Below are positions 1 to 64,000 of a stretch of DNA of 64,000 nucleotides, in pieces. The position numbers were made by a program, and so were the translations under genes. The notes under the pieces are model-generated. The model was given only the letters and a program-made list of their open reading frames with translations. It ran no database searches and was not told the origin of the DNA. Origin of the DNA: Alphaproteobacteria bacterium MarineAlpha5_Bin5 (GTDB lineage: Bacteria > Pseudomonadota > Alphaproteobacteria > HIMB59 > GCA-002718135); assembly GCA_002938205.1 (NCBI GenBank), contig PTKZ01000001.1, positions 9,354 to 73,353 of the forward strand. Reading direction: 5' to 3'. Numbering within the stretch: position 1 is the stretch's first letter; each line of letters begins with the position of its first letter.

Positions 1-1109
1 TCTTCAGTTGACTCTTCAGCAACATCATCATTATTATTTTCTGATTCTAATACATTTGAATTTTGATCAATTAAATCATTTAATTTATTTTCTAAAACTT
101 CAATTTGATTAACTTGTGAAGAAATTTTTTGAGCAGATTCTTTTAAAAGATTATTTTTTCTAGCTATTTCTTCATTTAAATTATTAATTATATTTTGAAG
201 ATTATCTAAATCTGCATCATTGTTATTTGTTGAAGTATCTGCGCTTGGCGACATATTGTGTAATTCTGAATCTACTAATTCTGTATTTAATCTATTAATT
301 TCATCATCTTTTTCTTTTATTTTTTGTTCAAGATTAATAATATTTTTTTCTGCTTCTTGGAGCTTTGATGCATCATTATTGTTTGAAGAAATATTTTGTA
401 ATTCTTCTTGCAACTGATTAATATTTTCTTCCAATTGAGTTATATGCTGCTCTTGAACTTCTATTGTGTCTTGATAAGCTTCGCTTGAATTAGTTAAAAA
501 CTCTACTGTAACTAAAAGATTGAGATTTTCTTTTTTTAATTCCTCTATCTTTGTTTCAGCAACATTCAGTTCGGAAACCGTTTCATCACTTGTACTTTCA
601 ATTTCTACCTCTCCTGAATCATTATCAGCAATTATCTCTTCCCCAGCTTCTTCAATCTCATCTGTAATTTTTTGTTCCACAATGTAAGGAACATAGCCAA
701 CTTGAAAGCGATAGATACCCTCATCATCTTCAAAAGTAATGACTCCTCTCTTATCAATGTCAGTCACATAAGCACAATTTAAACCTAAACAATCTTTAAC
801 AGACAATAAAAATTTTGTGTTTTCTTCAGATGAGACAAACATCATTCGAGTTTGATTCATAGATTTAATAACACCTTGTAAAGAATAACGAGTGATTGGG
901 TAACGTGTATTAATTGGCTGATCTAATGCTACCTCTCCATTTGCAGATGAGGAAGCTGAGTTTTGACTAAGAATAGGTTGATCTAATTGATCCGTTGTTG
1001 GAATGTCGTTATCAAAAGTAAAAATTGTATTATCAAAAGGATCAGCAGCCATTACTGACTTTGCTGTTAACAAAAAAAATAATAAAATAATTATTTTATG
1101 TTGGCTCAT
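1..1109 (-). CDS. PilP-like pilus assembly protein with long acidic/coiled-coil C-terminal extension (3' end outside window)
   Basis: Not in the ORF track; translated by hand from ATG at 1109 (MSQHKIIILLFFLLTAKSVMAADPF...RYPITRYSLQGVIKS...) and open to the window edge. Directly follows pilO. The YPITRYSLQGVI segment resembles the PilP core. Confidence 0.6.
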   Translation of the reverse strand, partial: MSQHKIIILLFFLLTAKSVMAADPFDNTIFTFDNDIPTTDQLDQPILSQNSASSSANGEVALDQPINTRYPITRYSLQGVIKSMNQTRMMFVSSEENTKFLLSVKDCLGLNCAYVTDIDKRGVITFEDDEGIYRFQVGYVPYIVEQKITDEIEEAGEEIIADNDSGEVEIESTSDETVSELNVAETKIEELKKENLNLLVTVEFLTNSSEAYQDTIEVQEQHITQLEENINQLQEELQNISSNNNDASKLQEAEKNIINLEQKIKEKDDEINRLNTELVDSELHNMSPSADTSTNNNDADLDNLQNIINNLNEEIARKNNLLKESAQKISSQVNQIEVLENKLNDLIDQNSNVLESENNNDDVAEESTE

Positions 1110-1123
1110 TTTATAAAATTCTA

Positions 1124-1741
1124 TCATCGTGTAGGCATTCTGACTAGAGATATTTTTACACTTGCAACTACAGTTCTTGATTCAGTAGTGCTTACCTCTT
1201 CTTTTTCAAATACAATTAATTTATCAAGTTCAGCTATTTCAGATTTTAGCTTCAAATAATCAGGAAATCTTCCTTCTATATCATATTCAACATAAATTTT
1301 ATAATAGTCTACTGGAATACCTGAAACATCGCCACTAGAATCAGCACTTTCTCTAATCGCTTCTTCTTCTCCACGAATTAATCTGTTTACTTTTAAGTTA
1401 TTGCGAAGTGCAGAAAGACTTATGAGTTGATATAATTCTTCTACTTCTTTTTCTGATACAAATAATTTAAATTTTTCTTCACGTTCTAATTCTAATTCTT
1501 CAACTTTTGTAATCAAACTACTTATTTGATTATTCATACTTTCTATTTCTTGCAGTTTGTAATATTTATCTTGAATTAAAACTTCTTGCTCCTTGAAAGT
1601 TGGTCGAATTAAAAAGAAATAAATTATTAAAAAAATGAGAATTAAACATAGCGTTACAATCAAACCTAAATAATCTTTTATTGTCTTTGGCTCTGCGTTA
1701 GCATCTGCATTTTTTTTAGAAAATAAATTTTTTAGATCCAT
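1124..1741 (-). CDS. pilO: Type IV pilus alignment protein PilO
   Basis: Single N-terminal TM, coiled coil, then C-terminal domain with YKIYVEYDIEGRFPDY...IAELDKLI; downstream of pilMN. Confidence 0.75.
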   Translation of the reverse strand: MDLKNLFSKKNADANAEPKTIKDYLGLIVTLCLILIFLIIYFFLIRPTFKEQEVLIQDKYYKLQEIESMNNQISSLITKVEELELEREEKFKLFVSEKEVEELYQLISLSALRNNLKVNRLIRGEEEAIRESADSSGDVSGIPVDYYKIYVEYDIEGRFPDYLKLKSEIAELDKLIVFEKEEVSTTESRTVVASVKISLVRMPTR

Positions 1742-1746
1742 CTTTA

Positions 1747-3513
1747 TTACTCTTCTGTTTCTTCAGGTATAATTTCATTAGCAATGACTGACACTTCGAA
1801 TGATTTAACCTCAATAGTACTTTCCCCTTTAGTTAATTCAGTTACATTCATATTAACTAAAGAAGCTTTCTCTACAGTGTCACGGGAATTTAAAGAATCT
1901 ATCAATTCGATTATTGGACGATCATCCATTGACTGACCTTCTACAACCAATGTGTTATAATCTTGTTCTGAGGTTTTAATGCTAACCAAAAGAACTTTTT
2001 TTGGAACAGCTTGAGTTATTTCTTTAAACATTAAATAACTACTTTTTGAATTTGATTTCAATTGTTGACCCTTCGATAGGTCATTTTCTAAATCTTTTTT
2101 TGCAGAAATAAGTTTTTGGAATTCAGCATTTGATTGTTCAAACTGTTGATTAACTATATCATAGTCTGCTAATTCTCTTTTGTTTTCAGAATATTTGCTA
2201 AATGCAAAAACTCCATAGACAACAATAATCAAAGAAATTAAGCCAGCTGCACCTATGTAAACAAATTTAGAATACATATCTGAACGCTTTTTCTTTTTTA
2301 AATTATCTCTATTAGGTAGTAGGTTGATGTTACGTACTCCAGTGACAAACTTAAAATAACCAAAAACATCTAGTCTTCTTGTTGCCAATCCAATAACAGC
2401 AGTAAACATTGACGGATTTTCCTCTGTGGTAACTTTTTCTTTAAGCTGTTCTGGAATTGTTAAAGTGTCAAAAGGAGAATGAATAGACATTTGGATATTT
2501 TCAAAACCCTTTTGTAATTCCTGCACAACGCCACTAATTGCAGGTAAAGGGGAGACAACACTTAGGCTGGTAATAGGTTCTGTTTTATACTGGTTTTCAA
2601 AACCTGCTAAAGCTTGCTTAATTTGAACAGTGAAGCGGTTTAAAACTTCTACAAGAAGTTGATCCATGTAACCTCCACCCATTGCAGCTGACATTGTTGC
2701 AAGTATTTCTTTGTCCTGAGGACGAATAAATATATCAACAACATAAGGAGTTTCTTCTTGAAGAATTAAAATAAAATTTTCTGATTCACTAATCTCTAGA
2801 ATAGCTACAGGGCCTTTCTTTGCACCAAATGTTGGTTGACTTAAAACTTGTGTTTCAAAAGCATTTCGTAAAGCAAAACAACGAACATCTACAATAACTG
2901 GTGATAAACCAGCCTGTCTAATGATATCTGCATAAAGATTTACATCATCAATTTTAGAGGCAACAAATAGTACATCCATTATGTTGCTTTCTGTGTGTCT
3001 TTTAATTACTTGATGGAAGATTGAGTAATTTTCTAATGCATCAGGTAACTGAGTTAAATTTTCCCACAGTGAATCAGTTGCAATTGCATTTTCTATTTCT
3101 TCATCCGTCATGACTGGCATCTGCAATACCCGAATGATAGCACTTGAGACTGGAAGGGCTATTGCTGCATTACTTGTATCTACTTTTGCGATTTGTAAAG
3201 CTGTTTGAATTTGTTCAACATAGATTTCTGGATTTGAGCGCAGCAGTTCTTCACTACCATTTTCAACATTGCGATAACTAAATTTTGTTAAGGTCCAACG
3301 GTCATTCTGCTCTTTAAGCTGTGAAACTTTAACTGAAGTAGGAGTCACTTCTATCCCAACAACCTCTTCTTGTGAAGCACTATATTTACTTATAATATTG
3401 AAGAAAAAACGACTAATAGGAGAAAACAAACCGCCTCCACTTTTTTTTCCTCGTGTTGGAGCCTTTATTGTTTTCTTTTGCTTATCTTTTTTTTTGCCTA
3501 GTCCAAAAACCAT
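1747..3513 (-). CDS. pilM: Fused PilM-PilN pilus alignment protein
   Basis: N-terminal actin-like PilM (VVGIEVTPTSVKV, AAIALPVSSAIIR, VLFVASK, VDVRCFAL, AVIGLATR). Followed in frame by the PilN NINLLP motif, a TM, a coiled coil and a PilN-like domain. Confidence 0.8.
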   Translation of the reverse strand: MVFGLGKKKDKQKKTIKAPTRGKKSGGGLFSPISRFFFNIISKYSASQEEVVGIEVTPTSVKVSQLKEQNDRWTLTKFSYRNVENGSEELLRSNPEIYVEQIQTALQIAKVDTSNAAIALPVSSAIIRVLQMPVMTDEEIENAIATDSLWENLTQLPDALENYSIFHQVIKRHTESNIMDVLFVASKIDDVNLYADIIRQAGLSPVIVDVRCFALRNAFETQVLSQPTFGAKKGPVAILEISESENFILILQEETPYVVDIFIRPQDKEILATMSAAMGGGYMDQLLVEVLNRFTVQIKQALAGFENQYKTEPITSLSVVSPLPAISGVVQELQKGFENIQMSIHSPFDTLTIPEQLKEKVTTEENPSMFTAVIGLATRRLDVFGYFKFVTGVRNINLLPNRDNLKKKKRSDMYSKFVYIGAAGLISLIIVVYGVFAFSKYSENKRELADYDIVNQQFEQSNAEFQKLISAKKDLENDLSKGQQLKSNSKSSYLMFKEITQAVPKKVLLVSIKTSEQDYNTLVVEGQSMDDRPIIELIDSLNSRDTVEKASLVNMNVTELTKGESTIEVKSFEVSVIANEIIPEETEE

Positions 3514-3700
3514 AAATTAATACTTGCCTTCTAGCTAAATTTTGCTCAAATTACCTCAAAATAATTGAAAATGAACAATTTTATTTTATTGGTAAAAAAT
3601 TCATCCTCTACTTAATCTACTTTTATGTATTATTTGCTACCTAAACAGCTAATTACTTATATAAGTTATCAGTAAAATTGAATAATTATTGGGGGATTAA

Positions 3701-4711
3701 ATGCCAGAAAACAAGGATATATTAATAGATCAATTAATAGAAAAATATACTGAAAATCATAATTTGTCTGATCTGCATATTAGAAGTGATCAGCCTATGG
3801 CTATTCGTGAAAATGGAGAAATTATTACTTTTCCTGATGAAATTGTTTCAGGACACGATGTAAATAAATTTATTAAATCTCACCTTGATACTTATCACAC
3901 TGAAAAATTAGAAAATGACATGCAACTAGATACAGCTATTGTTGTAAAGGGAGTTCGTTATAGAGCTAATATATATCATTCCTTAAATGGAAATTGTATT
4001 GTTTTGCGTAAAATTGAAACAATTATCCCAGTTGTTGAAGAATTAAATATCCCACCTGCCGTTCTTGGTGCATGCGAATATAAAAATGGATTAATTTTAA
4101 TTACAGGACCCACAGGATCAGGAAAATCTACCACCTCAGCTGCAATCCTAAATAGAATAAATTTAACCAGACAAGAAAATATTATTACCATAGAAGATCC
4201 AATTGAATTTATTCATATGAATCAAATGTGTATTGTTTCGCAAAGAGAAATTGGAAAACATGTTACAAGTTTTGGTAATGGATTACGGGCAGCATTAAGA
4301 GAAGATCCTGATATTATTTTACTTGGAGAAATGCGTGACTATGAAACGGTTTCTGCAGCGCTAACGGCAGCAGAGACAGGACATTTAGTTTTGGGCACTT
4401 TGCATACCAATGGAGCACCAAATACTATTAATCGTTTAATAGATGTTTTTCCAGCTGCCCAACAGCCTCAAGCTCGTTCGATGCTTTCTCAATCTCTTCG
4501 TTTGGTTGTCACACAACAATTACATAAGAAAAAAGATGGCACTGGTAGAGTAGGAGCATATGAAGTTATGGTATGTAACAATGCCATTCAAAATTTAATT
4601 CGAGAAGATAAAGTTTTTCAAATACCTAGCATAATGCAAACTGCAATGGCTGAAGGAATGATTACCATGGAAAAATCTGTAGAAAATTTAAGAGCTATGG
4701 GGCAAATTTAA
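3701..4711 (+). CDS. pilT: Type IV pilus retraction ATPase PilT
   Basis: Walker A GPTGSGKST, TIEDPIE, LREDPD, ETGHLVLGTLH and the PilT-type AIQNLIRE motif. Confidence 0.93.
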   Translation: MPENKDILIDQLIEKYTENHNLSDLHIRSDQPMAIRENGEIITFPDEIVSGHDVNKFIKSHLDTYHTEKLENDMQLDTAIVVKGVRYRANIYHSLNGNCIVLRKIETIIPVVEELNIPPAVLGACEYKNGLILITGPTGSGKSTTSAAILNRINLTRQENIITIEDPIEFIHMNQMCIVSQREIGKHVTSFGNGLRAALREDPDIILLGEMRDYETVSAALTAAETGHLVLGTLHTNGAPNTINRLIDVFPAAQQPQARSMLSQSLRLVVTQQLHKKKDGTGRVGAYEVMVCNNAIQNLIREDKVFQIPSIMQTAMAEGMITMEKSVENLRAMGQI

Positions 4712-4722
4712 TTTAAGAATAA

Positions 4723-5346
4723 ATGAAAAACAAAAAAGGGTTTTCATTAATTGAATTTTTAGTTGTTGTTGCTTTAATTGGGGTATTATCGATGTTTTTT
4801 TATACTCCAAAAACAACAAGGTGGAATAATGAAGTTGCAAGTGCGCAATCTAAAATTGTAAGTTTGTTAAAATATTATCAAAAAAAATCAATGCGTGATG
4901 GTTATAAATATTATGTGAATCTTAAACTTAACACCGCACAAGAAACATTTTCTATGGCAGCCTTTGTTGATAAAAATATCACGTCGCGGCAATCAGTTTG
5001 CACATCTAGTACAGATTCAAATTTTTCAGAAAGACGACTTTTTGATACACTAAAAAACATTCGCGTGTTAGGATGTAAAAGCGGCGGCAAATCATGTAGA
5101 AATACAAGCTCTAATAATATGGGTATTTGTTTTTTTCCTAATGGATCATCAGCAGCCGTAGATGATAGGAAAGAATGGTATATATTTCACTCTGCGGGAG
5201 ATAATACAACTCATGCGAGGAATGCATATAAATTTGTAGTATGGAAAACGACATCATTTATAGAAACTTCCACGTGTAGAGGAAATGCAACTTATGCTAA
5301 TATATCTTCCAGAGCACTTAGTTGTTCAAAATGGATAGAAGAATGA
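4723..5346 (+). CDS. Minor pilin, FimT/FimU/GspH-like
   Basis: Class III signal KG|FSLIE; first gene of the minor-pilin cluster; FFPNG motif. Confidence 0.75.
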   Translation: MKNKKGFSLIEFLVVVALIGVLSMFFYTPKTTRWNNEVASAQSKIVSLLKYYQKKSMRDGYKYYVNLKLNTAQETFSMAAFVDKNITSRQSVCTSSTDSNFSERRLFDTLKNIRVLGCKSGGKSCRNTSSNNMGICFFPNGSSAAVDDRKEWYIFHSAGDNTTHARNAYKFVVWKTTSFIETSTCRGNATYANISSRALSCSKWIEE

Positions 5347-5867
5347 GAAAAAAAAATACTTTATATTCTAAAGGGGTATCTATTATTGAGGCTTTATTAG
5401 CTGCTGTGATTGTAGGGATTGGATTTATTTCTGTCTATACAATGACGACAACGGCAACAAGAATGATCTATAGTGCATCACAAAGAGATAATGATACATT
5501 ATCAACTGCTATGATCATGGATGATATGGCCCTGGATAATTTTTCTGTTGCTGATACTGCCTATCATGAATCAATTTCTTCAAGTAAGTACAACAATCTT
5601 GACTTAACAAAAGGATGTGGTGCTGCTCCTACTGGGTCACCAAAACAAAAAGATAGACAAAAAGTTCGATGGTGTAATTTTTTAAAACTTAAAAAAGGTG
5701 GAATGGGTGATGTAGGCACTGGTGATGTAAGGAAAATGTATGTACGAAAAATTACTATTACTGCAAATGGATATGCCCAAACATATAAAGTGATGGGACT
5801 TAGGGTTGAGCATAAATCAAAAAATAGAAATCAAAAAAAATATTATAGAAAAATTATTCATGAATAA
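5343..5867 (+). CDS. Minor pilin PilV-like
   Basis: KG|VSIIEALLA; probable start ATG 5343 overlapping the upstream stop; position in the cluster. Confidence 0.7.
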   Translation: MRKKNTLYSKGVSIIEALLAAVIVGIGFISVYTMTTTATRMIYSASQRDNDTLSTAMIMDDMALDNFSVADTAYHESISSSKYNNLDLTKGCGAAPTGSPKQKDRQKVRWCNFLKLKKGGMGDVGTGDVRKMYVRKITITANGYAQTYKVMGLRVEHKSKNRNQKKYYRKIIHE

Positions 5868-6723
5868 AAATAATTTAAATAAAGGCTTCACACTGCCAGA
5901 AATTTTGGTTTCAACTGCAATTGGAGCTATCATCCTCGCTGCCCTCTTTGTCTCTTTTATTATGTTTCAACGATCCTATGAACTCCAAAGAGAAATGACA
6001 CGTAATCAAGAAAATGGACGAATGACGCTTGATTTTATGGTGGAAGAAATTCGTAATGCTGGATACAGACATTTTAATAAAGGTAGCCCTGTACCAATTA
6101 ATCAAGCAGTAATATTAGAATCACCTACGACCAATTCAAATCCTAGTGGGACACTTCCTCAAGATTGCGGTGAGAAAATTTCAGTCATGTATGACATTGT
6201 TCCAAATCAAAAAGATATGGGTACTTATAATTTCATAAGACGTATTGTAAAATACTATGGAGAACAATATTCCCCAGGAGGAGTGACGGCTTTATCTCGT
6301 TGTCGTTTAAAGCGTCATCAATGTCATTACGGATATGATAGTTCCACAGGAAAATTTGCTCAAATTTCTACAGCTAAAGCTAAAGATTATCCGTGTGAAG
6401 AGGAAACAATTTTAGATTATTTATATGAACTAAGCTTCTCTTTTTCAGATTATAAATATGATCATTTTGCAGGACGACTTAATCCTCTCACAAGAGGAGC
6501 GAAATCTTCGTACAATTATGCAAATTCAGGGTGCATAAATGATTTCAAGAAAAACGTTGCTTGCGGACAATATTCTCCTCGAGCGCGTGCAATAGATATG
6601 CATTTAAGTATTGTATCAGGTAATGAAATTAGTAGCGTTCCCGATGATCCCACCGATAATCCTGATAAGGGCAAACGTTTTTTAACTTATTATAATGCAA
6701 CTATGGTGTTGCGTAACATATGA
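5860..6723 (+). CDS. Minor pilin PilW-like
   Basis: KG|FTLPE; QENGRMTLDFMVEEIRNAGY is typical of PilW; C-terminal VLRN. Probable start 5860. Confidence 0.8.
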   Translation: MNKNNLNKGFTLPEILVSTAIGAIILAALFVSFIMFQRSYELQREMTRNQENGRMTLDFMVEEIRNAGYRHFNKGSPVPINQAVILESPTTNSNPSGTLPQDCGEKISVMYDIVPNQKDMGTYNFIRRIVKYYGEQYSPGGVTALSRCRLKRHQCHYGYDSSTGKFAQISTAKAKDYPCEEETILDYLYELSFSFSDYKYDHFAGRLNPLTRGAKSSYNYANSGCINDFKKNVACGQYSPRARAIDMHLSIVSGNEISSVPDDPTDNPDKGKRFLTYYNATMVLRNI

Positions 6724-7463
6724 TACATATGAATAAAACACAAAGAGGCTTTGCTCTTGTTATTTCTTTATTATTATTATTAATGATGACGGTGATGGGT
6801 ATCACCATGATTGCTCGATCGAATTTAAACACCAACATGTCCGTTGAATATGATAAGTCAGAACATATTTTTATTGCTGCTGAGGCAGGCATAGAGCATG
6901 CAAGACGGTATTTAGAAAATATGTCTTCAAAGAACCAATATCCTGGCAATAACAAAGGTCCTTTAACTGCAACACCTGCAAATAGATGTTTAGCAGATTA
7001 TAAAGATGGACAAGGATCGCCCTATGATACACTAGGGAAAGATAGTGGAAAATATGCGTATACGTTTCCAGCCCAGCAAACAAATGGAGTAGTCTTAAAT
7101 ACTCAAATGTCATGTAAAAATTTAAATTCTGGACAAAATGATAAAAATTTTAGACGTATGGATTGTGAGTTTGATTTAGATAATGATGCAACCTCTAATC
7201 AAAATGAAAGAAACTTTTTTAAAACATTTGGATTTAGTTACTATATTTTTTATGAAGGAGAATCGAGTACTGCAGGAGGGTCTGGTTCCTCAGGTGTGGG
7301 AACAGTTGGGACATCAAGTCAATATGCAGCAAGCAAACAAGATTCAGCATATTATTATCAAGTGATATCCTGCGGGGCTTCATTTGCTTGGGATGGGAAA
7401 AGTCAAAATGCCACTCTAAAACAAATTCAATCTCTGGAAGCAAGAATAAAGCTAGAGAAATAG
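6720..7463 (+). CDS. Minor pilin PilX-like
   Basis: RG|FALVISLLLL lacking Glu5, plus the AAEAGIE motif typical of PilX. Confidence 0.8.
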   Translation: MIHMNKTQRGFALVISLLLLLMMTVMGITMIARSNLNTNMSVEYDKSEHIFIAAEAGIEHARRYLENMSSKNQYPGNNKGPLTATPANRCLADYKDGQGSPYDTLGKDSGKYAYTFPAQQTNGVVLNTQMSCKNLNSGQNDKNFRRMDCEFDLDNDATSNQNERNFFKTFGFSYYIFYEGESSTAGGSGSSGVGTVGTSSQYAASKQDSAYYYQVISCGASFAWDGKSQNATLKQIQSLEARIKLEK

Positions 7464-7547
7464 TTAATGTGTAATATTTATTATGATCAACATAGTTTTT
7501 TTAAAGTGTTAGTATATTGTTATTTTTATATGGTAGAATGTTAGCTT

Positions 7548-8114
7548 ATGAAGTGGTGTATCCTTATATTTATCATCATATTTACAAACCCGCTTTTAGC
7601 AAAGTGCAAAATTGACACGCATGCATTTGGCACTTCTGCTAAAACAATTCAACAATCGTTAAAAGATACATGGATTACTTCTGAGCCCATTCCTGGTGTT
7701 AATAAAACAGTTGGAACTAGTTTAGAATTAATATGCCCAGAGCTTAAAGGCTCTTCATTAGGAATGGAGACAATGTTTATCTATAATTTTATTAAAGATA
7801 AATTAGTTGCCATTGAACTAGTGTTACAAACAACGGATAAGCTTGAGTTGTTTGAATGGGGAAGACAATATTTTGGTATTATGGAAGAGCGTGATTTAGC
7901 TAAAGCGGAACAAGTTATACGCGTAGAAGATGGTAACCGCATTATCCAGTTATTTGTTGGTGTATTGCCTGATGTGACGTTTCAAAATGTTGTATTAATT
8001 TCAACAAAACATGATGATCTTTTTGAGTATCAATTTCAACAAGAAGATAATATGAACTGGGATACAAATGAAATATCTCCATTAGAACCAATTACTCTTG
8101 GAGAGGAGAACTAA
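7548..8114 (+). CDS. Hypothetical secreted protein
   Basis: Signal-peptide-like N-terminus; stop overlaps the pilY1 start (TAATG). Confidence 0.7.
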   Translation: MKWCILIFIIIFTNPLLAKCKIDTHAFGTSAKTIQQSLKDTWITSEPIPGVNKTVGTSLELICPELKGSSLGMETMFIYNFIKDKLVAIELVLQTTDKLELFEWGRQYFGIMEERDLAKAEQVIRVEDGNRIIQLFVGVLPDVTFQNVVLISTKHDDLFEYQFQQEDNMNWDTNEISPLEPITLGEEN

Positions 8115-11100
8115 TGCGCTCTATTCTCATCCCTCTCATAACTGGAGTACTACTCTCTTTTCCTATTTTGGCTAAAGGACCCCCTCCTGGAACAGGAGTA
8201 GGAGATGTAAAGGCCAACATCATGATTATGCTGGATGATTCAGGGAGTATGAGTGCCAGAGATCCTGCGCCAGGAATGTCTCATTGCACTTATGCTGTGG
8301 ATGTTGCTAATAATGGTGACATATTTACAGCAGACCCTTGCTATCACAAAGTTACCCGCCTTGATTCTGCTTATAAAGTTAAATCAACATTCGGTGGATC
8401 ATATAATTGGTATAGCAATGTAAATGGTATCGCAGCCTATTACCAACCTTGGTCCCTTGCATTGGATCAAGCGGACAGTACCGATGAGTATGTTTTCGTA
8501 GGCCGCTATCATGCAAGAGGAGCTGGAAGTTTTGGATCAAGCTCAAGATATAGCACAATCCTTAAAGTGTGCACAGGTATCACCACAACAGCTGCCTGTC
8601 CGAAAGCTGGAACACTTGTCGCCGTTAACGACAAACAAAACAATCAATACTATTCTATGGGTTTGGCCGTCCAAGGAAACTATGTTTACAGCCTATCCCA
8701 TCCACATATGCATATTCAAAAATACAATAAATCTGATTTAAGTTTTGTTACAAGTAGAACTAACATAAGGCAACAGGATTTTAATAACCGTTTTAACTAC
8801 AGATATGATGCCATTGCAGCTGTAGGGGACTATGTTTATGTTTCAAATTATAGAATTAGAAAAATTTGCCGCTATAATGCGTCTAATTTAAGCAATGCTA
8901 ATTTTTCAAATGGACAACATTGCATTACTTCGCCTAATTATCAATGGAGAGGGCTAGCTGCTTCAGGGAAAACAACCACATCAACGGCTGATGATTTTTT
9001 ATATACATGGACTCATAGAAATTCTCAAGGAACGATCCATAAATTTAATGCAAATTCCGGTGCCTTTGTTACGCGTTTTGCTCGAAGAGGTACCTCCACT
9101 GGACAAACCTATCATATCTATAGAGGAATAGGGGTTGATCCAAGTGGCAATGTATATGTTCCTGAGGCGGGATACTCTAACAGAACATGGGTCTCTAAAT
9201 TTACTAGTGCAGGTACATATGTATCACGGGGACCCAAATCAGCAAATCAAGGCAACAGGATGAAAATAGCTCATACGGCTATTCGTGCTATCTTAAAGGA
9301 CCCTGATTTAACGGCGGGGGCCAATTTTGGCATTATGTCTTGGGGATCAAAGTTTGTCATTCGCACTAAAATTTCTCCAAAAGGAGCAAATCAAATCTTA
9401 AATAAAACGCTACGGAAAATTTATCCAAGGGGCGGTACATATTTAGGAAGAGCAATTCAGCATGTGCGAACACGATATTGGCATAAATCAGGTGAAACAC
9501 CAATAGATCTTGGGGCAAAATGTCAGGGCAATTTTAATTTAGTCATTAGTGATGGGGCATACTGGGGAAGCCCGACGCCTGAACAGGAAATACCTAAATT
9601 AAGCAAACACTCCACAATGCCGGTTAAAACATTTATTGTTGGTCTTGGAAATTCTATTTATGGATATTCAAAATATACCACACTTGCTTCTTCAAAGTAC
9701 GGGGATACAACTCCACCAGGCCCTCTATTTGCTAATAATGTTACAACATTAACCCAGCAATTACGCTCTGCTATTTTAGCAGCCATTAACGGTAATTTGA
9801 CATTTACATCGCCAAAGGTTGATTTTAGCTCGACGCCAAATGGGTATATATGTCAACCGTCCTTTAAATATAAAGAGGCTGATCAATGGCAAGGACTGCT
9901 TACACGTTATGAAATTAAACAGGATGGTAGTATTGATGATCCAACAGGACAAGATCCTAATAAAACAATTCGTTTCCATAAAAAACTGGATGGTCGTTCC
10001 TCTTTAGTCACTAACTCAAACGGGCGAAAAGTATGGACTGTTGATCAGGATATTGAAAACCCAACATCAGGTGTTTATAAAAATAATAATTTTGATCCCG
10101 AGTATTCTACGGGCAGTCAAAATTTAGTAGATGCAAGCACGTATAATCTCATGACGGGTGGGGATACTTTACTAGGAAAACGTGATGTTGCGCGTATCAT
10201 GCGGTTTATGCGCGGACAAGATATGTTTGATCAAGATTCAGATTGTAAAAATATTAAAGCGATAAACTTTAATAATAAATGTTATACAGAAGATAAAGGC
10301 AGTACTGATGCGCCTTTACTTTATAAACTCCATGATTTGTATAACTCCGTTCCAGCCTATGTGGGTCCTCCTACAGCTCTAGCTTCTCCGGATATCAAAA
10401 ATACGGAGAACGAATATCGATATCAAAATAATTATGCAGCTTTTAAAAACAAACATAAAAATAGAAAGAATGCTTTAATCATAGGATCCAATGGAGGCAT
10501 GATTCATGCTTTTGATAATGGATGCAAAACAGCAAATGCTACCTGTACAACCGCATCTAATCCAGGTTCTGAGTTATGGGCTTTTGTACCGCCTTCTATT
10601 ATCCAAAACTTTAAATATATTGTTACCCCTCAAAAATACACAAAGCTTGATGCAGATGTAGGTACTAGTGATACAACTCTTACTGTTAATAGTACTTCAA
10701 ATTTCTCTAGCTCGGGGGAAATACGTATTAACAATGAGTTCATGCGCTATACAGGTAAAACATCTACAACCTTTACCGGTGTCACAAGAGGATATGATTG
10801 TTCAAGCAACGCACCATTCTGTGATGATGCAACTGCACATTCATCAGATGATATTGTCTATAATGAAACAACGGTCAGAAAACCTGAATATTCTGTATTT
10901 GGTGTAGATGGTCCTATTGTGGCAAAAGATATTTATACAGATGGAAACTGGAAAACAATTGCAATCGCAGGCTATGGTAAGGGAGGACGCGGTTTAACTG
11001 CTCTTAATATTACTAATCCTGATAATCCTGTTCATATGTTTAGCATTCTTAATGAAATTCAGGGACCTGGTTTATCTAGAGCCATTAAACTTTGGCAAAC

Positions 11101-12637
11101 GACGTACAATACAAGTTCAAAAGTGTATGAAACAAAACTAACTGATTATAGCTATAGTATGAACGTTGAGACAACAACTCTAGCAGCAGCTGTTAGTGCC
11201 ACTGAAACAGCAACAATACCCGTTAGTGATGCAAGTAAATTTGCAAGTGCCGGATATATAACGGTGACTAACAGCGATGGAAATAATGAAGTTATTTATT
11301 ACGGGAGTAAAAGCGGAAATAATCTTAAAAGTTTAATCCGCTCCGAAGATACCAGCGGTAATTCTAATGCTATTGCTCTTGAATCAGGAGCAGCCGTATC
11401 ACAAGATTCTTCATGCACCGTTGCTGCAACAAATGTACCAGCTGAATACGATTATACCCGTTTAGGATTAACCACGTCGATGCCACAAATTCTTAATTTG
11501 AAAATTAGTGGTAAGAAAAAATGGGTAGCTGTTTTTGGTGCTGGTCAAAATTATGGTAAAGATTGTACTACAGGTAATGCTGTCTATGTAATGGATTTAG
11601 AAGATAGTCCGGGAGAGATTATAAAACAAATCGTTATTCCAGATGATCCAAATAACTCTATATATAATACTGTTAATGCTAATGTTGCTATAGTGCAAAG
11701 AGACGGTACCACAAAAGCTGATTATTACGGAGCTATTGCCTACGTAGCGGATTTGGAAAATAAATTATGGAAGATTGATTTAACAGATAAAGCAGGCTCG
11801 CAATTTGGTCGTAAAGTGAAATTATTTGAAGATGTTGCAACCGATGATAATGGTCGCCGCAATTACCAAGAAATTTTACCAGTTCTCGATTCAAGCCAAA
11901 ATGTTCAGATGGGTGGCTCTAAGATTGAGAGTAATATTTTACGGTTATACTGGGGAACTGGTGATATGGATAATTTGGCAGACCGATCTAATAAAATAGT
12001 TAATCGTCTCTATGGTATCTCTGACCTAACATTTACAAATTTTGGTATAACGTGGCAGCCAGCGGATGATGTAAGTAATAAAAGTGCTCTATATCGATTA
12101 GCGGATTGTTATAATTCTACATCTCTAGCTTCTGCAACATGTCCTGTGCTCTCCAATGTGGGAACAAAAAATATTGGATGGTATATTACTTTACCTAAGC
12201 AACGCAAAACAACAGGAAGAAGACCGCTATATGATAAAGAGCAAGTTTATTTTGTTGTGTATGAACCAACAACGAAATTGTGTAGCCCTGGGGATGCTAT
12301 TTTAGGAACGTATGGCTATATGTGTCCTAATTATAAAAGATTAGTGGTGGCATTAGGGGCAGGTGTTGCAACCGGTGCGACTACACAGGGTAGTCAAATA
12401 TATATTGGTGTCTCCAATGCTGGCACGACAGGAACATATAAAAGAGGAGATATACTGGAGCAAAAAGGATCAGGATTTGGCGTTTCAGGTTCAGCTGCTG
12501 CTATTGCGAAAGATGTGAAAGATAATACTAAAGGAACAGATAGCATTATTGTTCTATCGCCAGTAGGCACAGCATCCACAGGTAAGAGTTCAATTGATGC
12601 ATGGCGTCATTATACTGGTGAAAATTACTTTGATTAA
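8114..12637 (+). CDS. pilY1: PilY1/PilC-type pilus tip adhesin (vWA + inserted beta-propeller + PilY1 C-terminal domain)
   Basis: Signal peptide; MIDAS DDSGS; PilY1 motifs WQGLL, LHDLYNSVP, GSNGGMIHAF, ELWAFVP, FGVDGP, WKTI, GKGGRG, YWGTG, GWYI; follows pilX. Confidence 0.88.
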   Translation: MRSILIPLITGVLLSFPILAKGPPPGTGVGDVKANIMIMLDDSGSMSARDPAPGMSHCTYAVDVANNGDIFTADPCYHKVTRLDSAYKVKSTFGGSYNWYSNVNGIAAYYQPWSLALDQADSTDEYVFVGRYHARGAGSFGSSSRYSTILKVCTGITTTAACPKAGTLVAVNDKQNNQYYSMGLAVQGNYVYSLSHPHMHIQKYNKSDLSFVTSRTNIRQQDFNNRFNYRYDAIAAVGDYVYVSNYRIRKICRYNASNLSNANFSNGQHCITSPNYQWRGLAASGKTTTSTADDFLYTWTHRNSQGTIHKFNANSGAFVTRFARRGTSTGQTYHIYRGIGVDPSGNVYVPEAGYSNRTWVSKFTSAGTYVSRGPKSANQGNRMKIAHTAIRAILKDPDLTAGANFGIMSWGSKFVIRTKISPKGANQILNKTLRKIYPRGGTYLGRAIQHVRTRYWHKSGETPIDLGAKCQGNFNLVISDGAYWGSPTPEQEIPKLSKHSTMPVKTFIVGLGNSIYGYSKYTTLASSKYGDTTPPGPLFANNVTTLTQQLRSAILAAINGNLTFTSPKVDFSSTPNGYICQPSFKYKEADQWQGLLTRYEIKQDGSIDDPTGQDPNKTIRFHKKLDGRSSLVTNSNGRKVWTVDQDIENPTSGVYKNNNFDPEYSTGSQNLVDASTYNLMTGGDTLLGKRDVARIMRFMRGQDMFDQDSDCKNIKAINFNNKCYTEDKGSTDAPLLYKLHDLYNSVPAYVGPPTALASPDIKNTENEYRYQNNYAAFKNKHKNRKNALIIGSNGGMIHAFDNGCKTANATCTTASNPGSELWAFVPPSIIQNFKYIVTPQKYTKLDADVGTSDTTLTVNSTSNFSSSGEIRINNEFMRYTGKTSTTFTGVTRGYDCSSNAPFCDDATAHSSDDIVYNETTVRKPEYSVFGVDGPIVAKDIYTDGNWKTIAIAGYGKGGRGLTALNITNPDNPVHMFSILNEIQGPGLSRAIKLWQTTYNTSSKVYETKLTDYSYSMNVETTTLAAAVSATETATIPVSDASKFASAGYITVTNSDGNNEVIYYGSKSGNNLKSLIRSEDTSGNSNAIALESGAAVSQDSSCTVAATNVPAEYDYTRLGLTTSMPQILNLKISGKKKWVAVFGAGQNYGKDCTTGNAVYVMDLEDSPGEIIKQIVIPDDPNNSIYNTVNANVAIVQRDGTTKADYYGAIAYVADLENKLWKIDLTDKAGSQFGRKVKLFEDVATDDNGRRNYQEILPVLDSSQNVQMGGSKIESNILRLYWGTGDMDNLADRSNKIVNRLYGISDLTFTNFGITWQPADDVSNKSALYRLADCYNSTSLASATCPVLSNVGTKNIGWYITLPKQRKTTGRRPLYDKEQVYFVVYEPTTKLCSPGDAILGTYGYMCPNYKRLVVALGAGVATGATTQGSQIYIGVSNAGTTGTYKRGDILEQKGSGFGVSGSAAAIAKDVKDNTKGTDSIIVLSPVGTASTGKSSIDAWRHYTGENYFD

Positions 12638-12677
12638 TAATCAAGACTAAATGATTTAAATATAGTTATTGAACGAA

Positions 12678-13055
12678 CTAAATTTGTTTAAGTACACCGA
12701 TAATCTTGGCACCATTATTACTTATAGATTTGTAAAAAATTTTACCTTTTACAACTGCATTGTGCTCTAAATATAATGCTTCTTTTACAGTTAACTCACC
12801 CTCAAACTTACCTGCAATTGTAGCATTATTAACTTCAAAATTTCCAATTAAAGATGCATTTGATTTAATATAAAGACGTTCTAATTTAAAAGATTTTTTT
12901 TTATTAATATCAATTTTTGCTAATTCTTCAACATTACCTTCAACAATAACACCTGCAGAAATTTCCTTTGTTTCACTATTAAGTTTATTAACTGCTCTTC
13001 TTCGAAGTTTTGCTTTTCGCTCAAACTCTTCTTTAATTATATTATCTTGATTCAT
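12678..13055 (-). CDS. Bactofilin (polymer-forming cytoskeletal protein)
   Basis: Beta-helix repeats IAGKFEGELTV, LEHNAVVKGKIFYKSI, GAKIIG. Confidence 0.75.
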   Translation of the reverse strand: MNQDNIIKEEFERKAKLRRRAVNKLNSETKEISAGVIVEGNVEELAKIDINKKKSFKLERLYIKSNASLIGNFEVNNATIAGKFEGELTVKEALYLEHNAVVKGKIFYKSISNNGAKIIGVLKQI

Positions 13056-13072
13056 TGTTTATCTTCATAATA

Positions 13073-13882
13073 TTATGTCAAATATATAGACTGTAAATAG
13101 TGTATTAGTATTTTTTCGGTATAATTAATTAATGGTAATCCTAGAAATATATAAATTAAAGTTGCTATAATTATATAAGGTCCAAAGGGTAATTGTGACT
13201 GAAAGTTTTTATTTTTACTAATTAAAATTATACTACCTATTATTACCCCGCTTAATGATGATACAATTAAAATAAACATAATGCCTTTAATCCCAAATAA
13301 AAAACCAAGAACGACGAATAGTTTTAAATCACCTAATCCCATACCTTCTATTTTTCTCACATATTGGTAAAAAACAATTAAGCCTCCTATGAACAGAAAG
13401 GCTATAAGGGCACCAAGTGCAGAAGGATATAAGGATGCAAAAATACTATCTAGATTAGGTAGAAATAATTTTCCTAAAGCTAAAATACCAATAAGTAGAA
13501 CTAGTGAATCAGGAATAATTAAATGTTTTAGATCAATAAAAAAGATTACTATAAATACAGGAATAAGAATTAAAAAGTAAACTAGATTTATACTTAAGCC
13601 ATATTTCCATCCAAAAAATAAAAAAAATAAAGCAGTCGATAATTCTACAATAAAATATCGTATTGTTATTTTATTTTGACAAAAAACACATTGGCCTCTT
13701 AAATATAAATAAGAAAATAAAGGAATATTATAATAAAAAGGAATAGGGGTTTTACAACTTGGACAATGTGATTTAGGTAAAATAATACTCTGCTGAATCG
13801 GGAGACGATATATGCAGACATTGGAAAAACTTCCTACCGCTAATCCCAACAAAAAATACACCGTTAGTTCAAATATTTGCAT
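13073..13882 (-). CDS. pilD: Prepilin peptidase/N-methyltransferase
   Basis: GSFSNVCIYRLP, CPSC...CVFC zinc motif, catalytic aspartates in FIDLK and GMGLGDLKL, LPFGPY. Confidence 0.95.
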   Translation of the reverse strand: MQIFELTVYFLLGLAVGSFSNVCIYRLPIQQSIILPKSHCPSCKTPIPFYYNIPLFSYLYLRGQCVFCQNKITIRYFIVELSTALFFLFFGWKYGLSINLVYFLILIPVFIVIFFIDLKHLIIPDSLVLLIGILALGKLFLPNLDSIFASLYPSALGALIAFLFIGGLIVFYQYVRKIEGMGLGDLKLFVVLGFLFGIKGIMFILIVSSLSGVIIGSIILISKNKNFQSQLPFGPYIIIATLIYIFLGLPLINYTEKILIHYLQSIYLT

Positions 13883-13905
13883 AAATTATCAATAAAAAAA
13901 TACTT

Positions 13906-16002
13906 TTACCCAATAACAAGTAAAGTTAAATCATCAGTCAGTTTTTCAGTAGTTTGTTGTATTGTTAATACAGTTTTTTCTACTTCTCTTTTAGGGGAAA
14001 GACCTTTATTTTTTTCTAATATTTGTTTTATTCCTTCTACGCCTAATTCTTCCCCTTTATTATTTATAGCTTCCGTAATTCCATCAGTAAAAATAAACAG
14101 CCGCTTATCTTTTAATGATATCGTTGTAGATATAAAAATATCAGATGATTCTTGTTTCATTACTCCTACAGGAATGCCTGCATCTGAATATTCTATAAAC
14201 TCCCCTTTGCTATCTCTTATTAATGGTGGTTGATGTCCAGCATTAGCCCAGGTAATTGTTTGATTTGTTAAATCATAAATACCAACAATCATTGTGATAA
14301 ACATTCCTTGTACGGAAGTTTCTGCTAATTCATTATTTGTTTCAAACAAAATTTCTTGGGGAGACATTTCATTTTTAGAAAAAACTTTAAATAATGTTGA
14401 TGCTTTTGCCATAACGATCCCAGCATTTACTCCTTTGCCTGATACGTCGCCTAGAGTAAAATAAAGTTTATTATTTATAGGAATATAATCAAAAAAATCG
14501 CCAGAAATTTCCCCTAAAGGTATATTAATTCCTGCTATTGGATATTGCTCTAAACTTACTGTTGGCAGAAGACTTTGTTGAACTTCGGCAGCTAAATTGA
14601 TTTCACTTAAGATACGCTTTCTCCATCTATCTAATTCAATCTTACTTTCTTCTAACTCTTGCATAATTCTATTATAATAAAACCCTATTTGTCCTGCATC
14701 GGTAAAAGGGTCCTGTGGCCCACGTAAAGACAGATCTTTAGTTTCCATTTGTTTTTTTAATATTTTTAATAGTTCGTAATTATCAGTGGACGCGTTATGC
14801 TCTACTATATTCAGACCTAATTCTTCTTGTACACGACTAACTCTCAGAGGAATTAAAAGATTAATGATAAAAATCAAAATATATGAAATACAAAAACTAT
14901 AAGCCCCAATAGATACAATTCCAATTACTTGAACCTTTAACTGGTTCCAGGTGTTCAGGTCAGTTCCTAACAAATTAGAATCACCAAATAACGCAACAGC
15001 AAGAGTACCCCAAATACCAGCAAATAAATGAACAGGTATTGCCCCAACAACATCATCAACTTTTAATTTCTCTAAAAAGCTGTTACCATAACTTGCAATA
15101 ATACCTCCTATAATACCTATGACAATGGCACTAAGTTGATCAACAGCATGGCAAGCAGCTGTAATAGAGACTAATCCTGCTAACGGACCATTAATAATAT
15201 AATGAGATTCAACTTTTTTTAATACAACATATCCAAAAACTAAACTGGCTATTAGACCAGCAGCAGCAGATAAAAAAGTATTTACCAATATTAAGGGAAC
15301 TGTATCATCTAAAGTTCCGTTACTTCCTCCGTTAAAACCAAACCAACCAAACCATAAAATTAACGTTCCAAGAGCTGCTAAGGGAAGATTGCTTCCATTA
15401 AATTTTTGTACGGAATTATTTTTTTTAAAGCGACCAAAGCGAGGACCAATAATAATTGCTGCACTAAAAGCTATCCACCCACCTATACTATGAACAATTG
15501 TACTACCGGCAAAATCAACAAATCCAATTTTACCTAACCATCCCATAGAATTTGTAAGGGCTATGGCAGGATCGCGATTTAAATCGGCCCAAGCCCAATG
15601 ACCAGCAACAGGATAAATTAATAACGCTGTTATAAACGTTATATATAAATAACCAAAAAATTTTAATCGCTCTGCTACTACACCTGAAATAATTGAGGCT
15701 GCTGTTGCAACAAACATTGCCTGAAAAACAAAAAAACTTTGATTTAGAGCATTATCGGAAACAAAAAAAAAGCTATCCGTTCCAAAAAATCCGCCCATGG
15801 ATGAGCCAAACATAATCCCAAACCCAATTGCCCAAAAAACACTTACTGAGACACCAAAGTCAGCAATATTTTTTAAAGCAACATTAATATTATTTTTTTT
15901 TCTTGATAAGCCCGCTTCTAAGCACATAAAGCCAGCTTGCATTATAAATACAAGAATAGCACTTATAAGTACCCATAAAGTATCTATTTGTTGTTCGATC
16001 AT
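13906..16002 (-). CDS. Ammonium transporter (Amt) fused to a C-terminal SpoIIE/PP2C Ser/Thr phosphatase
   Basis: Amt motifs MQAGF, GHWAW, DFAGSTIVH, LWFGWFGFNGGS, DDVVGAIPVH, EELGL. Then a coiled coil and PP2C motifs SGDFFD, DVSGKG, NAGH, TDGITE, DDLT. Confidence 0.92.
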   Translation of the reverse strand: MIEQQIDTLWVLISAILVFIMQAGFMCLEAGLSRKKNNINVALKNIADFGVSVSVFWAIGFGIMFGSSMGGFFGTDSFFFVSDNALNQSFFVFQAMFVATAASIISGVVAERLKFFGYLYITFITALLIYPVAGHWAWADLNRDPAIALTNSMGWLGKIGFVDFAGSTIVHSIGGWIAFSAAIIIGPRFGRFKKNNSVQKFNGSNLPLAALGTLILWFGWFGFNGGSNGTLDDTVPLILVNTFLSAAAGLIASLVFGYVVLKKVESHYIINGPLAGLVSITAACHAVDQLSAIVIGIIGGIIASYGNSFLEKLKVDDVVGAIPVHLFAGIWGTLAVALFGDSNLLGTDLNTWNQLKVQVIGIVSIGAYSFCISYILIFIINLLIPLRVSRVQEELGLNIVEHNASTDNYELLKILKKQMETKDLSLRGPQDPFTDAGQIGFYYNRIMQELEESKIELDRWRKRILSEINLAAEVQQSLLPTVSLEQYPIAGINIPLGEISGDFFDYIPINNKLYFTLGDVSGKGVNAGIVMAKASTLFKVFSKNEMSPQEILFETNNELAETSVQGMFITMIVGIYDLTNQTITWANAGHQPPLIRDSKGEFIEYSDAGIPVGVMKQESSDIFISTTISLKDKRLFIFTDGITEAINNKGEELGVEGIKQILEKNKGLSPKREVEKTVLTIQQTTEKLTDDLTLLVIG

Positions 16003-16169
16003 TATTTGTAATTACTGAGTTGCCACATTACATCAATTATTGATATTTGGGGTTAATACAATATTTTTTTCACAAAATTCGCCAAAATACCTAGAGATAA
16101 AAATTTTGATTATTTTTCATATTGAGGTATTGCAATCAACGTTATTTGGTAGTACGGGTTAGAAAAGAT

Positions 16170-16739
16170 ATGGTTGAAGAAGCAAAATTAGAAACTTTAC
16201 CAAAGAGCACTGTTGATCAAGGTAAACAGGTTTTTTTAAGTAAACATGATCGTGTTGGAGATAATCCTAATAAAATGGTTATTGGTAGTGGAACATCTTT
16301 TAAAGGTTCTGATATTAAAACTGACTATATTGAAATATACGGGAAAGTGGAGACAAGTATTCACTCAAAAATTATTTTCGTTGGCTCTTCTGCAGAAATT
16401 ATTGGACCAGTTACATGTGAGCAAATTGAAATACATGGATCAGTAAGCGGAGGCATCCAAGTCAATGGGAAAGCAACAATAAAAAAAACTGCTACAGTAG
16501 TTGGCACCTTGAGGTATCAAGTAATATCTGTTGAAGAGGGGGCAAGTGTTTATTCAGATTTACATTGTACAAATGCTGATCAAAAATTAGTTGATAAGAT
16601 CTCACATCTAAGAAAAACAATGAACCAGGGTGGATTAAATACTACCACAAAACTGGTTGTCGAAAATAAAGAGACTGCAATAGAGGAAGCCGCAAAAAAC
16701 GAAAAAGAGAAAAAAAAGAAGCGTTCGTTTTTTTCATAA
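16170..16739 (+). CDS. Bactofilin family protein with basic C-terminal tail
   Basis: Repeats VIGSGTSFKG, IFVGSSAEIIG, IHGSVSGGI, VVGTLRY..VEEGA; probable ATG at 16170. Confidence 0.85.
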   Translation: MVEEAKLETLPKSTVDQGKQVFLSKHDRVGDNPNKMVIGSGTSFKGSDIKTDYIEIYGKVETSIHSKIIFVGSSAEIIGPVTCEQIEIHGSVSGGIQVNGKATIKKTATVVGTLRYQVISVEEGASVYSDLHCTNADQKLVDKISHLRKTMNQGGLNTTTKLVVENKETAIEEAAKNEKEKKKKRSFFS

Positions 16740-16850
16740 AATTTTCTTATTAACATTTTTTTTTAATTACTTCTAAAATATTGCTTTTTGTGTTTAACAT
16801 ACTCGTTCAAATCAGCTACAATCTTAAAAATAAAATAATTAATCGGAGGC

Positions 16851-17231
16851 ATGCTTATGATTAAATATATTGGAATTATTCTAGCAATAATTTTTTTGAA
16901 TTTTTCTCAAGCTTACGGTGATGATGTTTCTGCCGAAATGAAAATAAAACTTCAAGATTTAATGAATAAATTTATTGAAGAAATATCTATTGATGGAAAA
17001 ATGATTTATATTGATACAAAATCAGATAAACTTAATGGATTATATTTTTCATCAGCTCATCCAATGTATGTTCCACATGGAAGTAATTTTTTCTTGTGTA
17101 CTTCAGGGATAGATGATGAGGGAAATGAACATTTGGTTGATTTTTATGCTCAAGAAACTAATGGTGAGTTTAAAATTGTTGATGTTTCTGTAGATAATAG
17201 AGAAACAACAAAAAAAATTTTAGGTATGTAA
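16851..17231 (+). CDS. Hypothetical secreted protein
   Basis: GGAGG RBS; signal peptide ending AYG; 32 nt upstream of the second PP2C gene. Confidence 0.75.
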   Translation: MLMIKYIGIILAIIFLNFSQAYGDDVSAEMKIKLQDLMNKFIEEISIDGKMIYIDTKSDKLNGLYFSSAHPMYVPHGSNFFLCTSGIDDEGNEHLVDFYAQETNGEFKIVDVSVDNRETTKKILGM

Positions 17232-17263
17232 GTTGAAATTTATAGCTTAAATATACAGCTATA

Positions 17264-18706
17264 ATGGGTTTTTTTAAAAAATTTATATTAGTAAGATATA
17301 CAATATTACTAGTGGCATTTTTGTTGCCACTGGTAATGTTTGTCGCATATTCTTATTATCAGTATCGATTAAATTCTATTACTGATGAATTAGTATTCAG
17401 AATAACATCCATAAATGACAACACAGATAATCGATATTCAGAAGAGTGGCGATGGAGACATATGAATGCTGAAAAAGATAGAAAGAAATTAGCATCTGAT
17501 CTACGAAATGAATTAAAATACTTATCAGCTATTCCATTCATTATTTGTGCAGAATTTGAAGAACCAATTTCAAAAAGAATATTTGGAGCATGGCCTGTTC
17601 CCCAATGTTCAATTATAAAGAAAGAAAGCACAAAAGTTTCAAGTAAGTTAAAAAATAATTCAGTTTTTAACTTATACTATGATCATTTCTATCCATCAAA
17701 AATTGTCAATGAAGAAATAGTTACTATTGCTTTTATAATTTCAAGCATTTTTTTATTTTTATTGTCAATTCTCATTCTTGCTAATTACTTGATAATTAGT
17801 CGACCAGTTAAAATGATTATTAATGCAATAAATGATTATAATAAAAATCATTCTGATTTTAATATTAAAACCAAAGATATGTTAGGTAAAACACACAATA
17901 AGGAAGATGAATTTGGTCGCATAGCACAATCGATGACTAGTCATGTTTCTGCTTCAGAAAAATATTTAAAAGAAATTAAATCACAACGAGCTCAAATGGT
18001 ACGAGATCTTGATGATGCAAGAAAATTACAAGATCATATTTTACCTAAAGTAAAAGATTCTTCCTTTCCTTTAGGTGTAATGAATAAAGCTGCAAAAGGA
18101 TTGTCAGGTGACTTTTATGATTTTATTCATTCTGATGAAGGAGATTGTTTTTTTATTTTAGCAGATGTTTCAGGAAAAGGAGTGCAGGCATCAGTTGTAA
18201 TGGTTTATGCTTTATCAATTTTTCGTCAAGAGGTGATGAATTCAAAAGATCTTAAAGAAATAGTAAAAAAAATTAATTACGGTATAGCAACCAATTTCCA
18301 AGGATTATTTATTACTGCCATTGTTGGGAGTTTTAATACAGTTTCAAAAAAAGTTGATTTTTTCAATGTTGGTCATAATCCTCCAATTTATCTTTCTGAG
18401 AAAGGTGATGTAGAACTTTTTTCTGCTTCAAGTGTGCCTATTGGTATAATGGAAGAATTAGATAGTAACTTAACCAAAGAAGAAAAAGATCTATCTAACG
18501 GAAGAATTTTCTTTTACACGGATGGTTTTCCTGAAACAATTGTTAATGGAAAAGAAATAGGGGAAGAAGGTTTAATCAAGAAAATCAAGAATTCTATAAC
18601 TAGCTCAGCACAAGAAACGACAAATAATGTAATGAAACAAGAAATATTTAATCCAGAAAAATTAGCAGATGATATGACTTTTATGACTTTAGGTCCTCTA
18701 AAATAG
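17264..18706 (+). CDS. Membrane sensor SpoIIE/RsbU-like PP2C phosphatase (TM-periplasmic-TM-HAMP-like-PP2C)
   Basis: Two TMs, HAMP-like segment (ISRPV...EDEFGRIA), PP2C motifs SGDFYD, ADVSGKG, NVGH, TDGFPE, DDMT. Confidence 0.9.
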   Translation: MGFFKKFILVRYTILLVAFLLPLVMFVAYSYYQYRLNSITDELVFRITSINDNTDNRYSEEWRWRHMNAEKDRKKLASDLRNELKYLSAIPFIICAEFEEPISKRIFGAWPVPQCSIIKKESTKVSSKLKNNSVFNLYYDHFYPSKIVNEEIVTIAFIISSIFLFLLSILILANYLIISRPVKMIINAINDYNKNHSDFNIKTKDMLGKTHNKEDEFGRIAQSMTSHVSASEKYLKEIKSQRAQMVRDLDDARKLQDHILPKVKDSSFPLGVMNKAAKGLSGDFYDFIHSDEGDCFFILADVSGKGVQASVVMVYALSIFRQEVMNSKDLKEIVKKINYGIATNFQGLFITAIVGSFNTVSKKVDFFNVGHNPPIYLSEKGDVELFSASSVPIGIMEELDSNLTKEEKDLSNGRIFFYTDGFPETIVNGKEIGEEGLIKKIKNSITSSAQETTNNVMKQEIFNPEKLADDMTFMTLGPLK

Positions 18707-18763
18707 GGGATTTTTTATATGTTTTTAAATAATTTTACTTAAACTGTTAATTTAATGGTCACA

Positions 18764-18828
18764 TTAATGTCTTTTTAATGTAATAAATAAGGATAAATTA
18801 GGATTGTAGATATTAACAAAAAATTAAC
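18764..18828. promoter_or_regulatory. Two putative CtrA boxes (TTAA-N7-TTAA) upstream of the major pilin
   Basis: TTAAtgtctttTTAA at 18764-18778 and TTAAcaaaaaaTTAAC at 18813-18828. The AT-rich background lowers specificity. Confidence 0.45.
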
Positions 18829-18868
18829 AGTAATACTAAATTATAATAACAAGTTTAAGGAGAACGCA

Positions 18869-19381
18869 ATGAACAAGTTTAAAAAGAGAGAAAAAGGTTT
18901 CAGTTTGATTGAGCTATTGGTTGTTGTTGCAATTATAGGTATTCTTGCAGCAGTGGGTATCGTAGCTTATTCAGGTTATACCGCTTCTGCTAAAGTGAAT
19001 GCAACTAAATCATCGCATGCAACTATAGTGAAATTTATTAATGCAGAAAAAACAAAATGTGATACAGGTGCTAGCGAAAATATGGGTGTGGTCGCAAAGA
19101 ATGGATCAAGTGCAAATGCAAAATGTAGTGATAATATAGGTGCTGGTAAAGCAACAACAGCTGCAAATACATTTAATGCCCATTTCGAAGGAAAAAAATT
19201 TAAAAATCCATATTCCTCTAGTAAAATGGCAACGGAGAGTTGTACAATAAATGATACAAATGTTGGTTGCACGCTTATTGAAAAAGATGGAAATGATAGT
19301 TTAAAAATATCTACTTGCTATGAAACAGCTTGCACTGCAACAGGCACAACTACATTAGTTGATATTATAAGTCTTAAATAA
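18869..19381 (+). CDS. pilA: Major type IVa pilin (PilA-like)
   Basis: Strong RBS AAGGAG, own 160-bp upstream region, KG|FSLIELLVVVAIIGILAAVG, Cys-rich variable C-terminus. Confidence 0.8.
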   Translation: MNKFKKREKGFSLIELLVVVAIIGILAAVGIVAYSGYTASAKVNATKSSHATIVKFINAEKTKCDTGASENMGVVAKNGSSANAKCSDNIGAGKATTAANTFNAHFEGKKFKNPYSSSKMATESCTINDTNVGCTLIEKDGNDSLKISTCYETACTATGTTTLVDIISLK

Positions 19382-19387
19382 ATATAA

Positions 19388-19822
19388 TTGAATAAGCGTT
19401 CTTTATATAACAAGGGGTTCTCTTTGATAGAACTCCTTGTTGTCGTTGGTATTATCGGTATTTTGGCTGCAGTGGGCATTGTATCCTATGTAGGTTACGT
19501 TGCAGGGGCTCAAAAGACTGATGCTCAAAATAATATGCAAGCAATGTATATGGTTCAAGAAGAATATAAAGCAAGTAATGCTTTAAACACTTATTACACA
19601 ACAAGTACTGGAAATACATGCACACCTAATTCTAGCAACCACAACAACATTAATACAAATTTATTTGGCGGCAAGGAGCAAATTGATATTTCTGATCCTA
19701 AATTTGTTTTCTGTATTGCTGGTGGTTCTGGTAGCGATGGAGGTTTTAAAATTTTTTCTCAAAGACCTGATGGTTCTGATCAAATGACTCTTAATGCTAA
19801 TAATGCAAAAAGCGGTTGGTAA
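19388..19822 (+). CDS. Type IV pilin, PilE-like
   Basis: KG|FSLIE; DAQNNMQAMYMVQEEY helix; C-terminal W typical of PilE; TTG start. Confidence 0.75.
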   Translation: MNKRSLYNKGFSLIELLVVVGIIGILAAVGIVSYVGYVAGAQKTDAQNNMQAMYMVQEEYKASNALNTYYTTSTGNTCTPNSSNHNNINTNLFGGKEQIDISDPKFVFCIAGGSGSDGGFKIFSQRPDGSDQMTLNANNAKSGW

Positions 19823-19826
19823 AAAA

Positions 19827-20168
19827 TTATTCCTGAATTGTATCTACAATTTTAAAAATACTATCAAGTCTAGCCAATTTAATTACTTTTAACACACCAG
19901 GACTTGTTTTAAATAAATAAAAATTTACTCCAGCTTTTACTGCTTGTTGATGAGAATGAATTAAACTCGCTATACCTGAAGAATCTATATAACTAACCTC
20001 TGATAAATCAGCATAAACAGATTTCGCTATTGTAAAATTATGTTCTTTCTTATTGATCTCTATTTGTGCTAAGATTTTTTCTTTAACTTCTGGAGATACG
20101 CTTAGATCAACTTCTCCTGATATACGCACCATTGATCCATTATTTATATTCTCTACAGTAATAGCCAT
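19827..20168 (-). CDS. STAS anti-sigma-factor antagonist (RsbV/SpoIIAA-like)
   Basis: SGEVDL, DLSEVSYIDSSG phosphoacceptor motif, LARLD. Confidence 0.92.
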   Translation of the reverse strand: MAITVENINNGSMVRISGEVDLSVSPEVKEKILAQIEINKKEHNFTIAKSVYADLSEVSYIDSSGIASLIHSHQQAVKAGVNFYLFKTSPGVLKVIKLARLDSIFKIVDTIQE

Positions 20169-20304
20169 AATTCAAAAAAATAATCTCCATACATATTATG
20201 ATTTATTATTATATCAAGAATTATATTGAGACATTAATTTATATTTTATTAATACAAAACTTCTTCTGGAAAATTTATTTTAATTTGTTAAAAGTTTACT
20301 ATTA

Positions 20305-20709
20305 ATGGAAGACACAAGGCTTGATATTGCTGCAACAGCAGAAAATTTAAAAGAAATAAGACAATTTGTAAGGAATTACATTGATAAATGTGGGGGGCTT
20401 GATCAATATAAAGATGAGTTGGTTTTAGCAATTGATGAAGCATGTCAGAATGTAGTGCGTCATGCCTACAAAGATATAAAGGGGGAAATAGCGCTTAAAT
20501 TAAGTTTCAAAAATAATGAGTTTATTGTTACAGTAGAAGATGATGGAACGCCTGCTATACCAGAAAAAATTAAACCAAGAAATCTTGATGATGTAAAACC
20601 AGGAGGACTCGGAACATTTTTTATTAATCAAATTATGGATAGCGTTTCTTTTCAATTATCTTCTCCCCATTGGACTAATTGTCTTATAATGAAAAAAAAA
20701 ATAAAATAA
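20305..20709 (+). CDS. RsbW/SpoIIAB-like anti-sigma Ser kinase (HATPase_c_2)
   Basis: LAIDEACQNVVRHAY N-box, VEDDG, GGLG...MD. Confidence 0.92.
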   Translation: MEDTRLDIAATAENLKEIRQFVRNYIDKCGGLDQYKDELVLAIDEACQNVVRHAYKDIKGEIALKLSFKNNEFIVTVEDDGTPAIPEKIKPRNLDDVKPGGLGTFFINQIMDSVSFQLSSPHWTNCLIMKKKIK

Positions 20710-20713
20710 AAAT

Positions 20714-20932
20714 GTGAATATTTTTCTATTTACTACAATAGCAGTAACAGCATTGACAATATTTGTTTTAATATATTCTTATTCTTTGCAATTTTTTAGT
20801 TTATCAAAAAAAGGAAAAGAATGGAGAGAACGAATTAAACAAGATACTTTAGTAGGTCTTGCTATTATTTTTTTAACTTTAATAAGTTGTTTTTTATGGG
20901 TGATTTTTATTTATTTTAGAATCTTTGTATAA
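20714..20932 (+). CDS. Small two-TM membrane protein
   Basis: Two hydrophobic segments; GTG start 4 nt after the kinase stop. Confidence 0.55.
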   Translation: MNIFLFTTIAVTALTIFVLIYSYSLQFFSLSKKGKEWRERIKQDTLVGLAIIFLTLISCFLWVIFIYFRIFV

Positions 20933-20934
20933 AA

Positions 20935-21384
20935 TTAGAGCTTATTTTTTGCAGTATTGTTTTGTAGGATTGATTCAAGAGCCTTGTTAATATCTTTTGG
21001 TCCATTCTCTATTTTACACTGACCTATACTCACATGGGTTGAGTTTTTTAATTCAAGTGTTTTCCTATTAATATAATGTTTGTTTTCATTAAATTTAGGT
21101 CTGTAGTATATTTTATTGATATTAAAAATTAATCTTTTTGGTGAATATTTAATTCTCCCATCTTTTTTTGTTATAATAGTATATTGTAACATTTTAGAAC
21201 AACCGAAATAAAATCCAATTGATTCAAGAGGTCTTTGCTCATTGTAACATGTAAGAGCTATTGCTGTTAAATCATTTGTTTTTGTACACGTTTCTGAAAA
21301 GTTAGTTGTTGGAGTTATTGCAAAGGCATGATGTGAAGTGAAGAATAATGGCAATATAAAAATAAAAACTAAAATTTTTTTCAT
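20935..21384 (-). CDS. Hypothetical secreted protein
   Basis: Probable start MKKILVF at 21384; signal peptide ending AFA; several Cys. Confidence 0.6.
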   Translation of the reverse strand: MKKILVFIFILPLFFTSHHAFAITPTTNFSETCTKTNDLTAIALTCYNEQRPLESIGFYFGCSKMLQYTIITKKDGRIKYSPKRLIFNINKIYYRPKFNENKHYINRKTLELKNSTHVSIGQCKIENGPKDINKALESILQNNTAKNKL

Positions 21385-21385
21385 A

Positions 21386-21646
21386 CTATTTATCAGTACA
21401 ATCAAATTTATAATCATGTAAACTCTTTACTATCCTATAATCACGACTTTCTTGTTTATTAAGTTTATGTATTTTTCCTTTTTCATCACAAAAACTTTTT
21501 GCATATAAATTTGCTTTGTCAAAATTTTTCTCAAAAGCTTGAATTTTTATTGCGTTTTCTTGAGTATCTATAATTTTAAATGGAGCTGTTGTAGGCATGA
21601 CAACTACTGTAACTAAAACAGCTGCAAGAGCTAAAAATCCTATCAT
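21386..21646 (-). CDS. Small hypothetical membrane-anchored protein
   Basis: N-terminal hydrophobic stretch, two Cys; abuts the next gene. Confidence 0.55.
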   Translation of the reverse strand: MIGFLALAAVLVTVVVMPTTAPFKIIDTQENAIKIQAFEKNFDKANLYAKSFCDEKGKIHKLNKQESRDYRIVKSLHDYKFDCTDK

Positions 21647-21720
21647 AATATTTTATTCATATATGATTTATAGATTGTGTCAAATATTTGAAGAATATTA
21701 ATATTAAGAAATTAGTATAA

Positions 21721-22533
21721 CTAATAGATTTTTTTCTTTTCTAAAAAATCTAGTATTTTTTTTACAACATCAAATTCAAATAAATTATTATGATTTGCAT
21801 TAGGAATAAATAATGATTTTTTAGGTTCCTTTGCGGCTGCAAATACTTTTTTACCAAAGCTAATGTCAATCACATTATCTTTTTCGCCGTGTAAAATTAG
21901 AAGAGGGGATCTGATTTTGTTAATAATATCAATAATATTATATTGATCAAAGATTAACCATTTTGCAGGAAGATACCAATAATGTTTTTGAGCAACATCG
22001 GCTATCGATGTATAAGGAGCTTCTAAAACTGTAGCTGCGAATTCTGCTTCAGATGATAACTTCACTGCTATTCCACAACCTAAGGATTCACCATAAAGAA
22101 TTATTTTTTCAGATTTGATTTTGTTTTTTGATAAAAATTCAATTGCTGCTAAAGCATCATAAAGCAAACCTTTTTCAGAAGGTTTGCCTGGATTATCTGC
22201 ATAACCTCTATATTCTAGAAAAAATAAACCATAACCAGCATCAATAAAGGGTTTAAATTTATTTACTCTATGACCGACATGACCCCCATTGCCATGAAAA
22301 ATTAAAATTGTATGTTCATCTTGAGATGTTGGTTTTTTTATCCAAGATTTTAAAACTAATCCATCTTTAGTCTTGAGGGAGATTTCTTCTAATCCTGTGT
22401 TTAGAAAATAAACACTATCCACTTTTTCTTTATCTGGGAAATAAAGGAAGGATCTTTGAAAAATAAATAATGAAATAATTAAAATTAGATATCCAATGCA
22501 GACATAAAACAGAATAAGTAACATTTTTTTCAT
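21721..22533 (-). CDS. Alpha/beta hydrolase (ABHD13/Bem46-like)
   Basis: FHGNGG, EYRGY, GESLG nucleophile elbow, HGEKD, HN. Confidence 0.88.
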   Translation of the reverse strand: MKKMLLILFYVCIGYLILIISLFIFQRSFLYFPDKEKVDSVYFLNTGLEEISLKTKDGLVLKSWIKKPTSQDEHTILIFHGNGGHVGHRVNKFKPFIDAGYGLFFLEYRGYADNPGKPSEKGLLYDALAAIEFLSKNKIKSEKIILYGESLGCGIAVKLSSEAEFAATVLEAPYTSIADVAQKHYWYLPAKWLIFDQYNIIDIINKIRSPLLILHGEKDNVIDISFGKKVFAAAKEPKKSLFIPNANHNNLFEFDVVKKILDFLEKKKIY

Positions 22534-22881
22534 TTAAAAATTAAATTATTTTAAGACAATACTATATTAGTATTTTTTAATAAATTTAATTTAGAAATAA
22601 AAAAAATGATTTTGTAGTGTCATAAATTTGCACCACACCCAAATAATATAAATTATGCTTACATGTGATGCTTTTGGAGTTCTTCCTCCTATTAGTAAAC
22701 TTTCATTAGTCAAGCAATCTTTCATTTTATATCTGGATATACAGCCAATATACCTGGTACTGAATCTGATATTATTGAATCAGTTGCTACTTTTTTCACC
22801 ATGTTTTATAGATTATTTCAAAAAAATTTATTAAATTTGTCAAAATAATATAATATTTAATAAGCTATAAAGGAGAAAAAA

Positions 22882-23175
22882 ATGATTTATGTAATCGCTA
22901 AGCTACCATGTCATGAAGAAGGAGCCTCGAAACTTATTGATTGGGCAAAAAGTGACGATGGATTTTCAGTGACAAGAACATATAAGGGATTCAAGCACAT
23001 TGAACTTTTAGTTGAAGAGAATAATAAAACAATTTGGTTATATGAACAATGGGAAACAAAAGAGGATCATCAAGCATATTTGAATTTTAGAATAGAGAAT
23101 GGATTTGAAAACTTTTTAAAAGAAATATTAGAAGATGAATTTTCACTTTCATATTCAACTAATGCCGATATTTGA
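22882..23175 (+). CDS. Antibiotic-biosynthesis-monooxygenase (ABM)-like protein
   Basis: AAGGAG RBS; LYEQWETKEDHQAY motif. Confidence 0.75.
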   Translation: MIYVIAKLPCHEEGASKLIDWAKSDDGFSVTRTYKGFKHIELLVEENNKTIWLYEQWETKEDHQAYLNFRIENGFENFLKEILEDEFSLSYSTNADI

Positions 23176-23274
23176 TCTGAGAAATTAATTATTTTCATTT
23201 AGAAGCTTCAGATTTAGATTCTCAAATCAGGCCATTGTGCACTATGGGCTAATTAAAATTTATTTATATTAAAA

Positions 23275-23646
23275 ATGATTAACGTAGTTGCTGCTATTAT
23301 AAAAAAAGATAATCATTTTTTAATTGTGCAAAGAAATAGAAAAAAACATATGGGTTTAAAGTGGGAATTTCCCGGAGGAAAAGTTGAGAAAAATGAAACT
23401 TTTGAAGAAGCATTATTAAGGGAAATAAAAGAAGAACTGAATATCAAAATTGTTTTGCAAGATAAAATTGCTGAAGAAAAATATAAAGATGAAAAAATAG
23501 ATATAGTTTTACATTACTATTTATGCATTCAGGAAAGTGGCACTATTATACTTAACGAACATGAAAATCTAGCTTGGATTGAAAAAAAAGATTTTGAAAA
23601 ATATGACTTTGCAGAAGGTGATGGAAATATACTTTCATCATTGTAA
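23275..23646 (+). CDS. NUDIX hydrolase, MutT/NudG-like
   Basis: WEFPGGKVE...ALLREIKEEL Nudix box. Confidence 0.9.
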   Translation: MINVVAAIIKKDNHFLIVQRNRKKHMGLKWEFPGGKVEKNETFEEALLREIKEELNIKIVLQDKIAEEKYKDEKIDIVLHYYLCIQESGTIILNEHENLAWIEKKDFEKYDFAEGDGNILSSL

Positions 23647-23652
23647 TTTACT

Positions 23653-23763
23653 ATGAATATAAATTTTTTTAAAAAAACAAAGATTTTAGATGGAGGAATG
23701 GAGCAAGAATTACTTGCAAGGGGATTAAAAGCTAAAGGTTCTTTAGCTAATTTAAAATTTTAA
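23653..23763 (+). pseudogene. 5' fragment of a homocysteine S-methyltransferase family gene
   Basis: Hand translation MNINFFKKTKILDGGMEQELLARGLKAKGSL...stop after 36 codons. ILDGGM.QEL..RG is the HMT N-terminal motif. Confidence 0.65.
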
Positions 23764-23831
23764 CTATTCAATTAAATTAAAATTAATTTTCTATGCTAGA
23801 AATTATTAATTTATTATATTTTTTATGGCTA

Positions 23832-23852
23832 CGAATCCCTGTCTCTCCGCCA
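23832..23852 (+). repeat. Isolated tRNA-Ser 3' end (att-like remnant)
   Basis: CGAATCCCTGTCTCTCCGCCA: T-loop, T-stem, acceptor strand and GCCA end, with no 5' half upstream. Confidence 0.65.
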
Positions 23853-23916
23853 AAAATTTAAAATATGTAATAAATTTATTAATTTATTTTATAAGGTATT
23901 AAAAAAAGGAGAAATT

Positions 23917-23985
23917 ATGAATAAGTGGACTTGGATAATTGCTGCTGTAGTGGTGATTGTAATTATATACTTTGTTTTTGCATAA
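23917..23985 (+). CDS. 22-aa single-TM small protein
   Basis: AAGGAG RBS 5-6 nt before ATG; MNKWTWIIAAVVVIVIIYFVFA. Confidence 0.55.
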   Translation: MNKWTWIIAAVVVIVIIYFVFA

Positions 23986-24152
23986 TTTTATAAATATAAT
24001 TATTTTAAGTAATAATTAAAAAGTGTTTATGGAGGTAATGAATCGAGGGTTTAAATCCCTCGTTTTCCTCCAATAAAATTCCCAATTAATACGTAGGTAG
24101 TTGATTTCTAATAATTACAATTTTATTATTTTTTTAGCAATATAAATAAATA

Positions 24153-25607
24153 TTAAGAAATAATCTTATTAGAATGCTTTTCAGTATCTTCTAAAATGTG
24201 TTGAATTGTTTTTTTTGGTTTTAAGATCATAAAAATTTGATAGGAAAACATCGATTTGTAAATCTTAATTAATATTTTATTAATTTTTAATAGAAATGTT
24301 GAAAAAAAATTATTACTTATAGAAAGAGGGTAGGGCGGGGGCAAGCCTTTAATAAATTTAATTTCAAATTGTGAAGCAAATAATTTTTTAAATGATTGAA
24401 AAGTAAATAATCTAGTATGAGTTGAATCTAAAATTCCTCTTTTACCATAATTAAAGTAACCAAATAATAACATTATTCTTATAATTATAAATCCAATATT
24501 TCCAGTAGACGCAATAATTATTTGATTTGGATTTAAAGATTCATGTAATCTCTCTATAAAATTTTCTGGATTATGTAAATGCTCAATAATATCTAATAAT
24601 AAAACATAATCATATGATTTTATATCTTTAGGTAAATCAGTATTTAAATTTATTATTTCAAATTCATGATCGCATTCTCTTCTCTCACGATCCACACATT
24701 TTATTTTGCAATTTTTAATTTGTTTTAATTTTTTTAAATATTGTCCAGTGTGTGAACCCAAATCAATAATTGATGAATCTTTTATTATATTATCAAATAA
24801 TATTGAATGCGTTGATTCAAAATCCATTTTATTTTCATATTTATCTTTTATTTCAACAAATCTATACTTGCTATCATAAAAAATACCTTTTTGTTGTAGG
24901 CTAAAAATTAATGTTTGTTTTAATATATTGTATGCATATTTGAATCCATTCACGTATGAAATTTCATCTCCGTAATATGTAGGAATTGAAAATTCATTAA
25001 TTTGATATTTCATACCAACAAATTGTAAAATAATTTCAGTATCAAAATGAAAATCATCTGAATTTAAGTTAAATTTTATTTCCTTCAAATGTTTAACAGA
25101 ATAAATTCTGTACCCAGTGTGAAATTCACTTAAAGTTGTATTAAGTAATGTATTTTGTAATTTTGTAAGAATAATATTACCTACAAATTTATATAAAGGC
25201 ATTTTTCCTTTAAGTGCATTTTTTTTAATTAACATTCTTGAACCTAGAGTTAAAGCTGATCTGTTAATTAAGTGATAATTTAAAAAATCATTTATAATTT
25301 CAGGAGCATATTGACCATCACCATGTAAAAGAGTTAAAGTATCAAAATTATTTTTAATTGCATATTGGATTCCTATTTTTTGATTTCCTCCATAGCCATA
25401 GTTTTTAGAATTTTTTAAGATTTTTATATTTATATGTTTATTTTGTTTTTTCCACTCTTGGGCAATTTTAAATGTTTTATCTTCTGATGCATCATCAGCT
25501 ACGAGTATTTCATAATTTTCTTTCTTTATTGAATCTGGTAATCTGTCTAAAACCTGATTAATAAATTTTTCATGATTATATGCTACAATGAATATTAGAT
25601 GTTCCAT
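24153..25607 (-). CDS. GT2 glycosyltransferase fused to a class I SAM methyltransferase-like domain
   Basis: VAYNHE, DDASEDKT, NYGYGGNQK, HGDGQY, FHFDTE; C-terminal IDLGS, LLDIIEHL, GILDSTH. Confidence 0.88.
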   Translation of the reverse strand: MEHLIFIVAYNHEKFINQVLDRLPDSIKKENYEILVADDASEDKTFKIAQEWKKQNKHINIKILKNSKNYGYGGNQKIGIQYAIKNNFDTLTLLHGDGQYAPEIINDFLNYHLINRSALTLGSRMLIKKNALKGKMPLYKFVGNIILTKLQNTLLNTTLSEFHTGYRIYSVKHLKEIKFNLNSDDFHFDTEIILQFVGMKYQINEFSIPTYYGDEISYVNGFKYAYNILKQTLIFSLQQKGIFYDSKYRFVEIKDKYENKMDFESTHSILFDNIIKDSSIIDLGSHTGQYLKKLKQIKNCKIKCVDRERRECDHEFEIINLNTDLPKDIKSYDYVLLLDIIEHLHNPENFIERLHESLNPNQIIIASTGNIGFIIIRIMLLFGYFNYGKRGILDSTHTRLFTFQSFKKLFASQFEIKFIKGLPPPYPLSISNNFFSTFLLKINKILIKIYKSMFSYQIFMILKPKKTIQHILEDTEKHSNKIIS

Positions 25608-25624
25608 TGAATTTTATTAATAAT

Positions 25625-27202
25625 TTATATCACTGATTGAATCAAATTCTTTGTATATTCATTTTTAGGATTATTAAATATTTGATTAGCTTTATTTGTT
25701 TCAATTAATTCACCATTTTTTAATACTAATATTTTGTCTGATACTGCCCGTATTACCTTCATATCATGGCTAATAAAAATAAAACTAAGGGAATATTTTT
25801 CTTGTAAGTTATTAAGAAGTTCAATAATTTGATTTTGTATTGTAACATCTAATGCAGAGGTAGGTTCATCAAGTATTAAAATTTTAGGATTAAGTATTAA
25901 TGCTCTTGCAATAGCTATTCTTTGTCTCTGCCCTCCAGAAAATTCATGAGGGTATCGATTATAATTTTCACTATAATTTAATCCAACTTCATGTAAAATT
26001 ACTTTAACTTTATTTTTTTTTTCAATTATGGGTATATTAGGAAAATGAATTCGTAATCCTTCAGATATTATTTCCTCAACCGTCATTCTTGGACTTAGTG
26101 ATGAGTAAGGATCCTGAAATATTATTTGAATATTTTTTCTAAATTTTTTTATGTTACTTCTTTTTATTTCTTCAATATTTTTTCCGTTTATTTTTATTTT
26201 TCCATTTGAATTAATTAATTTAAGAATTGCTAAAACAAGTGATGTTTTGCCTGAACCAGATTCTCCAACAATACCTAAAGTTTCCTTTTCTTTAAGATTA
26301 AAACTTAAATTTTGAATTGCTTTAACGTAATTAACTGTTCTTCTTAGTAATCCTTTTTTTATTGGATACCATACTTTAAGATTCTCTACTTCTATTATAT
26401 TTTTTGAGTTAAAATTTTTTTTATTTCTAATTTGATTTTGAAAACTAATCAGTTCTTTAGTGTACTTATGTTTAGGGTAATCAAAAATTTGTTTTTTATT
26501 ATTGTTTTCAATGATTTTACCTGATTTCATTACATAAACAAAATCTGCCATTTTTTTTACTACAGCAAGATCGTGACTGATAAAAAGCATAGACATACCA
26601 AGTTTTGTTTGAATATTTTTTAATAATTTTAATATTTGCATTTGAACTGTTACATCTAGAGCAGTAGTGGGTTCATCAGCTATTAGAAGATCAGGATTAT
26701 TTGCAATACTCATTGCAATCATTACTCTTTGTCTTTGACCTCCAGATAACTCATAAGAGTATAGTTTAGGCCTATTAGATATACTTTCAAGACCAACTTC
26801 TCTTAAGAGTGAGATAGTTTTTCTTTTAGCTTCATTTTTAGAAATTTTTTGATGCGTTAATAATATTTCTTCCATTTGTTTATTTATTGTATGCAGAGGG
26901 TTTAGACTTGTCATTGGTTCTTGAAAAATAGTTGAAATTTTATTACCTCTAATATTTTCAATTTCTTTTGAAGAACATTCTAAAATATTTTTTTGATTAT
27001 AAATAATTTCACCACTTTCTAATTTTGCTCCACTAGGCAGTAGTTTTAGTATACTAAGCGCCGTAAGTGTTTTGCCAGAACCCGATTCTCCAACTATAGC
27101 AACAGTTTTGCCTTTTGGAATATTTATATTAACCGAGCTGACTACTCTTTCATTTTTTTTAAAATATATACTAAGATTGTTTATTGAGATTAAATTTTTC
27201 AT
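25625..27202 (-). CDS. yejF: Peptide ABC transporter dual ATPase YejF
   Basis: Two ABC cassettes (GESGSGKT, LSGGQRQR / FSGGQRQR). Confidence 0.88.
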   Translation of the reverse strand: MKNLISINNLSIYFKKNERVVSSVNINIPKGKTVAIVGESGSGKTLTALSILKLLPSGAKLESGEIIYNQKNILECSSKEIENIRGNKISTIFQEPMTSLNPLHTINKQMEEILLTHQKISKNEAKRKTISLLREVGLESISNRPKLYSYELSGGQRQRVMIAMSIANNPDLLIADEPTTALDVTVQMQILKLLKNIQTKLGMSMLFISHDLAVVKKMADFVYVMKSGKIIENNNKKQIFDYPKHKYTKELISFQNQIRNKKNFNSKNIIEVENLKVWYPIKKGLLRRTVNYVKAIQNLSFNLKEKETLGIVGESGSGKTSLVLAILKLINSNGKIKINGKNIEEIKRSNIKKFRKNIQIIFQDPYSSLSPRMTVEEIISEGLRIHFPNIPIIEKKNKVKVILHEVGLNYSENYNRYPHEFSGGQRQRIAIARALILNPKILILDEPTSALDVTIQNQIIELLNNLQEKYSLSFIFISHDMKVIRAVSDKILVLKNGELIETNKANQIFNNPKNEYTKNLIQSVI

Positions 27203-27203
27203 T

Positions 27204-28232
27204 TTATAAAAATGTTTTCCTCGGATCTAAAGCATCTCTGATCGCTTCACCGACAAAAACAAGCAATCCCAACATTAATCCGAGTGTAAAAAAACTTGTT
27301 AAACCAAGCCAAGGAGCTTGTAGATTGTTTCTTCCTTGATTAACCATTTCACCAAGTGATGCAGAGCCAGGAGGTAATCCAAATCCTAAAAAATCTAAAC
27401 CAGATAGTGTAGTTACTGAGGCGCTAAGACTAAATGGAAGAAAAGTGATTGTTGCAACAGTTGCATTTGGGAGCATATGTCTAAAAATAATTGTTATGTT
27501 AGAGACCCCTAAAGCCTTTGCTGCTCTTATATAATCAAAATTTCTAGCTCTTAAAAATTCCGCTCTAACCACACCAACATATCCCATCCAGCTAAATAAA
27601 AGCAATATCAGCAAAAGCCACCAAAAATTAGGCTGAATAACACTCGCTAAAATAATTAGAACATAAAGAGTTGGAATTGCAGACCATATTTCCATAAAAC
27701 GTTGAAAAAATAAATCAGTTTTACCTCCAAAATATCCTTGAATTGCTCCTGCGCTTACTCCAATAATCATTGAAAAAAAAGTTAAAGCAAAACCAAATAA
27801 GATTGATATTCTAAAACCGTATATCAGTCTTGCTAAAACATCTCTTGCTTGATCGTCGGTTCCTAGTAAGTTTTTTTTGCTCGGGGGTGATGGTGCAGGA
27901 ACATCAATATTTCTTATAATAGTATTATATGAGTAAGGAATAATTGGCATAATCATCCACCCTGAATTATTAATTAAATTTATTACGTAAGGATCTCTGT
28001 AATCAGCTTCTGTTTCAAAATCGCCACCAAAAATTGTTTCTGGATATGATTGTAGAACAGGAAAGTAATATTCAGAATTATATTTTACTAATAAAGGTTT
28101 ATCATTTGAAATAAAATTCGCAAAAAGAGAAATAATAAATAATGCTGTAAATATACAAAATGAATATAGTCCACGTTTATTAGATACGAAGTTTTTAATA
28201 CGTCTTCTATTTAGAGGGGAAAATTTAATCAT
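27204..28232 (-). CDS. yejE: Peptide ABC permease YejE
   Basis: FGGDFETEADYRDP, LGTDDQARDVLARLIYGFR. Confidence 0.9.
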   Translation of the reverse strand: MIKFSPLNRRRIKNFVSNKRGLYSFCIFTALFIISLFANFISNDKPLLVKYNSEYYFPVLQSYPETIFGGDFETEADYRDPYVINLINNSGWMIMPIIPYSYNTIIRNIDVPAPSPPSKKNLLGTDDQARDVLARLIYGFRISILFGFALTFFSMIIGVSAGAIQGYFGGKTDLFFQRFMEIWSAIPTLYVLIILASVIQPNFWWLLLILLLFSWMGYVGVVRAEFLRARNFDYIRAAKALGVSNITIIFRHMLPNATVATITFLPFSLSASVTTLSGLDFLGFGLPPGSASLGEMVNQGRNNLQAPWLGLTSFFTLGLMLGLLVFVGEAIRDALDPRKTFL

Positions 28233-29332
28233 TCTCTGGACTCAAAATCTATACGAGGATCAATAACAGAATACATAAAATCACCAATAATACCCATAAC
28301 AAGTCCTAATAAAGAAAAAAAATATAGTGTTGCAAAAATTACAGGATAATCCCTTGTTAAAGCAGCTTCATAACCAAGCAGACCTAAACCATCCAAAGAA
28401 AATATAACTTCAATAAACAACGAACTTGAAAATAATATTCCTATAAAAGCTGAAGGGAATCCAGCAATTACAATTAACATGGCGTTACGAAATATATGCC
28501 CATATAAGACTTTTTTTTCTGTTAATCCTTTAGCTCTAGCTGTCATTACATATTGTTGATTAATTTGATCTAAAAAAGAATTTTTTGTTAAAAAGGTTAA
28601 TCCAGCAAATCCACTTACAATCATTGCTATGAGTGGAAGTGTTAAATGCCAAAAATAATCTTTAACTTGTGCTATAAAACTTAATTCAGAAAAGTTTTCT
28701 GAAAATAAACCACGTAATGGGAAAATATCATAAAAGCGCCCTCCTGCAAAAAATACTATCAATATTACAGCAAATAAAAAATTTGGAATAGCATAACCTA
28801 TAGTTACAATTGTACTAGAAACAATATCGAATTGTGAACCATCCTTTACAGCTTTTCTTATTCCAAGTGGTATTGATATTAAATATACTAATAATGTAGT
28901 CCAGAGACCCAGAGATATTGAAACTGGCATTTTATCTAAAACTAATGAAGTTACTTTTTGATCTCTAAAGAAACTTTCTCCAAAATTGAAAGTTAGATAA
29001 TCTTTCAACATTTTGATAAAACGTTCACTAGCTGGCTTATCCATTCCATACATAATTTCAATCTCTTTAATTATGTCTGGATCAAGTCCTTGAGCTCCAC
29101 GATATTTTGATTCATTATTTGAAAAACTATCAGTTTCGAAACTAGCAGATAATTCTCCTTCATCGCCTCCAGAAAATCTTGCAGTAGACTCAACAGCAGT
29201 ACCAGTCATTTCTGCAATCATTTGTTCAACAGGTCCTCCTGGCACTATTTGTATAATAGCAAAATTTATAAGCATAATTCCAAAAAGTGTAGGAATGATT
29301 AAAAGCATTCGTCTTAAAAGATAGGTCCCCAT
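28229..29332 (-). CDS. yejB: Peptide ABC permease YejB
   Basis: PGGPVEQ, YRGAQGLD, TKNSFLD, TARAKGL, IDPRIDF. Confidence 0.9.
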   Translation of the reverse strand: MGTYLLRRMLLIIPTLFGIMLINFAIIQIVPGGPVEQMIAEMTGTAVESTARFSGGDEGELSASFETDSFSNNESKYRGAQGLDPDIIKEIEIMYGMDKPASERFIKMLKDYLTFNFGESFFRDQKVTSLVLDKMPVSISLGLWTTLLVYLISIPLGIRKAVKDGSQFDIVSSTIVTIGYAIPNFLFAVILIVFFAGGRFYDIFPLRGLFSENFSELSFIAQVKDYFWHLTLPLIAMIVSGFAGLTFLTKNSFLDQINQQYVMTARAKGLTEKKVLYGHIFRNAMLIVIAGFPSAFIGILFSSSLFIEVIFSLDGLGLLGYEAALTRDYPVIFATLYFFSLLGLVMGIIGDFMYSVIDPRIDFESRE

Positions 29333-29372
29333 TAATTTATATTATAGTATTTATTATAAAAGTTCTAACGGA

Positions 29373-31205
29373 TTAGTTAGTAGTTCTTTGGGATTGTATA
29401 AAATTATATTTTTTTTGATTTATCCACCAAGTATCAAATCCAAGAGAATATTTTGGTCTAACTGATGGTTGATCAAAAAAATCCCAGTACAGAGTTCTAT
29501 AAGCCGAAATATGCCATTGAGGTATTACATAATAATTCCATAATAAGACTCTGTCTAAAGCTTTAGTAGCCGTAATAAGCTCTTCTCTATCTTTAGCATT
29601 AATAATTTTTTCAATTAAACCATCAATAGCATAATTTTTTATTCCAATAATATTTCTCGATCCTTTTGTATCAGCTGCATCTGACCCCCAAAAATTTCTT
29701 TGTTCATTTCCTGGCGAAAGAGATTGTGAAAAGGTAGATACAACCATATCAAAATCAAAGTTTTCTATTCTTTCTTGATATTGTGAGCTATCAATAGTTC
29801 TAACAGTTACCATGATACCAAGCTTTTCTAGATTATCTTTGAATGGAAGAACAATTCTTTCAAAAGCTGGAGATACTAAAAGTATTTCAAATTCAAATTT
29901 TTGTTTTGAGGATTTATTTTGAAGCTTTCCTTCATTTAAAACCCAACCTGAATCTTTTAATAATTTGGTAGCTTCTTGTAATTGTGTTCTAATAAATCCT
30001 GAACCATCCGTAATTGGATTATTAAATTCAGAAGTAAAAACTTCTTTTGGCAAAATATCAATATAAGGATTTAGATATTTCAATTCTTTTTCAGTTGGTA
30101 AGCCAGTGGAAGCTAATTCAGAATTTTCAAAAAAACTATCTGTTCTTTTATATGCTCCATAGAACAAGTTTTTATTAGTCCATTCAAAATCAAAAGCATA
30201 AGATAGGGCTTTTCTTACACGTTTGTCTTTAAACAATTCTTTTCTAGTATTAAAAGCAAAAGCTTGCATACCTTGAGGATTTTCATGACTTATTAATTTC
30301 TTTTTTATTAAACCATTTTTAACAGCATTAATTTCATATGATGTAGCCCATTCTTTAGAAGAATTTTCAGAGAAAAAATCTATTTCTCCTGACTTAAATG
30401 CTTCTCTCTCAATACCTCTGTCTTTATAGTAATCGTATCTGATAGTATTAAAATTATTTTTACCTACTTTTATCGGAACATTATTATTTTTGAAGCCCCA
30501 ATAGTTACTATCCAGTTCATAAGTAATTGAGCGACCAGTATCAAAATTTTTAATTTTGTATGGACCGCTTCCAACAGGTATTTCAAGAGTTGTTTCTTCA
30601 AAATTTTTATCCTTCCAATAATGTTTTGGCAATACAGGTAATTGTCCTACAATTAGTGGTAATTCTCTATTTGTGTTTGTAATAAAATTAAATCTTACTT
30701 TTAGATCATTTTCTTTTATAACTTCTTTTACATCTCCATAATAATATCCGTAAAATGGATGTCCTTTTTCCATTAAAGTATTAAAAGTCCACACTACATC
30801 ATCGGCTGTTATTTTTTTACCATCGCTCCAATAAGCTTCTTTTCTTATTGTAAAAGATACCCAGGATCTATCATCTGGCCATTCTATTATCTCAGCTATT
30901 AAACCATATTCAGTGAATGCTTCATCACTAGAGCTAGTAGTTAAAGATTCATAGATTCCACCTATTCCAGCAGCAGCTGTACCCTTTAATGTAAAGGGAT
31001 TAAAAGAATCAAAACTTCCGATTGCGCTTCTTACAATGTTACCACCTTTTAAAGCACTTTTGCTAATATATTCTACATTTAGAAAATCTTGATTATATTT
31101 TGGTTCTCCATGCATAGCAATTGCATGCGAGCGATTAGTTTCGGCTTTAACTGATAGTGATAACAATAAAAAGAAAATAATAAAACCAAGCTTCATAAAA
31201 TTCAT
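29373..31205 (-). CDS. yejA: Peptide ABC substrate-binding protein YejA
   Basis: HAIAMHGEPKY, FDSFNPF, FDFEWTNK, SPGNEQ; family 5 SBP. Confidence 0.88.
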   Translation of the reverse strand: MNFMKLGFIIFFLLLSLSVKAETNRSHAIAMHGEPKYNQDFLNVEYISKSALKGGNIVRSAIGSFDSFNPFTLKGTAAAGIGGIYESLTTSSSDEAFTEYGLIAEIIEWPDDRSWVSFTIRKEAYWSDGKKITADDVVWTFNTLMEKGHPFYGYYYGDVKEVIKENDLKVRFNFITNTNRELPLIVGQLPVLPKHYWKDKNFEETTLEIPVGSGPYKIKNFDTGRSITYELDSNYWGFKNNNVPIKVGKNNFNTIRYDYYKDRGIEREAFKSGEIDFFSENSSKEWATSYEINAVKNGLIKKKLISHENPQGMQAFAFNTRKELFKDKRVRKALSYAFDFEWTNKNLFYGAYKRTDSFFENSELASTGLPTEKELKYLNPYIDILPKEVFTSEFNNPITDGSGFIRTQLQEATKLLKDSGWVLNEGKLQNKSSKQKFEFEILLVSPAFERIVLPFKDNLEKLGIMVTVRTIDSSQYQERIENFDFDMVVSTFSQSLSPGNEQRNFWGSDAADTKGSRNIIGIKNYAIDGLIEKIINAKDREELITATKALDRVLLWNYYVIPQWHISAYRTLYWDFFDQPSVRPKYSLGFDTWWINQKKYNFIQSQRTTN

Positions 31206-31236
31206 TTTTTAAATATAATTCAAAAATTTAAAAATG

Positions 31237-32013
31237 CTAATTATTAATGATATTAATTATTTGATTATGTAAAGATTTATTTGCAGAAGCTACAATACTT
31301 CCTTCGGAGTTAATGGTTACAGGATTTCCATATTTATCTGTAACTACTCCACCGGCTCCTTCAATTACGGGAATTAAAGCCATATAATCATGAGTTTTTA
31401 GAGTATCTTCTAATACAATTTCAATTAATCCTGAAGCAACCATACCATACATATAGCAGTCCCCACCTAATCTATAGTATTTAGTTTTATTTATTATTTT
31501 ATCACAACTTTTTTTAAAGTGCTCATCTTCCAAATATAAACCTGAGGTACAAAAATGACTTTCATTGATTAAAGAGGTATTAGATGTTTTAACAACATTG
31601 TTATTCATTGTAGTTTCTTTATTAATTATTCCCACCCACCTTTCTTGGTGAGCAGGACAATTAATTATGCCTAAAATAGGATTATTATTTTGTGTAAGAG
31701 CAATCAAGTTTCCAAAATCTTTATGTCCCGCAATGAAACTTCTTGTTCCATCTATAGGGTCTATTACCCAAACAAATTCTGAATCTGGTTTTATGGCTTC
31801 AAATTCTTCACCCAATATTCCATGGTTAGGATATTTATTATTAATCATTTCACGAATTTTTATTTCAGTATTTTGATCAGCTATAGTAACGGGACTCATA
31901 TCATTTTTTTGATCAATAGATAATTTTGTTCTAAAATACTGCATTGAGATTTTTGATGCTTCGTCAGCTAACTTATTTGCAAATTCTACATACTCTTGGT
32001 ATGAATTATTCAT
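31237..32013 (-). CDS. hisN: Histidinol-phosphate phosphatase (inositol monophosphatase family)
   Basis: SPVTIAD, GEE, WVIDPIDGT, GGDCY. Confidence 0.75.
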   Translation of the reverse strand: MNNSYQEYVEFANKLADEASKISMQYFRTKLSIDQKNDMSPVTIADQNTEIKIREMINNKYPNHGILGEEFEAIKPDSEFVWVIDPIDGTRSFIAGHKDFGNLIALTQNNNPILGIINCPAHQERWVGIINKETTMNNNVVKTSNTSLINESHFCTSGLYLEDEHFKKSCDKIINKTKYYRLGGDCYMYGMVASGLIEIVLEDTLKTHDYMALIPVIEGAGGVVTDKYGNPVTINSEGSIVASANKSLHNQIINIINN

Positions 32014-32021
32014 TAAGTTAC

Positions 32022-32567
32022 TTATGGAAGTTCTGCAGGATTATCTGATTGTTCGCGCAAAAAAAGAACTAAATCCGCTCTATCTTGTACTTTTTTTAGA
32101 CCAGCAAAATTCATTTTAGTTCCTTCCATAAAATCTTTAGGCTTATACAAAAATGCAGCAAGTTCTTCATAATTCCACACTCCTCCAAATTCTGCAAGTG
32201 CTTTTGAATAGTTATATCCAGCTATATCTGCTTTTGGTCTATTAATTATATTCCATAAACTTGGACCAACTTTATCCATTCCATTTTTTTCATAATTATG
32301 ACAAGAGCCACATTTTTTATAAATTTTTTGACCTTTTGCAGAAGAAGCACTTAATAAAAGTGATGATATAGGTTCAATGTTTATGTCATTATTAAGTGTT
32401 GCACCTAAGATTTCTTGATTTTCTTCAATTTCAATTTTGTAGGCAGTTTCTGTTAAATTATCATTATCAACATCAATTAAAATATCTCCAAGATGGCTAA
32501 TTATAACAACTACTAGTATTGCTATTATAATTGATGCCAAAATTTTATTAACTTCAAGAGCAGACAT
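32022..32567 (-). CDS. Membrane-anchored cytochrome c (CycM/cytochrome cy type)
   Basis: N-terminal TM, CGSCH heme motif, GPSL, GTKMNFAG. Confidence 0.92.
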   Translation of the reverse strand: MSALEVNKILASIIIAILVVVIISHLGDILIDVDNDNLTETAYKIEIEENQEILGATLNNDINIEPISSLLLSASSAKGQKIYKKCGSCHNYEKNGMDKVGPSLWNIINRPKADIAGYNYSKALAEFGGVWNYEELAAFLYKPKDFMEGTKMNFAGLKKVQDRADLVLFLREQSDNPAELP

Positions 32568-32657
32568 GTGTAGAACACATATATAGATTTTTTAGAAAAT
32601 GAATAGAATTGAAAACAATCAAAAAATATATTTTATAGCCTAATTGTCGCATAAATT

Positions 32658-33395
32658 ATGAAAACAATAGTTATTATACCAGCAAGAATGGCTTCAGAGC
32701 GTTTCCCCAATAAGCCATTAGCTAAAATAAACGGAATACCAATGATTGAAAGGGTTTGGAGACAGGCTATTAAATCTAATGTAGGCAAGGTATATGTTGC
32801 ATGCAGTGAAAAAGAGGTATTCGAATTAATAGGAAATATTGGTGGAATGGCAATAATGACTGATCCCAATCTACCTTCAGGAACTGATCGGATCCATTCT
32901 GCTATTAGTAAAATTCAGGAAATTGATAAAATAGAGAGTATCATAAATTTACAAGGTGATATGCCATTGATTAGCCCAAAGGATATTTTAAAAGTTAATG
33001 AACCAATACAAAATGGATATTCTATGGGGACTTTAGCTACAAATTTATCCGATAAAGAAGAAAAAAATCATAATATTACAAAAGTTAAAATTAAATGGAG
33101 AGAAGAAAAACACAAAGGAGATGCAATTGATTTTTATAAAAAGCCAAAAGGTATATTAAAAAATATTTATCATCATGTTGGAATTTATAGCTTTAAACCA
33201 TCAACTCTAAATAAGTTTGTAAATCTACCTCCATCAACTAATGAAAAAAATCTGAAATTGGAACAGTGGAGAGCTCTTGATGGAGGTATTAAAATTGGCA
33301 TAACTTTTGTTGAAAATGTACCTGTAAGCATAGATACAAAAGAAGATTTAATTAAAATTGAAAATATTATAAAGAATACTAATGATAAAAATTAA
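32658..33395 (+). CDS. kdsB: 3-deoxy-manno-octulosonate cytidylyltransferase
   Basis: IPARMASERFPNKPL, SGTDR, NLQGD, LEQWR. Confidence 0.93.
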   Translation: MKTIVIIPARMASERFPNKPLAKINGIPMIERVWRQAIKSNVGKVYVACSEKEVFELIGNIGGMAIMTDPNLPSGTDRIHSAISKIQEIDKIESIINLQGDMPLISPKDILKVNEPIQNGYSMGTLATNLSDKEEKNHNITKVKIKWREEKHKGDAIDFYKKPKGILKNIYHHVGIYSFKPSTLNKFVNLPPSTNEKNLKLEQWRALDGGIKIGITFVENVPVSIDTKEDLIKIENIIKNTNDKN

Positions 33396-34224
33396 TAAAT
33401 TTGCATTTCAAGGAATTAATGGCGCATATAGTGAACTTGCAGGGAAAAATATTTATTCTGAAGCAAAGAGCTTAGCCTGTTCTACTTTTGAAGAAATGTT
33501 TCAGAAAGTAAGAGATGGAAATGCTGATGTTGCAATGGTTCCAATTGAAAACTCACAGGCTGGAAGAGTAGCTGATACCCAAAGACTGATTCCTGAATCT
33601 GAATTAAAAATTATTGGAGAATATTTTTTAGAAGTAAAGCATAATCTACTTGTCATTCCTGGGACTAAATTAATAGATATTAAAAGAATTCATAGTCATG
33701 AACAGGGTATAGCTCAATGTAGAAATAAAATTATTAATTTAAATAAAGAAATGATAGTTGCTACAGATACAGCAGGTGCAGCAAAAAAAATTGAAGAACT
33801 AAACAGCAAAGAAGATGCGGCAATAGCTTCAGAATTATCATCTAAAATATATAATTTAGAAATTTTAGAAGAAAATTTCCAAGATTCAAAAAATAATGTA
33901 ACACGATTTCTTATAATGGCTGAGAAAATGCAAAATTTTAATTCAGATGAAACAAATTTAATAACTACACTTGTTTTTGTTGTAAGAAGTATCCCTGCTT
34001 CTCTTTATAAATGTTTAGGAGGATTTGCTAGCAATGGGGTTAATATTACTAAATTGGAAAGTTATGTTCATCCTCAGGGATTTGATGTAGCTCAATTTTA
34101 TATCGATTTTGAAGGTCATCCTGAAAATGAATCTGTTAAACTAGCTCTAGAGGAAATGAAATTTTTTTGCAAACAAATGAATATTTTAGGGGTTTATAAG
34201 AAATCTTTTTTTCGTAAAAAATAA
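33382..34224 (+). CDS. pheA: Prephenate dehydratase
   Basis: AFQG..GAYS, PIENS, NVTRF, C-terminal ACT domain (TKLES). Confidence 0.92.
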   Translation: MIKINKFAFQGINGAYSELAGKNIYSEAKSLACSTFEEMFQKVRDGNADVAMVPIENSQAGRVADTQRLIPESELKIIGEYFLEVKHNLLVIPGTKLIDIKRIHSHEQGIAQCRNKIINLNKEMIVATDTAGAAKKIEELNSKEDAAIASELSSKIYNLEILEENFQDSKNNVTRFLIMAEKMQNFNSDETNLITTLVFVVRSIPASLYKCLGGFASNGVNITKLESYVHPQGFDVAQFYIDFEGHPENESVKLALEEMKFFCKQMNILGVYKKSFFRKK

Positions 34225-34275
34225 GATTTTTTGCACTCAAGGTATGTTTTTTTTTCATTAATGTTATATTGTATT

Positions 34276-34365
34276 GGGAAGGTTTAAGGGCAAATAAATT
34301 GTTAATCCAGTCAGGTCTGAAAAGAAGCAGCTGTACCAATCTTATTTGGGTCTTATAACCTTCCT
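34276..34365 (+). ncRNA. ffs: Signal recognition particle RNA (4.5S)
   Basis: Helix-8 core CAGG-TCT-GAAA-AGA-AGCAGC; closing stem GGAAGGTT...AACCTTCC; usual position just upstream of dnaX. Confidence 0.9.
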
Positions 34366-34373
34366 TTTAAAAG

Positions 34374-36062
34374 ATGTTAGATAATCAAGAATATAAAGTT
34401 TTAGCAAGAAAATATAGGCCGCAAACTTTTGCTGAATTAATCGGTCAAAATACTCTTGTTCAAATTTTAACTAATTCAATTAGTAGCAATAGAATTGCAC
34501 ATGCATATTTATTAACAGGTGTAAGAGGTGTTGGAAAAACAACTACAGCTAGATTAATTGCAATGAGTTTAAATTGCCAAAATAAAAAAACAGAAACTCC
34601 AGAACCTTGTAGCAAATGTGAATCTTGTACTTCAATCAAATCTGATCACAACTTAGATGTAATCGAAATGGATGCAGCAAGCAAAACAGGTGTTGATGAT
34701 GTTAGAGAAATTATAGATAATGTTAAATATAAACCTGTAAATAATACTTATAAAATTTTTATTATTGATGAAGTACATATGCTTTCTAAAAATGCATTTA
34801 ATGCCTTGTTAAAAACTCTTGAAGAACCTCCTGATCATGTAAAATTTATTTTTGCTACTACAGAAGTTAAGAAAATTCCAATTACAATATTGTCCAGGTG
34901 TCAGAGATTCGATTTACATCGTATCAATAATGTAGAATTAACGGATTATTTAGAAAAAGTTTGCAAATTAGAAAAAGTAAAAATTAATTCAGATGCATTA
35001 GCTCTTATTGTAAGAGCTGCTGATGGATCAGTTAGAGATTCACTTAGTTTACTTGATCAAGCCATAGCTAATCATCAAGAAGTTATAACTTCAAAAACAG
35101 TTATAGAAATGTTGGGTATAGCTGATAAAGGAAAAATTTTTGAACTTTTAGAGTATATTTTTGAAGGTAACGCCATTGAATCTTTAAAGATTTATAACAA
35201 TCTTCACAAATCAGGTGCTGATATAATAATGATTTTTGATGAGCTACTTAATGCAGTTCATTTTATTACACAGATAAAGTTAGCACCAAGTTTGGAGAAT
35301 GATATTTCAATACCAGAGCTAGAAAGAACAAAGGGGCGTGCTATAGCATCAAAATTATCAATGCGTTCACTTGGTATTGTTTGGCAGGTCTTATTTAAAG
35401 GTTATAAAGAATTGCAAGCTGGTTTTCATTTGTATCAACATGGTGAAATGATAATATTACGTCTAATTTTCTTGTATGATGGCCCTAGTCCTGAAGATTT
35501 ATTAAAAAAAATAGAAAATACCGATGAAAGTACGCCAATTAAAAATAAAGTAGATATTTCAGAAAATTTATCAAAAAAAGTTAACGAAAATAAAACTGTA
35601 AATTTTGACATTGATAAAAACAACAATAAGAAAAACGATGAATATATGCAAATTGCATCCTATAGAAAATTTGTTGATCTCTTTTATCAAAAAAAAGAAG
35701 GAATGCTGCATAGTTATTTATATAACAATGCAAAATTAATAAGTTTCAAAGAGGGTAAATTAATTTTAAATACAACTTTGATTAAAGATCCTCATTTTAA
35801 TCGTACTATAGCAAAGTTGGTTTCAAAATGGACAGGACGTATATGGCAGATTGAGTCATCTACAAGTAACATTGGCAAATCATTAAATGAAGAAGATATT
35901 ATTAATCAACAAAAAGAAATTGAGAAAATGAAAGGTCACCCTGATATAAAAAAAATATTTGCAGCCTTTCCTGGAATTAAAATTCATTCTATTACCGAAA
36001 TTGGAGAAACTTCAGATGATATAATAGAAGAAACTATAAATAATAAAGAAAAGGAGAATTAA
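34374..36062 (+). CDS. dnaX: DNA polymerase III subunit gamma/tau
   Basis: LARKYRP, GVRGVGKTT, IDEVHMLS, SRCQRF. Confidence 0.96.
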   Translation: MLDNQEYKVLARKYRPQTFAELIGQNTLVQILTNSISSNRIAHAYLLTGVRGVGKTTTARLIAMSLNCQNKKTETPEPCSKCESCTSIKSDHNLDVIEMDAASKTGVDDVREIIDNVKYKPVNNTYKIFIIDEVHMLSKNAFNALLKTLEEPPDHVKFIFATTEVKKIPITILSRCQRFDLHRINNVELTDYLEKVCKLEKVKINSDALALIVRAADGSVRDSLSLLDQAIANHQEVITSKTVIEMLGIADKGKIFELLEYIFEGNAIESLKIYNNLHKSGADIIMIFDELLNAVHFITQIKLAPSLENDISIPELERTKGRAIASKLSMRSLGIVWQVLFKGYKELQAGFHLYQHGEMIILRLIFLYDGPSPEDLLKKIENTDESTPIKNKVDISENLSKKVNENKTVNFDIDKNNNKKNDEYMQIASYRKFVDLFYQKKEGMLHSYLYNNAKLISFKEGKLILNTTLIKDPHFNRTIAKLVSKWTGRIWQIESSTSNIGKSLNEEDIINQQKEIEKMKGHPDIKKIFAAFPGIKIHSITEIGETSDDIIEETINNKEKEN

Positions 36063-36385
36063 TGGTAAATCTAGGAAACATGATGAAGCAGGCACAGCAA
36101 CTACAAAAAAAAATTGCTGATGCTCAAGAGAAACTTAATTCAATTGAGGTTGAAGGAGTTTCAGGAGGAGGTGTTGTTAAAGTTATAGCAACGGCAAAAG
36201 GTGAAGTGAAGAGAATAGTCATAGATGAAAGTTTATTAAAACCTGAAGATAAAGAAATCGCAGAAGACTTAATTGTCGCAGCAGTAAATGATGCAAGGCA
36301 AAAAGGAGAAAGTGCTGCTCAGACAGAAATGAAATCAGTAACTGGAGGCATGCCACTACCTCCTGGTATGAAGTTACCATTTTAA
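36062..36385 (+). CDS. ybaB: Nucleoid-associated protein YbaB/EbfC
   Basis: MMKQAQQLQ, SGGG, EDLIVAAVNDA; between dnaX and recR. Confidence 0.93.
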   Translation: MVNLGNMMKQAQQLQKKIADAQEKLNSIEVEGVSGGGVVKVIATAKGEVKRIVIDESLLKPEDKEIAEDLIVAAVNDARQKGESAAQTEMKSVTGGMPLPPGMKLPF

Positions 36386-36388
36386 TAT

Positions 36389-36988
36389 ATGGAAGGATCA
36401 GCTATTGAAAAATTAATTTCTGATATTTCAAAGCTTCCTGGTTTAGGTAGACGATCTGCTCAGAGAATAGCTTTATATCTTTTAAAAAATAAAAATAGAT
36501 CTTTATTACCTTTAATTCAGACACTTCAAGAATCACATAACAAAATTAGTGAATGTTTGTCATGTGGTAATGTAGATATGATTAATCCATGTAATATTTG
36601 TTCTAATCAAAAAAGAGATCAAAGTTCAATATGTATAGTTGAAGATATTTCAGATTTATGGACTTTTGAGAGAGTAGGTTTTTATCGAGGATTATATCAT
36701 GTATTAGGAGGATCTCTTTCAGCGATTAATGGAATTGGAACAGAAGATTTAACAATAAAAAAACTATTTAGCAGAATAGACATTGGAAAGGTTAAAGAAG
36801 TTATTTTAGCCTTAAGCACTACTATGGAAGGACAAACAACAAGTCATGTTATTATAGATAAGCTTGAAGTATACAAAAATCTAACAGTTACTCGTTTAGC
36901 TCAAGGAATTCCGATAGGAGGAGAAGTTCACTATCTTGATGAAAATACTTTAAATGCTGCTTTTCATTCACGAAAAAAAATCATTTAA
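36389..36988 (+). CDS. recR: Recombination mediator RecR
   Basis: LPGLGRRSA HhH, C4 zinc finger, YHVLGG Toprim. Confidence 0.96.
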   Translation: MEGSAIEKLISDISKLPGLGRRSAQRIALYLLKNKNRSLLPLIQTLQESHNKISECLSCGNVDMINPCNICSNQKRDQSSICIVEDISDLWTFERVGFYRGLYHVLGGSLSAINGIGTEDLTIKKLFSRIDIGKVKEVILALSTTMEGQTTSHVIIDKLEVYKNLTVTRLAQGIPIGGEVHYLDENTLNAAFHSRKKII

Positions 36989-36998
36989 TTTTATTTAA

Positions 36999-37511
36999 AT
37001 GAAAATTTTGTATGTTCCTAATCCAATTTTAAGACAAAAAGCTTTAAGAATAAAATCTGTAAAAGATGAAGATTTAAAGGTAGCAAAGCAAATGATGGAT
37101 ACTATGATATATGCTGCTGGTGCGGGACTAGCAGCAAACCAAGTAGGCATTCTCAAACAAATAGTGACAGTAAATATTATAGATAAGGAGAAAAAATTAA
37201 TAAAAAAATATGCCTTATTTAATCCGAAAATATTATCTTATTCCAAAAATACAGTATTAATGGAAGAAGGTTGCTTGTCTTTGCCTGAACAATTTGCAGA
37301 AATTGAAAGACCTGAAGGAATAAAAATTGAATATATAAATGAAAAAAACAAATTAATAAGCAAAAACATTAGTGGATATGAAGCCAGAGTACTACAACAT
37401 GAGATTGATCATTTATCTGGAAAATTGTTTGTTGATTATTTGTCTTCTTTAAAAAGAAATTTTCTCATAAAAAAAGTAAAAAAGGTTATAAAAAATAGAG
37501 AAAATAAATGA
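36999..37511 (+). CDS. def: Peptide deformylase
   Basis: GAGLAANQ, EGCLS, QHEIDHL. Confidence 0.96.
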   Translation: MKILYVPNPILRQKALRIKSVKDEDLKVAKQMMDTMIYAAGAGLAANQVGILKQIVTVNIIDKEKKLIKKYALFNPKILSYSKNTVLMEEGCLSLPEQFAEIERPEGIKIEYINEKNKLISKNISGYEARVLQHEIDHLSGKLFVDYLSSLKRNFLIKKVKKVIKNRENK

Positions 37512-38431
37512 ATAATAAAAAAATAATTTTTATGGGAACTCCATTAATAGCTGCTCAACATTTAAAAATTCTTTTTGATAACAATTACCAGATTGAAGCA
37601 GTTTTTACACAACCACCTCGTAAAAAAAATAGAGGTATGAAAATTGAAAAATCAGCTGTGCACCAATTTGCTTTAAATAATAATATGAAAGTTTTTTTCC
37701 CAGATAAATTAGACGATTCATCTTTTTATCAATTAAAAAAAATGAAACCTGATCTTATAATAGTAGTGGCTTACGGACTGATTTTACCAAAAAGGTTTAT
37801 AGATTTACCTAAACTTGGATCAATAAATGTTCATGTGTCCCTTTTACCAAGATGGAGAGGAGCTGCTCCAATTGAATATGCATTATTAAATGGAGATATC
37901 GAGACGGGTATAAGCATAATAAAACTTGAAAGCAAACTTGATGCTGGGCCAATTCTTTTTCAAAAAAAAATTAAAATATCTAATGCAATTATTAAAGATG
38001 ACCTTTTTGATAAATTAATTAAAGTAGGGACTAAAAACTTAATAGAATTTTTGCCAAAATTTTTTGCAGGAAGTGTAAATTCAATAAAACAAGATGAAAG
38101 TTTAGCTACTTATGCAAATAAAATTAATACAGGTATAAGAAAACTAGATTTTAATGATTTAACTTTAAATGTTTTTAACAAGATACGTGCATACAGTAAG
38201 AATCCAGGTGCATGGTTTTTATTAAATGGACAGAGAATTAAAATAATTCGTGCAAAAATAAGCACAAAGAAGGGGAAACCATCTACTATTTTAAATAATC
38301 AGTTTGAAATTGGTTGTAAGGATGGAAGCATTATCCCTTTATTTTTACAAAGAGAAGGAAAAAAAGCTGTATCTCTTGAAGAATTTATAAAAGGTTTTAA
38401 TTTTTCAATAGGAGATGAAATAAATGCCTAA
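37508..38431 (+). CDS. fmt: Methionyl-tRNA formyltransferase
   Basis: FMGTP, NVHVSLLPRWRGAAP, LDAG. Confidence 0.96.
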   Translation: MNNKKIIFMGTPLIAAQHLKILFDNNYQIEAVFTQPPRKKNRGMKIEKSAVHQFALNNNMKVFFPDKLDDSSFYQLKKMKPDLIIVVAYGLILPKRFIDLPKLGSINVHVSLLPRWRGAAPIEYALLNGDIETGISIIKLESKLDAGPILFQKKIKISNAIIKDDLFDKLIKVGTKNLIEFLPKFFAGSVNSIKQDESLATYANKINTGIRKLDFNDLTLNVFNKIRAYSKNPGAWFLLNGQRIKIIRAKISTKKGKPSTILNNQFEIGCKDGSIIPLFLQREGKKAVSLEEFIKGFNFSIGDEINA

Positions 38432-39158
38432 TTATAAAGTAAAAATTGAATATGATGGTACGGATTATGTAGGTTGGCAGAGGCAAGATAATGGGAAATC
38501 AATTCAAGGATTAATTGAATTAGCAGTTAAAAAATTAACTTCAGAAGTAGCTAATGTTTTTGGAGCAGGTAGGACAGATGCTGGAGTACACGCAATTGGA
38601 CAAGTCGCAAATTTTATGCTTGAAAAAAATATTCCAACTGATGTTATTAGAGACGGACTTAATCAACATTTAAGACCACATCCAATTTCTATAATTTCTG
38701 CAGAAATTGTCGACATAGATTTTAATTCTAGATTTTCTGCAAAATTAAGATGGTATGAGTATAAAATAGTTAATCGCAGATCTCCACTTACTTTGGCAAA
38801 CAATAAAGCATGGTGTGTTTACAAAAAATTAAATTTTGAAAAAATGTTAATCGAATCATCCTCTTTTATAGGAAAACATCAATTAGATGCTTTCCGATCT
38901 TCTCATTGTCAATCTAAATCCACAGAAAAAACTATAACAAGTTTTGATATAGAAAAAAATTTAGAAATTATTACATTTACAGTTTCCGCAAAATCATTCT
39001 TGCATTCTCAAGTGAGAATTATGGTTGGGACCTTGGTAGATATTGGAAAAGGCTTGTTATCAAAATCAATTGATGAAATAATTAAATCTAAAAAACGTGC
39101 TTTAGCTGGTCAAACTGCACCTGCATGCGGATTATATTTAAAGAAAATTGAATATTAA
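38424..39158 (+). CDS. truA: tRNA pseudouridine(38-40) synthase
   Basis: YDGT...GWQ, GRTDAGVHA, FLHSQVRIMVG. Confidence 0.96.
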   Translation: MPNYKVKIEYDGTDYVGWQRQDNGKSIQGLIELAVKKLTSEVANVFGAGRTDAGVHAIGQVANFMLEKNIPTDVIRDGLNQHLRPHPISIISAEIVDIDFNSRFSAKLRWYEYKIVNRRSPLTLANNKAWCVYKKLNFEKMLIESSSFIGKHQLDAFRSSHCQSKSTEKTITSFDIEKNLEIITFTVSAKSFLHSQVRIMVGTLVDIGKGLLSKSIDEIIKSKKRALAGQTAPACGLYLKKIEY

Positions 39159-39721
39159 TAAAAACCAATTTCTGAAAGACATATATCTGCAATAAAATTA
39201 CTAAATCCAGCAACTAAACCAATTGATTTAATCTGTTGATTTGAAAGTTTTTTCAATTTATAAAAATTTGATCTTTTAAAATCTTTAAATGGAGCTTTGA
39301 TTTCAATCCATTGATTTTGTGCATTAAAACTATATGAATAATATTGCCAAGGAGCTGACGTTAAGGGTGTACGTATATGTATGGAATATTTATTATTGTT
39401 TCCAAATATTTTTAAATAAATTCCTTTAAATTCATCGGCATTAATTAAAGGGTTAATAGGAGTTCTTATTTGTATAAATCCCCCATTATTTTCTGTTGTC
39501 ACATTACCAGTCATTTTATAGCAAGGAATATTTTCTATTGAACTTATAATTGCTTTCCCTTCAGATAATCCACCCATAACTCCATCTGTAAAAAATGACC
39601 ATCTTTCACCTTGTATTGTTTTTCCTGGATCACCTAATTCATCAAGTATCAGTTTTTTTGCTTCTGATATATTTATTTTAACACTTAAAGGCAGAAAAAA
39701 TAAAAAAAATAGAAATCTCAA
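39155..39721 (-). CDS. CIA30 family protein
   Basis: W...TDGVMGGLSEG, GNVTTENNGGF. Confidence 0.85.
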   Translation of the reverse strand: MRFLFFLFFLPLSVKINISEAKKLILDELGDPGKTIQGERWSFFTDGVMGGLSEGKAIISSIENIPCYKMTGNVTTENNGGFIQIRTPINPLINADEFKGIYLKIFGNNNKYSIHIRTPLTSAPWQYYSYSFNAQNQWIEIKAPFKDFKRSNFYKLKKLSNQQIKSIGLVAGFSNFIADICLSEIGFY

Positions 39722-39990
39722 GATTTTTTAGAATCCATTAATTTTTTTTTAATCAAAGATAGGCCATTATCTTTTTTTGACCTATATGATTCTTTAAAAG
39801 CATGCAGTTGCCACCCATCCAATCTTTTCATTAACTCATTTAAATTGTTATGCTTCCAAGTATTTGATGTTTTTTCATCTTTCCAAATTGCTTTTTCCTC
39901 ATTTGTTCTGCCACATCCATAACAAAAACCCGTTATAGGATCTGTTTTACAAACACTAATACAAGGTGAAATAAGATTATTTTCATTCAT
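39718..39990 (-). CDS. DUF1289 small Cys-rich protein
   Basis: SPCISVC...CYGCGRT.EE...W. Confidence 0.85.
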   Translation of the reverse strand: MNENNLISPCISVCKTDPITGFCYGCGRTNEEKAIWKDEKTSNTWKHNNLNELMKRLDGWQLHAFKESYRSKKDNGLSLIKKKLMDSKKS

Positions 39991-40052
39991 AGCTATTAAA
40001 TATATTTTTTTTGTAATATTTCCAATAAAATGATTGAGTAAATTAATTTTTT

Positions 40053-41024
40053 GTGTTTATGGAAAATTTTAACTATACTCAAATTGAAGAGGCTTATAAT
40101 AATATTAAAAATACAGTAATTAAAACCCCATTTGTTTCTAGTGATTATATTAATAAACTTTTAGGCTCAAAAGTTTTTTTTAAACTTGAAAATTTACAAA
40201 TAACAGGATCTTTTAAATTTCGTGGTGCTTCTAATAAAATTGCTAAACTTTCCAATGTTCAAAAAAATCAAGGAGTAGTTGCATATTCCTCAGGTAATCA
40301 TGCGCAAGCAGTAGCTTATGCCTCTTTTAGAAATAACATAAATTCTAAAATTATAATGCCTAACAATGCTCCTAAAATTAAAATAAATAATACAAAAAAA
40401 TATAAAGCTCATGTAATTCTATATGATCCGTTAACAGAAAATAGAGAAACAATTGGAGAAGAAATAGCTCGCAATGAAAACAGAACCATAATACGTCCAT
40501 ATGATGATTTTGATATCATTGCAGGTCAAGGAACAGCAGGTATTGAAATTGCAGAAGAATTAAGTTCTCTTTCTATAAATCCTGATATTTATTTATGTTG
40601 TTGTGGTGGAGGAGGATTAATAGCAGGTACATCAACTTATTTAAAATATAAATTTCCTAAAATAAAATGTTACTCTGTTGAGCCAGAAAAATTTGATGAT
40701 ACTAAGATTTCATTAGAAAGTGGAACAATAAAAAAAAATATTTACAAACATAATTCTATTTGTGACGCACTTCTCGCCCCTCAACCAGGCAAATTAACCT
40801 TTCCTATTAACACCAATAATTTAACAGGCGGTCTTGCTGTGTCAGATAATGAAGTAAAAAGCATTATTCCTTTTTTAGCTGAACATTTAAAAACAATTGT
40901 TGAACCAGGAGGAGCTGTTGCTGCAACAGCTCTTTTGACAAATAAAGTTGATATAAAAAATAAGAACATTGTAGTAATGATTTCGGGAGGGAATATTGAC
41001 TTAGATTTTTTCACTATTTTATGA
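40053..41024 (+). CDS. PLP-dependent threonine/serine dehydratase (serine racemase-like)
   Basis: KLENLQITGSFKFRGA, SSGNHAQ, GGGGL, SGGN. Confidence 0.9.
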   Translation: MFMENFNYTQIEEAYNNIKNTVIKTPFVSSDYINKLLGSKVFFKLENLQITGSFKFRGASNKIAKLSNVQKNQGVVAYSSGNHAQAVAYASFRNNINSKIIMPNNAPKIKINNTKKYKAHVILYDPLTENRETIGEEIARNENRTIIRPYDDFDIIAGQGTAGIEIAEELSSLSINPDIYLCCCGGGGLIAGTSTYLKYKFPKIKCYSVEPEKFDDTKISLESGTIKKNIYKHNSICDALLAPQPGKLTFPINTNNLTGGLAVSDNEVKSIIPFLAEHLKTIVEPGGAVAATALLTNKVDIKNKNIVVMISGGNIDLDFFTIL

Positions 41025-42784
41025 ATAAAACTTCCAAATTATATTTATTGCAAGAAAATTTAAGAAATAATGATATTGATTTTTTTGTAATTAATAGGAC
41101 TGATGAATTTTTGAATGAGTATATAGCTCCTTATGCTGAAAGACTTCAATGGTTAACAAATTTTTCTGGATCTGCGGGTAAAGCAATTATTGCTCAAAAA
41201 AAAGCAATTTTATTCGTTGATGGACGATATACTTCTCAAGCCAAAGCACAGATTAATGCTGATGAAATCACATTAAATCATAATAATAATTTTTGGAAAG
41301 TATTAAAGAACTGTTGTAGATCTGGTAAATTAATTGGCCTAGACCCAAAACTTCATTCAATTGATGAAATAACAAAATTTCATGAATACGTAAATGATAG
41401 TAATGCAAAATTAATTTTTTTAAATATTAATCCTATTGATTTTGTATGGAAGGATCAACCAGCTAAAAAATATGCTAAAATATTTGATCATCCACTTAAT
41501 TTTGCAGGTTTAGACAGAAGTATCAAAATTAAAAGTTTTCAAAACTCATTAAAAGAACAAAAATTAGATTATTATTTTCTAACCAGTCTTGATTCAATTG
41601 CTTGGTTATTAAATATTAGAGGAGATGATATAAAGTTTACACCTATTGCTTTTTTGTACTTAATTATTTCTAAAAATGAAAAACCTATATTGTATGTTTC
41701 TATGGATAGCTTGAATCAAAAACTTAAAAAAAATTTAATAAAAATTATTGAATTAAAAAGTATAAATAAAATTGATTTTGTTTTTAAAAAATTTTTGCAA
41801 AATAAAATTATCGGAATGGATTTTAAAAATACTGCCTTTTATTTTTATCAATTGGCAGTTGTCGCAGGTTTAAAAATAAAAAATGTAAACAATCCTTGCC
41901 TTTTACCCAAGGCAATTAAAAATCCTACAGAAATAGAAGGTGCTCGCAATGCATTTATTAGAGATGGAGTAAGTTTAACTAAATTTCTGTATTGGTTAAA
42001 AAATACGAATGATTTTTCTTCATTATCAGAAAAATCTTTAGCTGAAAAACTTTTTTCATTTAGAAAAGCTAACGATTTTTTTCATTCACTTTCTTTTGAA
42101 TCTATTTCTGCTATTGGAAAAAATGCGGCATTACCTCATTATAAAGTTAGTCAAGATAGTAATTCTTTATTATTAAAAAATTCTATATATTTAATTGACT
42201 CTGGTGCACAATATTTGGATGGTACAACTGATATAACTAGAACAATAATTATAGGTATTCCCACTGAAGAACAAAAGGATCGTTTTACAAGAGTTTTAAA
42301 AGGTCATATTCGTTTATCATCTCATGTTTTTAAAAAAGGCACAAAAGGAACAGATATTGATTATTTAGCTAGAGAAAGCTTAAATGAAATTGGATATGAT
42401 TATGACCATGGAACTGGTCACGGTATTGGAAGTTTTTTGAATGTACATGAAGGTCCACAGCGTATTGGTAAAAAAAATCAATTTGACAGCATTAAGTTGG
42501 CTCCAGGTATGATTTTATCCAATGAACCAGGATATTACAAGGAAGGTGAATATGGAATTCGTATAGAAAATATTTTGGTTATTAAAGAAAAAGATAATGC
42601 AACTTTAGAATTCGAGAATATTTCTTGGACACCAATTGATAAAAATTTAATTATAAAAAAAATGTTGAATGATTTCGAAATCAAATGGGTTAATAATTAT
42701 CATAATAAAGTATACAAATTTTTAGTAAATTTTTTAAATCAAGAGGAAAGAAAATGGTTAAAGTATGTTACCACTCCTCTTTAA
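41021..42784 (+). CDS. Xaa-Pro aminopeptidase (aminopeptidase P, M24B)
   Basis: FSGSAG, DGRY, DSGAQYLDGTTDITRT, HGTGHG, SNEPGYY, GIRIEN. Confidence 0.93.
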   Translation: MNKTSKLYLLQENLRNNDIDFFVINRTDEFLNEYIAPYAERLQWLTNFSGSAGKAIIAQKKAILFVDGRYTSQAKAQINADEITLNHNNNFWKVLKNCCRSGKLIGLDPKLHSIDEITKFHEYVNDSNAKLIFLNINPIDFVWKDQPAKKYAKIFDHPLNFAGLDRSIKIKSFQNSLKEQKLDYYFLTSLDSIAWLLNIRGDDIKFTPIAFLYLIISKNEKPILYVSMDSLNQKLKKNLIKIIELKSINKIDFVFKKFLQNKIIGMDFKNTAFYFYQLAVVAGLKIKNVNNPCLLPKAIKNPTEIEGARNAFIRDGVSLTKFLYWLKNTNDFSSLSEKSLAEKLFSFRKANDFFHSLSFESISAIGKNAALPHYKVSQDSNSLLLKNSIYLIDSGAQYLDGTTDITRTIIIGIPTEEQKDRFTRVLKGHIRLSSHVFKKGTKGTDIDYLARESLNEIGYDYDHGTGHGIGSFLNVHEGPQRIGKKNQFDSIKLAPGMILSNEPGYYKEGEYGIRIENILVIKEKDNATLEFENISWTPIDKNLIIKKMLNDFEIKWVNNYHNKVYKFLVNFLNQEERKWLKYVTTPL

Positions 42785-42792
42785 TTAATAAA

Positions 42793-42954
42793 TTAATTAT
42801 ACAAATTATTATATATTCCACTTCGTTCTAAATCTCTTATTCTTTCTTCAAGATCATATATATTTGAAGATTTAGATAAGTATTTTTCTATTATTTCAAT
42901 TTTGGAATCAGAACGTAAAGATTTATTTAAATAATTAAGCAGCTTTTTTATCAT
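42793..42954 (-). CDS. Small protein, DUF3563-like
   Basis: Hand translation MIKKLLNYLNK...IEKYLSKSSNIYDLEERIRDLERSG; overlaps the upstream small ORF. Confidence 0.6.
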   Translation of the reverse strand: MIKKLLNYLNKSLRSDSKIEIIEKYLSKSSNIYDLEERIRDLERSGIYNNLYN

Positions 42955-43117
42955 TTTTTACTTTTGTCTTATTTAAGTATTCAGTTAATGCTGATTTCCA
43001 ATCTTTACCGAACTCATTTCTAAAATAACGTACTAAATTTGGATCAACATTATCAAAATCAAATTCATTTAAAGACTTGTAAGTATTACTTACTATGTTT
43101 AAAATGTTTCTAATCAT
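42935..43117 (-). CDS. Small hypothetical protein
   Basis: AAGGA RBS upstream; DPNLVRYFRNEFGKDWK. Confidence 0.65.
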   Translation of the reverse strand: MIRNILNIVSNTYKSLNEFDFDNVDPNLVRYFRNEFGKDWKSALTEYLNKTKVKNDKKAA

Positions 43118-43152
43118 ATTTTCCTTTCAAATTATTATATAATTTATTTAAT

Positions 43153-43200
43153 ATGCATTAAAAGCAATAATAATTCATGTTTAATATGCAAAAAATGCAT
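43153..43200. promoter_or_regulatory. Tandem LysR-type boxes (ATGC-N7-GCAT)
   Basis: ATGCaaaaaatGCAT at 43186-43200 and ATGCattaaaaGCAA at 43153-43167, upstream of the small-protein pair. Confidence 0.5.
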
Positions 43201-43310
43201 ATATATTTTCTCAAAATTTTAAGTTAATTAAACTTGGATGAAGATTAATATAAATTATTTAAATTAATAATACACTTCTCATCTTAGAAAAGTTAATTAT
43301 ACATCTTAAT

Positions 43311-43433
43311 ATGATTATAATTCTTACACAATGTTTTCATTCTAGGGTAGGAGGTATCGAAGATTTAATTAGTAATTTAGCTTTAAGTTTAAGTACTCAA
43401 GAAAAAATCATTTATAGTTGTAGCAGTAATTAA
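43311..43433 (+). pseudogene. Truncated duplicate of the 5' end of the GT4 glycosyltransferase at 53096
   Basis: MIIILTQCFHSRVGGIEDLISNLALSLSTQEKII versus MIIVLTQCFPPRIGGIENLVSNLVLNLSEQEKII; stops after 40 codons. Confidence 0.85.
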
Positions 43434-43564
43434 AAATAATAATAAATATTTCATATTTTAAAGAAATAGAAAAAAAAAATTTTGATAAATATTATTTCGT
43501 TGAAGGTGACTTTAATATTCTAACATTACTTTTGTTTGATGCAATATACAAAATCATAGAAAGA

Positions 43565-44224
43565 TTAAAGTATACCATGTTTAGTGAATACATCTTTAAG
43601 TGATTGACCTTCATTAAGCTCTTTACGAACCGTATTCTCTTTTGTAACTTTTTGGTATGATTTTTCAACAACATCATTAATTAATTTAGATGGTATTGAT
43701 ACTAATCCATCTTGATCACCAAATATTAAATCTCCAGAATTTATTAATACACCTCCTACTTGAGCAGGAACATCTGACATTATCATTTTTCCTCTAAATT
43801 TTGTGTCTACAGGATTTGTTCCATTTGAAAAAATTGGAAATTTCATTTTTTTTATTGCACTGGAGTCCCTTATACATCCATCAGTAAGACATCCTTCAGC
43901 TTTTAAGTATTTAGCTCTTGTAGTTAAAAGCTCTCCCCAAGGAGCTATATTTGTATTATTGTTACAAGATAAAACACAAACTTCTCCTTCTAACAAACTA
44001 TCAATTAATTCAATTTCATATTCATATACATTTGTATTTTCATCGTCATGATAAATTGGCATGTAAATACCTGTTCTAGCAAATCCACATAGTATAATTT
44101 CTGAGTCTAAAGAGTGAATTGTAGTACTAACAGCTTGTTTATGATAACCAAAAAAATCCAAGGTATCTGCTATTACAGCTGAATAAAGATTATTTTTGCA
44201 TTTTTCTATAATATTTTTTTTCAT
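43565..44224 (-). CDS. RraA/HMG aldolase family protein
   Basis: SAVIADTLD, APWGELL, DGCIRD, GDLIFGDQDG. Confidence 0.88.
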   Translation of the reverse strand: MKKNIIEKCKNNLYSAVIADTLDFFGYHKQAVSTTIHSLDSEIILCGFARTGIYMPIYHDDENTNVYEYEIELIDSLLEGEVCVLSCNNNTNIAPWGELLTTRAKYLKAEGCLTDGCIRDSSAIKKMKFPIFSNGTNPVDTKFRGKMIMSDVPAQVGGVLINSGDLIFGDQDGLVSIPSKLINDVVEKSYQKVTKENTVRKELNEGQSLKDVFTKHGIL

Positions 44225-44279
44225 TAATTGATATTACTATCTTATTAATTTAAAATAAATACGTATTTTGGAAAATGTT

Positions 44280-45761
44280 ATGAAAAATATATTATTCATT
44301 GGTATTTTTCATGAAACTAACTGTTTTATAAAACAAAAAACTCTACTTAAGGATTTTGAAATTTTAAAAAAAAAAGAAATATTAAATTTAACAAATGATT
44401 TTTCTCAAATATCAGGTTTTTTAAATTTTTGTAAAAATAAAAATTTGAATGTTTTCCCAACAGTAAGTTTTACTGCAACTCCATCCGGCATTGTTGAAAA
44501 TAAAGTTTTTGAAATATTTTGGAAAAAATTCATTAAGATTTTTAATAAAATTAAACAAAATAAATTTGATGCAATTTATTTATCTTTACACGGAGCAATG
44601 GTAACGGAAAAAATTTTTGATGTTGAGGGAGAACTACTTAAAAGATTAAAAAAAATCAAAACTTTAAAAAATATACCTGTATTTGGAGTTTTTGATCTTC
44701 ATGCTAACTTTACTAAAAAAATGGCGAAACTTTCTAACGCTTTAATTTGTTATCAAAAGAATCCTCATACTGATTCTTACAAAATAGCCTATAGAGCTGC
44801 TAAAATTATGTATGACTCATTAAATAAAAAATTAATTCCAAAAACGTATTATATGAATGCTAAAATTTTATGGCCACCCTCAGGAACAAGTACATTAAAA
44901 AATCCAATGCGCAAACTAGAAAGTGAAGCAAGAAAATATGAAAAAGAAAATAAAAATATTTTAGCAATAAATGTAATTGCAGGTTTTGCATATTCAGATG
45001 TTCCAGAAAATGGAGTTGCCTTTTCTGTGATAGCAACAAATTATAAGAATGTAAGCATTATTATTAAAAAATTGGTTCTTCTTGCTAATAAATTGAAATT
45101 GAAAGGTTTGGTGAAAGAGTATGATCTTAAAAAAATAATTACTATGATTAGTTCAAAAAAATTTAATCAACCAGTTCTTTTAATTGAATCTGCAGATAAT
45201 ATTGGTGGTGGCTCTCCTGGAAACACCACGGATGTAATGAGATCATTAATAAGTAATAATATAAAAAATTCAGGTGTAATTATAAATGATCCTCTTAATG
45301 TAAAAAAATTAAAAAATGTAAAAGTTGGCGATTTTTGTAAATTAATTATTGGAGATATGCAAAATTACAAAAAACAAAATCAAATGATACTAAAAGTTAA
45401 ATTAATAAATAAGACTAATGGAAGATTTACTTTAGAGGATAAGCAAAGTCATTTAGCTGCTTCAAGAGGTGAAAAAATTAACATGGGTAATTGTGCTTTA
45501 GTTCAATGTTCAGGAGTCTATATATTACTTACTTCAATTAAAACTCCGCCATTTGATTTAGGTCAATGGAAAAGTCAAGGACTTGATCCTGCAAAATTAA
45601 CAGCTATTGGAGTAAAAGCTGCGGCAGCATATCGTCAAGCTTATGACAAGATATCCAGAATATCCTATAATGTAAAAACCTCTGGACCTTGCCAAAGTGA
45701 CTTAAATAAAATCAAATATAAAAATGTAATTAAAAAGTCATTTTTTCCTCTAAATAGTTGA
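44280..45761 (+). CDS. MlrC/M81 family metallohydrolase
   Basis: HETNCF, LHGAM...DVEG, DLHAN, PHTD, ADNIGGG. Confidence 0.88.
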   Translation: MKNILFIGIFHETNCFIKQKTLLKDFEILKKKEILNLTNDFSQISGFLNFCKNKNLNVFPTVSFTATPSGIVENKVFEIFWKKFIKIFNKIKQNKFDAIYLSLHGAMVTEKIFDVEGELLKRLKKIKTLKNIPVFGVFDLHANFTKKMAKLSNALICYQKNPHTDSYKIAYRAAKIMYDSLNKKLIPKTYYMNAKILWPPSGTSTLKNPMRKLESEARKYEKENKNILAINVIAGFAYSDVPENGVAFSVIATNYKNVSIIIKKLVLLANKLKLKGLVKEYDLKKIITMISSKKFNQPVLLIESADNIGGGSPGNTTDVMRSLISNNIKNSGVIINDPLNVKKLKNVKVGDFCKLIIGDMQNYKKQNQMILKVKLINKTNGRFTLEDKQSHLAASRGEKINMGNCALVQCSGVYILLTSIKTPPFDLGQWKSQGLDPAKLTAIGVKAAAAYRQAYDKISRISYNVKTSGPCQSDLNKIKYKNVIKKSFFPLNS

Positions 45762-45869
45762 TTTTTAAATAATATCAAATTTTTTTTAAAAGTAATTTCA
45801 ATCTATATTGACATTATATTTTAAATAAGTTTCAATATTCTAAAATAATCATTTTTCTAGGAGGTAAAA

Positions 45870-47165
45870 ATGAAAAAGAAAATTTCTAGAAGGAATTTTA
45901 TAAACAAAACAAGTTCTTTAGCTTTGGCCGGTGCCCTGGTCTCTCAAGTTGGATTTAAGTATGCACTAGCAGCTAATAAAGATCCTGTAAGTTTGTTGCT
46001 AGGTTCTCATATGGACTATCTTCAAGCTCTTGCTCCAAACTATGCAGAAATGTATGGAGTTACACCAACAATAGAAACGGTAACAACACCTGATTTATCT
46101 GTAAAGTTAAACTCTGCTTATATTGCAAGAAAAAGTGTTGGAGATGCGATATTTGTAACAGCTTCAGAAATAGCTGGGTTAGCAGATAAGGGATGGCTAC
46201 AAGATATGACAGGCTTTGTTAATAATACTCTAAAACCAAATGGTGTTATGGAAAACAGTCTTACTGCAGCAACTTATAAAGGAAAAATTTATGCTGCTCC
46301 TATATCTATAGGTTGTCCAGTTTTACATTGGAACAAAAATTTACTTAAATCTGCAGGTTTGGATATTGAAGCACCTAATAACTGGCATTCAACAAAAAAT
46401 TCTTGGAATGAACTTATTAGATTCGCAAAAGAAATAAATGATCCTGATAATGATATTTATGGAATTGTTGATGCTTGGGCTGGTACACATAGTTTTTGGA
46501 CATTTGGAGCTCTTCTTCAAGCAAACGGTGGAAGCTTTTTAGATAGTAACCTTGATCCAGTAATGAACAGTGATGCAGGAGTTGAAGCATTGAATATGAT
46601 GGTTGATTTGCTTCATAAGGATAAAATTATTGATCCTGCTACTCCAACTTACACTTGGGTTTTTGATGCATCGCCAAGTTATATGGCTGGTAAAAGAGGT
46701 TTCTTCTTAACTTGGCCATTTATTAGTGGGATTGCAAATTTCTCAGAAGATTCTGCAGTACAAGGAATGAGTGGAATAGCACCTCTTCCTGCTTTAGAAA
46801 CTTCAGCATCAGTAGATGGTTCAGAATTTTTAGCTATACCAAAATACTCTGATAATCCAGAAGCGGGTATGCAGTTTATTGAAATGGCGTTAAGTCCTGA
46901 ACTTCAAATTTTGCAAGGATCTACTTCACCTTGGGCACCTTCACTTGAACCTGCATTAAATCATCCTGATGTTGTAAAAAATATATCATTTGCAGGAGTG
47001 ATAAGAGACTCATATCTTTACCCTGTTGATGCTGGGTTTTCAGCGGATAGAAATCAATGGGTTGAATTGATGTCGAATGAGGTATCTCTAGCTATTACTC
47101 AAAAAAAGAGTGCAAAAGATGCTTTAAATGATGCTGTTAAGCAAATTAATGCGAGCAGGTCTTAA
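45870..47165 (+). CDS. Carbohydrate (CUT1) ABC substrate-binding protein, Tat-exported
   Basis: SRRNFI twin-arginine signal, AGGAGG RBS, GKIYAAP...WNKNLLKSAGL. Confidence 0.85.
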   Translation: MKKKISRRNFINKTSSLALAGALVSQVGFKYALAANKDPVSLLLGSHMDYLQALAPNYAEMYGVTPTIETVTTPDLSVKLNSAYIARKSVGDAIFVTASEIAGLADKGWLQDMTGFVNNTLKPNGVMENSLTAATYKGKIYAAPISIGCPVLHWNKNLLKSAGLDIEAPNNWHSTKNSWNELIRFAKEINDPDNDIYGIVDAWAGTHSFWTFGALLQANGGSFLDSNLDPVMNSDAGVEALNMMVDLLHKDKIIDPATPTYTWVFDASPSYMAGKRGFFLTWPFISGIANFSEDSAVQGMSGIAPLPALETSASVDGSEFLAIPKYSDNPEAGMQFIEMALSPELQILQGSTSPWAPSLEPALNHPDVVKNISFAGVIRDSYLYPVDAGFSADRNQWVELMSNEVSLAITQKKSAKDALNDAVKQINASRS

Positions 47166-47185
47166 ATATAAAATTTATTCAAATT

Positions 47186-47983
47186 ATGAAAATTAATTTG
47201 AATGATTATACCTGGGAGGAAGCTAAAGATTTAGCAGACTTAGATCCTGTAATCTTGCTTCCTCTTGGTGCATTTGAACAACACGGCAAACATCTTCCTC
47301 TTAAAGTAGATGAATTTATGGTTAACAAAATAGCCATTGAGTCAGCAAATAAATCTCTTGTTAAAAATGTTAAGACAGTTGTCGCTCCAGTCATCTGGAC
47401 TGGTTATTCTCCACACCATATGGATTTTGCAGGCACCATATCTATTAAAGATGAAACATTAACAAACTTGATTATTGATATTGTAGAAAGTTTAGTAAAA
47501 AATAAATTAGAGAGAATACTAATTATTAATGGCCACGGAGGCAATATAGCAATTCTAAAGAACGTAGGCCAAAAATTAAAATATGATAAAAATATTTACA
47601 TAGCAACATCATCTTATTGGGATTTTGCTATGAAAGAAATTAATGATTGGAGAAAATCTGAACTCGGAGGTATTAATCATGCCTGTGAAATGGAAACGTC
47701 ATTAATGCTTCATATAGAAGAAAATATTGTAAAAAAAAATAAAATTGAAGATAATCCTTTAAAGAGATCACCTTATACTGGTGTTGATCTATTATTAGGC
47801 GGACCTGTTGGAGTAAGTGCAAGCTTTAAGGAATTATCCCCTCACGGAGTTATTGGCTCTCCAAGTTTAGCAACAAAAGAGAGAGGATCTCAATTATTTG
47901 ATGTTATTACAGATAAAATATCTAATTTTATCTGTGATTTTTCAACTTGGAAAAAACCTTTAAATGGTAAAAATGATAAATAA
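47186..47983 (+). CDS. Creatininase/amidohydrolase family protein
   Basis: GAFEQHGKHLP..D, SPHH, NGHGGN, HACEMET. Confidence 0.9.
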   Translation: MKINLNDYTWEEAKDLADLDPVILLPLGAFEQHGKHLPLKVDEFMVNKIAIESANKSLVKNVKTVVAPVIWTGYSPHHMDFAGTISIKDETLTNLIIDIVESLVKNKLERILIINGHGGNIAILKNVGQKLKYDKNIYIATSSYWDFAMKEINDWRKSELGGINHACEMETSLMLHIEENIVKKNKIEDNPLKRSPYTGVDLLLGGPVGVSASFKELSPHGVIGSPSLATKERGSQLFDVITDKISNFICDFSTWKKPLNGKNDK

Positions 47984-49184
47984 ACATCTAGCATTATTTT
48001 GTTATCCTTGGGATGTAATTGATGAAGGATATGATGCGATAATTGATGCTGTGAAACGCAGTGGACTTAATTCTATTTATATTACTGTAAACTATCACTC
48101 AGGTATGTTTTTTTTACCTCACAGTTTAAAAAGAAAAATCTATTTTCCAGAGCCTGGAGCATTATATATTGATCCAGGTAAGTGGCATGCACAACATAAT
48201 TTTAAATCACCAGTAAGCAAACTTACAAATAATTGGAGTACTTTTTGGGACACTTTATCTAAAAAGTGTAAACAAAATAATATTAAATTATGTGCCTGGA
48301 TGCTTGGCACACACAATTCTGGAATTGGAAATAATTATCCTGAAATGTCTGTACATAATGCTTGGGGTGATCCAATAACACATTCTCTTTGTCCTTTTAA
48401 TCCTGAAGTAGTTGATCACTTTGTTAACTTATCAAGGGATATTGTGAATTTAGGAGTATTTGATAAAATTTTAATTGAATCTCTTGAGTATCTTCCACTT
48501 AGACATGGTCATCATCATGAAGTAATTGGAGTAGATTTTTCTGCTGATATTGATTTTATAATGTCTCTAAATTTTAGTAAAAAATGTTTAGAAGCTTTAA
48601 AGCAAAAAAACGTTGATGGTGAAATGATAAAAAATTGGGTCAAGGAAACCACAAATGATTATTTTAATAAAAATATAAAGAAAGAAATTATGAATTGGTC
48701 TGATTTTGAAAATGCAATTGATGGTCAGTTCTGGAAATATTATCAAATTAGAGAGGAAAGTATAACCAATATAAATAAAGTTGTGATAAATGAATTAAGA
48801 CAAGATAAAAATTTAAAGATCGGTTTAGTAGATTTTGGACCATTATATCCACTTGGTCCAAATAAGCAGAGATGGCAAAATGGCGTTAATTTAACATCTT
48901 TATTGCCATTAATTGATGAAATTCATCCAACTTTCTATTTTGCAGATTTAGAAATTTTTAAACAAAAATATTATATATATAAAAATGTTTTAGAAAACAA
49001 AGTTGATATGATCCCAGCAATTAGAACAATACTTCCACAAATCGCTAATCAAACGGATTTAAATAATCAACTTAAAGTATTTAATCAAGAATCAGCTGGA
49101 TTTAGTTTTTACAATTATTCATTCATGAATTATGAAAATTTAGATTGGATTAATAATTCACTTAATATTTTAAAGAATAATTAA
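47964..49184 (+). CDS. Uncharacterised protein, probable glycoside-hydrolase-like TIM barrel
   Basis: FCYPWD, YHSG, LCPFNPEV, ES; fold inferred only. Confidence 0.55.
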   Translation: MVKMINKHLALFCYPWDVIDEGYDAIIDAVKRSGLNSIYITVNYHSGMFFLPHSLKRKIYFPEPGALYIDPGKWHAQHNFKSPVSKLTNNWSTFWDTLSKKCKQNNIKLCAWMLGTHNSGIGNNYPEMSVHNAWGDPITHSLCPFNPEVVDHFVNLSRDIVNLGVFDKILIESLEYLPLRHGHHHEVIGVDFSADIDFIMSLNFSKKCLEALKQKNVDGEMIKNWVKETTNDYFNKNIKKEIMNWSDFENAIDGQFWKYYQIREESITNINKVVINELRQDKNLKIGLVDFGPLYPLGPNKQRWQNGVNLTSLLPLIDEIHPTFYFADLEIFKQKYYIYKNVLENKVDMIPAIRTILPQIANQTDLNNQLKVFNQESAGFSFYNYSFMNYENLDWINNSLNILKNN

Positions 49185-49186
49185 AT

Positions 49187-49939
49187 ATGAGCACTTCAGT
49201 AGATATTTTAATAAATCCTGTAACTTTAAGATTTAGTTATCATAACAATGAATTAATTTATATGTTTGCTTCACATCCTACACAACAACTTGATGAAATG
49301 GAAAAATTAATGGGCGTAAGTACCAAAGAAGGACCTATTTTTGATACTAATGTTGGTTTCCTTCCTGTTGCAACTACTACTTTAATACGAGGAGAAAAAA
49401 ATGTACTTGTTGATCCTGGTAATTATCACATTGGATTTTATTCAATTTTAAAAAGAGCTTTAGCATCAAGAAATTTAACTTATGATGATATTGATATTAT
49501 TGCTACTACTCATACTCATGCAGATCATGCAGCTTCAATAGTCCATTTCAGAAATAAACCTTGGGTAATTGGAATGAAAGAGTTTCATGACATGGAAGCT
49601 ATTGAAGGTAATGAGATAGTTAATGCAAAAAAATCAATGATGGGAGAAATCATAGAAATTTCAGATAACAATGAAACAAAGATTATGGAAAATATGTATG
49701 CAATTACAACTCCAGGTCATACTAGTGGTCATATATCATTTGTAGTTAAAAACGATGAAAGCACTGTTTTGATAGCTGGGGATCAAACAATGACTAAAGA
49801 AGAATATTGTGACAGAAAATTTTCTAGATGGTATCCAAAAGAAAACTTAAAACAACTAAATGAGTCATTAGATAAAGCTCAAAGTTATAAACCAGACTTA
49901 GTTATTCCGGGGCATGATCGAGCATTCAAACCTAATTGA
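49187..49939 (+). CDS. Metallo-beta-lactamase fold hydrolase (lactonase-like)
   Basis: THTHADH, TPGHTSGH, AGD, PGHD. Confidence 0.88.
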   Translation: MSTSVDILINPVTLRFSYHNNELIYMFASHPTQQLDEMEKLMGVSTKEGPIFDTNVGFLPVATTTLIRGEKNVLVDPGNYHIGFYSILKRALASRNLTYDDIDIIATTHTHADHAASIVHFRNKPWVIGMKEFHDMEAIEGNEIVNAKKSMMGEIIEISDNNETKIMENMYAITTPGHTSGHISFVVKNDESTVLIAGDQTMTKEEYCDRKFSRWYPKENLKQLNESLDKAQSYKPDLVIPGHDRAFKPN

Positions 49940-50843
49940 TAAATCAAGATTAAAATTTAGTAAGGAAAAGATACTTGCTACAAGCTTAATTTTACCATCT
50001 TTAATTTTAGTTTTTGTTACATATCTATATCCTGCTATTTTTACTTTCGTAATTAGTTTTGCTGAATATGATATTATAAGACTTAATATTAAAAAATTTG
50101 TTCAATTTAAAAATTTTCATTACTTAATAAACAATTCTTTTTTTAATAGTGCTGTTTTAAGAACAGTTTATTTTGGTCTTGTAATTTGTTTATTTACAAC
50201 TATTTTTTCTTTCTTAATAGCTATTTTACTCAACGAAAAATTTGTTGGTAAAGCGCTTTTAAGAGTAATGATTGTTTTACCTTGGGCCGTACCTTCAGTT
50301 GTTTCTGGAGTTTTATGGGGACAAATGTTTCATGCAGATACTGGTTTTTTGAATGCATTATTATACCAATCAGGACTAATTTCAGAATATAAGATTTGGT
50401 TGGCAGATCCTTTAATTGCTTTACACATAATAGCAGTTGCAGAAATTTGGAAGGCAATACCATTTATGACTTTATTTTTTTTATCAGGTCTTCAAAGTTT
50501 ACCTTCAGAATCTTTTGAAGCAGCATCAGTTGATGGAGCTAATGTATTTCAAAGATTTTTTTATATTTTATTTCCATTGATGTTTCCAATAGTAATACCG
50601 CTATTTTTGATTCAATTCGTTCTAGCAATGAAATCTTTCGATACAATATTTGTTTTAACCAGAGGTGGACCCGGAGGAGGTACAACAACTTTAAACTATT
50701 TTATATATCAAGAAGCTTTTGAAACTTTTAATCTTGGACGAGCGTCTGCTGCCGCATATGTATTACTAATTATTACTCTTGCTGTTGTACTTATTCCATC
50801 AATTTCAAAAAAAATACTTAATTTTTTCTGGGGGAATAAATGA
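49914..50843 (+). CDS. Carbohydrate ABC permease 1
   Basis: LPWAVP, EAASVDGA EAA loop, TRGGPG. Confidence 0.9.
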   Translation: MIEHSNLIDKSRLKFSKEKILATSLILPSLILVFVTYLYPAIFTFVISFAEYDIIRLNIKKFVQFKNFHYLINNSFFNSAVLRTVYFGLVICLFTTIFSFLIAILLNEKFVGKALLRVMIVLPWAVPSVVSGVLWGQMFHADTGFLNALLYQSGLISEYKIWLADPLIALHIIAVAEIWKAIPFMTLFFLSGLQSLPSESFEAASVDGANVFQRFFYILFPLMFPIVIPLFLIQFVLAMKSFDTIFVLTRGGPGGGTTTLNYFIYQEAFETFNLGRASAAAYVLLIITLAVVLIPSISKKILNFFWGNK

Positions 50844-51673
50844 AGAATAGGTTAGTTCTAAAAAAAATTTTTACTTATTTTTTTGCTTTTATTGTTTTTT
50901 TAATAATGTTTTTTCCTTTGTATGGATTAATATTAACAAGTATTCAGCCAGAAAATATAATTAGATCACGTAATTTATCTTTCTTTCCAACGAACATTAT
51001 TTTTACTCATTTTGTTGAAGTATTAAAACCAAATCATATTTCAAATATATATGAAGGAATAAAAAACAGTCTAATTGTTTCATCACTAACAGCTTTTTTA
51101 TGCTTAATATTGGGTTTTCCTGCTTCTTATTCTTTATCAAGATTAAATATGCCGGCTAAAAACCTAATTCTTGGTGCATTAATTTCCGTTTATTTTCTAC
51201 CAACCATTCTTTTTGTTATTCCTTTATTTGTAATTCTTGTTTCATATCAATTAGATGATACAATTTTAAGTTTAGTTGTGCCTTATACAGCTTTTACTTT
51301 ACCGTTTATAATATGGATTTTAAAAACTTTTATTGATAAATTACCCATAGAGGTCGAGGAAGCTGCAAAAATTGATGGATGTTCAGTTTTTCAACTTTTA
51401 TCTTTCATAATATTTCCATTATTGAGGCCTGGACTTATTGCTGCCTTTATTTTTGCATTTATACTAGCATGGGTAGAATTCTTGACACCATTAATATTTA
51501 CAAATAATTTAAAAATTTCGACAGTAGCTCTTGGCTTATTTCGTAGCACAATTGATATAAAAATCGGCCAACAAGCTGCAGCTGCTATAATGACATTGAT
51601 CCCTGTAGCTATTTTGATGATTTTTTTTCAACAATATATTACAAAAGTAGTATTCTCAGGTAGTAATAAATAA
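50840..51673 (+). CDS. Carbohydrate ABC permease 2
   Basis: NSLIVS, EEAAKIDGC. Confidence 0.9.
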   Translation: MKNRLVLKKIFTYFFAFIVFLIMFFPLYGLILTSIQPENIIRSRNLSFFPTNIIFTHFVEVLKPNHISNIYEGIKNSLIVSSLTAFLCLILGFPASYSLSRLNMPAKNLILGALISVYFLPTILFVIPLFVILVSYQLDDTILSLVVPYTAFTLPFIIWILKTFIDKLPIEVEEAAKIDGCSVFQLLSFIIFPLLRPGLIAAFIFAFILAWVEFLTPLIFTNNLKISTVALGLFRSTIDIKIGQQAAAAIMTLIPVAILMIFFQQYITKVVFSGSNK

Positions 51674-52671
51674 TGAATAAATTAAAAATTGCGGTTATTG
51701 GAACGGGGTTGGTAGGCTCTTTTCATGCAGAAACTTTTTTCAGAAATCCGAATAGTGAATTAATTGCAGTATGCGACATTGATAAAGAAAAGGTAAAAAA
51801 AATTGCAAATAAATTTAAATGTAAAGCATATAATGAATTTGAGAGTCTTATTAATACGGAAAAATTAGATGCTATAAGTATTGCTACTCCAGAGCAAATT
51901 CGCATTGCACCAGCTTTATTAGCTATTGAAAGGGGATTAAAAATTTTATTAGAAAAACCTCTGGGAAGAAATTTAGAAGATATTGAAAATCTTGTAAATA
52001 AAATAAAGAATCATAATAAATTAATTTCTGTAAACTTTATTTTACATGAAGATCCAAGATACAAATTAATGAAAGAAAAAATAAAAAATAACGAAATTGG
52101 AGAAATAGTTTCTTGCTATGCTAGAAGAAGAGGGAACAGATTTGGAATTGAGATTTATGCACCTTGGACCGATCTAATTTCTTCAACTTTAATTCATGAT
52201 ATTCAAATGGTAATGTCAATTAATAATTCAAAACCAGAAAGAATATATGCAGAAGCAGTCATAAGAGAGTGCGCTAAATTTAATTCCCATGATGCTGTTA
52301 TGTCTATTATTAAATTTACTGATGGTAGCATTGCATCATTTGAAACATCTTGGGTTTTACCTAAAAATCAACCAGAATTTCTAGATCCAGCTTTTCATGT
52401 GGTAGGTGATAAAGGATCTATAATTATAGAGGGGTCCTCAATGGGATTACAAATTCAAACTGATAAATCTTATATGAAACCTGATCTATCTAATTGGCCA
52501 ATTATAGATTCAAAAGTTGAAGGATGTCTTAAAAGAAATTTAGACAAATTTATCGAAGATTGTGTTTATGATAATCAACCCGATGTTGATTTAATAAAAG
52601 CATACGAGGTTGAAAAAATTGTATTTGCTATGAAAAAATCAATTGATGAAAATAGGCTAATTAATTTATAA
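51673..52671 (+). CDS. Gfo/Idh/MocA family oxidoreductase
   Basis: IGTGLVG, EKP, IHD. Confidence 0.9.
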   Translation: MNKLKIAVIGTGLVGSFHAETFFRNPNSELIAVCDIDKEKVKKIANKFKCKAYNEFESLINTEKLDAISIATPEQIRIAPALLAIERGLKILLEKPLGRNLEDIENLVNKIKNHNKLISVNFILHEDPRYKLMKEKIKNNEIGEIVSCYARRRGNRFGIEIYAPWTDLISSTLIHDIQMVMSINNSKPERIYAEAVIRECAKFNSHDAVMSIIKFTDGSIASFETSWVLPKNQPEFLDPAFHVVGDKGSIIIEGSSMGLQIQTDKSYMKPDLSNWPIIDSKVEGCLKRNLDKFIEDCVYDNQPDVDLIKAYEVEKIVFAMKKSIDENRLINL

Positions 52672-52692
52672 TTTTCATAAATTAAATATTAT

Positions 52693-53094
52693 ATGCTAAA
52701 AATTATAAATAAGGGTGCAAAATCGGATTTGCCTTTTAGTCCTGCTATTCAAGTAGGAGATTTGGTTTATATTTCAGGTCAAGCATCTGTAGATCATAAT
52801 ACTGGTAAAATAATTAGTGGCACAATAGAAGAGGAGATTTATAAAACTTTAGATAATGTAAAAAAAATATTAAATTCAATAAATTTAACACCTGATAATA
52901 TAATTAATGTTAAAGCCTATGTTTCCAAACAAGAAGATATTAAAATTTATAATCAAATATACAAAGATTTTTTTGTTGCTCCCTATCCTACTAGAACAAC
53001 TATTGTAAATGCTCTTCCAAGTTTTTTGAAATTTGAAATTGATTGTATAGCATATGCTAAAGAAACACGAAAACAAGCAGTTATTGAATCATAA
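52693..53094 (+). CDS. RidA/YjgF family protein
   Basis: PFSPA, YISGQ, PTRT, EIDCIA. Confidence 0.9.
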   Translation: MLKIINKGAKSDLPFSPAIQVGDLVYISGQASVDHNTGKIISGTIEEEIYKTLDNVKKILNSINLTPDNIINVKAYVSKQEDIKIYNQIYKDFFVAPYPTRTTIVNALPSFLKFEIDCIAYAKETRKQAVIES

Positions 53095-53095
53095 T

Positions 53096-54211
53096 ATGAT
53101 TATAGTTTTAACACAATGCTTCCCTCCCAGGATAGGTGGTATTGAAAATTTAGTTAGCAATTTAGTTTTAAATTTATCAGAACAAGAAAAAATTATAGTT
53201 TTTGCAGATCAGTACCATATTTTTAATGATAAAATTTATGATTTATCTGTAAAAGATAAATTTCATGTAAGAAGAATAAGCGGTCTAAAATTTTTCAGAA
53301 GAAGAAAAAAAGTAAGAGAACTTGAACCTATTTTAATGTCAAGAGAAGTAAAATGTGTGATTGGAGACACTTGGAAAAGTTTTGAACTTAGTATAGATTT
53401 AATTAATAAACAAAACATCCCAACAATTTGTTTAGCTCATGGTAATGAAATTATTTACAAAGATAATAAACATTTTTTAAGAATTAAGGAAACGCTAAAT
53501 AAATTAAGTGCTATAGTTTGTAATTCTGAATATACTAAAAAATTAATTAATGATTATCATTTAAACAAACCAATTTTAAAGACAATTTATCCTGGTGCTT
53601 GTAATTATTTAAATATTAAAGAAACTCCCGTTCCTAGTGTTGATGGGGATCCAATACTATTAACTTTAGCTAGATTAGAAAAAAGAAAAGGTCACAAGGA
53701 AATAATTTATTCAATAGGTGAATTGATAGATGATTTTCCTAATATCAAATATATTATAGCGGGTAGTGGACGAGAATTAAAAAATTTAAAAAAGTTAGTT
53801 AATGATTTAAATTTAAATAATAATGTTATTTTTGTTGATAATGTTAATGACGCTCAAAAAAAATATTTATTTAAAAAAGCAAAGTTAATGATAATGCCAA
53901 CCTTGGATGACACTTCAAATAGATCTATTGAGGGCTTTGGTATTTCCTATTTAGAAGCATCTTTTTTTAGGATACCATCTATTGCATCTAATGTTGGAGG
54001 AACACCTGAGGCTGTAATAAATAATAAAACAGGAATCATTATTGATGATATAAAATTATTACATTCTGCAATAGAGCAGTTATTAATTGATGAGCAAAAA
54101 ATAAATAAACTAGGTATCAATGCAGAAAAAAGAGCTGTGTCTGATTTTCTATGGGAAAATGTTGTAAAAAAATACACTTCTCTTATTTATGAATTAAATC
54201 ATGCTAGGTAA
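53096..54211 (+). CDS. GT4 family glycosyltransferase
   Basis: FPPRIGGIE, RLEKRKG, EGFGISYLEA; probable ATG at 53096. Confidence 0.9.
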   Translation: MIIVLTQCFPPRIGGIENLVSNLVLNLSEQEKIIVFADQYHIFNDKIYDLSVKDKFHVRRISGLKFFRRRKKVRELEPILMSREVKCVIGDTWKSFELSIDLINKQNIPTICLAHGNEIIYKDNKHFLRIKETLNKLSAIVCNSEYTKKLINDYHLNKPILKTIYPGACNYLNIKETPVPSVDGDPILLTLARLEKRKGHKEIIYSIGELIDDFPNIKYIIAGSGRELKNLKKLVNDLNLNNNVIFVDNVNDAQKKYLFKKAKLMIMPTLDDTSNRSIEGFGISYLEASFFRIPSIASNVGGTPEAVINNKTGIIIDDIKLLHSAIEQLLIDEQKINKLGINAEKRAVSDFLWENVVKKYTSLIYELNHAR

Positions 54212-54220
54212 TAATTCATT

Positions 54221-55153
54221 ATGAATATTTTATTTTATACTACTTTTGCAAATCAGCGAGAGCTTCTCAAATTTATAAAAAAAAAATTTAAAGGTGTTAA
54301 AGTATTTACTATTAAAGACAAAGTAAATCTAAAAAAAATTGAGATAGCTATGGTGTTTAACTTACCTAATAGTTATTTTAAAAAATTGGTAAATTTAAAA
54401 CTGATATTTTCATTAGGTGCAGGGGTTGATCATATATTAAATTCTCCAAATTATAATAATAAAATACCGATTATAAGAATGAAAGATCCGAATATGAGAA
54501 AAAGAATGTTTAATCACACACTGTCACAAATTTTATATTATCAACTTAAACTTCAAGTATATCAGGAGTCTCAAAGAAAAAAAGTATGGCTTAAAGAGCA
54601 AGATACATTATTAAATAATCAATTAACTATAGGAATATTAGGAGTTGGTTATTTAGGCAGTTTTATTGGAATCCAATTACATCGATTAGGTTATAATGTA
54701 TTAGGATTTAAAAATTCTTCCTCTAATTTAAAAGTTCCGTTCAAATTATTTAGGGGAAATCAAATTAATAATTTTATAAGTCAATGCGATATATTAATAT
54801 CTATATTACCCTCTACTCAAAAAACAATAGATATAATCAATAAAAATTTTTTAAAAATTATGAAAAAAAAATCACTATTAATTAATATTGGAAGAGGCTT
54901 GTCTCTCAATGAGGAAGATTTAATTAACCATTTAAAATTAAATTCTAATTTTTATGCTTCTTTAGATGTTTTCAAAAATGAACCAATTAATAAAAATCAT
55001 AAGTTTTGGTCTCATCCAAATATTACAATTACCCCTCATATTGCATCTATTACTGATATAGAGTCTTCTATAGAATATATGTATAAAAATTATTTAAAAT
55101 TTAAAAAAAATGGTAAAATTAAAAGCGATGTTAATATTAAAAAGGGCTATTAG
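54221..55153 (+). CDS. D-2-hydroxyacid dehydrogenase (GhrA-like)
   Basis: GAGVD, GVGYLG, NIGRG, LDVF..EP, TPHIAS. Confidence 0.85.
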   Translation: MNILFYTTFANQRELLKFIKKKFKGVKVFTIKDKVNLKKIEIAMVFNLPNSYFKKLVNLKLIFSLGAGVDHILNSPNYNNKIPIIRMKDPNMRKRMFNHTLSQILYYQLKLQVYQESQRKKVWLKEQDTLLNNQLTIGILGVGYLGSFIGIQLHRLGYNVLGFKNSSSNLKVPFKLFRGNQINNFISQCDILISILPSTQKTIDIINKNFLKIMKKKSLLINIGRGLSLNEEDLINHLKLNSNFYASLDVFKNEPINKNHKFWSHPNITITPHIASITDIESSIEYMYKNYLKFKKNGKIKSDVNIKKGY

Positions 55154-56331
55154 TTTTTACTAAAAAAATTTTCTATTATTTTAAAATAAATATTATGAAG
55201 TTCTTCAATATCTTTGAGATAAACAAATTCATCAACTTTATGTAGCGTCTGATTACGGATACCTAATTCAGCTACTTCACAATAATCTTTAATAAAACGT
55301 GCATCAGAAGTACCGCCGTCAGTTGCAAATTCTGGTTCGTTATTTTGACCAGTTACTTCAGTAATTGATTTTGTCATTAACTTTGTTAATTCACCTTGTT
55401 TATTAATAAAAGACTCAGCATTCGCATCTACTGTAAAAGTACAACGAGCTTTATTATCTTTATTAAAAATACCATTAATCTGATTTTGCATCCATTCAGT
55501 CAAGCTGTGACTTGTGTAAATATCATTAAATCTAATATTTACAGTAGCTTTAGCAATTTCTGGAATTACATTCATAGCAGGATTATCTATGTCAATTGTA
55601 GCTATTTGAACTGAAGTAGGTAAAAAATTACTGTTTCCTTGGTCTAAAGGTTTTGAAATTATATTATTTAATAACTTTGTTAAATAATGAGCAGCATTTT
55701 CAGCTCTATGCGCATTCGCTGTATGACCTTGTACTCCTTTTACAACAAGAAAAAAACTGATAGACCCTCTTCTGCCGATTTTAATTTTATCACCTATATT
55801 TTTGTTTGATGTAGGTTCTCCAACAATACAATGATCAAAAAAAATATTATTTTTTTTTGTCCATTCCATTATTTTTGTTGTGCCATTTATCGCTAGTTTT
55901 TCTTCATCACCTGTAATTATAAAAGATATTTTTCCATTAAAATTATTATTATTTTTAATTAAAAATTTATGTGTGGCAGATATAAAACAAGCAATATTGC
56001 TTTTCATATCTTCTGATCCTCTACCATATAATTTATTATCTTCTATTGTTGCTGAAAATGGAGGATATTTCCAAGAGTCTTCATTTCCTGGAGGAACTAC
56101 ATCTGTATGACCAGCAAAAGCTAAATGTTTTCCATCTGAGCCAATAGTTGCAAAAAGATTATCAACGTCATAAGAATTTTTATCTGAGAAAGGTAAGCGA
56201 GTACATTTAAAGCCTAAATAACTTAAATGTTCTTGCACAATATCAAGAGCACCCGCATCTTCTGGAGTTATACTCGGGCATTTAACTAATGATTGCGTTA
56301 AGCAAATTGGATCAAAATTTAAATCAGTCAT
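55150..56331 (-). CDS. dapE: Succinyl-diaminopimelate desuccinylase
   Basis: FAGHTDVVP, DMK, GDEE, GRRGS, GGTSDARFI; adjacent to dapD. Confidence 0.93.
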   Translation of the reverse strand: MTDLNFDPICLTQSLVKCPSITPEDAGALDIVQEHLSYLGFKCTRLPFSDKNSYDVDNLFATIGSDGKHLAFAGHTDVVPPGNEDSWKYPPFSATIEDNKLYGRGSEDMKSNIACFISATHKFLIKNNNNFNGKISFIITGDEEKLAINGTTKIMEWTKKNNIFFDHCIVGEPTSNKNIGDKIKIGRRGSISFFLVVKGVQGHTANAHRAENAAHYLTKLLNNIISKPLDQGNSNFLPTSVQIATIDIDNPAMNVIPEIAKATVNIRFNDIYTSHSLTEWMQNQINGIFNKDNKARCTFTVDANAESFINKQGELTKLMTKSITEVTGQNNEPEFATDGGTSDARFIKDYCEVAELGIRNQTLHKVDEFVYLKDIEELHNIYFKIIENFFSKN

Positions 56332-57161
56332 TAATCGCGCAACAAATCATTAATAGATGTTTTCGATCTTGTTTTTTCATCTACTTGTTTAATAATAACG
56401 GCACAATTTAATGAAGGAGCACTTGGATTGTTTTTATCTGGCAATGAACCAGGCACAACAACTGAATAAGGTGGTATTTTGCCATAAGTGATAACACCAG
56501 TTTTTCTATTAACAATTTTTGTTGATTGTCCTATGTACATACCCATACTGATTACAGAACCTTCACCTACAATCACTCCTTCTACAACCTCTGACATTGC
56601 TCCTAGAAATACATTATTTTCAATTATAGTAGGAAGAGCTTGAGCAGGTTCTAATACTCCACCAACTCCACTTCCTGCAGAAATATGGCAGTTTTCTCCA
56701 ATTTGACAGCAAGATCCTGCCCTTGAAAAAGTATCCATCATAGTTCCAGATCCAACATATGCACCAATATTAATAAAGCATGGCATTAAAACAACATTTT
56801 TTGCGATATAAGATCCTTTCCTTACAGGAGAATTAGGCACCATTCTAAATCCAGCATTTTCAAAATCATCCTTTGTCCAACCTGCCGTTTTTCCTTTAAT
56901 TAGATGCGACTTGTCATACCAAGAACTGTAGGGCCCTGATAAAGTTTCCATCCCATGTATTCTAAAGCTTAGCATAATTGCTTTTTTAATATATTGATGT
57001 GTGTACCATTCATTATTAATTTTTTCTGCTACACGGATATTTCCCTTATCTAAATCTTCAATAATTTGATTTATTGCATTGATTATAAATTCATCAGATG
57101 TTTGGCTAATTTCCTCTCTTTTTTCCCAACTATCGTTAATAATTTTTTCTAATTCTCTCAT
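56331..57161 (-). CDS. dapD: Tetrahydrodipicolinate N-succinyltransferase
   Basis: RVAEK, GGVLEP, hexapeptide repeats, KTSINDLLRD. Confidence 0.96.
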   Translation of the reverse strand: MRELEKIINDSWEKREEISQTSDEFIINAINQIIEDLDKGNIRVAEKINNEWYTHQYIKKAIMLSFRIHGMETLSGPYSSWYDKSHLIKGKTAGWTKDDFENAGFRMVPNSPVRKGSYIAKNVVLMPCFINIGAYVGSGTMMDTFSRAGSCCQIGENCHISAGSGVGGVLEPAQALPTIIENNVFLGAMSEVVEGVIVGEGSVISMGMYIGQSTKIVNRKTGVITYGKIPPYSVVVPGSLPDKNNPSAPSLNCAVIIKQVDEKTRSKTSINDLLRD

Positions 57162-57835
57162 ATATTTCCCTTGTTAACTTTTTCTAAAAAAAAAAGCAAA
57201 TTACTAGTTTTATAATCTAAATATTTTTTTGAAGCATTGATATCATCACTAAAATTTTCATATCCTGCATCAATCCATACTGAAGTAAATCCTACTTTTT
57301 TAGCTGGAACCAAATTTTTTGCAATATCATCAAACATAACGGATGAATTAGGGTTTAAGTTATATTTTTTTATAATGTTTTGGTAGGGTTTAATTTCAGG
57401 TTTTGGAATGTAATTAGCCATTTTTATGTCAAATATTTCATCAAAAAAATTCGATAAATTTAATCTATTTAAAATATCTAAAGTATGCTGCATATTAGCA
57501 TTAGTATAAATAATTTTTTTCCCTTTTAATTCTTGTAATTGTTTATTAAGCTTAACGTTAGCATCAACTATTGAATAATCAAGTTTATGAACTTCAGATA
57601 AAAAAAAATCTGGATCAATGCCATGATTATCCATCATACCTCTTAAAGTTGTTCCATGCTCTTTATAGTATTTTCGCTGAATTTTTTTTGCCTCCTCAAT
57701 ATTGATATCTAGATGTTTCGAGACAAATTTTCCCATTAGTTGATGAACTTGTTGAAATATTCCGCTATCTGCAGAATATAAAGTATTATCAAGGTCAAAA
57801 ATCCACGTATCTATTTTATCTTTTAAATTATCCAT
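57158..57835 (-). CDS. Pyrimidine 5'-nucleotidase (HAD)
   Basis: WIFDLDNTLY, HGTTLRG, KP, FDD...NL; probable start 57835. Confidence 0.88.
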   Translation of the reverse strand: MDNLKDKIDTWIFDLDNTLYSADSGIFQQVHQLMGKFVSKHLDINIEEAKKIQRKYYKEHGTTLRGMMDNHGIDPDFFLSEVHKLDYSIVDANVKLNKQLQELKGKKIIYTNANMQHTLDILNRLNLSNFFDEIFDIKMANYIPKPEIKPYQNIIKKYNLNPNSSVMFDDIAKNLVPAKKVGFTSVWIDAGYENFSDDINASKKYLDYKTSNLLFFLEKVNKGNI

Positions 57836-57836
57836 A

Positions 57837-58748
57837 TTAAGAAAAAATTTGTGTTCCAATACCGTGTTCAGTAAATAATTCTAAAATCAAAGCATGAGGA
57901 ATTCTACCATCTAAAATAGTTGATTTTTTAACGCCTTTTTTCATTGAATCTATGCAAGTTAATATTTTAGGTTTCATTCCACCTAAAACAAAATCTTGCT
58001 TAACAATTTTTTTCGCATCATTTAAGCTCAATGATGATATTAATTTATCATTTTCATCTAAAATTCCAGCCACATCAGTTAATAAAAGAAGTTTGCTAGC
58101 TTTAATAGTTCCAGCAATAAATCCAGCTACAGTATCAGCATTGATATTATAACTATTGTTTTGAGCATCAATGCCCAAAGGCGCTATAACAGGTATTTCA
58201 CCTTTATTAATGTGATTCATTATAAGATCATTCTTAACATTTGTAGGTTGACCTACAAATCCAATATCAACAATTTTTTCAATGTTTGAATCAGAATCTT
58301 TTATTTGCACATTTAATTTTTTAGCATTTATAAGATTGTCCCGATTCCCAGCTAAACTAATAGCTTTGCCTCCTGAGCTGTTAATTGAATCAACAATTTC
58401 TTTATTTATATCTTTTGCCAGAACTTCTTCAACAATTTTTACTGTATCTTTATCTGTCACTCTTAAACCATCAACAAATCTAGATTTAATATTTTTTAAT
58501 TTTAATCTTTCTCCAATTTGTGGTCCTCCACCGTGAACAATAATAGGATGTATGCCAACTTCTTTGATTAAACCAATATCTTTAGAAAAACTTTTAGATA
58601 ATTTAGGATTACCCATTGCGTGTCCACCATATTTAATAACAACAATATCTCCACTATGCTGTCTTATATAAGGTAGTGCCTCTACTAGCGTTGATGCCTT
58701 ATGAATAAAATAAGCTTGATCACTTTCTGATAAAAAATCAAATTTCAT
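57837..58748 (-). CDS. argB: Acetylglutamate kinase
   Basis: EALPYI, IKYGG, VHGGGPQI, GLRVTD, NINAD; probable start 58748. Confidence 0.95.
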   Translation of the reverse strand: MKFDFLSESDQAYFIHKASTLVEALPYIRQHSGDIVVIKYGGHAMGNPKLSKSFSKDIGLIKEVGIHPIIVHGGGPQIGERLKLKNIKSRFVDGLRVTDKDTVKIVEEVLAKDINKEIVDSINSSGGKAISLAGNRDNLINAKKLNVQIKDSDSNIEKIVDIGFVGQPTNVKNDLIMNHINKGEIPVIAPLGIDAQNNSYNINADTVAGFIAGTIKASKLLLLTDVAGILDENDKLISSLSLNDAKKIVKQDFVLGGMKPKILTCIDSMKKGVKKSTILDGRIPHALILELFTEHGIGTQIFS

Positions 58749-59370
58749 ATTTTTGTGATAGTTGAAATATAACTTTCTGTACATCAACAATTCCTTGTAT
58801 TTTTTTTGCACTAGTAAAGAAAGTTTTAAAAAAAAATTTAGAGTATGACTTCATAAGACTAAGTATAGATTTGTTTAAAAGTTCCAGATGTGATTTTGGG
58901 CATTTATCCGTTTTTGTAAAAATAATAGAAAAAGATTTATTAGATTCACTTAAAAGATCAAACATATCAATATCTAAGTTTTTTAGACCAACTTTAGAAT
59001 CAATTAAAACAAAAGCATGTCTCATATTTGTTCGATTTTTAACATAATTTTCAATTAGATTACTAAGATTTTCACGCATTACTTTTGATACTTTTGCAAA
59101 TCCATACCCAGGCAAATCAGCAATATTTAAAGATTTATTAATTTCAAAAATATTTATTGATTGAGTTCTTCCTGGAGTTTTGCTTGTTTTAGCAAGGTTT
59201 TTTGATTTTGTAATAGCATTAATAATACTTGATTTCCCAACATTTGAACGTCCAATAAAGCAGAACTCAATTAAATCATTCGATGAAGAAATTGCACTCA
59301 AAGAATTGAATGAACCCTTATAAGTATTTGAATTAAAGAAAAGATTTAAACGTTTGTTACCCTTACTCAT
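58738..59370 (-). CDS. engB: Ribosome biogenesis GTPase EngB/YihA
   Basis: GRSNVGKSS, SKTPGRT, DLPGYG, TKTD; probable start 59370. Confidence 0.95.
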   Translation of the reverse strand: MSKGNKRLNLFFNSNTYKGSFNSLSAISSSNDLIEFCFIGRSNVGKSSIINAITKSKNLAKTSKTPGRTQSINIFEINKSLNIADLPGYGFAKVSKVMRENLSNLIENYVKNRTNMRHAFVLIDSKVGLKNLDIDMFDLLSESNKSFSIIFTKTDKCPKSHLELLNKSILSLMKSYSKFFFKTFFTSAKKIQGIVDVQKVIFQLSQKYEI

Positions 59371-61090
59371 TTTTAGCAAGAATTTTTCTTTGAATAACCC
59401 ATTGCTGAGCAATTGATAATATGTTGTTAACTGACCAGTATAAAACTAGACCTGCGGCAAATCCAGCTAAAACAAAAGTAAATACAAAAGGAAGGAGAGC
59501 AAATATTTTAGCTTGAGTTGGATCAGCTGGGGCCGGATTTAGTTTTTGTTGAAGCCACATAGTAAATCCCATAAATATTGGTAGTATGCCGATATTAATT
59601 ATTGATAAAATTGCAGGTACATCCCATTTCACAATTCCAAAGAGTGTCATAATTCCTAATGGATCTGGTGCTGATAAATCATGAATCCATCCATAAAATG
59701 GTGCATGATACATTTCAATAGTTACAAAAAGTACTTTGTACAATGAAAAGAAGATCGGTATTTGGACCAATATAGGCAAACATCCTGCAACTGGATTAGC
59801 TCCCTCACGTTTGTATAAGGCCATTAATTCTTGTTGCATTTTTTGACGATCATTAGGATAGGTTTCTTTTAATCTTTGCATTTCCGGTTGCAGTTTCTTC
59901 ATCTTTGCCATTGATTTAAATGAAGCTTGCGCAAGAGGGAAAAGTATAAGGCGCATCAATATTGTAAATGCGATAATAGCTAAACCGAAATTACCTACAT
60001 AACTATAAAACCAATTTATTGCATATGAAATTGGTTTTGTAAGAAAACTAAACCAACCCCAATCAATAGCATCTGTGAAACGTGGTATTGATAAATTTTC
60101 TGAATATTTTTTTAAAATATCTAAATTTTTTGCTCCTGCAAATAATTTACCTTTGTAAATAATTGATTCACCCTTATTAATTTTAAATATTTGACCTACA
60201 TAGCCCGCACGATAGTTATCCCTTCCGTTATTTCCATGTCGATAATTGACATTTATTGGTTGATCTGGATCAGGTATTAATACTGACATCCAATATTTAT
60301 CAGTAAAACCTAACCAGCCACCTTGACCTTTTATATTACAATAAGAATCTTTTACTTGTAATGAACTTGAGCAATCATCAACTAAATCATCATATTGTTT
60401 TTCTAAAAGCTCATCATTTAAAAGACTGATTAATCCTTCATGTAAAATAAAAAAATTAATTGTTTTGGGTGTATTTATTCTTTTAATAAGTCTGTATGGA
60501 TAAACCTCTATATTTGAATTACTATTATTTACAATTTCTTGATTTATTGAAAACATGTAATCTTTATCAATACTAAAGTTTAATAAAAATGTTATATTGC
60601 TATCATTCGTCCATTGCAATGTAACAGGATTACTTGGAGTCAATGTTGATGAATTTGTTGACCATTTTGTATTTAGGTCTGGAAATTTAATATTATTTCC
60701 TTCAATTTCTTTCCATCCGAATTCTATATAGTAGGGATTTGAAGTACCATCAGGTAATAAAAGTTCTATATTATTAGAATTTTCCTCTAAACTAATTTTA
60801 TATTTTGATAGATTTAGATTATCTAAAACAGCACCCGTTAAATTTATAGATCCTGTTAATGATGGATTTTCAATTGTAATTCTTTCGCTTTTTGTGAGTA
60901 CTTCTTCTTTAGGTTTTATCACTTCTAAATTTGAAGCTTTATTTCCATCTATAGAAGTTGCAGGAGCAAGAATTTCTTTATCCAAATCTTGAGTTCTTTC
61001 TATTGGTTGTGTAGGGAATAGTACTTGAAAAAATACAATTATTACTATGGAAATTCCTATAGCTAAAAATAAATTTTTTTGCTCATTCAT
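59363..61090 (-). CDS. yidC: Membrane protein insertase YidC
   Basis: DWGWF, GNFG.AII, GCLP, GLVLYW..NN. Confidence 0.96.
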   Translation of the reverse strand: MNEQKNLFLAIGISIVIIVFFQVLFPTQPIERTQDLDKEILAPATSIDGNKASNLEVIKPKEEVLTKSERITIENPSLTGSINLTGAVLDNLNLSKYKISLEENSNNIELLLPDGTSNPYYIEFGWKEIEGNNIKFPDLNTKWSTNSSTLTPSNPVTLQWTNDSNITFLLNFSIDKDYMFSINQEIVNNSNSNIEVYPYRLIKRINTPKTINFFILHEGLISLLNDELLEKQYDDLVDDCSSSLQVKDSYCNIKGQGGWLGFTDKYWMSVLIPDPDQPINVNYRHGNNGRDNYRAGYVGQIFKINKGESIIYKGKLFAGAKNLDILKKYSENLSIPRFTDAIDWGWFSFLTKPISYAINWFYSYVGNFGLAIIAFTILMRLILFPLAQASFKSMAKMKKLQPEMQRLKETYPNDRQKMQQELMALYKREGANPVAGCLPILVQIPIFFSLYKVLFVTIEMYHAPFYGWIHDLSAPDPLGIMTLFGIVKWDVPAILSIINIGILPIFMGFTMWLQQKLNPAPADPTQAKIFALLPFVFTFVLAGFAAGLVLYWSVNNILSIAQQWVIQRKILAKNE

Positions 61091-61340
61091 TTTTATTTTT
61101 TCCGTATTTTAAAGATATTGGATCATAACCATGTCCTCCCCATGGATGACATTTTAATATTCTTTTTATAGAAAAATAAAATCCTTTTAGTAAACCAAAT
61201 CTTTTGATTGACTCAATTGCGTATTCTGAACAAGTTGGTAGATAACGACAATTAGAGCCTAATAAAGGCGAAATAATTAGCTGATAAAATTTAATGAAAA
61301 TTATGAATGGAAGTGCAATAAATTTATTTATCATTAACAT
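61083..61340 (-). CDS. yidD: Membrane protein insertion efficiency factor YidD
   Basis: CRYLPTCSEY, RILKCHPW...GYDP. Confidence 0.95.
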   Translation of the reverse strand: MLMINKFIALPFIIFIKFYQLIISPLLGSNCRYLPTCSEYAIESIKRFGLLKGFYFSIKRILKCHPWGGHGYDPISLKYGKNKNE

Positions 61341-61656
61341 ACCTTTCTAACTCTAATAATAAATTATCAAATTTAGTCTCTAAAATTGAAGATTTTGCTA
61401 TTAGCACATAATAAGAATTTATTTTACCATTATTAAGAATTTTTTTTGCCAGTTCTCTCATAATTCTTTTTGCTTTATTACGTTTAACAGCATTACCAAT
61501 TTTTTTAGTAGCTGTGTAGCCTACACCTATGTCACCATTAAGATTTTGTTTATGCAATATTTGAAGATTGAAATTCTTTCCTCTAACAAATAAACCATTC
61601 TCACGTACAAATACAAAGGTACTTCTTTTTGTTATTGTAAAAATATTATGGGCCAT
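61324..61656 (-). CDS. rnpA: Ribonuclease P protein component
   Basis: KKIGNAVKRNKAKR RNR-type motif; rpmH-rnpA-yidD-yidC order. Confidence 0.93.
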   Translation of the reverse strand: MAHNIFTITKRSTFVFVRENGLFVRGKNFNLQILHKQNLNGDIGVGYTATKKIGNAVKRNKAKRIMRELAKKILNNGKINSYYVLIAKSSILETKFDNLLLELERYVNDK

Positions 61657-61665
61657 ATGGCCTTA

Positions 61666-61800
61666 TTAAGCGCTTAATTGAGCTCTTCCTTTAGCACGAC
61701 GTCGATTGATGATATGACGACCAGCTTTAGTTGCCATTCTAGCCCTAAATCCATGCCTTCGTTTTCTAATCAACTTACTTGGTTGGTATGTTCTTTTCAT
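61666..61800 (-). CDS. rpmH: 50S ribosomal protein L34
   Basis: Not in the ORF track; hand translation [44 protein letters not shown]. Confidence 0.97.
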
Positions 61801-61816
61801 AGTTAATTTTTTTGCC

Positions 61817-61845
61817 CTATTACGAACTGATTATAAATAAGTCAA
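61817..61845 (-). promoter_or_regulatory. Putative sigma70 promoter of the rpmH operon
   Basis: TTGACT-17 nt-TAATAG on the minus strand. Confidence 0.4.
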
Positions 61846-62016
61846 TCAGTTACTAATAAAAATATGAAAATAATAATAAATAAACAATAATTAATATGAA
61901 TTTCTAGGCAGTATAAGGAAAATTAAATATATGGATTAATAAATGGAATCTACCCTAATAAATTTTTATGAACTTTTAATCTTTAGAATTTAGTAAAAGC
62001 AATGGATTTATATTGG

Positions 62017-62622
62017 CTAAGGTATTAACCAATTAAAACTAATTTTATTTTTTTTAATATTAATTTTTAATCTTCTATGTCCTGATGCTGCCAAATATAG
62101 CCATTCAATTGTTTTAATATTATTTTGAACAACAGTAAAATTATTAAAACCTTTTTCACTTTCATCCTTACAAGGATCTACACCTTTTAAATGTACAGGC
62201 AAACTATCCTTAGGAAATTCCGAAAGAGAACTTGGTGGATTTATAGCTAAATAGCATTTACGACTTGATAATGAAGTTTTCGCCCAAATTTTTTTTGTAA
62301 CTTCATTTTGATTATTTATTTTTGTAATTGTTTGAATTTTTAATTGTATTTTTAACTTTGGATCATAAAAAACAAAACAAGTATTATTATTATATTGAAT
62401 TTCTTTAATTTTAGGTGAACGAAAATCAGTATGAAAATTAATTATTAAATTTATATCATCAAAATTTCGAAGTACTACTATTCTTGAATTTGGAATATTT
62501 TCTATATTGTTGCTTGTAAAAATAGGAGTATGAAATGGATGACTTCTATCTTTTACACCTAAAACTAACAATTCTTTTATATTATCAAAAATTAATTTAG
62601 GATTTTCATTAAGAAAGGTCAT
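62017..62622 (-). CDS. Pyridoxamine 5'-phosphate oxidase-like FMN-binding protein
   Basis: RIVVLR, FHTDFRSPK, FYD, WLYL...GHRR, WLIP. Confidence 0.85.
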   Translation of the reverse strand: MTFLNENPKLIFDNIKELLVLGVKDRSHPFHTPIFTSNNIENIPNSRIVVLRNFDDINLIINFHTDFRSPKIKEIQYNNNTCFVFYDPKLKIQLKIQTITKINNQNEVTKKIWAKTSLSSRKCYLAINPPSSLSEFPKDSLPVHLKGVDPCKDESEKGFNNFTVVQNNIKTIEWLYLAASGHRRLKINIKKNKISFNWLIP

Positions 62623-62664
62623 ATATTAATACAACTATATAGCTTAAAAATTATTTAATAAAAA

Positions 62665-63459
62665 ATGTTTAGTTATTCAATAAATAAACTTTTAAATAAA
62701 TCTTCAATCAAATTTTTATTTGATATTTTTGAAAGAGACCAAAAAGAGATAAAGTTAGTTGGAGGATGTGTAAGGGATGCAATCTTATCAAGAGAAACAA
62801 AAGATTTAGATATAGCGGCAAGATGTGAGCCAAATGAAATAATTGCAGTTTTAAATAAACATGAGATTGAATTTGAGGATTATGCTTATCAATATGGATC
62901 AATTATTGTTTATATAGAGGATGAAAAAATTCAAATTACCTCTTTGCGTGAAGATATTAATCAAGTTGGTCGTCATACAAATATAATTTACACAAATAAT
63001 TGGAAAAAAGATTCTTTACGTAGGGATTTTACTATGAACGCTCTATATTTATCTGCAGAAGGAGATATTGAAGATTATTATAATGGACAACAAGATATAG
63101 AGGAAAAAAGAATAAGTTTCATAGGAAATATTGAAGAAAGTCTGCAAGAAGATTATTTGCGTATTTATAGGTATTTTAGATTCTTAGGACTTTTTGATGA
63201 ATTAAATATTTTAAATGAATATGAAAAAATTCTTAATGAGCATACTCTTCATTCATTTAATTATTTATCAAATGAAATTATTAGACAGGAAATTTTAAAA
63301 ATGTTTAATATGCCTTATCCCTTAAATTGCTTTTACCAATCCCATCAAACACAACTAAAATTTAAGTGGATAGAAATTGTAAAAGAACATTTTATAAAAA
63401 CTAATTACGAACTAGGTCTTAATAAGTGTCTTAATAAAATTGATAATATAATAAATTAA
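62665..63459 (+). CDS. Short class II tRNA nucleotidyltransferase (CCA-adding/poly(A) polymerase family)
   Basis: VGGCVRD...DLDIA, RRDFTMNAL, EDYLRIYRYFRF. Confidence 0.85.
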   Translation: MFSYSINKLLNKSSIKFLFDIFERDQKEIKLVGGCVRDAILSRETKDLDIAARCEPNEIIAVLNKHEIEFEDYAYQYGSIIVYIEDEKIQITSLREDINQVGRHTNIIYTNNWKKDSLRRDFTMNALYLSAEGDIEDYYNGQQDIEEKRISFIGNIEESLQEDYLRIYRYFRFLGLFDELNILNEYEKILNEHTLHSFNYLSNEIIRQEILKMFNMPYPLNCFYQSHQTQLKFKWIEIVKEHFIKTNYELGLNKCLNKIDNIIN

Positions 63460-63476
63460 AAAAATAATTATATATT

Positions 63477-63929
63477 TCATAATTGATTTGTTTGTCGAAG
63501 CCCTTCACCCAATACTAAAGCAACTGAACTACTGAGATTGATTGATCTAACACCGTCTTGCATAGGAATTGTTAAACGATGATCAACTATCTTATGAATA
63601 TTATCTGGAACACCAGCACTTTCTCTTCCAAATAATAAAATATCAGAAGGATGAAATTTGAATTTGTACAGACTTTCCTTACTTTTAGTAGTCATTAAAA
63701 TTAATCGAAACTTCTTCTCTTTCACCCACTCATAAAAATGCTGCCAATCATCATGTCTTTTATATATAAGGTGATCGATATAATCCATAGCACTCCTTCT
63801 AAATTTTTTATCATCAAAAACAAAGCCTGTCGGCTCAATAATATCTACTGCAACACCCATACATGCACCCAGACGGAAAATGTTGCCTGTATTTTGTGGG
63901 ATGTCTGGTTCAAAAAGAGCTATTCTCAT
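63477..63929 (-). CDS. trmL: tRNA (cytidine/uridine(34)-2'-O)-methyltransferase
   Basis: PDIPQNTGN, MDY, FGRESAG, RSINLS. Confidence 0.93.
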   Translation of the reverse strand: MRIALFEPDIPQNTGNIFRLGACMGVAVDIIEPTGFVFDDKKFRRSAMDYIDHLIYKRHDDWQHFYEWVKEKKFRLILMTTKSKESLYKFKFHPSDILLFGRESAGVPDNIHKIVDHRLTIPMQDGVRSINLSSSVALVLGEGLRQTNQL

Positions 63930-64000
63930 CTATAGATGGTCTATATCATTTTTCCAGCTTGCGTCACGCTGGCACAATATAAATAGGTATTTTTTTTCAA

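What the first reader, a model, noticed from the sequence alone, without database searches (positions are those of the whole stretch)
12678..20709. Candidate ammonium-responsive partner-switching system wired into a type IV pilus locus
Seen: a full partner-switch set is interleaved with pilus genes. It comprises two PP2C/SpoIIE phosphatases (13906-16002, Amt-fused; 17264-18706, periplasmic sensor), a STAS protein with intact DSSG phosphoacceptor (19827-20168) and an RsbW-like kinase (20305-20709). The Amt-PP2C gene is 23 nt upstream of pilD on the same strand, which is 17 nt upstream of a bactofilin. The two pilin genes lie between the second phosphatase and the STAS/kinase pair. Known: RsbU/RsbV/RsbW and SpoIIE/AA/AB modules switch an output by STAS phosphorylation. 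Known pilus regulators are usually PilSR, Chp/Frz, CtrA or c-di-GMP. Inference: external or internal ammonium controls piliation, for example DNA uptake or attachment under N starvation, in a streamlined oligotroph that otherwise carries few regulators. I know of no description of this combination.
Basis: partly seen in the sequence, partly recalled or inferred. Interest (0 to 1): 0.9.

Follow-up and report, generated by a model that had tools for sequence, protein, structure and literature searches.

The report
Ammonium-sensing switch inside pilus locus
A small marine bacterium carries, inside its pilus gene cluster, an ammonium-receptor protein fused to a phosphatase plus the two partner proteins of a phosphorylation switch, and the same link recurs across ocean SAR11 genomes, suggesting that nitrogen supply helps decide when these cells make pili.

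Summary
The genome's only two SpoIIE/PP2C phosphatases, only small STAS protein and only clear RsbW-like kinase lie inside a complete type IV pilus (T4P) locus. The Amt module carries the N1/N2 ammonium-receptor signature of the solved sensors Sd-Amt1 and Ks-Amt5, its best PDB matches.

The T4P-plus-switch block was not found in 40 relatives. It recurs in six close metagenome contigs and, rearranged, in Pelagibacteraceae. Of 301 SAR11 genomes, 75 have PilC and 57 have an RsbW-like kinase. All 57 are PilC-positive, and in 56 the kinase lies within 10 kb of pilC. Twenty-six have the Amt-PP2C fusion, all with PilC and the kinase, and 19 of these fusions lie within 10 kb of pilC. SAR11 loci also use CHASE2-, GAF- or REC-fused phosphatases.

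No sigma-B/F-type sigma factor, sigma-54 or GGDEF protein was found, so a non-sigma output acting on the pilus is most likely. The target and the sign of regulation are unknown. The bactofilin link is not conserved.

Papers already note the fusion as a likely ammonium sensor without a known transducer, and draw the STAS/RsbW pair in SAR11 pilus loci. No paper found in the six searches of the held library joins them. Verdict: a new variant of a known kind.

The parts
3..1127 (-). Secreted coiled-coil protein of the pilus assembly operon (runs off the window; no family assigned)
   Evidence: ORF; only a sub-threshold FliJ match; hydrophobic N-terminus; lies between pilQ (L007) and the PilO-like gene
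1124..1741 (-). PilO-like single-pass membrane protein
   Evidence: No Pfam family above cut-off; homologues sit between pilMN and pilQ in the SAR11 loci
1747..3513 (-). PilM-PilN fusion
   Evidence: PilM_2 5.9e-25, PilN 1.5e-06
3701..4711 (+). PilT-type retraction ATPase
   Evidence: T2SSE 3.3e-48, 336 aa
4723..7463 (+). Minor pilins and PilX-like protein (four ORFs)
   Evidence: N_methyl and PilX_N matches
8114..12637 (+). PilY1-like tip protein, 1507 aa, with a VWA domain
   Evidence: VWA_2 5.1e-08; homologues next to pilD in L153, L156 and L144
12678..13055 (-). Bactofilin A (variable accessory gene)
   Evidence: Bactofilin 5.9e-12; follows pilD in only 1 of 4 close contigs that reach this point
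13073..13882 (-). Prepilin peptidase PilD
   Evidence: directly follows the fusion in 4 of 4 close contigs that reach beyond it and in SAR11 locus L146
13906..16002 (-). Ammonium-receptor-type Amt module, conserved helical linker and PP2C (SpoIIE-family) phosphatase: the proposed NH4+ input
   Evidence: best PDB hits Sd-Amt1 and Ks-Amt5; N1/N2 signature and pore residues present; Asp residues D502, D519, D640, D690 and D691 are invariant in the 12-row alignment A1 (their role as metal ligands is recalled)
16122..16739 (+). Bactofilin B (variable accessory gene)
   Evidence: Bactofilin 3.9e-17; present in 3 of 5 close contigs covering the position; an RNA-library contig with 0 differences covers 16466-16642
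16851..17231 (+). 126-aa secreted protein, always just upstream of the second phosphatase; possible periplasmic co-sensor
   Evidence: No family; hydrophobic N-terminus; present in 5 of 5 close contigs covering the position
17264..18706 (+). Two-TM periplasmic-loop sensor fused to a PP2C phosphatase: second input
   Evidence: SpoIIE 1.8e-32 at residues 292-476; TM segments 2-33 and 147-182; same Asp-containing motifs as in the fusion, read from the sequence
18869..19381 (+). Pilin 1
   Evidence: N_methyl 2.4e-09; an RNA-library contig with 2 differences covers 18986-19401
19388..19822 (+). Pilin 2
   Evidence: N_methyl 2.6e-07
19827..20168 (-). Single-domain STAS protein; predicted phospho-acceptor Ser63 in DSSG
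   Evidence: STAS 5.7e-18, ant_ant_sig 4e-19; Y[IM]DSSG in 25 of 25 aligned homologues
20305..20709 (+). RsbW-like GHKL serine kinase
   Evidence: HATPase_c_2 1.8e-24; RsbW models 9.7e-16 but below equivalog cut-offs; the stretches I take as the N-box and KPGGLG (names recalled) are conserved across the 28 aligned rows, with one row reading KPEKIG and one KAGGLG
20714..20932 (+). 72-aa two-TM protein, 5 nt after the kinase gene
   Evidence: kept next to the kinase in L154-L157; a homologue lies beside a pilin and PilY1 in SAR11 locus L144

Best explanation
The locus encodes a partner-switching module dedicated to the type IV pilus island in which it sits. The Amt-PP2C protein is an ammonium receptor, not primarily a transporter. 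NH4+ entering the Amt pore binds the lateral N1/N2 pocket, and the conserved helical linker passes this to the cytoplasmic PP2C domain. By analogy with Sd-Amt1 and Ks-Amt5, binding most likely switches the domain on. The PP2C domain removes the phosphate that the RsbW-like kinase places on Ser63 of the STAS protein. A second, two-TM periplasmic-sensor PP2C feeds another signal into the same STAS/kinase pair. The phosphorylation state of STAS decides whether STAS and the kinase hold each other or are free to bind a third component. No sigma-B/F-type sigma factor is found, and the module travels with the pilus genes. The third component is therefore most likely a pilus-assembly or pilin-expression component, so that piliation (DNA uptake or attachment) follows nitrogen supply. 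Shown: gene content, signature residues, genome-wide exclusivity, conserved linkage with T4P genes across distant lineages. Inferred: every biochemical step, the target, and the sign of the response.
For: (1) The set is complete and exclusive: 2/2 SpoIIE, 1/1 STAS and 1/1 above-cut-off HATPase_c_2 of the genome lie here.
(2) Receptor signature: the best PDB hits are Sd-Amt1 (1.7e-119, aligned through residue 452 including the linker) and Ks-Amt5 (2.2e-94), against 4.3e-49 or weaker for transporters. Sd-Amt1 residues Q22, F25, E29, K44, N45, D48, T104, S107, Y119 and N269 (PMC11152129 passages) correspond to Q22, F25, E29, K44, N45, D48, S103, S106, Y118 and N271. A separate plain Amt exists for uptake.
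(3) The expected residues are present and conserved in both PP2C domains, the STAS DSSG motif and the kinase boxes.
(4) Island behaviour: 0 of 40 relatives have a SpoIIE-part match or Peptidase_A24. Synteny with 15 of 15 genus relatives starts only at about window position 25,620.
(5) The order RsbW-STAS-pilin-pilin-PP2C-small protein-fusion is kept in 4 of 4 close contigs long enough, and pilD follows the fusion in 4 of 4.
(6) SAR11 survey of 301 genomes: PilC in 75, RsbW-like kinase in 57 (all PilC-positive; 56 within 10 kb of pilC), fusion in 26 (all positive for both; 19 within 10 kb, 3 at 20-28 kb).
(7) In all three SAR11 locus types the switch parts touch pilus genes in different arrangements. 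In S1 the order is pilC-RsbW-STAS-pilA-pilA-fusion. In S2 the kinase sits by pilT and STAS directly before pilD (3 of 3 genomes examined). In S3 (locus L146) the order is RsbW-STAS, then pilD-fusion-pilA.
(8) PilB and RsbW trees give the same three groups, with G000 sister to S1.
(9) No sigma-54 and no GGDEF were found, only two sigma-70-family genes and 5 response regulators.
(10) Experimental hint from a paper: in HTCC1062 the 'type 4 fimbrial biogenesis' protein SAR11_0061 rose 1.58-fold in N-limited stationary phase (mRNA 1.23) (PMC3870248 Table 1).
Against: There is no direct evidence for any phosphorylation step, for the target or for an effect on pili. In 2 of 26 fusion-bearing SAR11 genomes the fusion lies more than 400 kb from pilC, in 2 it is on another contig, and in locus L046 no pilus gene lies within 10 kb. 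In S2 loci no STAS or SpoIIE gene lies within the 20 kb around pilBCQ, although both are found 16-45 kb away beside pilD and pilins. SAR11 flexible islands collect unrelated cargo, so linkage could partly reflect shared hot spots, and related genomes are not independent samples. 18 of 75 PilC-positive genomes showed no RsbW-like kinase, so pili can exist without the switch, unless the gene is missed in incomplete genomes. SAR11_0049/0050 protein levels do not change with N limitation; that fits a sensor but proves nothing. HAMP was not detected by Pfam in the linker.
Confidence: 0.6

Rival explanations
1. Canonical anti-sigma reading: the RsbW-like protein sequesters one of the two sigma-70-family factors of the cell (the 288-aa RpoH-like one or RpoD). 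Dephosphorylated STAS frees it, changing transcription of the pilin genes or of a wider regulon.
For: NCBIfam RsbW/SpoIIAB models match at 9.7e-16 to 3.9e-09. RsbW-type proteins classically bind sigma factors (established knowledge). The pilin genes seem to have their own transcription unit: a terminator-like hairpin at 18691-18713 lies before pilin 1.
Against: Only two Sigma70_r2 genes were found in the genome and none in the island; no sigma-B/F-type factor. The kinase is found only in T4P-carrying SAR11 genomes (57 of 57), whereas RpoD and RpoH are presumably core genes (presumed, not searched in relatives here). All matches to curated RsbW/SpoIIAB equivalog models are far below their cut-offs.
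Confidence: 0.15
2. Hitch-hiking: the switch regulates something unrelated to pili, such as nitrogen metabolism or a stress response. It merely shares a flexible genomic island with the pilus genes.
For: The whole block is island-like. Some fusions lie far from pilus genes. The island also carries unrelated genes: hydrolase, ABM, NUDIX and a GT2-methyltransferase.
Against: The switch genes are interleaved with pil genes, not merely nearby. The association survives three different gene orders in SAR11 and a fourth in this genome. Kinase presence is nested within PilC presence, 57/57 with 0 of 226 PilC-negative genomes. The kinase tree mirrors the PilB tree.
Confidence: 0.15
3. The Amt-PP2C protein is a transporter whose fused phosphatase regulates its own transport or acts on other phosphoproteins, and it is not an input to the STAS/kinase pair.
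For: All pore residues (Trp, Phe gate, twin His) are intact. [quoted passage not shown] 31 of 57 kinase-bearing SAR11 genomes lack the fusion.
Against: The N1/N2 receptor pocket is invariant, and the position matching the exit-blocking Asn-269 of Sd-Amt1 is Asn in this lineage (Leu in the SAR11 forms). The fusion is never found without the kinase (26 of 26). Other sensor-PP2C fusions occupy the same slot, which fits interchangeable inputs to one switch. SpoIIE-family phosphatases typically act on STAS proteins (abstract of PMC11418112 as shown in the listing).
Confidence: 0.07

Closest known systems
Ammonium receptors Sd-Amt1 (Shewanella denitrificans; PDB 8qj3, 8qj4, 8qpf) and Ks-Amt5 (PDB 6eu6)
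   Same: Amt module with intact pore plus the lateral N1/N2 ammonium pocket, and a helical linker to a cytoplasmic transducer. They are the best PDB matches, and the alignment runs into the linker.
   Different: The transducer here is a PP2C serine phosphatase, not a diguanylate cyclase or histidine kinase. The words phosphatase (in the text proper), SpoIIE and PP2C do not occur in either paper's main text. No biochemical data exist for this form.
SAR11 'Amt-GI5' / SAR11_0049 and SAR11_0050 of HTCC1062 (PMC11796062; PMC2944026)
   Same: Same Amt-linker-PP2C architecture, 52-56% identical over the full length, island-borne, proposed ammonium sensor.
   Different: This copy lies in a genome of a different GTDB order, next to pilD rather than after the pilins. 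That paper reports no cognate transducer and does not contain the words pilus or pili.
RsbU/RsbV/RsbW and SpoIIE/SpoIIAA/SpoIIAB partner switches of Bacillus
   Same: PP2C phosphatase, STAS protein with a DSSG serine, GHKL kinase.
   Different: No sigma-B/F-type sigma factor was found. The inputs are membrane receptors, and the module is embedded in a pilus locus.
HmpU/HmpV/HmpW partner switch of Nostoc punctiforme
   Same: A partner switch needed for hormogonium development and motility, which that paper lists beside the T4P motor genes. The STAS protein HmpV is the output and acts on an undefined, non-sigma effector (PMC6495340 passages).
   Different: Cyanobacterial. No ammonium receptor input is described in the passages read. 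Sequence relationship was not tested here.
HptB-HsbR-HsbA of Pseudomonas aeruginosa (recalled; PMC5085249 seen only in the listing)
   Same: A REC-PP2C phosphatase with a STAS protein controlling surface behaviour. A REC-SpoIIE phosphatase lies beside pilins in one SAR11 S2 island.
   Different: Its outputs are, as recalled, flagellar and c-di-GMP factors. Not compared by sequence here.

Membership tests
Partner-switching system (Rsb/SpoIIA type) | Single-domain STAS protein with a conserved phosphorylatable serine (DSSG) | tested here: met
   STAS 5.7e-18; D62-S63-S64-G65; motif in 25 of 25 homologues
Partner-switching system (Rsb/SpoIIA type) | RsbW/SpoIIAB-like GHKL serine kinase | tested here: met
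   HATPase_c_2 1.8e-24; the N-box-like and KPGGLG stretches are conserved. Curated RsbW equivalog cut-offs are not reached, so it is a family member, not an RsbW orthologue.
Partner-switching system (Rsb/SpoIIA type) | PPM/PP2C (SpoIIE-family) phosphatase with the catalytic aspartates | tested here: met
   SpoIIE 7.4e-39 and 1.8e-32; D502, D519, D640, D690 and D691 invariant in A1. Their assignment as metal ligands is recalled.
Partner-switching system (Rsb/SpoIIA type) | Cognate alternative sigma factor held by the kinase | tested here: not met
   Only two Sigma70_r2 genes were found (ORFs of 755 and 288 aa), neither in the island; the assembly is 92% complete
Partner-switching system (Rsb/SpoIIA type) | Kinase phosphorylates and phosphatase dephosphorylates the STAS serine | not testable with these tools
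   Needs biochemistry
Ammonium receptor (AmR) class of Amt proteins | N1/N2 ammonium-binding pocket residues | tested here: met
   Residue-by-residue match to Sd-Amt1 through the alignment and the residue list; invariant in 12 fusion sequences (two N-terminally truncated rows lack the first two positions)
Ammonium receptor (AmR) class of Amt proteins | Canonical Amt pore (vestibule Trp/Ser, Phe gate, twin His) | tested here: met
   W138, S227, F97, F223, H171, H325
Ammonium receptor (AmR) class of Amt proteins | HAMP-type linker to a cytoplasmic transducer | tested here: inconclusive
   The alignment to Sd-Amt1 continues to residue 452, and the linker is highly conserved, e.g. RGPQDPFT. Pfam reports no HAMP. 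PMC11796062 calls the SAR11 linker HAMP-like from an AlphaFold model.
Ammonium receptor (AmR) class of Amt proteins | Ammonium-dependent change of transducer activity | not testable with these tools
   Needs reconstitution
Type IVa pilus system | PilB, PilC, PilQ, PilM/N, PilT, PilD, major and minor pilins in one locus | tested here: met
   (pilC, pilB and pilQ lie just upstream of the window, in L007)

The most novel reading that the evidence does not exclude
A multi-input partner switch is the dedicated controller of the mobile type IV pilus island of SAR11-type streamlined marine alphaproteobacteria. It has one STAS protein and one kinase, fed by interchangeable receptor-phosphatases for ammonium (Amt), periplasmic cues (CHASE2 or a two-TM sensor), cytoplasmic ligands (GAF) and phosphorelay (REC). 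It acts without a sigma factor, by direct contact of STAS or the kinase with the pilus machinery. In some of the most abundant cells in the sea, DNA uptake or attachment would then be gated by ambient ammonium.
Probability: 0.3. Interest if true: 0.85.

Novelty: new variant of a known kind. Interest (0 to 1): 0.72.

Why it matters
SAR11-type cells have very few regulators, and the role and control of their pili are described as unclear in the literature read here (PMC12789548). The 2025 description of the Amt-phosphatase fusion ends by saying that no transducer was found and that its biological role cannot be assessed (PMC11796062). The linkage shown here supplies a candidate transducer, the STAS/kinase pair, and a candidate output, the pilus. 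It turns that open question into assays that can be run with purified proteins and with cultured strains. It also adds a third transducer type, a serine phosphatase, to the ammonium-receptor class, and a second example, after Nostoc, of a partner switch tied to type IV pili. If ammonium gates DNA uptake or attachment in such abundant bacteria, that bears on nitrogen scavenging and gene exchange in the surface ocean.

Tried and rejected
Tools and papers that gave nothing:
- Zhao et al. 2017 on SAR11 pili is not held.
- The sigma-70 promoter scan was uninformative: 65 sites against 56.5 expected. Terminator-like sites were 5 against 3.1 expected.
- Rfam found only the SRP RNA and no nitrogen-related riboswitch.

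Complex prediction: PilB (22-row alignment) with STAS (19-row alignment) as the partner gave 'no answer' (score 0.00, mark 0.32). This is no evidence either way. No other pair could be tried because the cap is one job.

RNA evidence: the two RNA-library runs laid (X20, X21) gave near-identical contigs only over bactofilin B and pilin 1, and none over the phosphatase, STAS or kinase genes. Contigs cannot show absence, and DNA can be present in RNA libraries, so expression of the switch remains untested.

Loci that did not help:
- In the class-wide sample, none of the 29 non-own loci returned (L009-L037) held an Amt domain of this kind next to the SpoIIE match. The one weak Amt-like hit (L034, E 1.4e-06, 22 bits) was not followed up, so that route to more fusions failed.
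- L079 (Leptospira) has a PP2C-like ORF overlapping the start of an Amt ORF, which is not the same fusion order, and was not pursued.

Not attempted: whether the island came to this lineage by transfer from SAR11. PilB is only 48% identical to the nearest SAR11 copy and sits on a long branch. I considered the genome to be of the HIMB59/AEGEAN-169 kind from its size and GC (PMC10308909) but could not test this.

Supplementary Data 15 of PMC12789548, Fig. S5 and Table S5F of the 2026 preprint, and the supplements of PMC11796062 may list these genes or already comment on them.

The statement that the joined hypothesis is not in print rests on searches of the held library only.

Full report
OBSERVATION.
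- Bactofilin: 12678-13055(-).
- PilD: 13073-13882(-).
- A 698-aa Amt+SpoIIE fusion: 13906-16002(-).
- A second bactofilin: 16122-16739(+).
- A 126-aa protein of no family: 16851-17231(+).
- A 480-aa SpoIIE phosphatase: 17264-18706(+).
- Two pilins: 18869-19381 and 19388-19822(+).
- A 113-aa STAS protein: 19827-20168(-).
- A 134-aa HATPase_c_2 kinase: 20305-20709(+).
The gaps of 23 and 17 nt follow from the coordinates. The STAS protein reads ...SYIDSSGIASL..., with D62-S63-S64-G65. The second phosphatase has hydrophobic segments at residues 2-33 and 147-182, which fits a periplasmic loop of about 115 residues.

THE WHOLE LOCUS. The switch genes lie inside a complete type IVa pilus locus. Upstream on the same contig are a type Va autotransporter with Big_5 repeats, then pilC, pilB (with an MshEN domain) and pilQ (L007). 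Inside the window are two assembly proteins of no clear family, a PilM-PilN fusion, pilT, minor pilins with a PilX-like protein, and a 1507-aa PilY1-like VWA protein.

GENOME CENSUS. The assembly has 1.58 Mb in 55 contigs and is 92% complete.
- Switch parts: these two are the only SpoIIE matches. This is the only STAS match and the only HATPase_c_2 match above the cut-off.
- Sigma factors: two sigma-70-family genes were found, in ORFs of 755 and 288 aa.
- Usual pilus control routes: no Sigma54_DBD and no GGDEF were found, although PilB carries an MshEN domain.
- Other regulators and nitrogen genes: five response-regulator receiver domains, one PII protein and a second, plain Amt.
So the usual routes of pilus control (PilSR with sigma-54, c-di-GMP) were not found, and no sigma-B/F-type target for an RsbW-like protein was found either.

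THE AMT MODULE IS OF THE RECEPTOR KIND. Against all PDB sequences the fusion's best matches are the ammonium receptor Sd-Amt1 (8qj3, 8qj4, 8qpf; E 1.7e-119, 403 bits, aligned 5-452 and so into the linker) and Ks-Amt5 (6eu6; 2.2e-94). The transporters Af-Amt1 (4.3e-49) and AmtB (about 4e-35) come far behind.

Pfluger et al. 2024 (PMC11152129; abstract and passages read) define these receptors by a lateral pocket for two ammonium ions. In Sd-Amt1 the pocket is formed by Glu-29, Asn-45, Asp-48, Thr-104 and Ser-107. Phe-25 opens the access to the pocket, Lys-44 and Tyr-119 move on binding, and Asn-269 blocks the cytoplasmic exit; Gln-22 is present but is not a ligand in Sd-Amt1. Through the printed alignment these correspond to Q22, F25, E29, K44, N45, D48, S103, S106, Y118 and N271 of the window's protein. 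The pore residues W138, S227, F97, F223, H171 and H325 are also kept. In an alignment of 12 fusion proteins (54-87% identical to the query) these positions are invariant, with three exceptions. Position 103 is Ser or Thr. Position 271 is Asn in this lineage and Leu in the SAR11 forms. Two N-terminally truncated rows lack positions 22 and 25. The linker is itself strongly conserved (…EELGLNI.EH…RGPQDPFT…).

THE OTHER PARTS LOOK ACTIVE. Both phosphatase domains carry the aspartate-containing motifs SGDF, D(V)SGKG, TDG and DD.T. In the fusion, D502, D519, D640, D690 and D691 are invariant in A1. The motif names and the metal-ligand role are recalled. The STAS motif Y[IM]DSSG is present in 25 of 25 aligned homologues. 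The kinase's N-box-like stretch (DEA.QN..RHAY in the window's protein) and KPGGLG are conserved across the 28 aligned rows with a few substitutions; one row reads KPEKIG and one KAGGLG.

AN ISLAND, NOT A BINNING ERROR. None of 40 relatives (24 of the same genus at 56-89% completeness, 16 of the same order at 86-99%) has a match to the linker-plus-phosphatase part or to Peptidase_A24. Their STAS matches are all in ORFs of about 540 aa, the size of SulP transporters. A further genus member, 96% complete, also lacks the phosphatase part. DNA synteny with 15 of 15 genus relatives searched begins at about window position 25,620, the oligopeptide ABC ATPase gene, and runs on for 12 kb at 70-77% identity. 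Nothing to the left is matched in synteny. The island and the conserved core therefore share one 190-kb contig. The stretch or part of it is held by 20 runs from 14 studies of sea water. Contigs of two of these runs bridge the key junctions.

CLOSE RELATIVES KEEP THE ORDER, BUT NOT THE BACTOFILINS. A metagenome scan with the linker-plus-phosphatase part found six contigs at 82-98% identity.
- The order kinase, STAS, pilin 2, pilin 1, second phosphatase, 126-aa protein, fusion is kept in 4 of 4 contigs long enough.
- pilD directly follows the fusion in 4 of 4 contigs that reach beyond it.
- Bactofilin B is present in 3 of 5 contigs covering its place.
- Bactofilin A follows pilD in only 1 of 4; elsewhere a pilin or PilY1 follows.
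No bactofilin was detected in any of the 39 SAR11 loci screened with the bactofilin queries.

THE SAME LINK IN SAR11. The protein database holds 3803 relatives of the linker-plus-phosphatase part. The best 120 all carry Amt plus SpoIIE. In the species-representative genome collection, the full-length matches among the 80 loci kept (of 595 relatives) are six records titled Pelagibacteraceae, at 52-55% identity. Four of them show pilT, pilMN, a PilO-like gene, pilQ, pilB, pilC, then kinase and STAS on the other strand, then two pilins and the fusion. One contig is too short. One (L046) has no pilus gene within 10 kb, and its genome holds STAS and SpoIIE genes on another contig.

I then surveyed 301 genomes of that family.
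- PilC (T2SSF): 75 genomes.
- RsbW-like kinase: 57 genomes. All 57 are among the 75, none is among the 226 without PilC, and 56 lie within 10 kb of pilC.
- Fusion (full-length profile match, E at most 1e-100): 26 genomes. All 26 have both PilC and the kinase.
- Distance from the nearest fusion to pilC: at most 10 kb in 19, 20-28 kb in 3, more than 400 kb in 2, on another contig in 2.
Fisher tests on these tables give very small P values, but related genomes are not independent, so I give them no weight beyond the nesting itself.

THREE LOCUS TYPES, SEVERAL INPUTS. I mapped 30 fetched SAR11 regions chosen around kinase, PilC or fusion positions and four more in S2 genomes. They fall into three types.
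- S1: as described above, often with two tandem fusions or two tandem STAS genes.
- S2: the kinase sits beside pilT. The STAS gene lies 16-45 kb away, directly before pilD, in 3 of 3 genomes examined, among pilin genes and another SpoIIE phosphatase.
- S3: kinase-STAS, then pilD, then the fusion (L146), or a CHASE2-type phosphatase a few kb from pilT (L136); a SpoIIE-domain ORF cut off by the end of the fetched region directly follows pilT in L137.
Among the first 20 regions, STAS is adjacent to the kinase in 11.

The phosphatases in these islands are of several kinds: Amt-fused, CHASE2-fused (5 proteins tested), GAF-fused and next to pilD (2 tested), and REC-fused (1 tested). In this window the second input is a two-TM sensor of no known family. 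Quick trees of PilB and of the kinase both recover S1, S2 and S3, with the window's copy as a long-branched sister of S1 (PilB 48% identical at best). The kinase has thus diversified with its pilus system.

WHERE THE GENOME STANDS. A genome that the class-wide search labels 'same class' (G154) is identical in sequence over 3759 bases to a member of the Pelagibacteraceae sample (G455). So the window's genome is an alphaproteobacterium of another GTDB order than Pelagibacteraceae. Its size and 26-30% GC fit the HIMB59/AEGEAN-169 kind (PMC10308909 passages), but I could not test this.

LITERATURE.
- McDonald et al. 2010 noted that two Pelagibacter AMTs carry the SpoIIE Pfam (PMC2944026, passage).
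- The 2025 Microbiome paper PMC11796062 (passages) describes the 716-aa 'Amt-GI5' with a HAMP-like linker in a genomic island and proposes an ammonium sensor. It finds the fusion only in SAR11 among about 12,000 single-cell genomes, searched for a cognate transducer without success, and states that the role cannot be assessed. The words pilus and pili do not occur in it.
[quoted passage not shown] It separately remarks that the fused phosphatase points to a sensory role. I saw no sentence joining the two.
- The 2025 Nature Communications paper PMC12789548 (passages) suggests that SAR11 pili may serve DNA uptake in nitrogen-poor water and calls their role unclear.
- Smith et al. 2013 (PMC3870248, passages) found SAR11_0049 and SAR11_0050 proteins unchanged by N limitation. 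[quoted passage not shown] The closeness of these locus tags fits the S1 order, by inference only.
- The Nostoc HmpU-W partner switch is listed, beside the T4P motor genes, among the systems required for hormogonium development and motility. The STAS protein HmpV is its output, acting on an undefined effector (PMC6495340, passages).
- Six searches found no paper that links an Amt-phosphatase to a STAS/kinase pair or to pili.

HOW IT MOST LIKELY WORKS. Shown: the parts, their signature residues, their exclusivity in the genome, and their conserved, rearrangement-proof association with pilus genes in two orders of bacteria.

Inferred, step by step:
1. Ammonium binds the N1/N2 pocket.
2. The linker changes the state of the PP2C domain. 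By analogy with Sd-Amt1, where the HAMP domains pair and dimerise the transducer on activation (abstract), binding should switch the phosphatase on.
3. The phosphatase removes the phosphate that the kinase puts on Ser63 of STAS.
4. STAS and the kinase then bind each other or a third partner.

No suitable sigma factor was found, and all non-sigma partner switches I know of use the STAS protein as output (HmpV; others recalled). I therefore favour a protein-level effect on the pilus machinery or on pilin supply.

The sign is open, and two ecologies fit. One is pili for DNA scavenging when ammonium is scarce. The other is pili (with the PilY1 and autotransporter adhesins) for holding on where ammonium is locally high.

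RIVALS. Three rivals are scored in their own section with the evidence for and against each: a sigma-mediated output, hitch-hiking in a shared island, and a self-regulated transporter.

LIMITS.
- All genome counts are samples of species representatives, and many of the genomes are incomplete.
- Locus maps rest on phmmer with the window's proteins as queries plus spot checks by Pfam. Divergent genes may therefore be missed, as the S2 STAS genes at first were.
- Trees are quick searches with long branches.
- Expression data are limited to contigs.
- The one complex prediction gave no answer (see Tried and rejected).

VERDICT. The finding is real and its main idea holds up as the best reading, but only at the level of comparative genomics. 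It is a new variant of known kinds (ammonium receptor plus partner switch), with pieces already in print and the synthesis apparently not.

Noticed in passing
L007:318-3728 (contig start, just upstream of the window): A 1136-aa type Va autotransporter with three Big_5 repeats borders the pilus locus. The 2026 preprint also draws type Va autotransporters in SAR11 pilus loci.
   Followed up: partly
window 16851-17231: A 126-aa secreted protein of no family always sits just upstream of the two-TM phosphatase (5 of 5 close contigs). It may be a periplasmic co-sensor.
   Followed up: partly
window 20714-20932: A 72-aa two-TM protein starts 5 nt after the kinase gene and is kept there in L154-L157. 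A homologue lies beside a pilin and PilY1 in SAR11 locus L144.
   Followed up: partly
L007:5521-7290: PilB carries an MshEN domain (3.1e-11), known elsewhere as a c-di-GMP-binding module (recalled), although no GGDEF domain was found in the genome.
   Followed up: partly
window 19822-19827: Pilin 2 and the STAS gene converge, with only 4 nt between their stop codons, so their transcripts would overlap unless terminated inside the genes.
   Followed up: no
window 20935-25607: The rest of the island right of the switch holds a secreted 160-aa protein, an alpha/beta hydrolase, an ABM monooxygenase, a NUDIX hydrolase and a GT2-methyltransferase fusion. The NUDIX gene has non-syntenic matches elsewhere in genus relatives.
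   Followed up: no
L041, L042, L119, L131, L132, L147: Several SAR11 S1 loci carry two tandem STAS genes. The upstream copy is shorter at its C-terminus but keeps DSSG.
   Followed up: no
L163:18187-19809: A REC-SpoIIE phosphatase, with a weak HisKA-like stretch, lies beside a run of pilin genes in a SAR11 S2 island.
   Followed up: partly
window 34275-34369: Bacterial small SRP RNA, 56.4 bits.
   Followed up: no
L079 (Leptospira kemamanensis record): A PP2C-like ORF overlaps the start of an Amt ORF, a different arrangement of the same two domains.
   Followed up: no

Follow-up and report, generated by a model that had tools for sequence, protein, structure and literature searches.

An Amt-PP2C fusion, a probable ammonium receptor, beside a candidate partner switch in a type IV pilus locus of a marine alphaproteobacterium

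Two kinds of Amt receptor have been described from characterised proteins. In Ca. Kuenenia stuttgartiensis the Amt module is reused as the receptor of an Amt-histidine kinase, Ks-Amt5, which signals by phosphotransfer (PMC5764959). Sd-Amt1 of Shewanella denitrificans ends in a GGDEF cyclase, a transducer reported to be dimerised by HAMP pairing; the same account states that two characterised receptors with the N1/N2 site bind ammonium instead of transporting it, and that plant AMT1 transporters fall in the same signature cluster as Sd-Amt1 (PMC11152129). A fusion with a phosphatase is also in print. 'Amt-GI5', described with SAR11_0049/0050 of Ca. Pelagibacter ubique HTCC1062, joins an Amt domain through a HAMP-like linker to a PPM phosphatase in about 716 aa. 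It is encoded on a flexible genomic island and was put forward as a putative sensor of ammonium; neither a further PPP domain nor a cognate partner is reported in the account of it (PMC11796062, Microbiome 2025). Few cells in the ocean are as numerous as those of SAR11 and its neighbours. Cultured SAR11 is described as lacking the usual P-II/Ntr nitrogen sensing (PMC3870248).

Phosphatases of the SpoIIE type are familiar from partner switches. In Bacillus subtilis, RsbU/RsbV/RsbW and SpoIIE/SpoIIAA/SpoIIAB each consist of three separately encoded proteins: a PP2C of the SpoIIE family, a STAS protein that has a conserved serine, and a small kinase of the GHKL type. Hormogonium motility is pilus-driven. 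HmpU/HmpV/HmpW of Nostoc punctiforme, a partner switch for which no sigma target is known, is encoded in a hormogonium motility and polysaccharide locus, and the dephosphorylated STAS protein is reviewed as its active form (PMC8256260). A general activation model has been proposed in which dimerisation through coiled-coil linkers activates PPM phosphatases that sit behind varied sensors, HAMP included (PMC12143880).

The window analysed here, a stretch of 64,000 nucleotides, encodes an Amt-PP2C fusion that shares the architecture of Amt-GI5 and is 54-56% identical to Pelagibacteraceae members (Table 1). Two differences stand out. The host belongs to another, HIMB59-like order, where it is the sole carrier of the locus among 80 genomes, and the genes for a STAS protein, an RsbW-type kinase and another PP2C lie within 7 kb. 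The first-pass annotation knew of no characterised Amt protein with a PP2C output; as to biochemistry this stands, although the fusion had already appeared as a putative sensor (PMC11796062). What is new is the carrier in a new lineage and the quantified linkage to the STAS/kinase pair, which gives the published 'orphan' sensor a concrete candidate substrate. No literature linking an Amt phosphatase with a STAS/RsbW pair was found. As read from the sequence, the protein has an intact Amt pore with the N1/N2 ligands, followed by a helical linker and by a PP2C domain that keeps all its metal aspartates, and a complete partner-switching set lies alongside. The fusion is probably a receptor for ammonium, akin to Sd-Amt1 and Ks-Amt5, and its SpoIIE-type PP2C output would act on the neighbouring STAS switch.

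Table 1. Features of the fusion gene and its surroundings, in positions of the window.
Feature	Position	Strand	Basis
PilM-PilN fusion	1747..3513	-	Pfam
PilT-like ATPase	3701..4711	+	Pfam
Minor pilins and PilX	4723..8114	+	Pfam
1507-aa VWA-domain protein, PilY1 position	8114..12637	+	Pfam
Bactofilin, 17 nt after pilD	12678..13055	-	Pfam PF04519
PilD prepilin peptidase, 23 nt downstream of fusion	13073..13882	-	Pfam A24_N_bact and Peptidase_A24
Amt-PP2C fusion gene	13906..16002	-	ORF; Pfam PF00909 and PF07228; TIGR00836 above cut-off
SpoIIE-type PP2C (PPM) phosphatase domain, aa 512-697	13912..14469	-	Pfam; aspartates; structure alignments; AF2
Helical linker, aa 406-511	14470..14787	-	8qj3 alignment; AF2 helices; crossed by contigs from 4 runs
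Amt membrane domain of ammonium-receptor type, aa 9-405	14788..15978	-	Pfam; alignment to Sd-Amt1 8qj3
Second bactofilin, divergent from fusion	16122..16739	+	Pfam PF04519
126-aa protein, N-terminus hydrophobic by eye, 32 nt before second PP2C gene	16851..17231	+	ORF
Second sensor phosphatase, SpoIIE PP2C aa 292-476, two segments hydrophobic by eye	17264..18706	+	Pfam
Type IV pilin (N_methyl motif)	18869..19381	+	Pfam
Type IV pilin (N_methyl motif)	19388..19822	+	Pfam
Stand-alone STAS, anti-sigma-factor-antagonist type, 113 aa	19827..20168	-	Pfam, TIGR00377
RsbW-type serine kinase / anti-sigma-like, 134 aa	20305..20709	+	Pfam HATPase_c_2 E 1.8e-24

The fusion is real and no assembly artefact. 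It is one unbroken reading frame of 698 aa with an ATG start. Ammonium_transp (PF00909) covers aa 9-405 (E 3.9e-113; 378.6 bits, cut-off 23.2; profile 1-397 of 399), NCBIfam TIGR00836 'amt' reaches 398.7 bits (cut-off 343.3), and SpoIIE (PF07228) covers aa 512-697 (E 7.4e-39; 134.1 bits, cut-off 25; profile 4-189 of 192). The five Amt motifs VFQAMF, GHWAW, WFGFNGGS, STIVH and IPVH are in the translation, as are the motifs SGDFFD, GDVSGKG, NAGH, FTDG and DDLT of the PP2C part; the first-pass annotation was right on the motifs that it quoted, on the metal-binding aspartates and on the in-frame passage through a helical linker into PP2C. The chance that an assembly or frameshift error joined two genes is negligible, since the frame is continuous and both domains occur together in all of the best 120 of 7805 database matches, which are 54-96% identical and come from several sources. 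That annotation had also proposed looking for reads across a junction near 14600-14800; the linker is at 14470-14787, close to that estimate. At least half of the sampled words were found in 15 DNA runs from 11 studies, one of them possibly the source sample, and in the four sequencing runs examined (three DNA studies and one RNA library) contigs cross the junction and the gene is without insertion or deletion. Pieces from run X2 span 14368-15325 with 0 differences, record 25 of run X6 spans 14324-14739, and record 2 of the RNA-library run X16 spans 14420-14869, so that PP2C, linker and Amt are bridged by one RNA-library contig. RNA runs X17-X20, which hold small word shares, were left out of this support.

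With respect to the Amt part, the nearest solved structure is Sd-Amt1 (8qj3; E 1.7e-119), aligned over aa 5-452 and thus including the linker; the entries 8QJ3, 8QJ4 and 8QPF were confirmed as Sd-Amt1. The second-nearest is 6eu6 (E 2.2e-94), which we take to be Ks-Amt5. Assimilatory Amts are far weaker matches (Af-Amt1, 2b2f, 4.3e-49; E. coli AmtB, about 4e-35). The residues read from the alignments are Q22, F25, E29, N45, D48, F49, S103, S106, N271, H171 and H325. The Sd-Amt1 site residues Q22, F25, E29, N45, F49 and N269 are identical in the fusion protein, and T104 is replaced by S103. Pore residues F97, F223, S227, H171 and H325 align with F98, F221, S225, H169 and H323 of Sd-Amt1 and do not vary among the 29 aligned family members. 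In the region of the vestibule tryptophan, W136 and W138 are invariant within GHWAW, a motif that aligns with the GHWAW of Sd-Amt1.

The published N1/N2 signature of ammonium receptors (AmR) is Q-X6-E-X15-N-X2-D-F/T-X54-60-T-X2-S/T. Its head is exact in the fusion protein (Q22, E29, N45, D48, F49) and is found in 119 of the best 120 of 7805 homologues. The tail reads S103-X2-S106, with Ser in place of Thr and a spacing of 53, against 54-60 as published. All 119 matching homologues of these best 120 share the spacing of 53, and 110 of the 119 have Thr at the position of S103. Likeness to Sd-Amt1 (PMC11152129) extends to the N1/N2 ligands, the Phe gate, the His pair, the exit Asn, the helical linker and a C-terminal transducer, as aligned; the differences are PP2C for the GGDEF cyclase, Ser for T104 and one residue fewer between the signature halves.

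As far as sequence goes, these comparisons support a receptor or sensor type for the Amt part, and the earlier proposal of a sensor rather than a bulk transporter holds in so far as the protein is nearer to ammonium receptors than to assimilatory transporters and keeps the N1/N2 ligands; its second half is weakened because transport is possible on sequence, plant AMT1 transporters being members of the same signature cluster. A regulated transporter, or transceptor, would still carry ammonium in, while PP2C signals in parallel or regulates the transporter, for instance by removing an inhibitory phosphate as in the C-terminal phospho-control of plant AMT1. In favour of this reading, all of the pore elements are kept, and the genome has one other Amt only. 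N271 aligns with the exit-narrowing Asn-269 of Sd-Amt1, which stands in place of Ser, but it is not conserved in the fusion family, where the consensus of the 29 aligned members is Leu. This explanation is nevertheless unlikely. The two characterised relatives with the N1/N2 site bind and do not transport ammonium (PMC11152129), SpoIIE-type PP2Cs normally act on STAS proteins, one of which is encoded nearby, and among 201 Pelagibacteraceae genomes the Amt clade of the fusion is confined to frames of 705-756 aa (49 of 51 matches; the other two are fragments at contig ends). The genome also keeps a separate, stand-alone Amt of 443 aa without the AmR signature (C34:86617-87861). As noted in the first pass, no glnK/PII gene adjoins the fusion: the single P-II match of the genome is at C34:1376-1696, about 85 kb from the stand-alone Amt, and the fusion is on C1.

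The linker aligns with that of Sd-Amt1 up to aa 452 and is HAMP-like by that alignment; Pfam finds no HAMP domain in the fusion protein. AF2 places linker helices at 409-421, 435-450 and 454-477 with low confidence (pLDDT below 50). The full-length model has a mean pLDDT of 65.7 and a pTM of 0.48; with only 29 close relatives in the alignment, the Amt part and the linker are ill defined, and the PP2C block reaches a pLDDT of mostly 65-93. A helical linker before PP2C is also what the general activation model for RsbU/SpoIIE systems would lead one to expect (PMC12143880).

The PP2C part aligns with the SpoIIE structures 5mqh, 3t91 and 5ucg, with RssB and with Rv1364c. Every one of the 29 aligned family members keeps D502, D519, D640, D690 and D691, which align with the metal-binding aspartates of SpoIIE. 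The best solved match is P. aeruginosa RssB (3eq2, E 4e-14), and one might accordingly think of a catalytically dead RssB-type adaptor that only binds partners; this is very improbable, given that every aligned family member retains the metal aspartates and that these line up with the SpoIIE ones. An active output of this kind is predicted to remove phosphate in a Ser-phosphorylation switch, in contrast to the phosphotransfer of Ks-Amt5.

A candidate switch, which the first-pass annotation had missed along with the pilus surroundings, is encoded about 4 kb from the fusion. The genome holds two SpoIIE domains, one STAS and one HATPase_c_2 above cut-off, all within 13906-20709. The STAS profile matches TM1442, RsbV and SpoIIAA, and the phospho-site motif D62-S63-S64-G65 is invariant as D-S-S-G in 23 of 23 sequences. 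The kinase aligns with RsbW (6m36) and keeps the N-box and the G-box (GGLG). From these likenesses the STAS/kinase pair is the likely substrate set of the PP2C of the fusion. Complex prediction for the PP2C part (aa 440-698) with STAS, run without controls, gave a score of 0.22 (mark 0.32) and weighs neither for nor against the pairing.

Support for this pairing also comes from the 201 Pelagibacteraceae genomes, of which 77 have PP2C, 85 have PilC and 73 have a small kinase of the RsbW type; these tallies include one genome flagged as unpublished (G129), a negative. Every one of the 73 kinase carriers has PP2C and PilC, the kinase occurs in 73 of the 77 PP2C carriers, and none of the 124 PP2C-negative genomes has it, although such co-occurrence statistics overstate the linkage because related genomes are not independent. 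In 32 of 38 carriers no PP2C is closer to the kinase than the fusion, which is 1.7-3.3 kb away from it. The fusion lies more than 20 kb away in 5 of the 38, and more than 400 kb away in two of these five; in one carrier, fusion and kinase are split over contigs. The distant cases, together with the frequent presence of 2-4 PP2C proteins with other sensors in one carrier (in G001, GAF-PP2C and CHASE2-PP2C flank pilD), would suit a PP2C that acts on a non-STAS substrate, such as a pilus component or another phosphoprotein, with the STAS/kinase pair served by the other sensor phosphatases. Against this stand the restriction of the kinase to PP2C-bearing genomes, the close spacing in most carriers and the lack of any Hanks-type kinase context in the locus, which together make it decidedly unlikely, and the STAS/kinase pair is retained as the candidate substrate set.

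In three SAR11 loci (L001, L004, L005) the order is RsbW, STAS, two pilins and then Amt-PP2C, the fusion being 54-55% identical to that of the host, and these loci adjoin PilQ/PilB/PilC. A 732-aa frame adjoining the kinase in L004 was considered as a PP2C and proved to be an autotransporter. Similarly, a tblastn match in Leptospira kemamanensis (L041; residues 3-666) had the look of a fusion but spans two genes, one for GAF-SpoIIE-TPR followed by one for an unfused Amt. There are hints of the fused architecture outside Alphaproteobacteria, in Verrucomicrobiota. The locus forms a flexible island that is rarely found within the order of the host. Three other PilC-bearing genomes of that order (G031, G052, G056) have no PP2C and no stand-alone STAS; their PilC genes lie near contig ends. 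In comparison with four SAR11 genomes the fusion is 52-54% identical (best segment), YidC 45-46% and DnaX 37-40%, a contrast that is only suggestive of lateral transfer between SAR11 and the host lineage because channel domains are conserved. The window contains no tRNA that would mark an island border.

Type IV pilus genes occupy 1747..12637, with PilC just upstream of the window (G000:C1:4294-5277). The small protein encoded upstream of the second sensor phosphatase has no Pfam match and no known family. Within 12400-20900, promoter-like sites (59 against 48.9 +/- 7.8 by chance) and terminator-like sites (5 against 3.5 +/- 1.9) are at chance level, so no operon claim rests on them.

A mechanism can be proposed on the model of Sd-Amt1. 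Ammonium would enter the pore and bind at the N1/N2 site, and the C-terminal helix may then shift. Two of the three linkers would pair, so that the PP2C domains dimerise and become active, as proposed for the Sd-Amt1 cyclase and for RsbU-type phosphatases. The active PP2C would take the phosphate off the conserved STAS serine, where the RsbW-type kinase is predicted to place it. Unphosphorylated STAS would bind the kinase and change the action of the kinase, or of STAS itself, on some third partner. The second membrane sensor phosphatase probably feeds the same switch.

The weakest step of the model is the proposed pilus-related output. No cognate alternative sigma factor is present in the locus, and the genome, which is 92% complete, has only two Sigma70_r2 matches, in frames of 755 and 288 aa. 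With only two sigma-70-family genes the output would not be a sigma factor, and the partner switch is therefore treated as non-canonical. In this it differs from the Bacillus systems, as it does in its membrane Amt sensor and its place within pilus genes. Since a dedicated alternative sigma factor is lacking and the module lies inside a type IV pilus locus, we think that a pilus-related output is the most likely. HmpU/HmpV/HmpW, likened here by description, offers a parallel in its lack of a known sigma target and in its motility locus, although it belongs to another phylum and has no Amt input. The pili do not need the switch, since both PP2C and kinase are absent from 12 of the 85 PilC-bearing genomes.

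If the receptor does write external ammonium onto a Ser-phospho switch, it would be the third output of an Amt receptor after the histidine kinase and the diguanylate cyclase, and if the switch controls pili, nutrient patches would be linked to attachment or DNA uptake. A still wider proposal, conceivable but on balance doubtful, is that external NH4+ sets STAS phosphorylation through the Amt receptor and thereby governs type IV pili, be it piliation, attachment or DNA uptake, that the switch integrates Amt, CHASE2, GAF and membrane-sensor phosphatases and moves between the SAR11 and HIMB59 lineages together with the pilus island, and that it would give these streamlined ocean bacteria a P-II-independent means of nitrogen sensing. 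In Ca. Pelagibacter ubique the SAR11_0049/0050 proteins were reported as detected, at a level unchanged under nitrogen limitation (PMC3870248), as expected of a sensor.

The Amt-PP2C gene of the window is real. An ORF scan found its 698 codons in one open frame, and all motifs quoted in the first-pass annotation were found in the translation. The protein scored 398.7 bits against the NCBIfam 'amt' model (cut-off 343.3). An assembly or frameshift artefact at the Amt/PP2C junction was considered. The linker is tiled by contigs from three DNA studies and one RNA library, with no indels anywhere in the gene in these contigs, showing that the junction is not such an artefact. The RNA-library contig (450 bases, 14420-14869) is not proof of transcription. 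Of the words sampled from the gene, half or more were present in 15 DNA runs from 11 coded studies, one run possibly being the source sample. Both domains were present in the best 120 of 7805 protein matches, which came from several sources at 54-96% identity.

The fusion as such is already published. 'Amt-GI5' of SAR11, a 716-aa protein with an Amt domain, a HAMP-like linker and a phosphoprotein phosphatase, was described in 2025, and SAR11_0049/0050 of HTCC1062 were assigned to this type and proposed to be ammonium sensors; the paper reports neither a further PPP domain nor a cognate partner (Microbiome 2025, PMC11796062). The SAR11_0049/0050 proteins had been detected earlier, at levels unchanged under nitrogen limitation (Smith et al., 2013, PMC3870248). 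In the searchable part of one further source, an Amt-phosphatase is named in the introduction only. No literature link between Amt-phosphatases and a STAS/RsbW pair was found in searchable text. What the window adds is a divergent carrier from a new order, with the whole module (fusion, PP2C, STAS and kinase) contained in a single stretch.

The closest solved structure to the Amt part is the Shewanella denitrificans ammonium receptor Sd-Amt1 (8qj3/8qpf; E 1.7e-119); the alignment covers aa 5-452 and thus reaches into the linker. Next is 6eu6 (E 2.2e-94), which we take to be the Amt-histidine kinase Ks-Amt5. Much weaker matches are Af-Amt1 (4.3e-49) and E. coli AmtB (about 4e-35). The codes 8QJ3/8QJ4/8QPF are confirmed as Sd-Amt1 in PMC11152129, where Q22, F25, E29, N45, F49 and T104 are described as receptor residues around two internal ammonium sites and N269 as narrowing the exit. 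Our alignment agrees with that numbering. The fusion is identical to Sd-Amt1 site residues at Q22, F25, E29, N45, F49 and N271, whereas S103 replaces T104. Leucine is the family consensus at the N271 position, and asparagine there is not general. The head of the receptor signature was found in the fusion and in 119 of 120 homologues, and is absent from the genome's other Amt (443 aa, on another contig). The spacing to the tail is 53, one below the published 54-60, and of the 119 signature-bearing homologues, 110 have Thr as the tail residue and 9 have Ser. Since plant AMT1 transporters fall in the same signature cluster (PMC11152129), sequence alone leaves room for transport by the fusion. Within the reach of sequence evidence, the receptor-type Amt backs the initial proposal of a sensor rather than a bulk transporter. 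The fusion is very probably an ammonium receptor with phosphatase output.

In the output domain, all 29 family members share D502, D519, D640, D690, D691, GDVSGKG and NAGH. These aspartates and motifs align with their counterparts in SpoIIE structures, which presumably include the metal-binding residues. An AF2 model was confident for the PP2C domain only, and the linker appeared as four low-confidence helices. RsbU is dimerised and activated through coiled-coil linkers, and AlphaFold2 models predict that linkers behind HAMP, PAS, GAF and receiver sensors adopt this geometry too (2025 eLife, PMC12143880). For Sd-Amt1, activation was proposed to pair two of three HAMP linkers (PMC11152129). The two models fit together and, by analogy, might both apply to the fusion.

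Features of the fusion gene and its neighbourhood (window positions unless stated)
Feature	Position	Strand	Remark
PilC	immediately before window start
PilM-N, PilT-like ATPase, minor pilins, 1507-aa VWA protein			upstream, in pilus locus
Bactofilin	12678-13055	-	after pilD
pilD	23 nt downstream of fusion	-
Amt-PP2C fusion	13906-16002	-
Ammonium_transp domain	fusion aa 9-405	-	Pfam E 3.9e-113
Linker	14470-14787	-	between Amt and PP2C domains
SpoIIE-type PP2C domain	fusion aa 512-697	-	Pfam E 7.4e-39
Second bactofilin	16122-16739	+	divergent from fusion
126-aa protein	16851-17231	+	no known family; 3' of second bactofilin
Membrane sensor-PP2C, then two pilins	3' of 126-aa protein	+
STAS	19827-20168	-	beyond the two pilins
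RsbW-type kinase	20305-20709	+	after STAS

In the window's genome (1.58 Mb, 92% complete), exactly two SpoIIE domains, one STAS and one HATPase_c_2 score above the profile cut-off, all within 13906-20709. As had been stated, no glnK adjoins the fusion; the only P-II gene lies on another contig. The profile of the STAS family matches TM1442, RsbV and SpoIIAA, and D-S-S-G is kept in 23 of 23 family sequences; the kinase, aligned to RsbW (6m36), preserves the N-box and GGLG. The most likely substrate for the phosphatase of the fusion is this STAS protein. Because the genome has only two sigma-70-family genes, the partner switch is probably non-canonical, resembling HmpUVW, SypA/E and BtrUVW (review, PMC8256260). 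A pilus-related output is plausible, if unproven. Two bactofilin genes bracket the Amt-PP2C/pilD pair within the pilus locus. The 126-aa protein, hydrophobic at its N-terminus and encoded 32 nt 5' of the membrane sensor-PP2C gene, is possibly that sensor's periplasmic partner. The VWA gene, in the PilY1 position, has a G+C of 0.37-0.40 (8001-12000) against the 0.25-0.30 typical of the window.

The linkage recurs in SAR11. Three loci share one arrangement, in which PilQ/PilB/PilC are followed by the kinase and STAS genes on one strand and then, on the opposite strand, by two pilin genes and Amt-PP2C. Among 201 Pelagibacteraceae genomes, 77 had a SpoIIE domain, 85 PilC and 73 a small RsbW-type kinase (E <= 1e-15; frames of 132-163 aa). 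All 73 kinase carriers had both PP2C and PilC; four PP2C carriers lacked kinase and PilC, three with the match at most 5 kb from a contig start, and 12 PilC carriers lacked the switch. Fisher P values were tiny, but related genomes are not independent. The window's Amt domain (E <= 1e-90) gave 51 matches in 38 of these genomes, 49 in frames of 705-756 aa and two in contig-end fragments. The fusion lay 1.7-3.3 kb from the kinase in 32 of 38 carriers, 21-30 kb in three and >400 kb in two; one was split over contigs. Two paralogue classes frequently occur in tandem, and carriers commonly have extra sensor-PP2Cs. Several inputs with one STAS/kinase pair form a multi-input partner-switch pattern. 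Many SAR11 genomes encode 2-4 proteins with a SpoIIE domain, whose lengths fall into classes of about 430, 540, 670-700, 720 and 750 aa, whereas the 2025 study of gMED genomes reports no other PPP domain (PMC11796062); populations or search methods may differ. In a SAR11 SAG (L099:2146-6380), pilD lies between a divergent GAF-PP2C gene (429 aa) and a CHASE2-PP2C gene (671 aa), the CHASE2-PP2C start overlapping the pilD stop by 4 nt. There, as in the window, pilD is tied to sensor phosphatases.

In the order of the window's genome, a SpoIIE domain and a stand-alone STAS each occurred in one of 80 genomes, the window's own, and PilC in four. The remaining 35 STAS matches belong to frames of 534-548 aa, a length suggesting SulP-type transporters. 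YidC of the window shares 77-81% identity with uncultured Alphaproteobacteria SAGs, 79% with a MAG that has 'HIMB59' in its contig name and at most 47% with everything else listed; no Pelagibacteraceae record was among the best 80 matches. Against four SAR11 genomes, identities were 45-46% for YidC, 37-40% for DnaX and 52-54% (best segment) for the fusion. The locus is therefore a rare flexible island of a HIMB59-like lineage. It may have been exchanged laterally with SAR11. As a lead only, the fusion may extend beyond SAR11-like Alphaproteobacteria. Among the 30 best atlas matches, 13 clusters had the fused Amt and SpoIIE architecture, and in one of these (57 proteins) Verrucomicrobiota was the commonest phylum. 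Leptospira kemamanensis, with 27 STAS matches, has an unfused neighbour pair (L041:7266-10572), in which the gene for a 622-aa GAF-SpoIIE-TPR protein lies 10 nt 5' of a stand-alone Amt gene (475 aa). One SAR11 DnaX match (G002:C8:37416-39026) contains three in-frame stops (one TGA, two TAA), which could reflect a broken gene, a sequencing error or a frameshift site.
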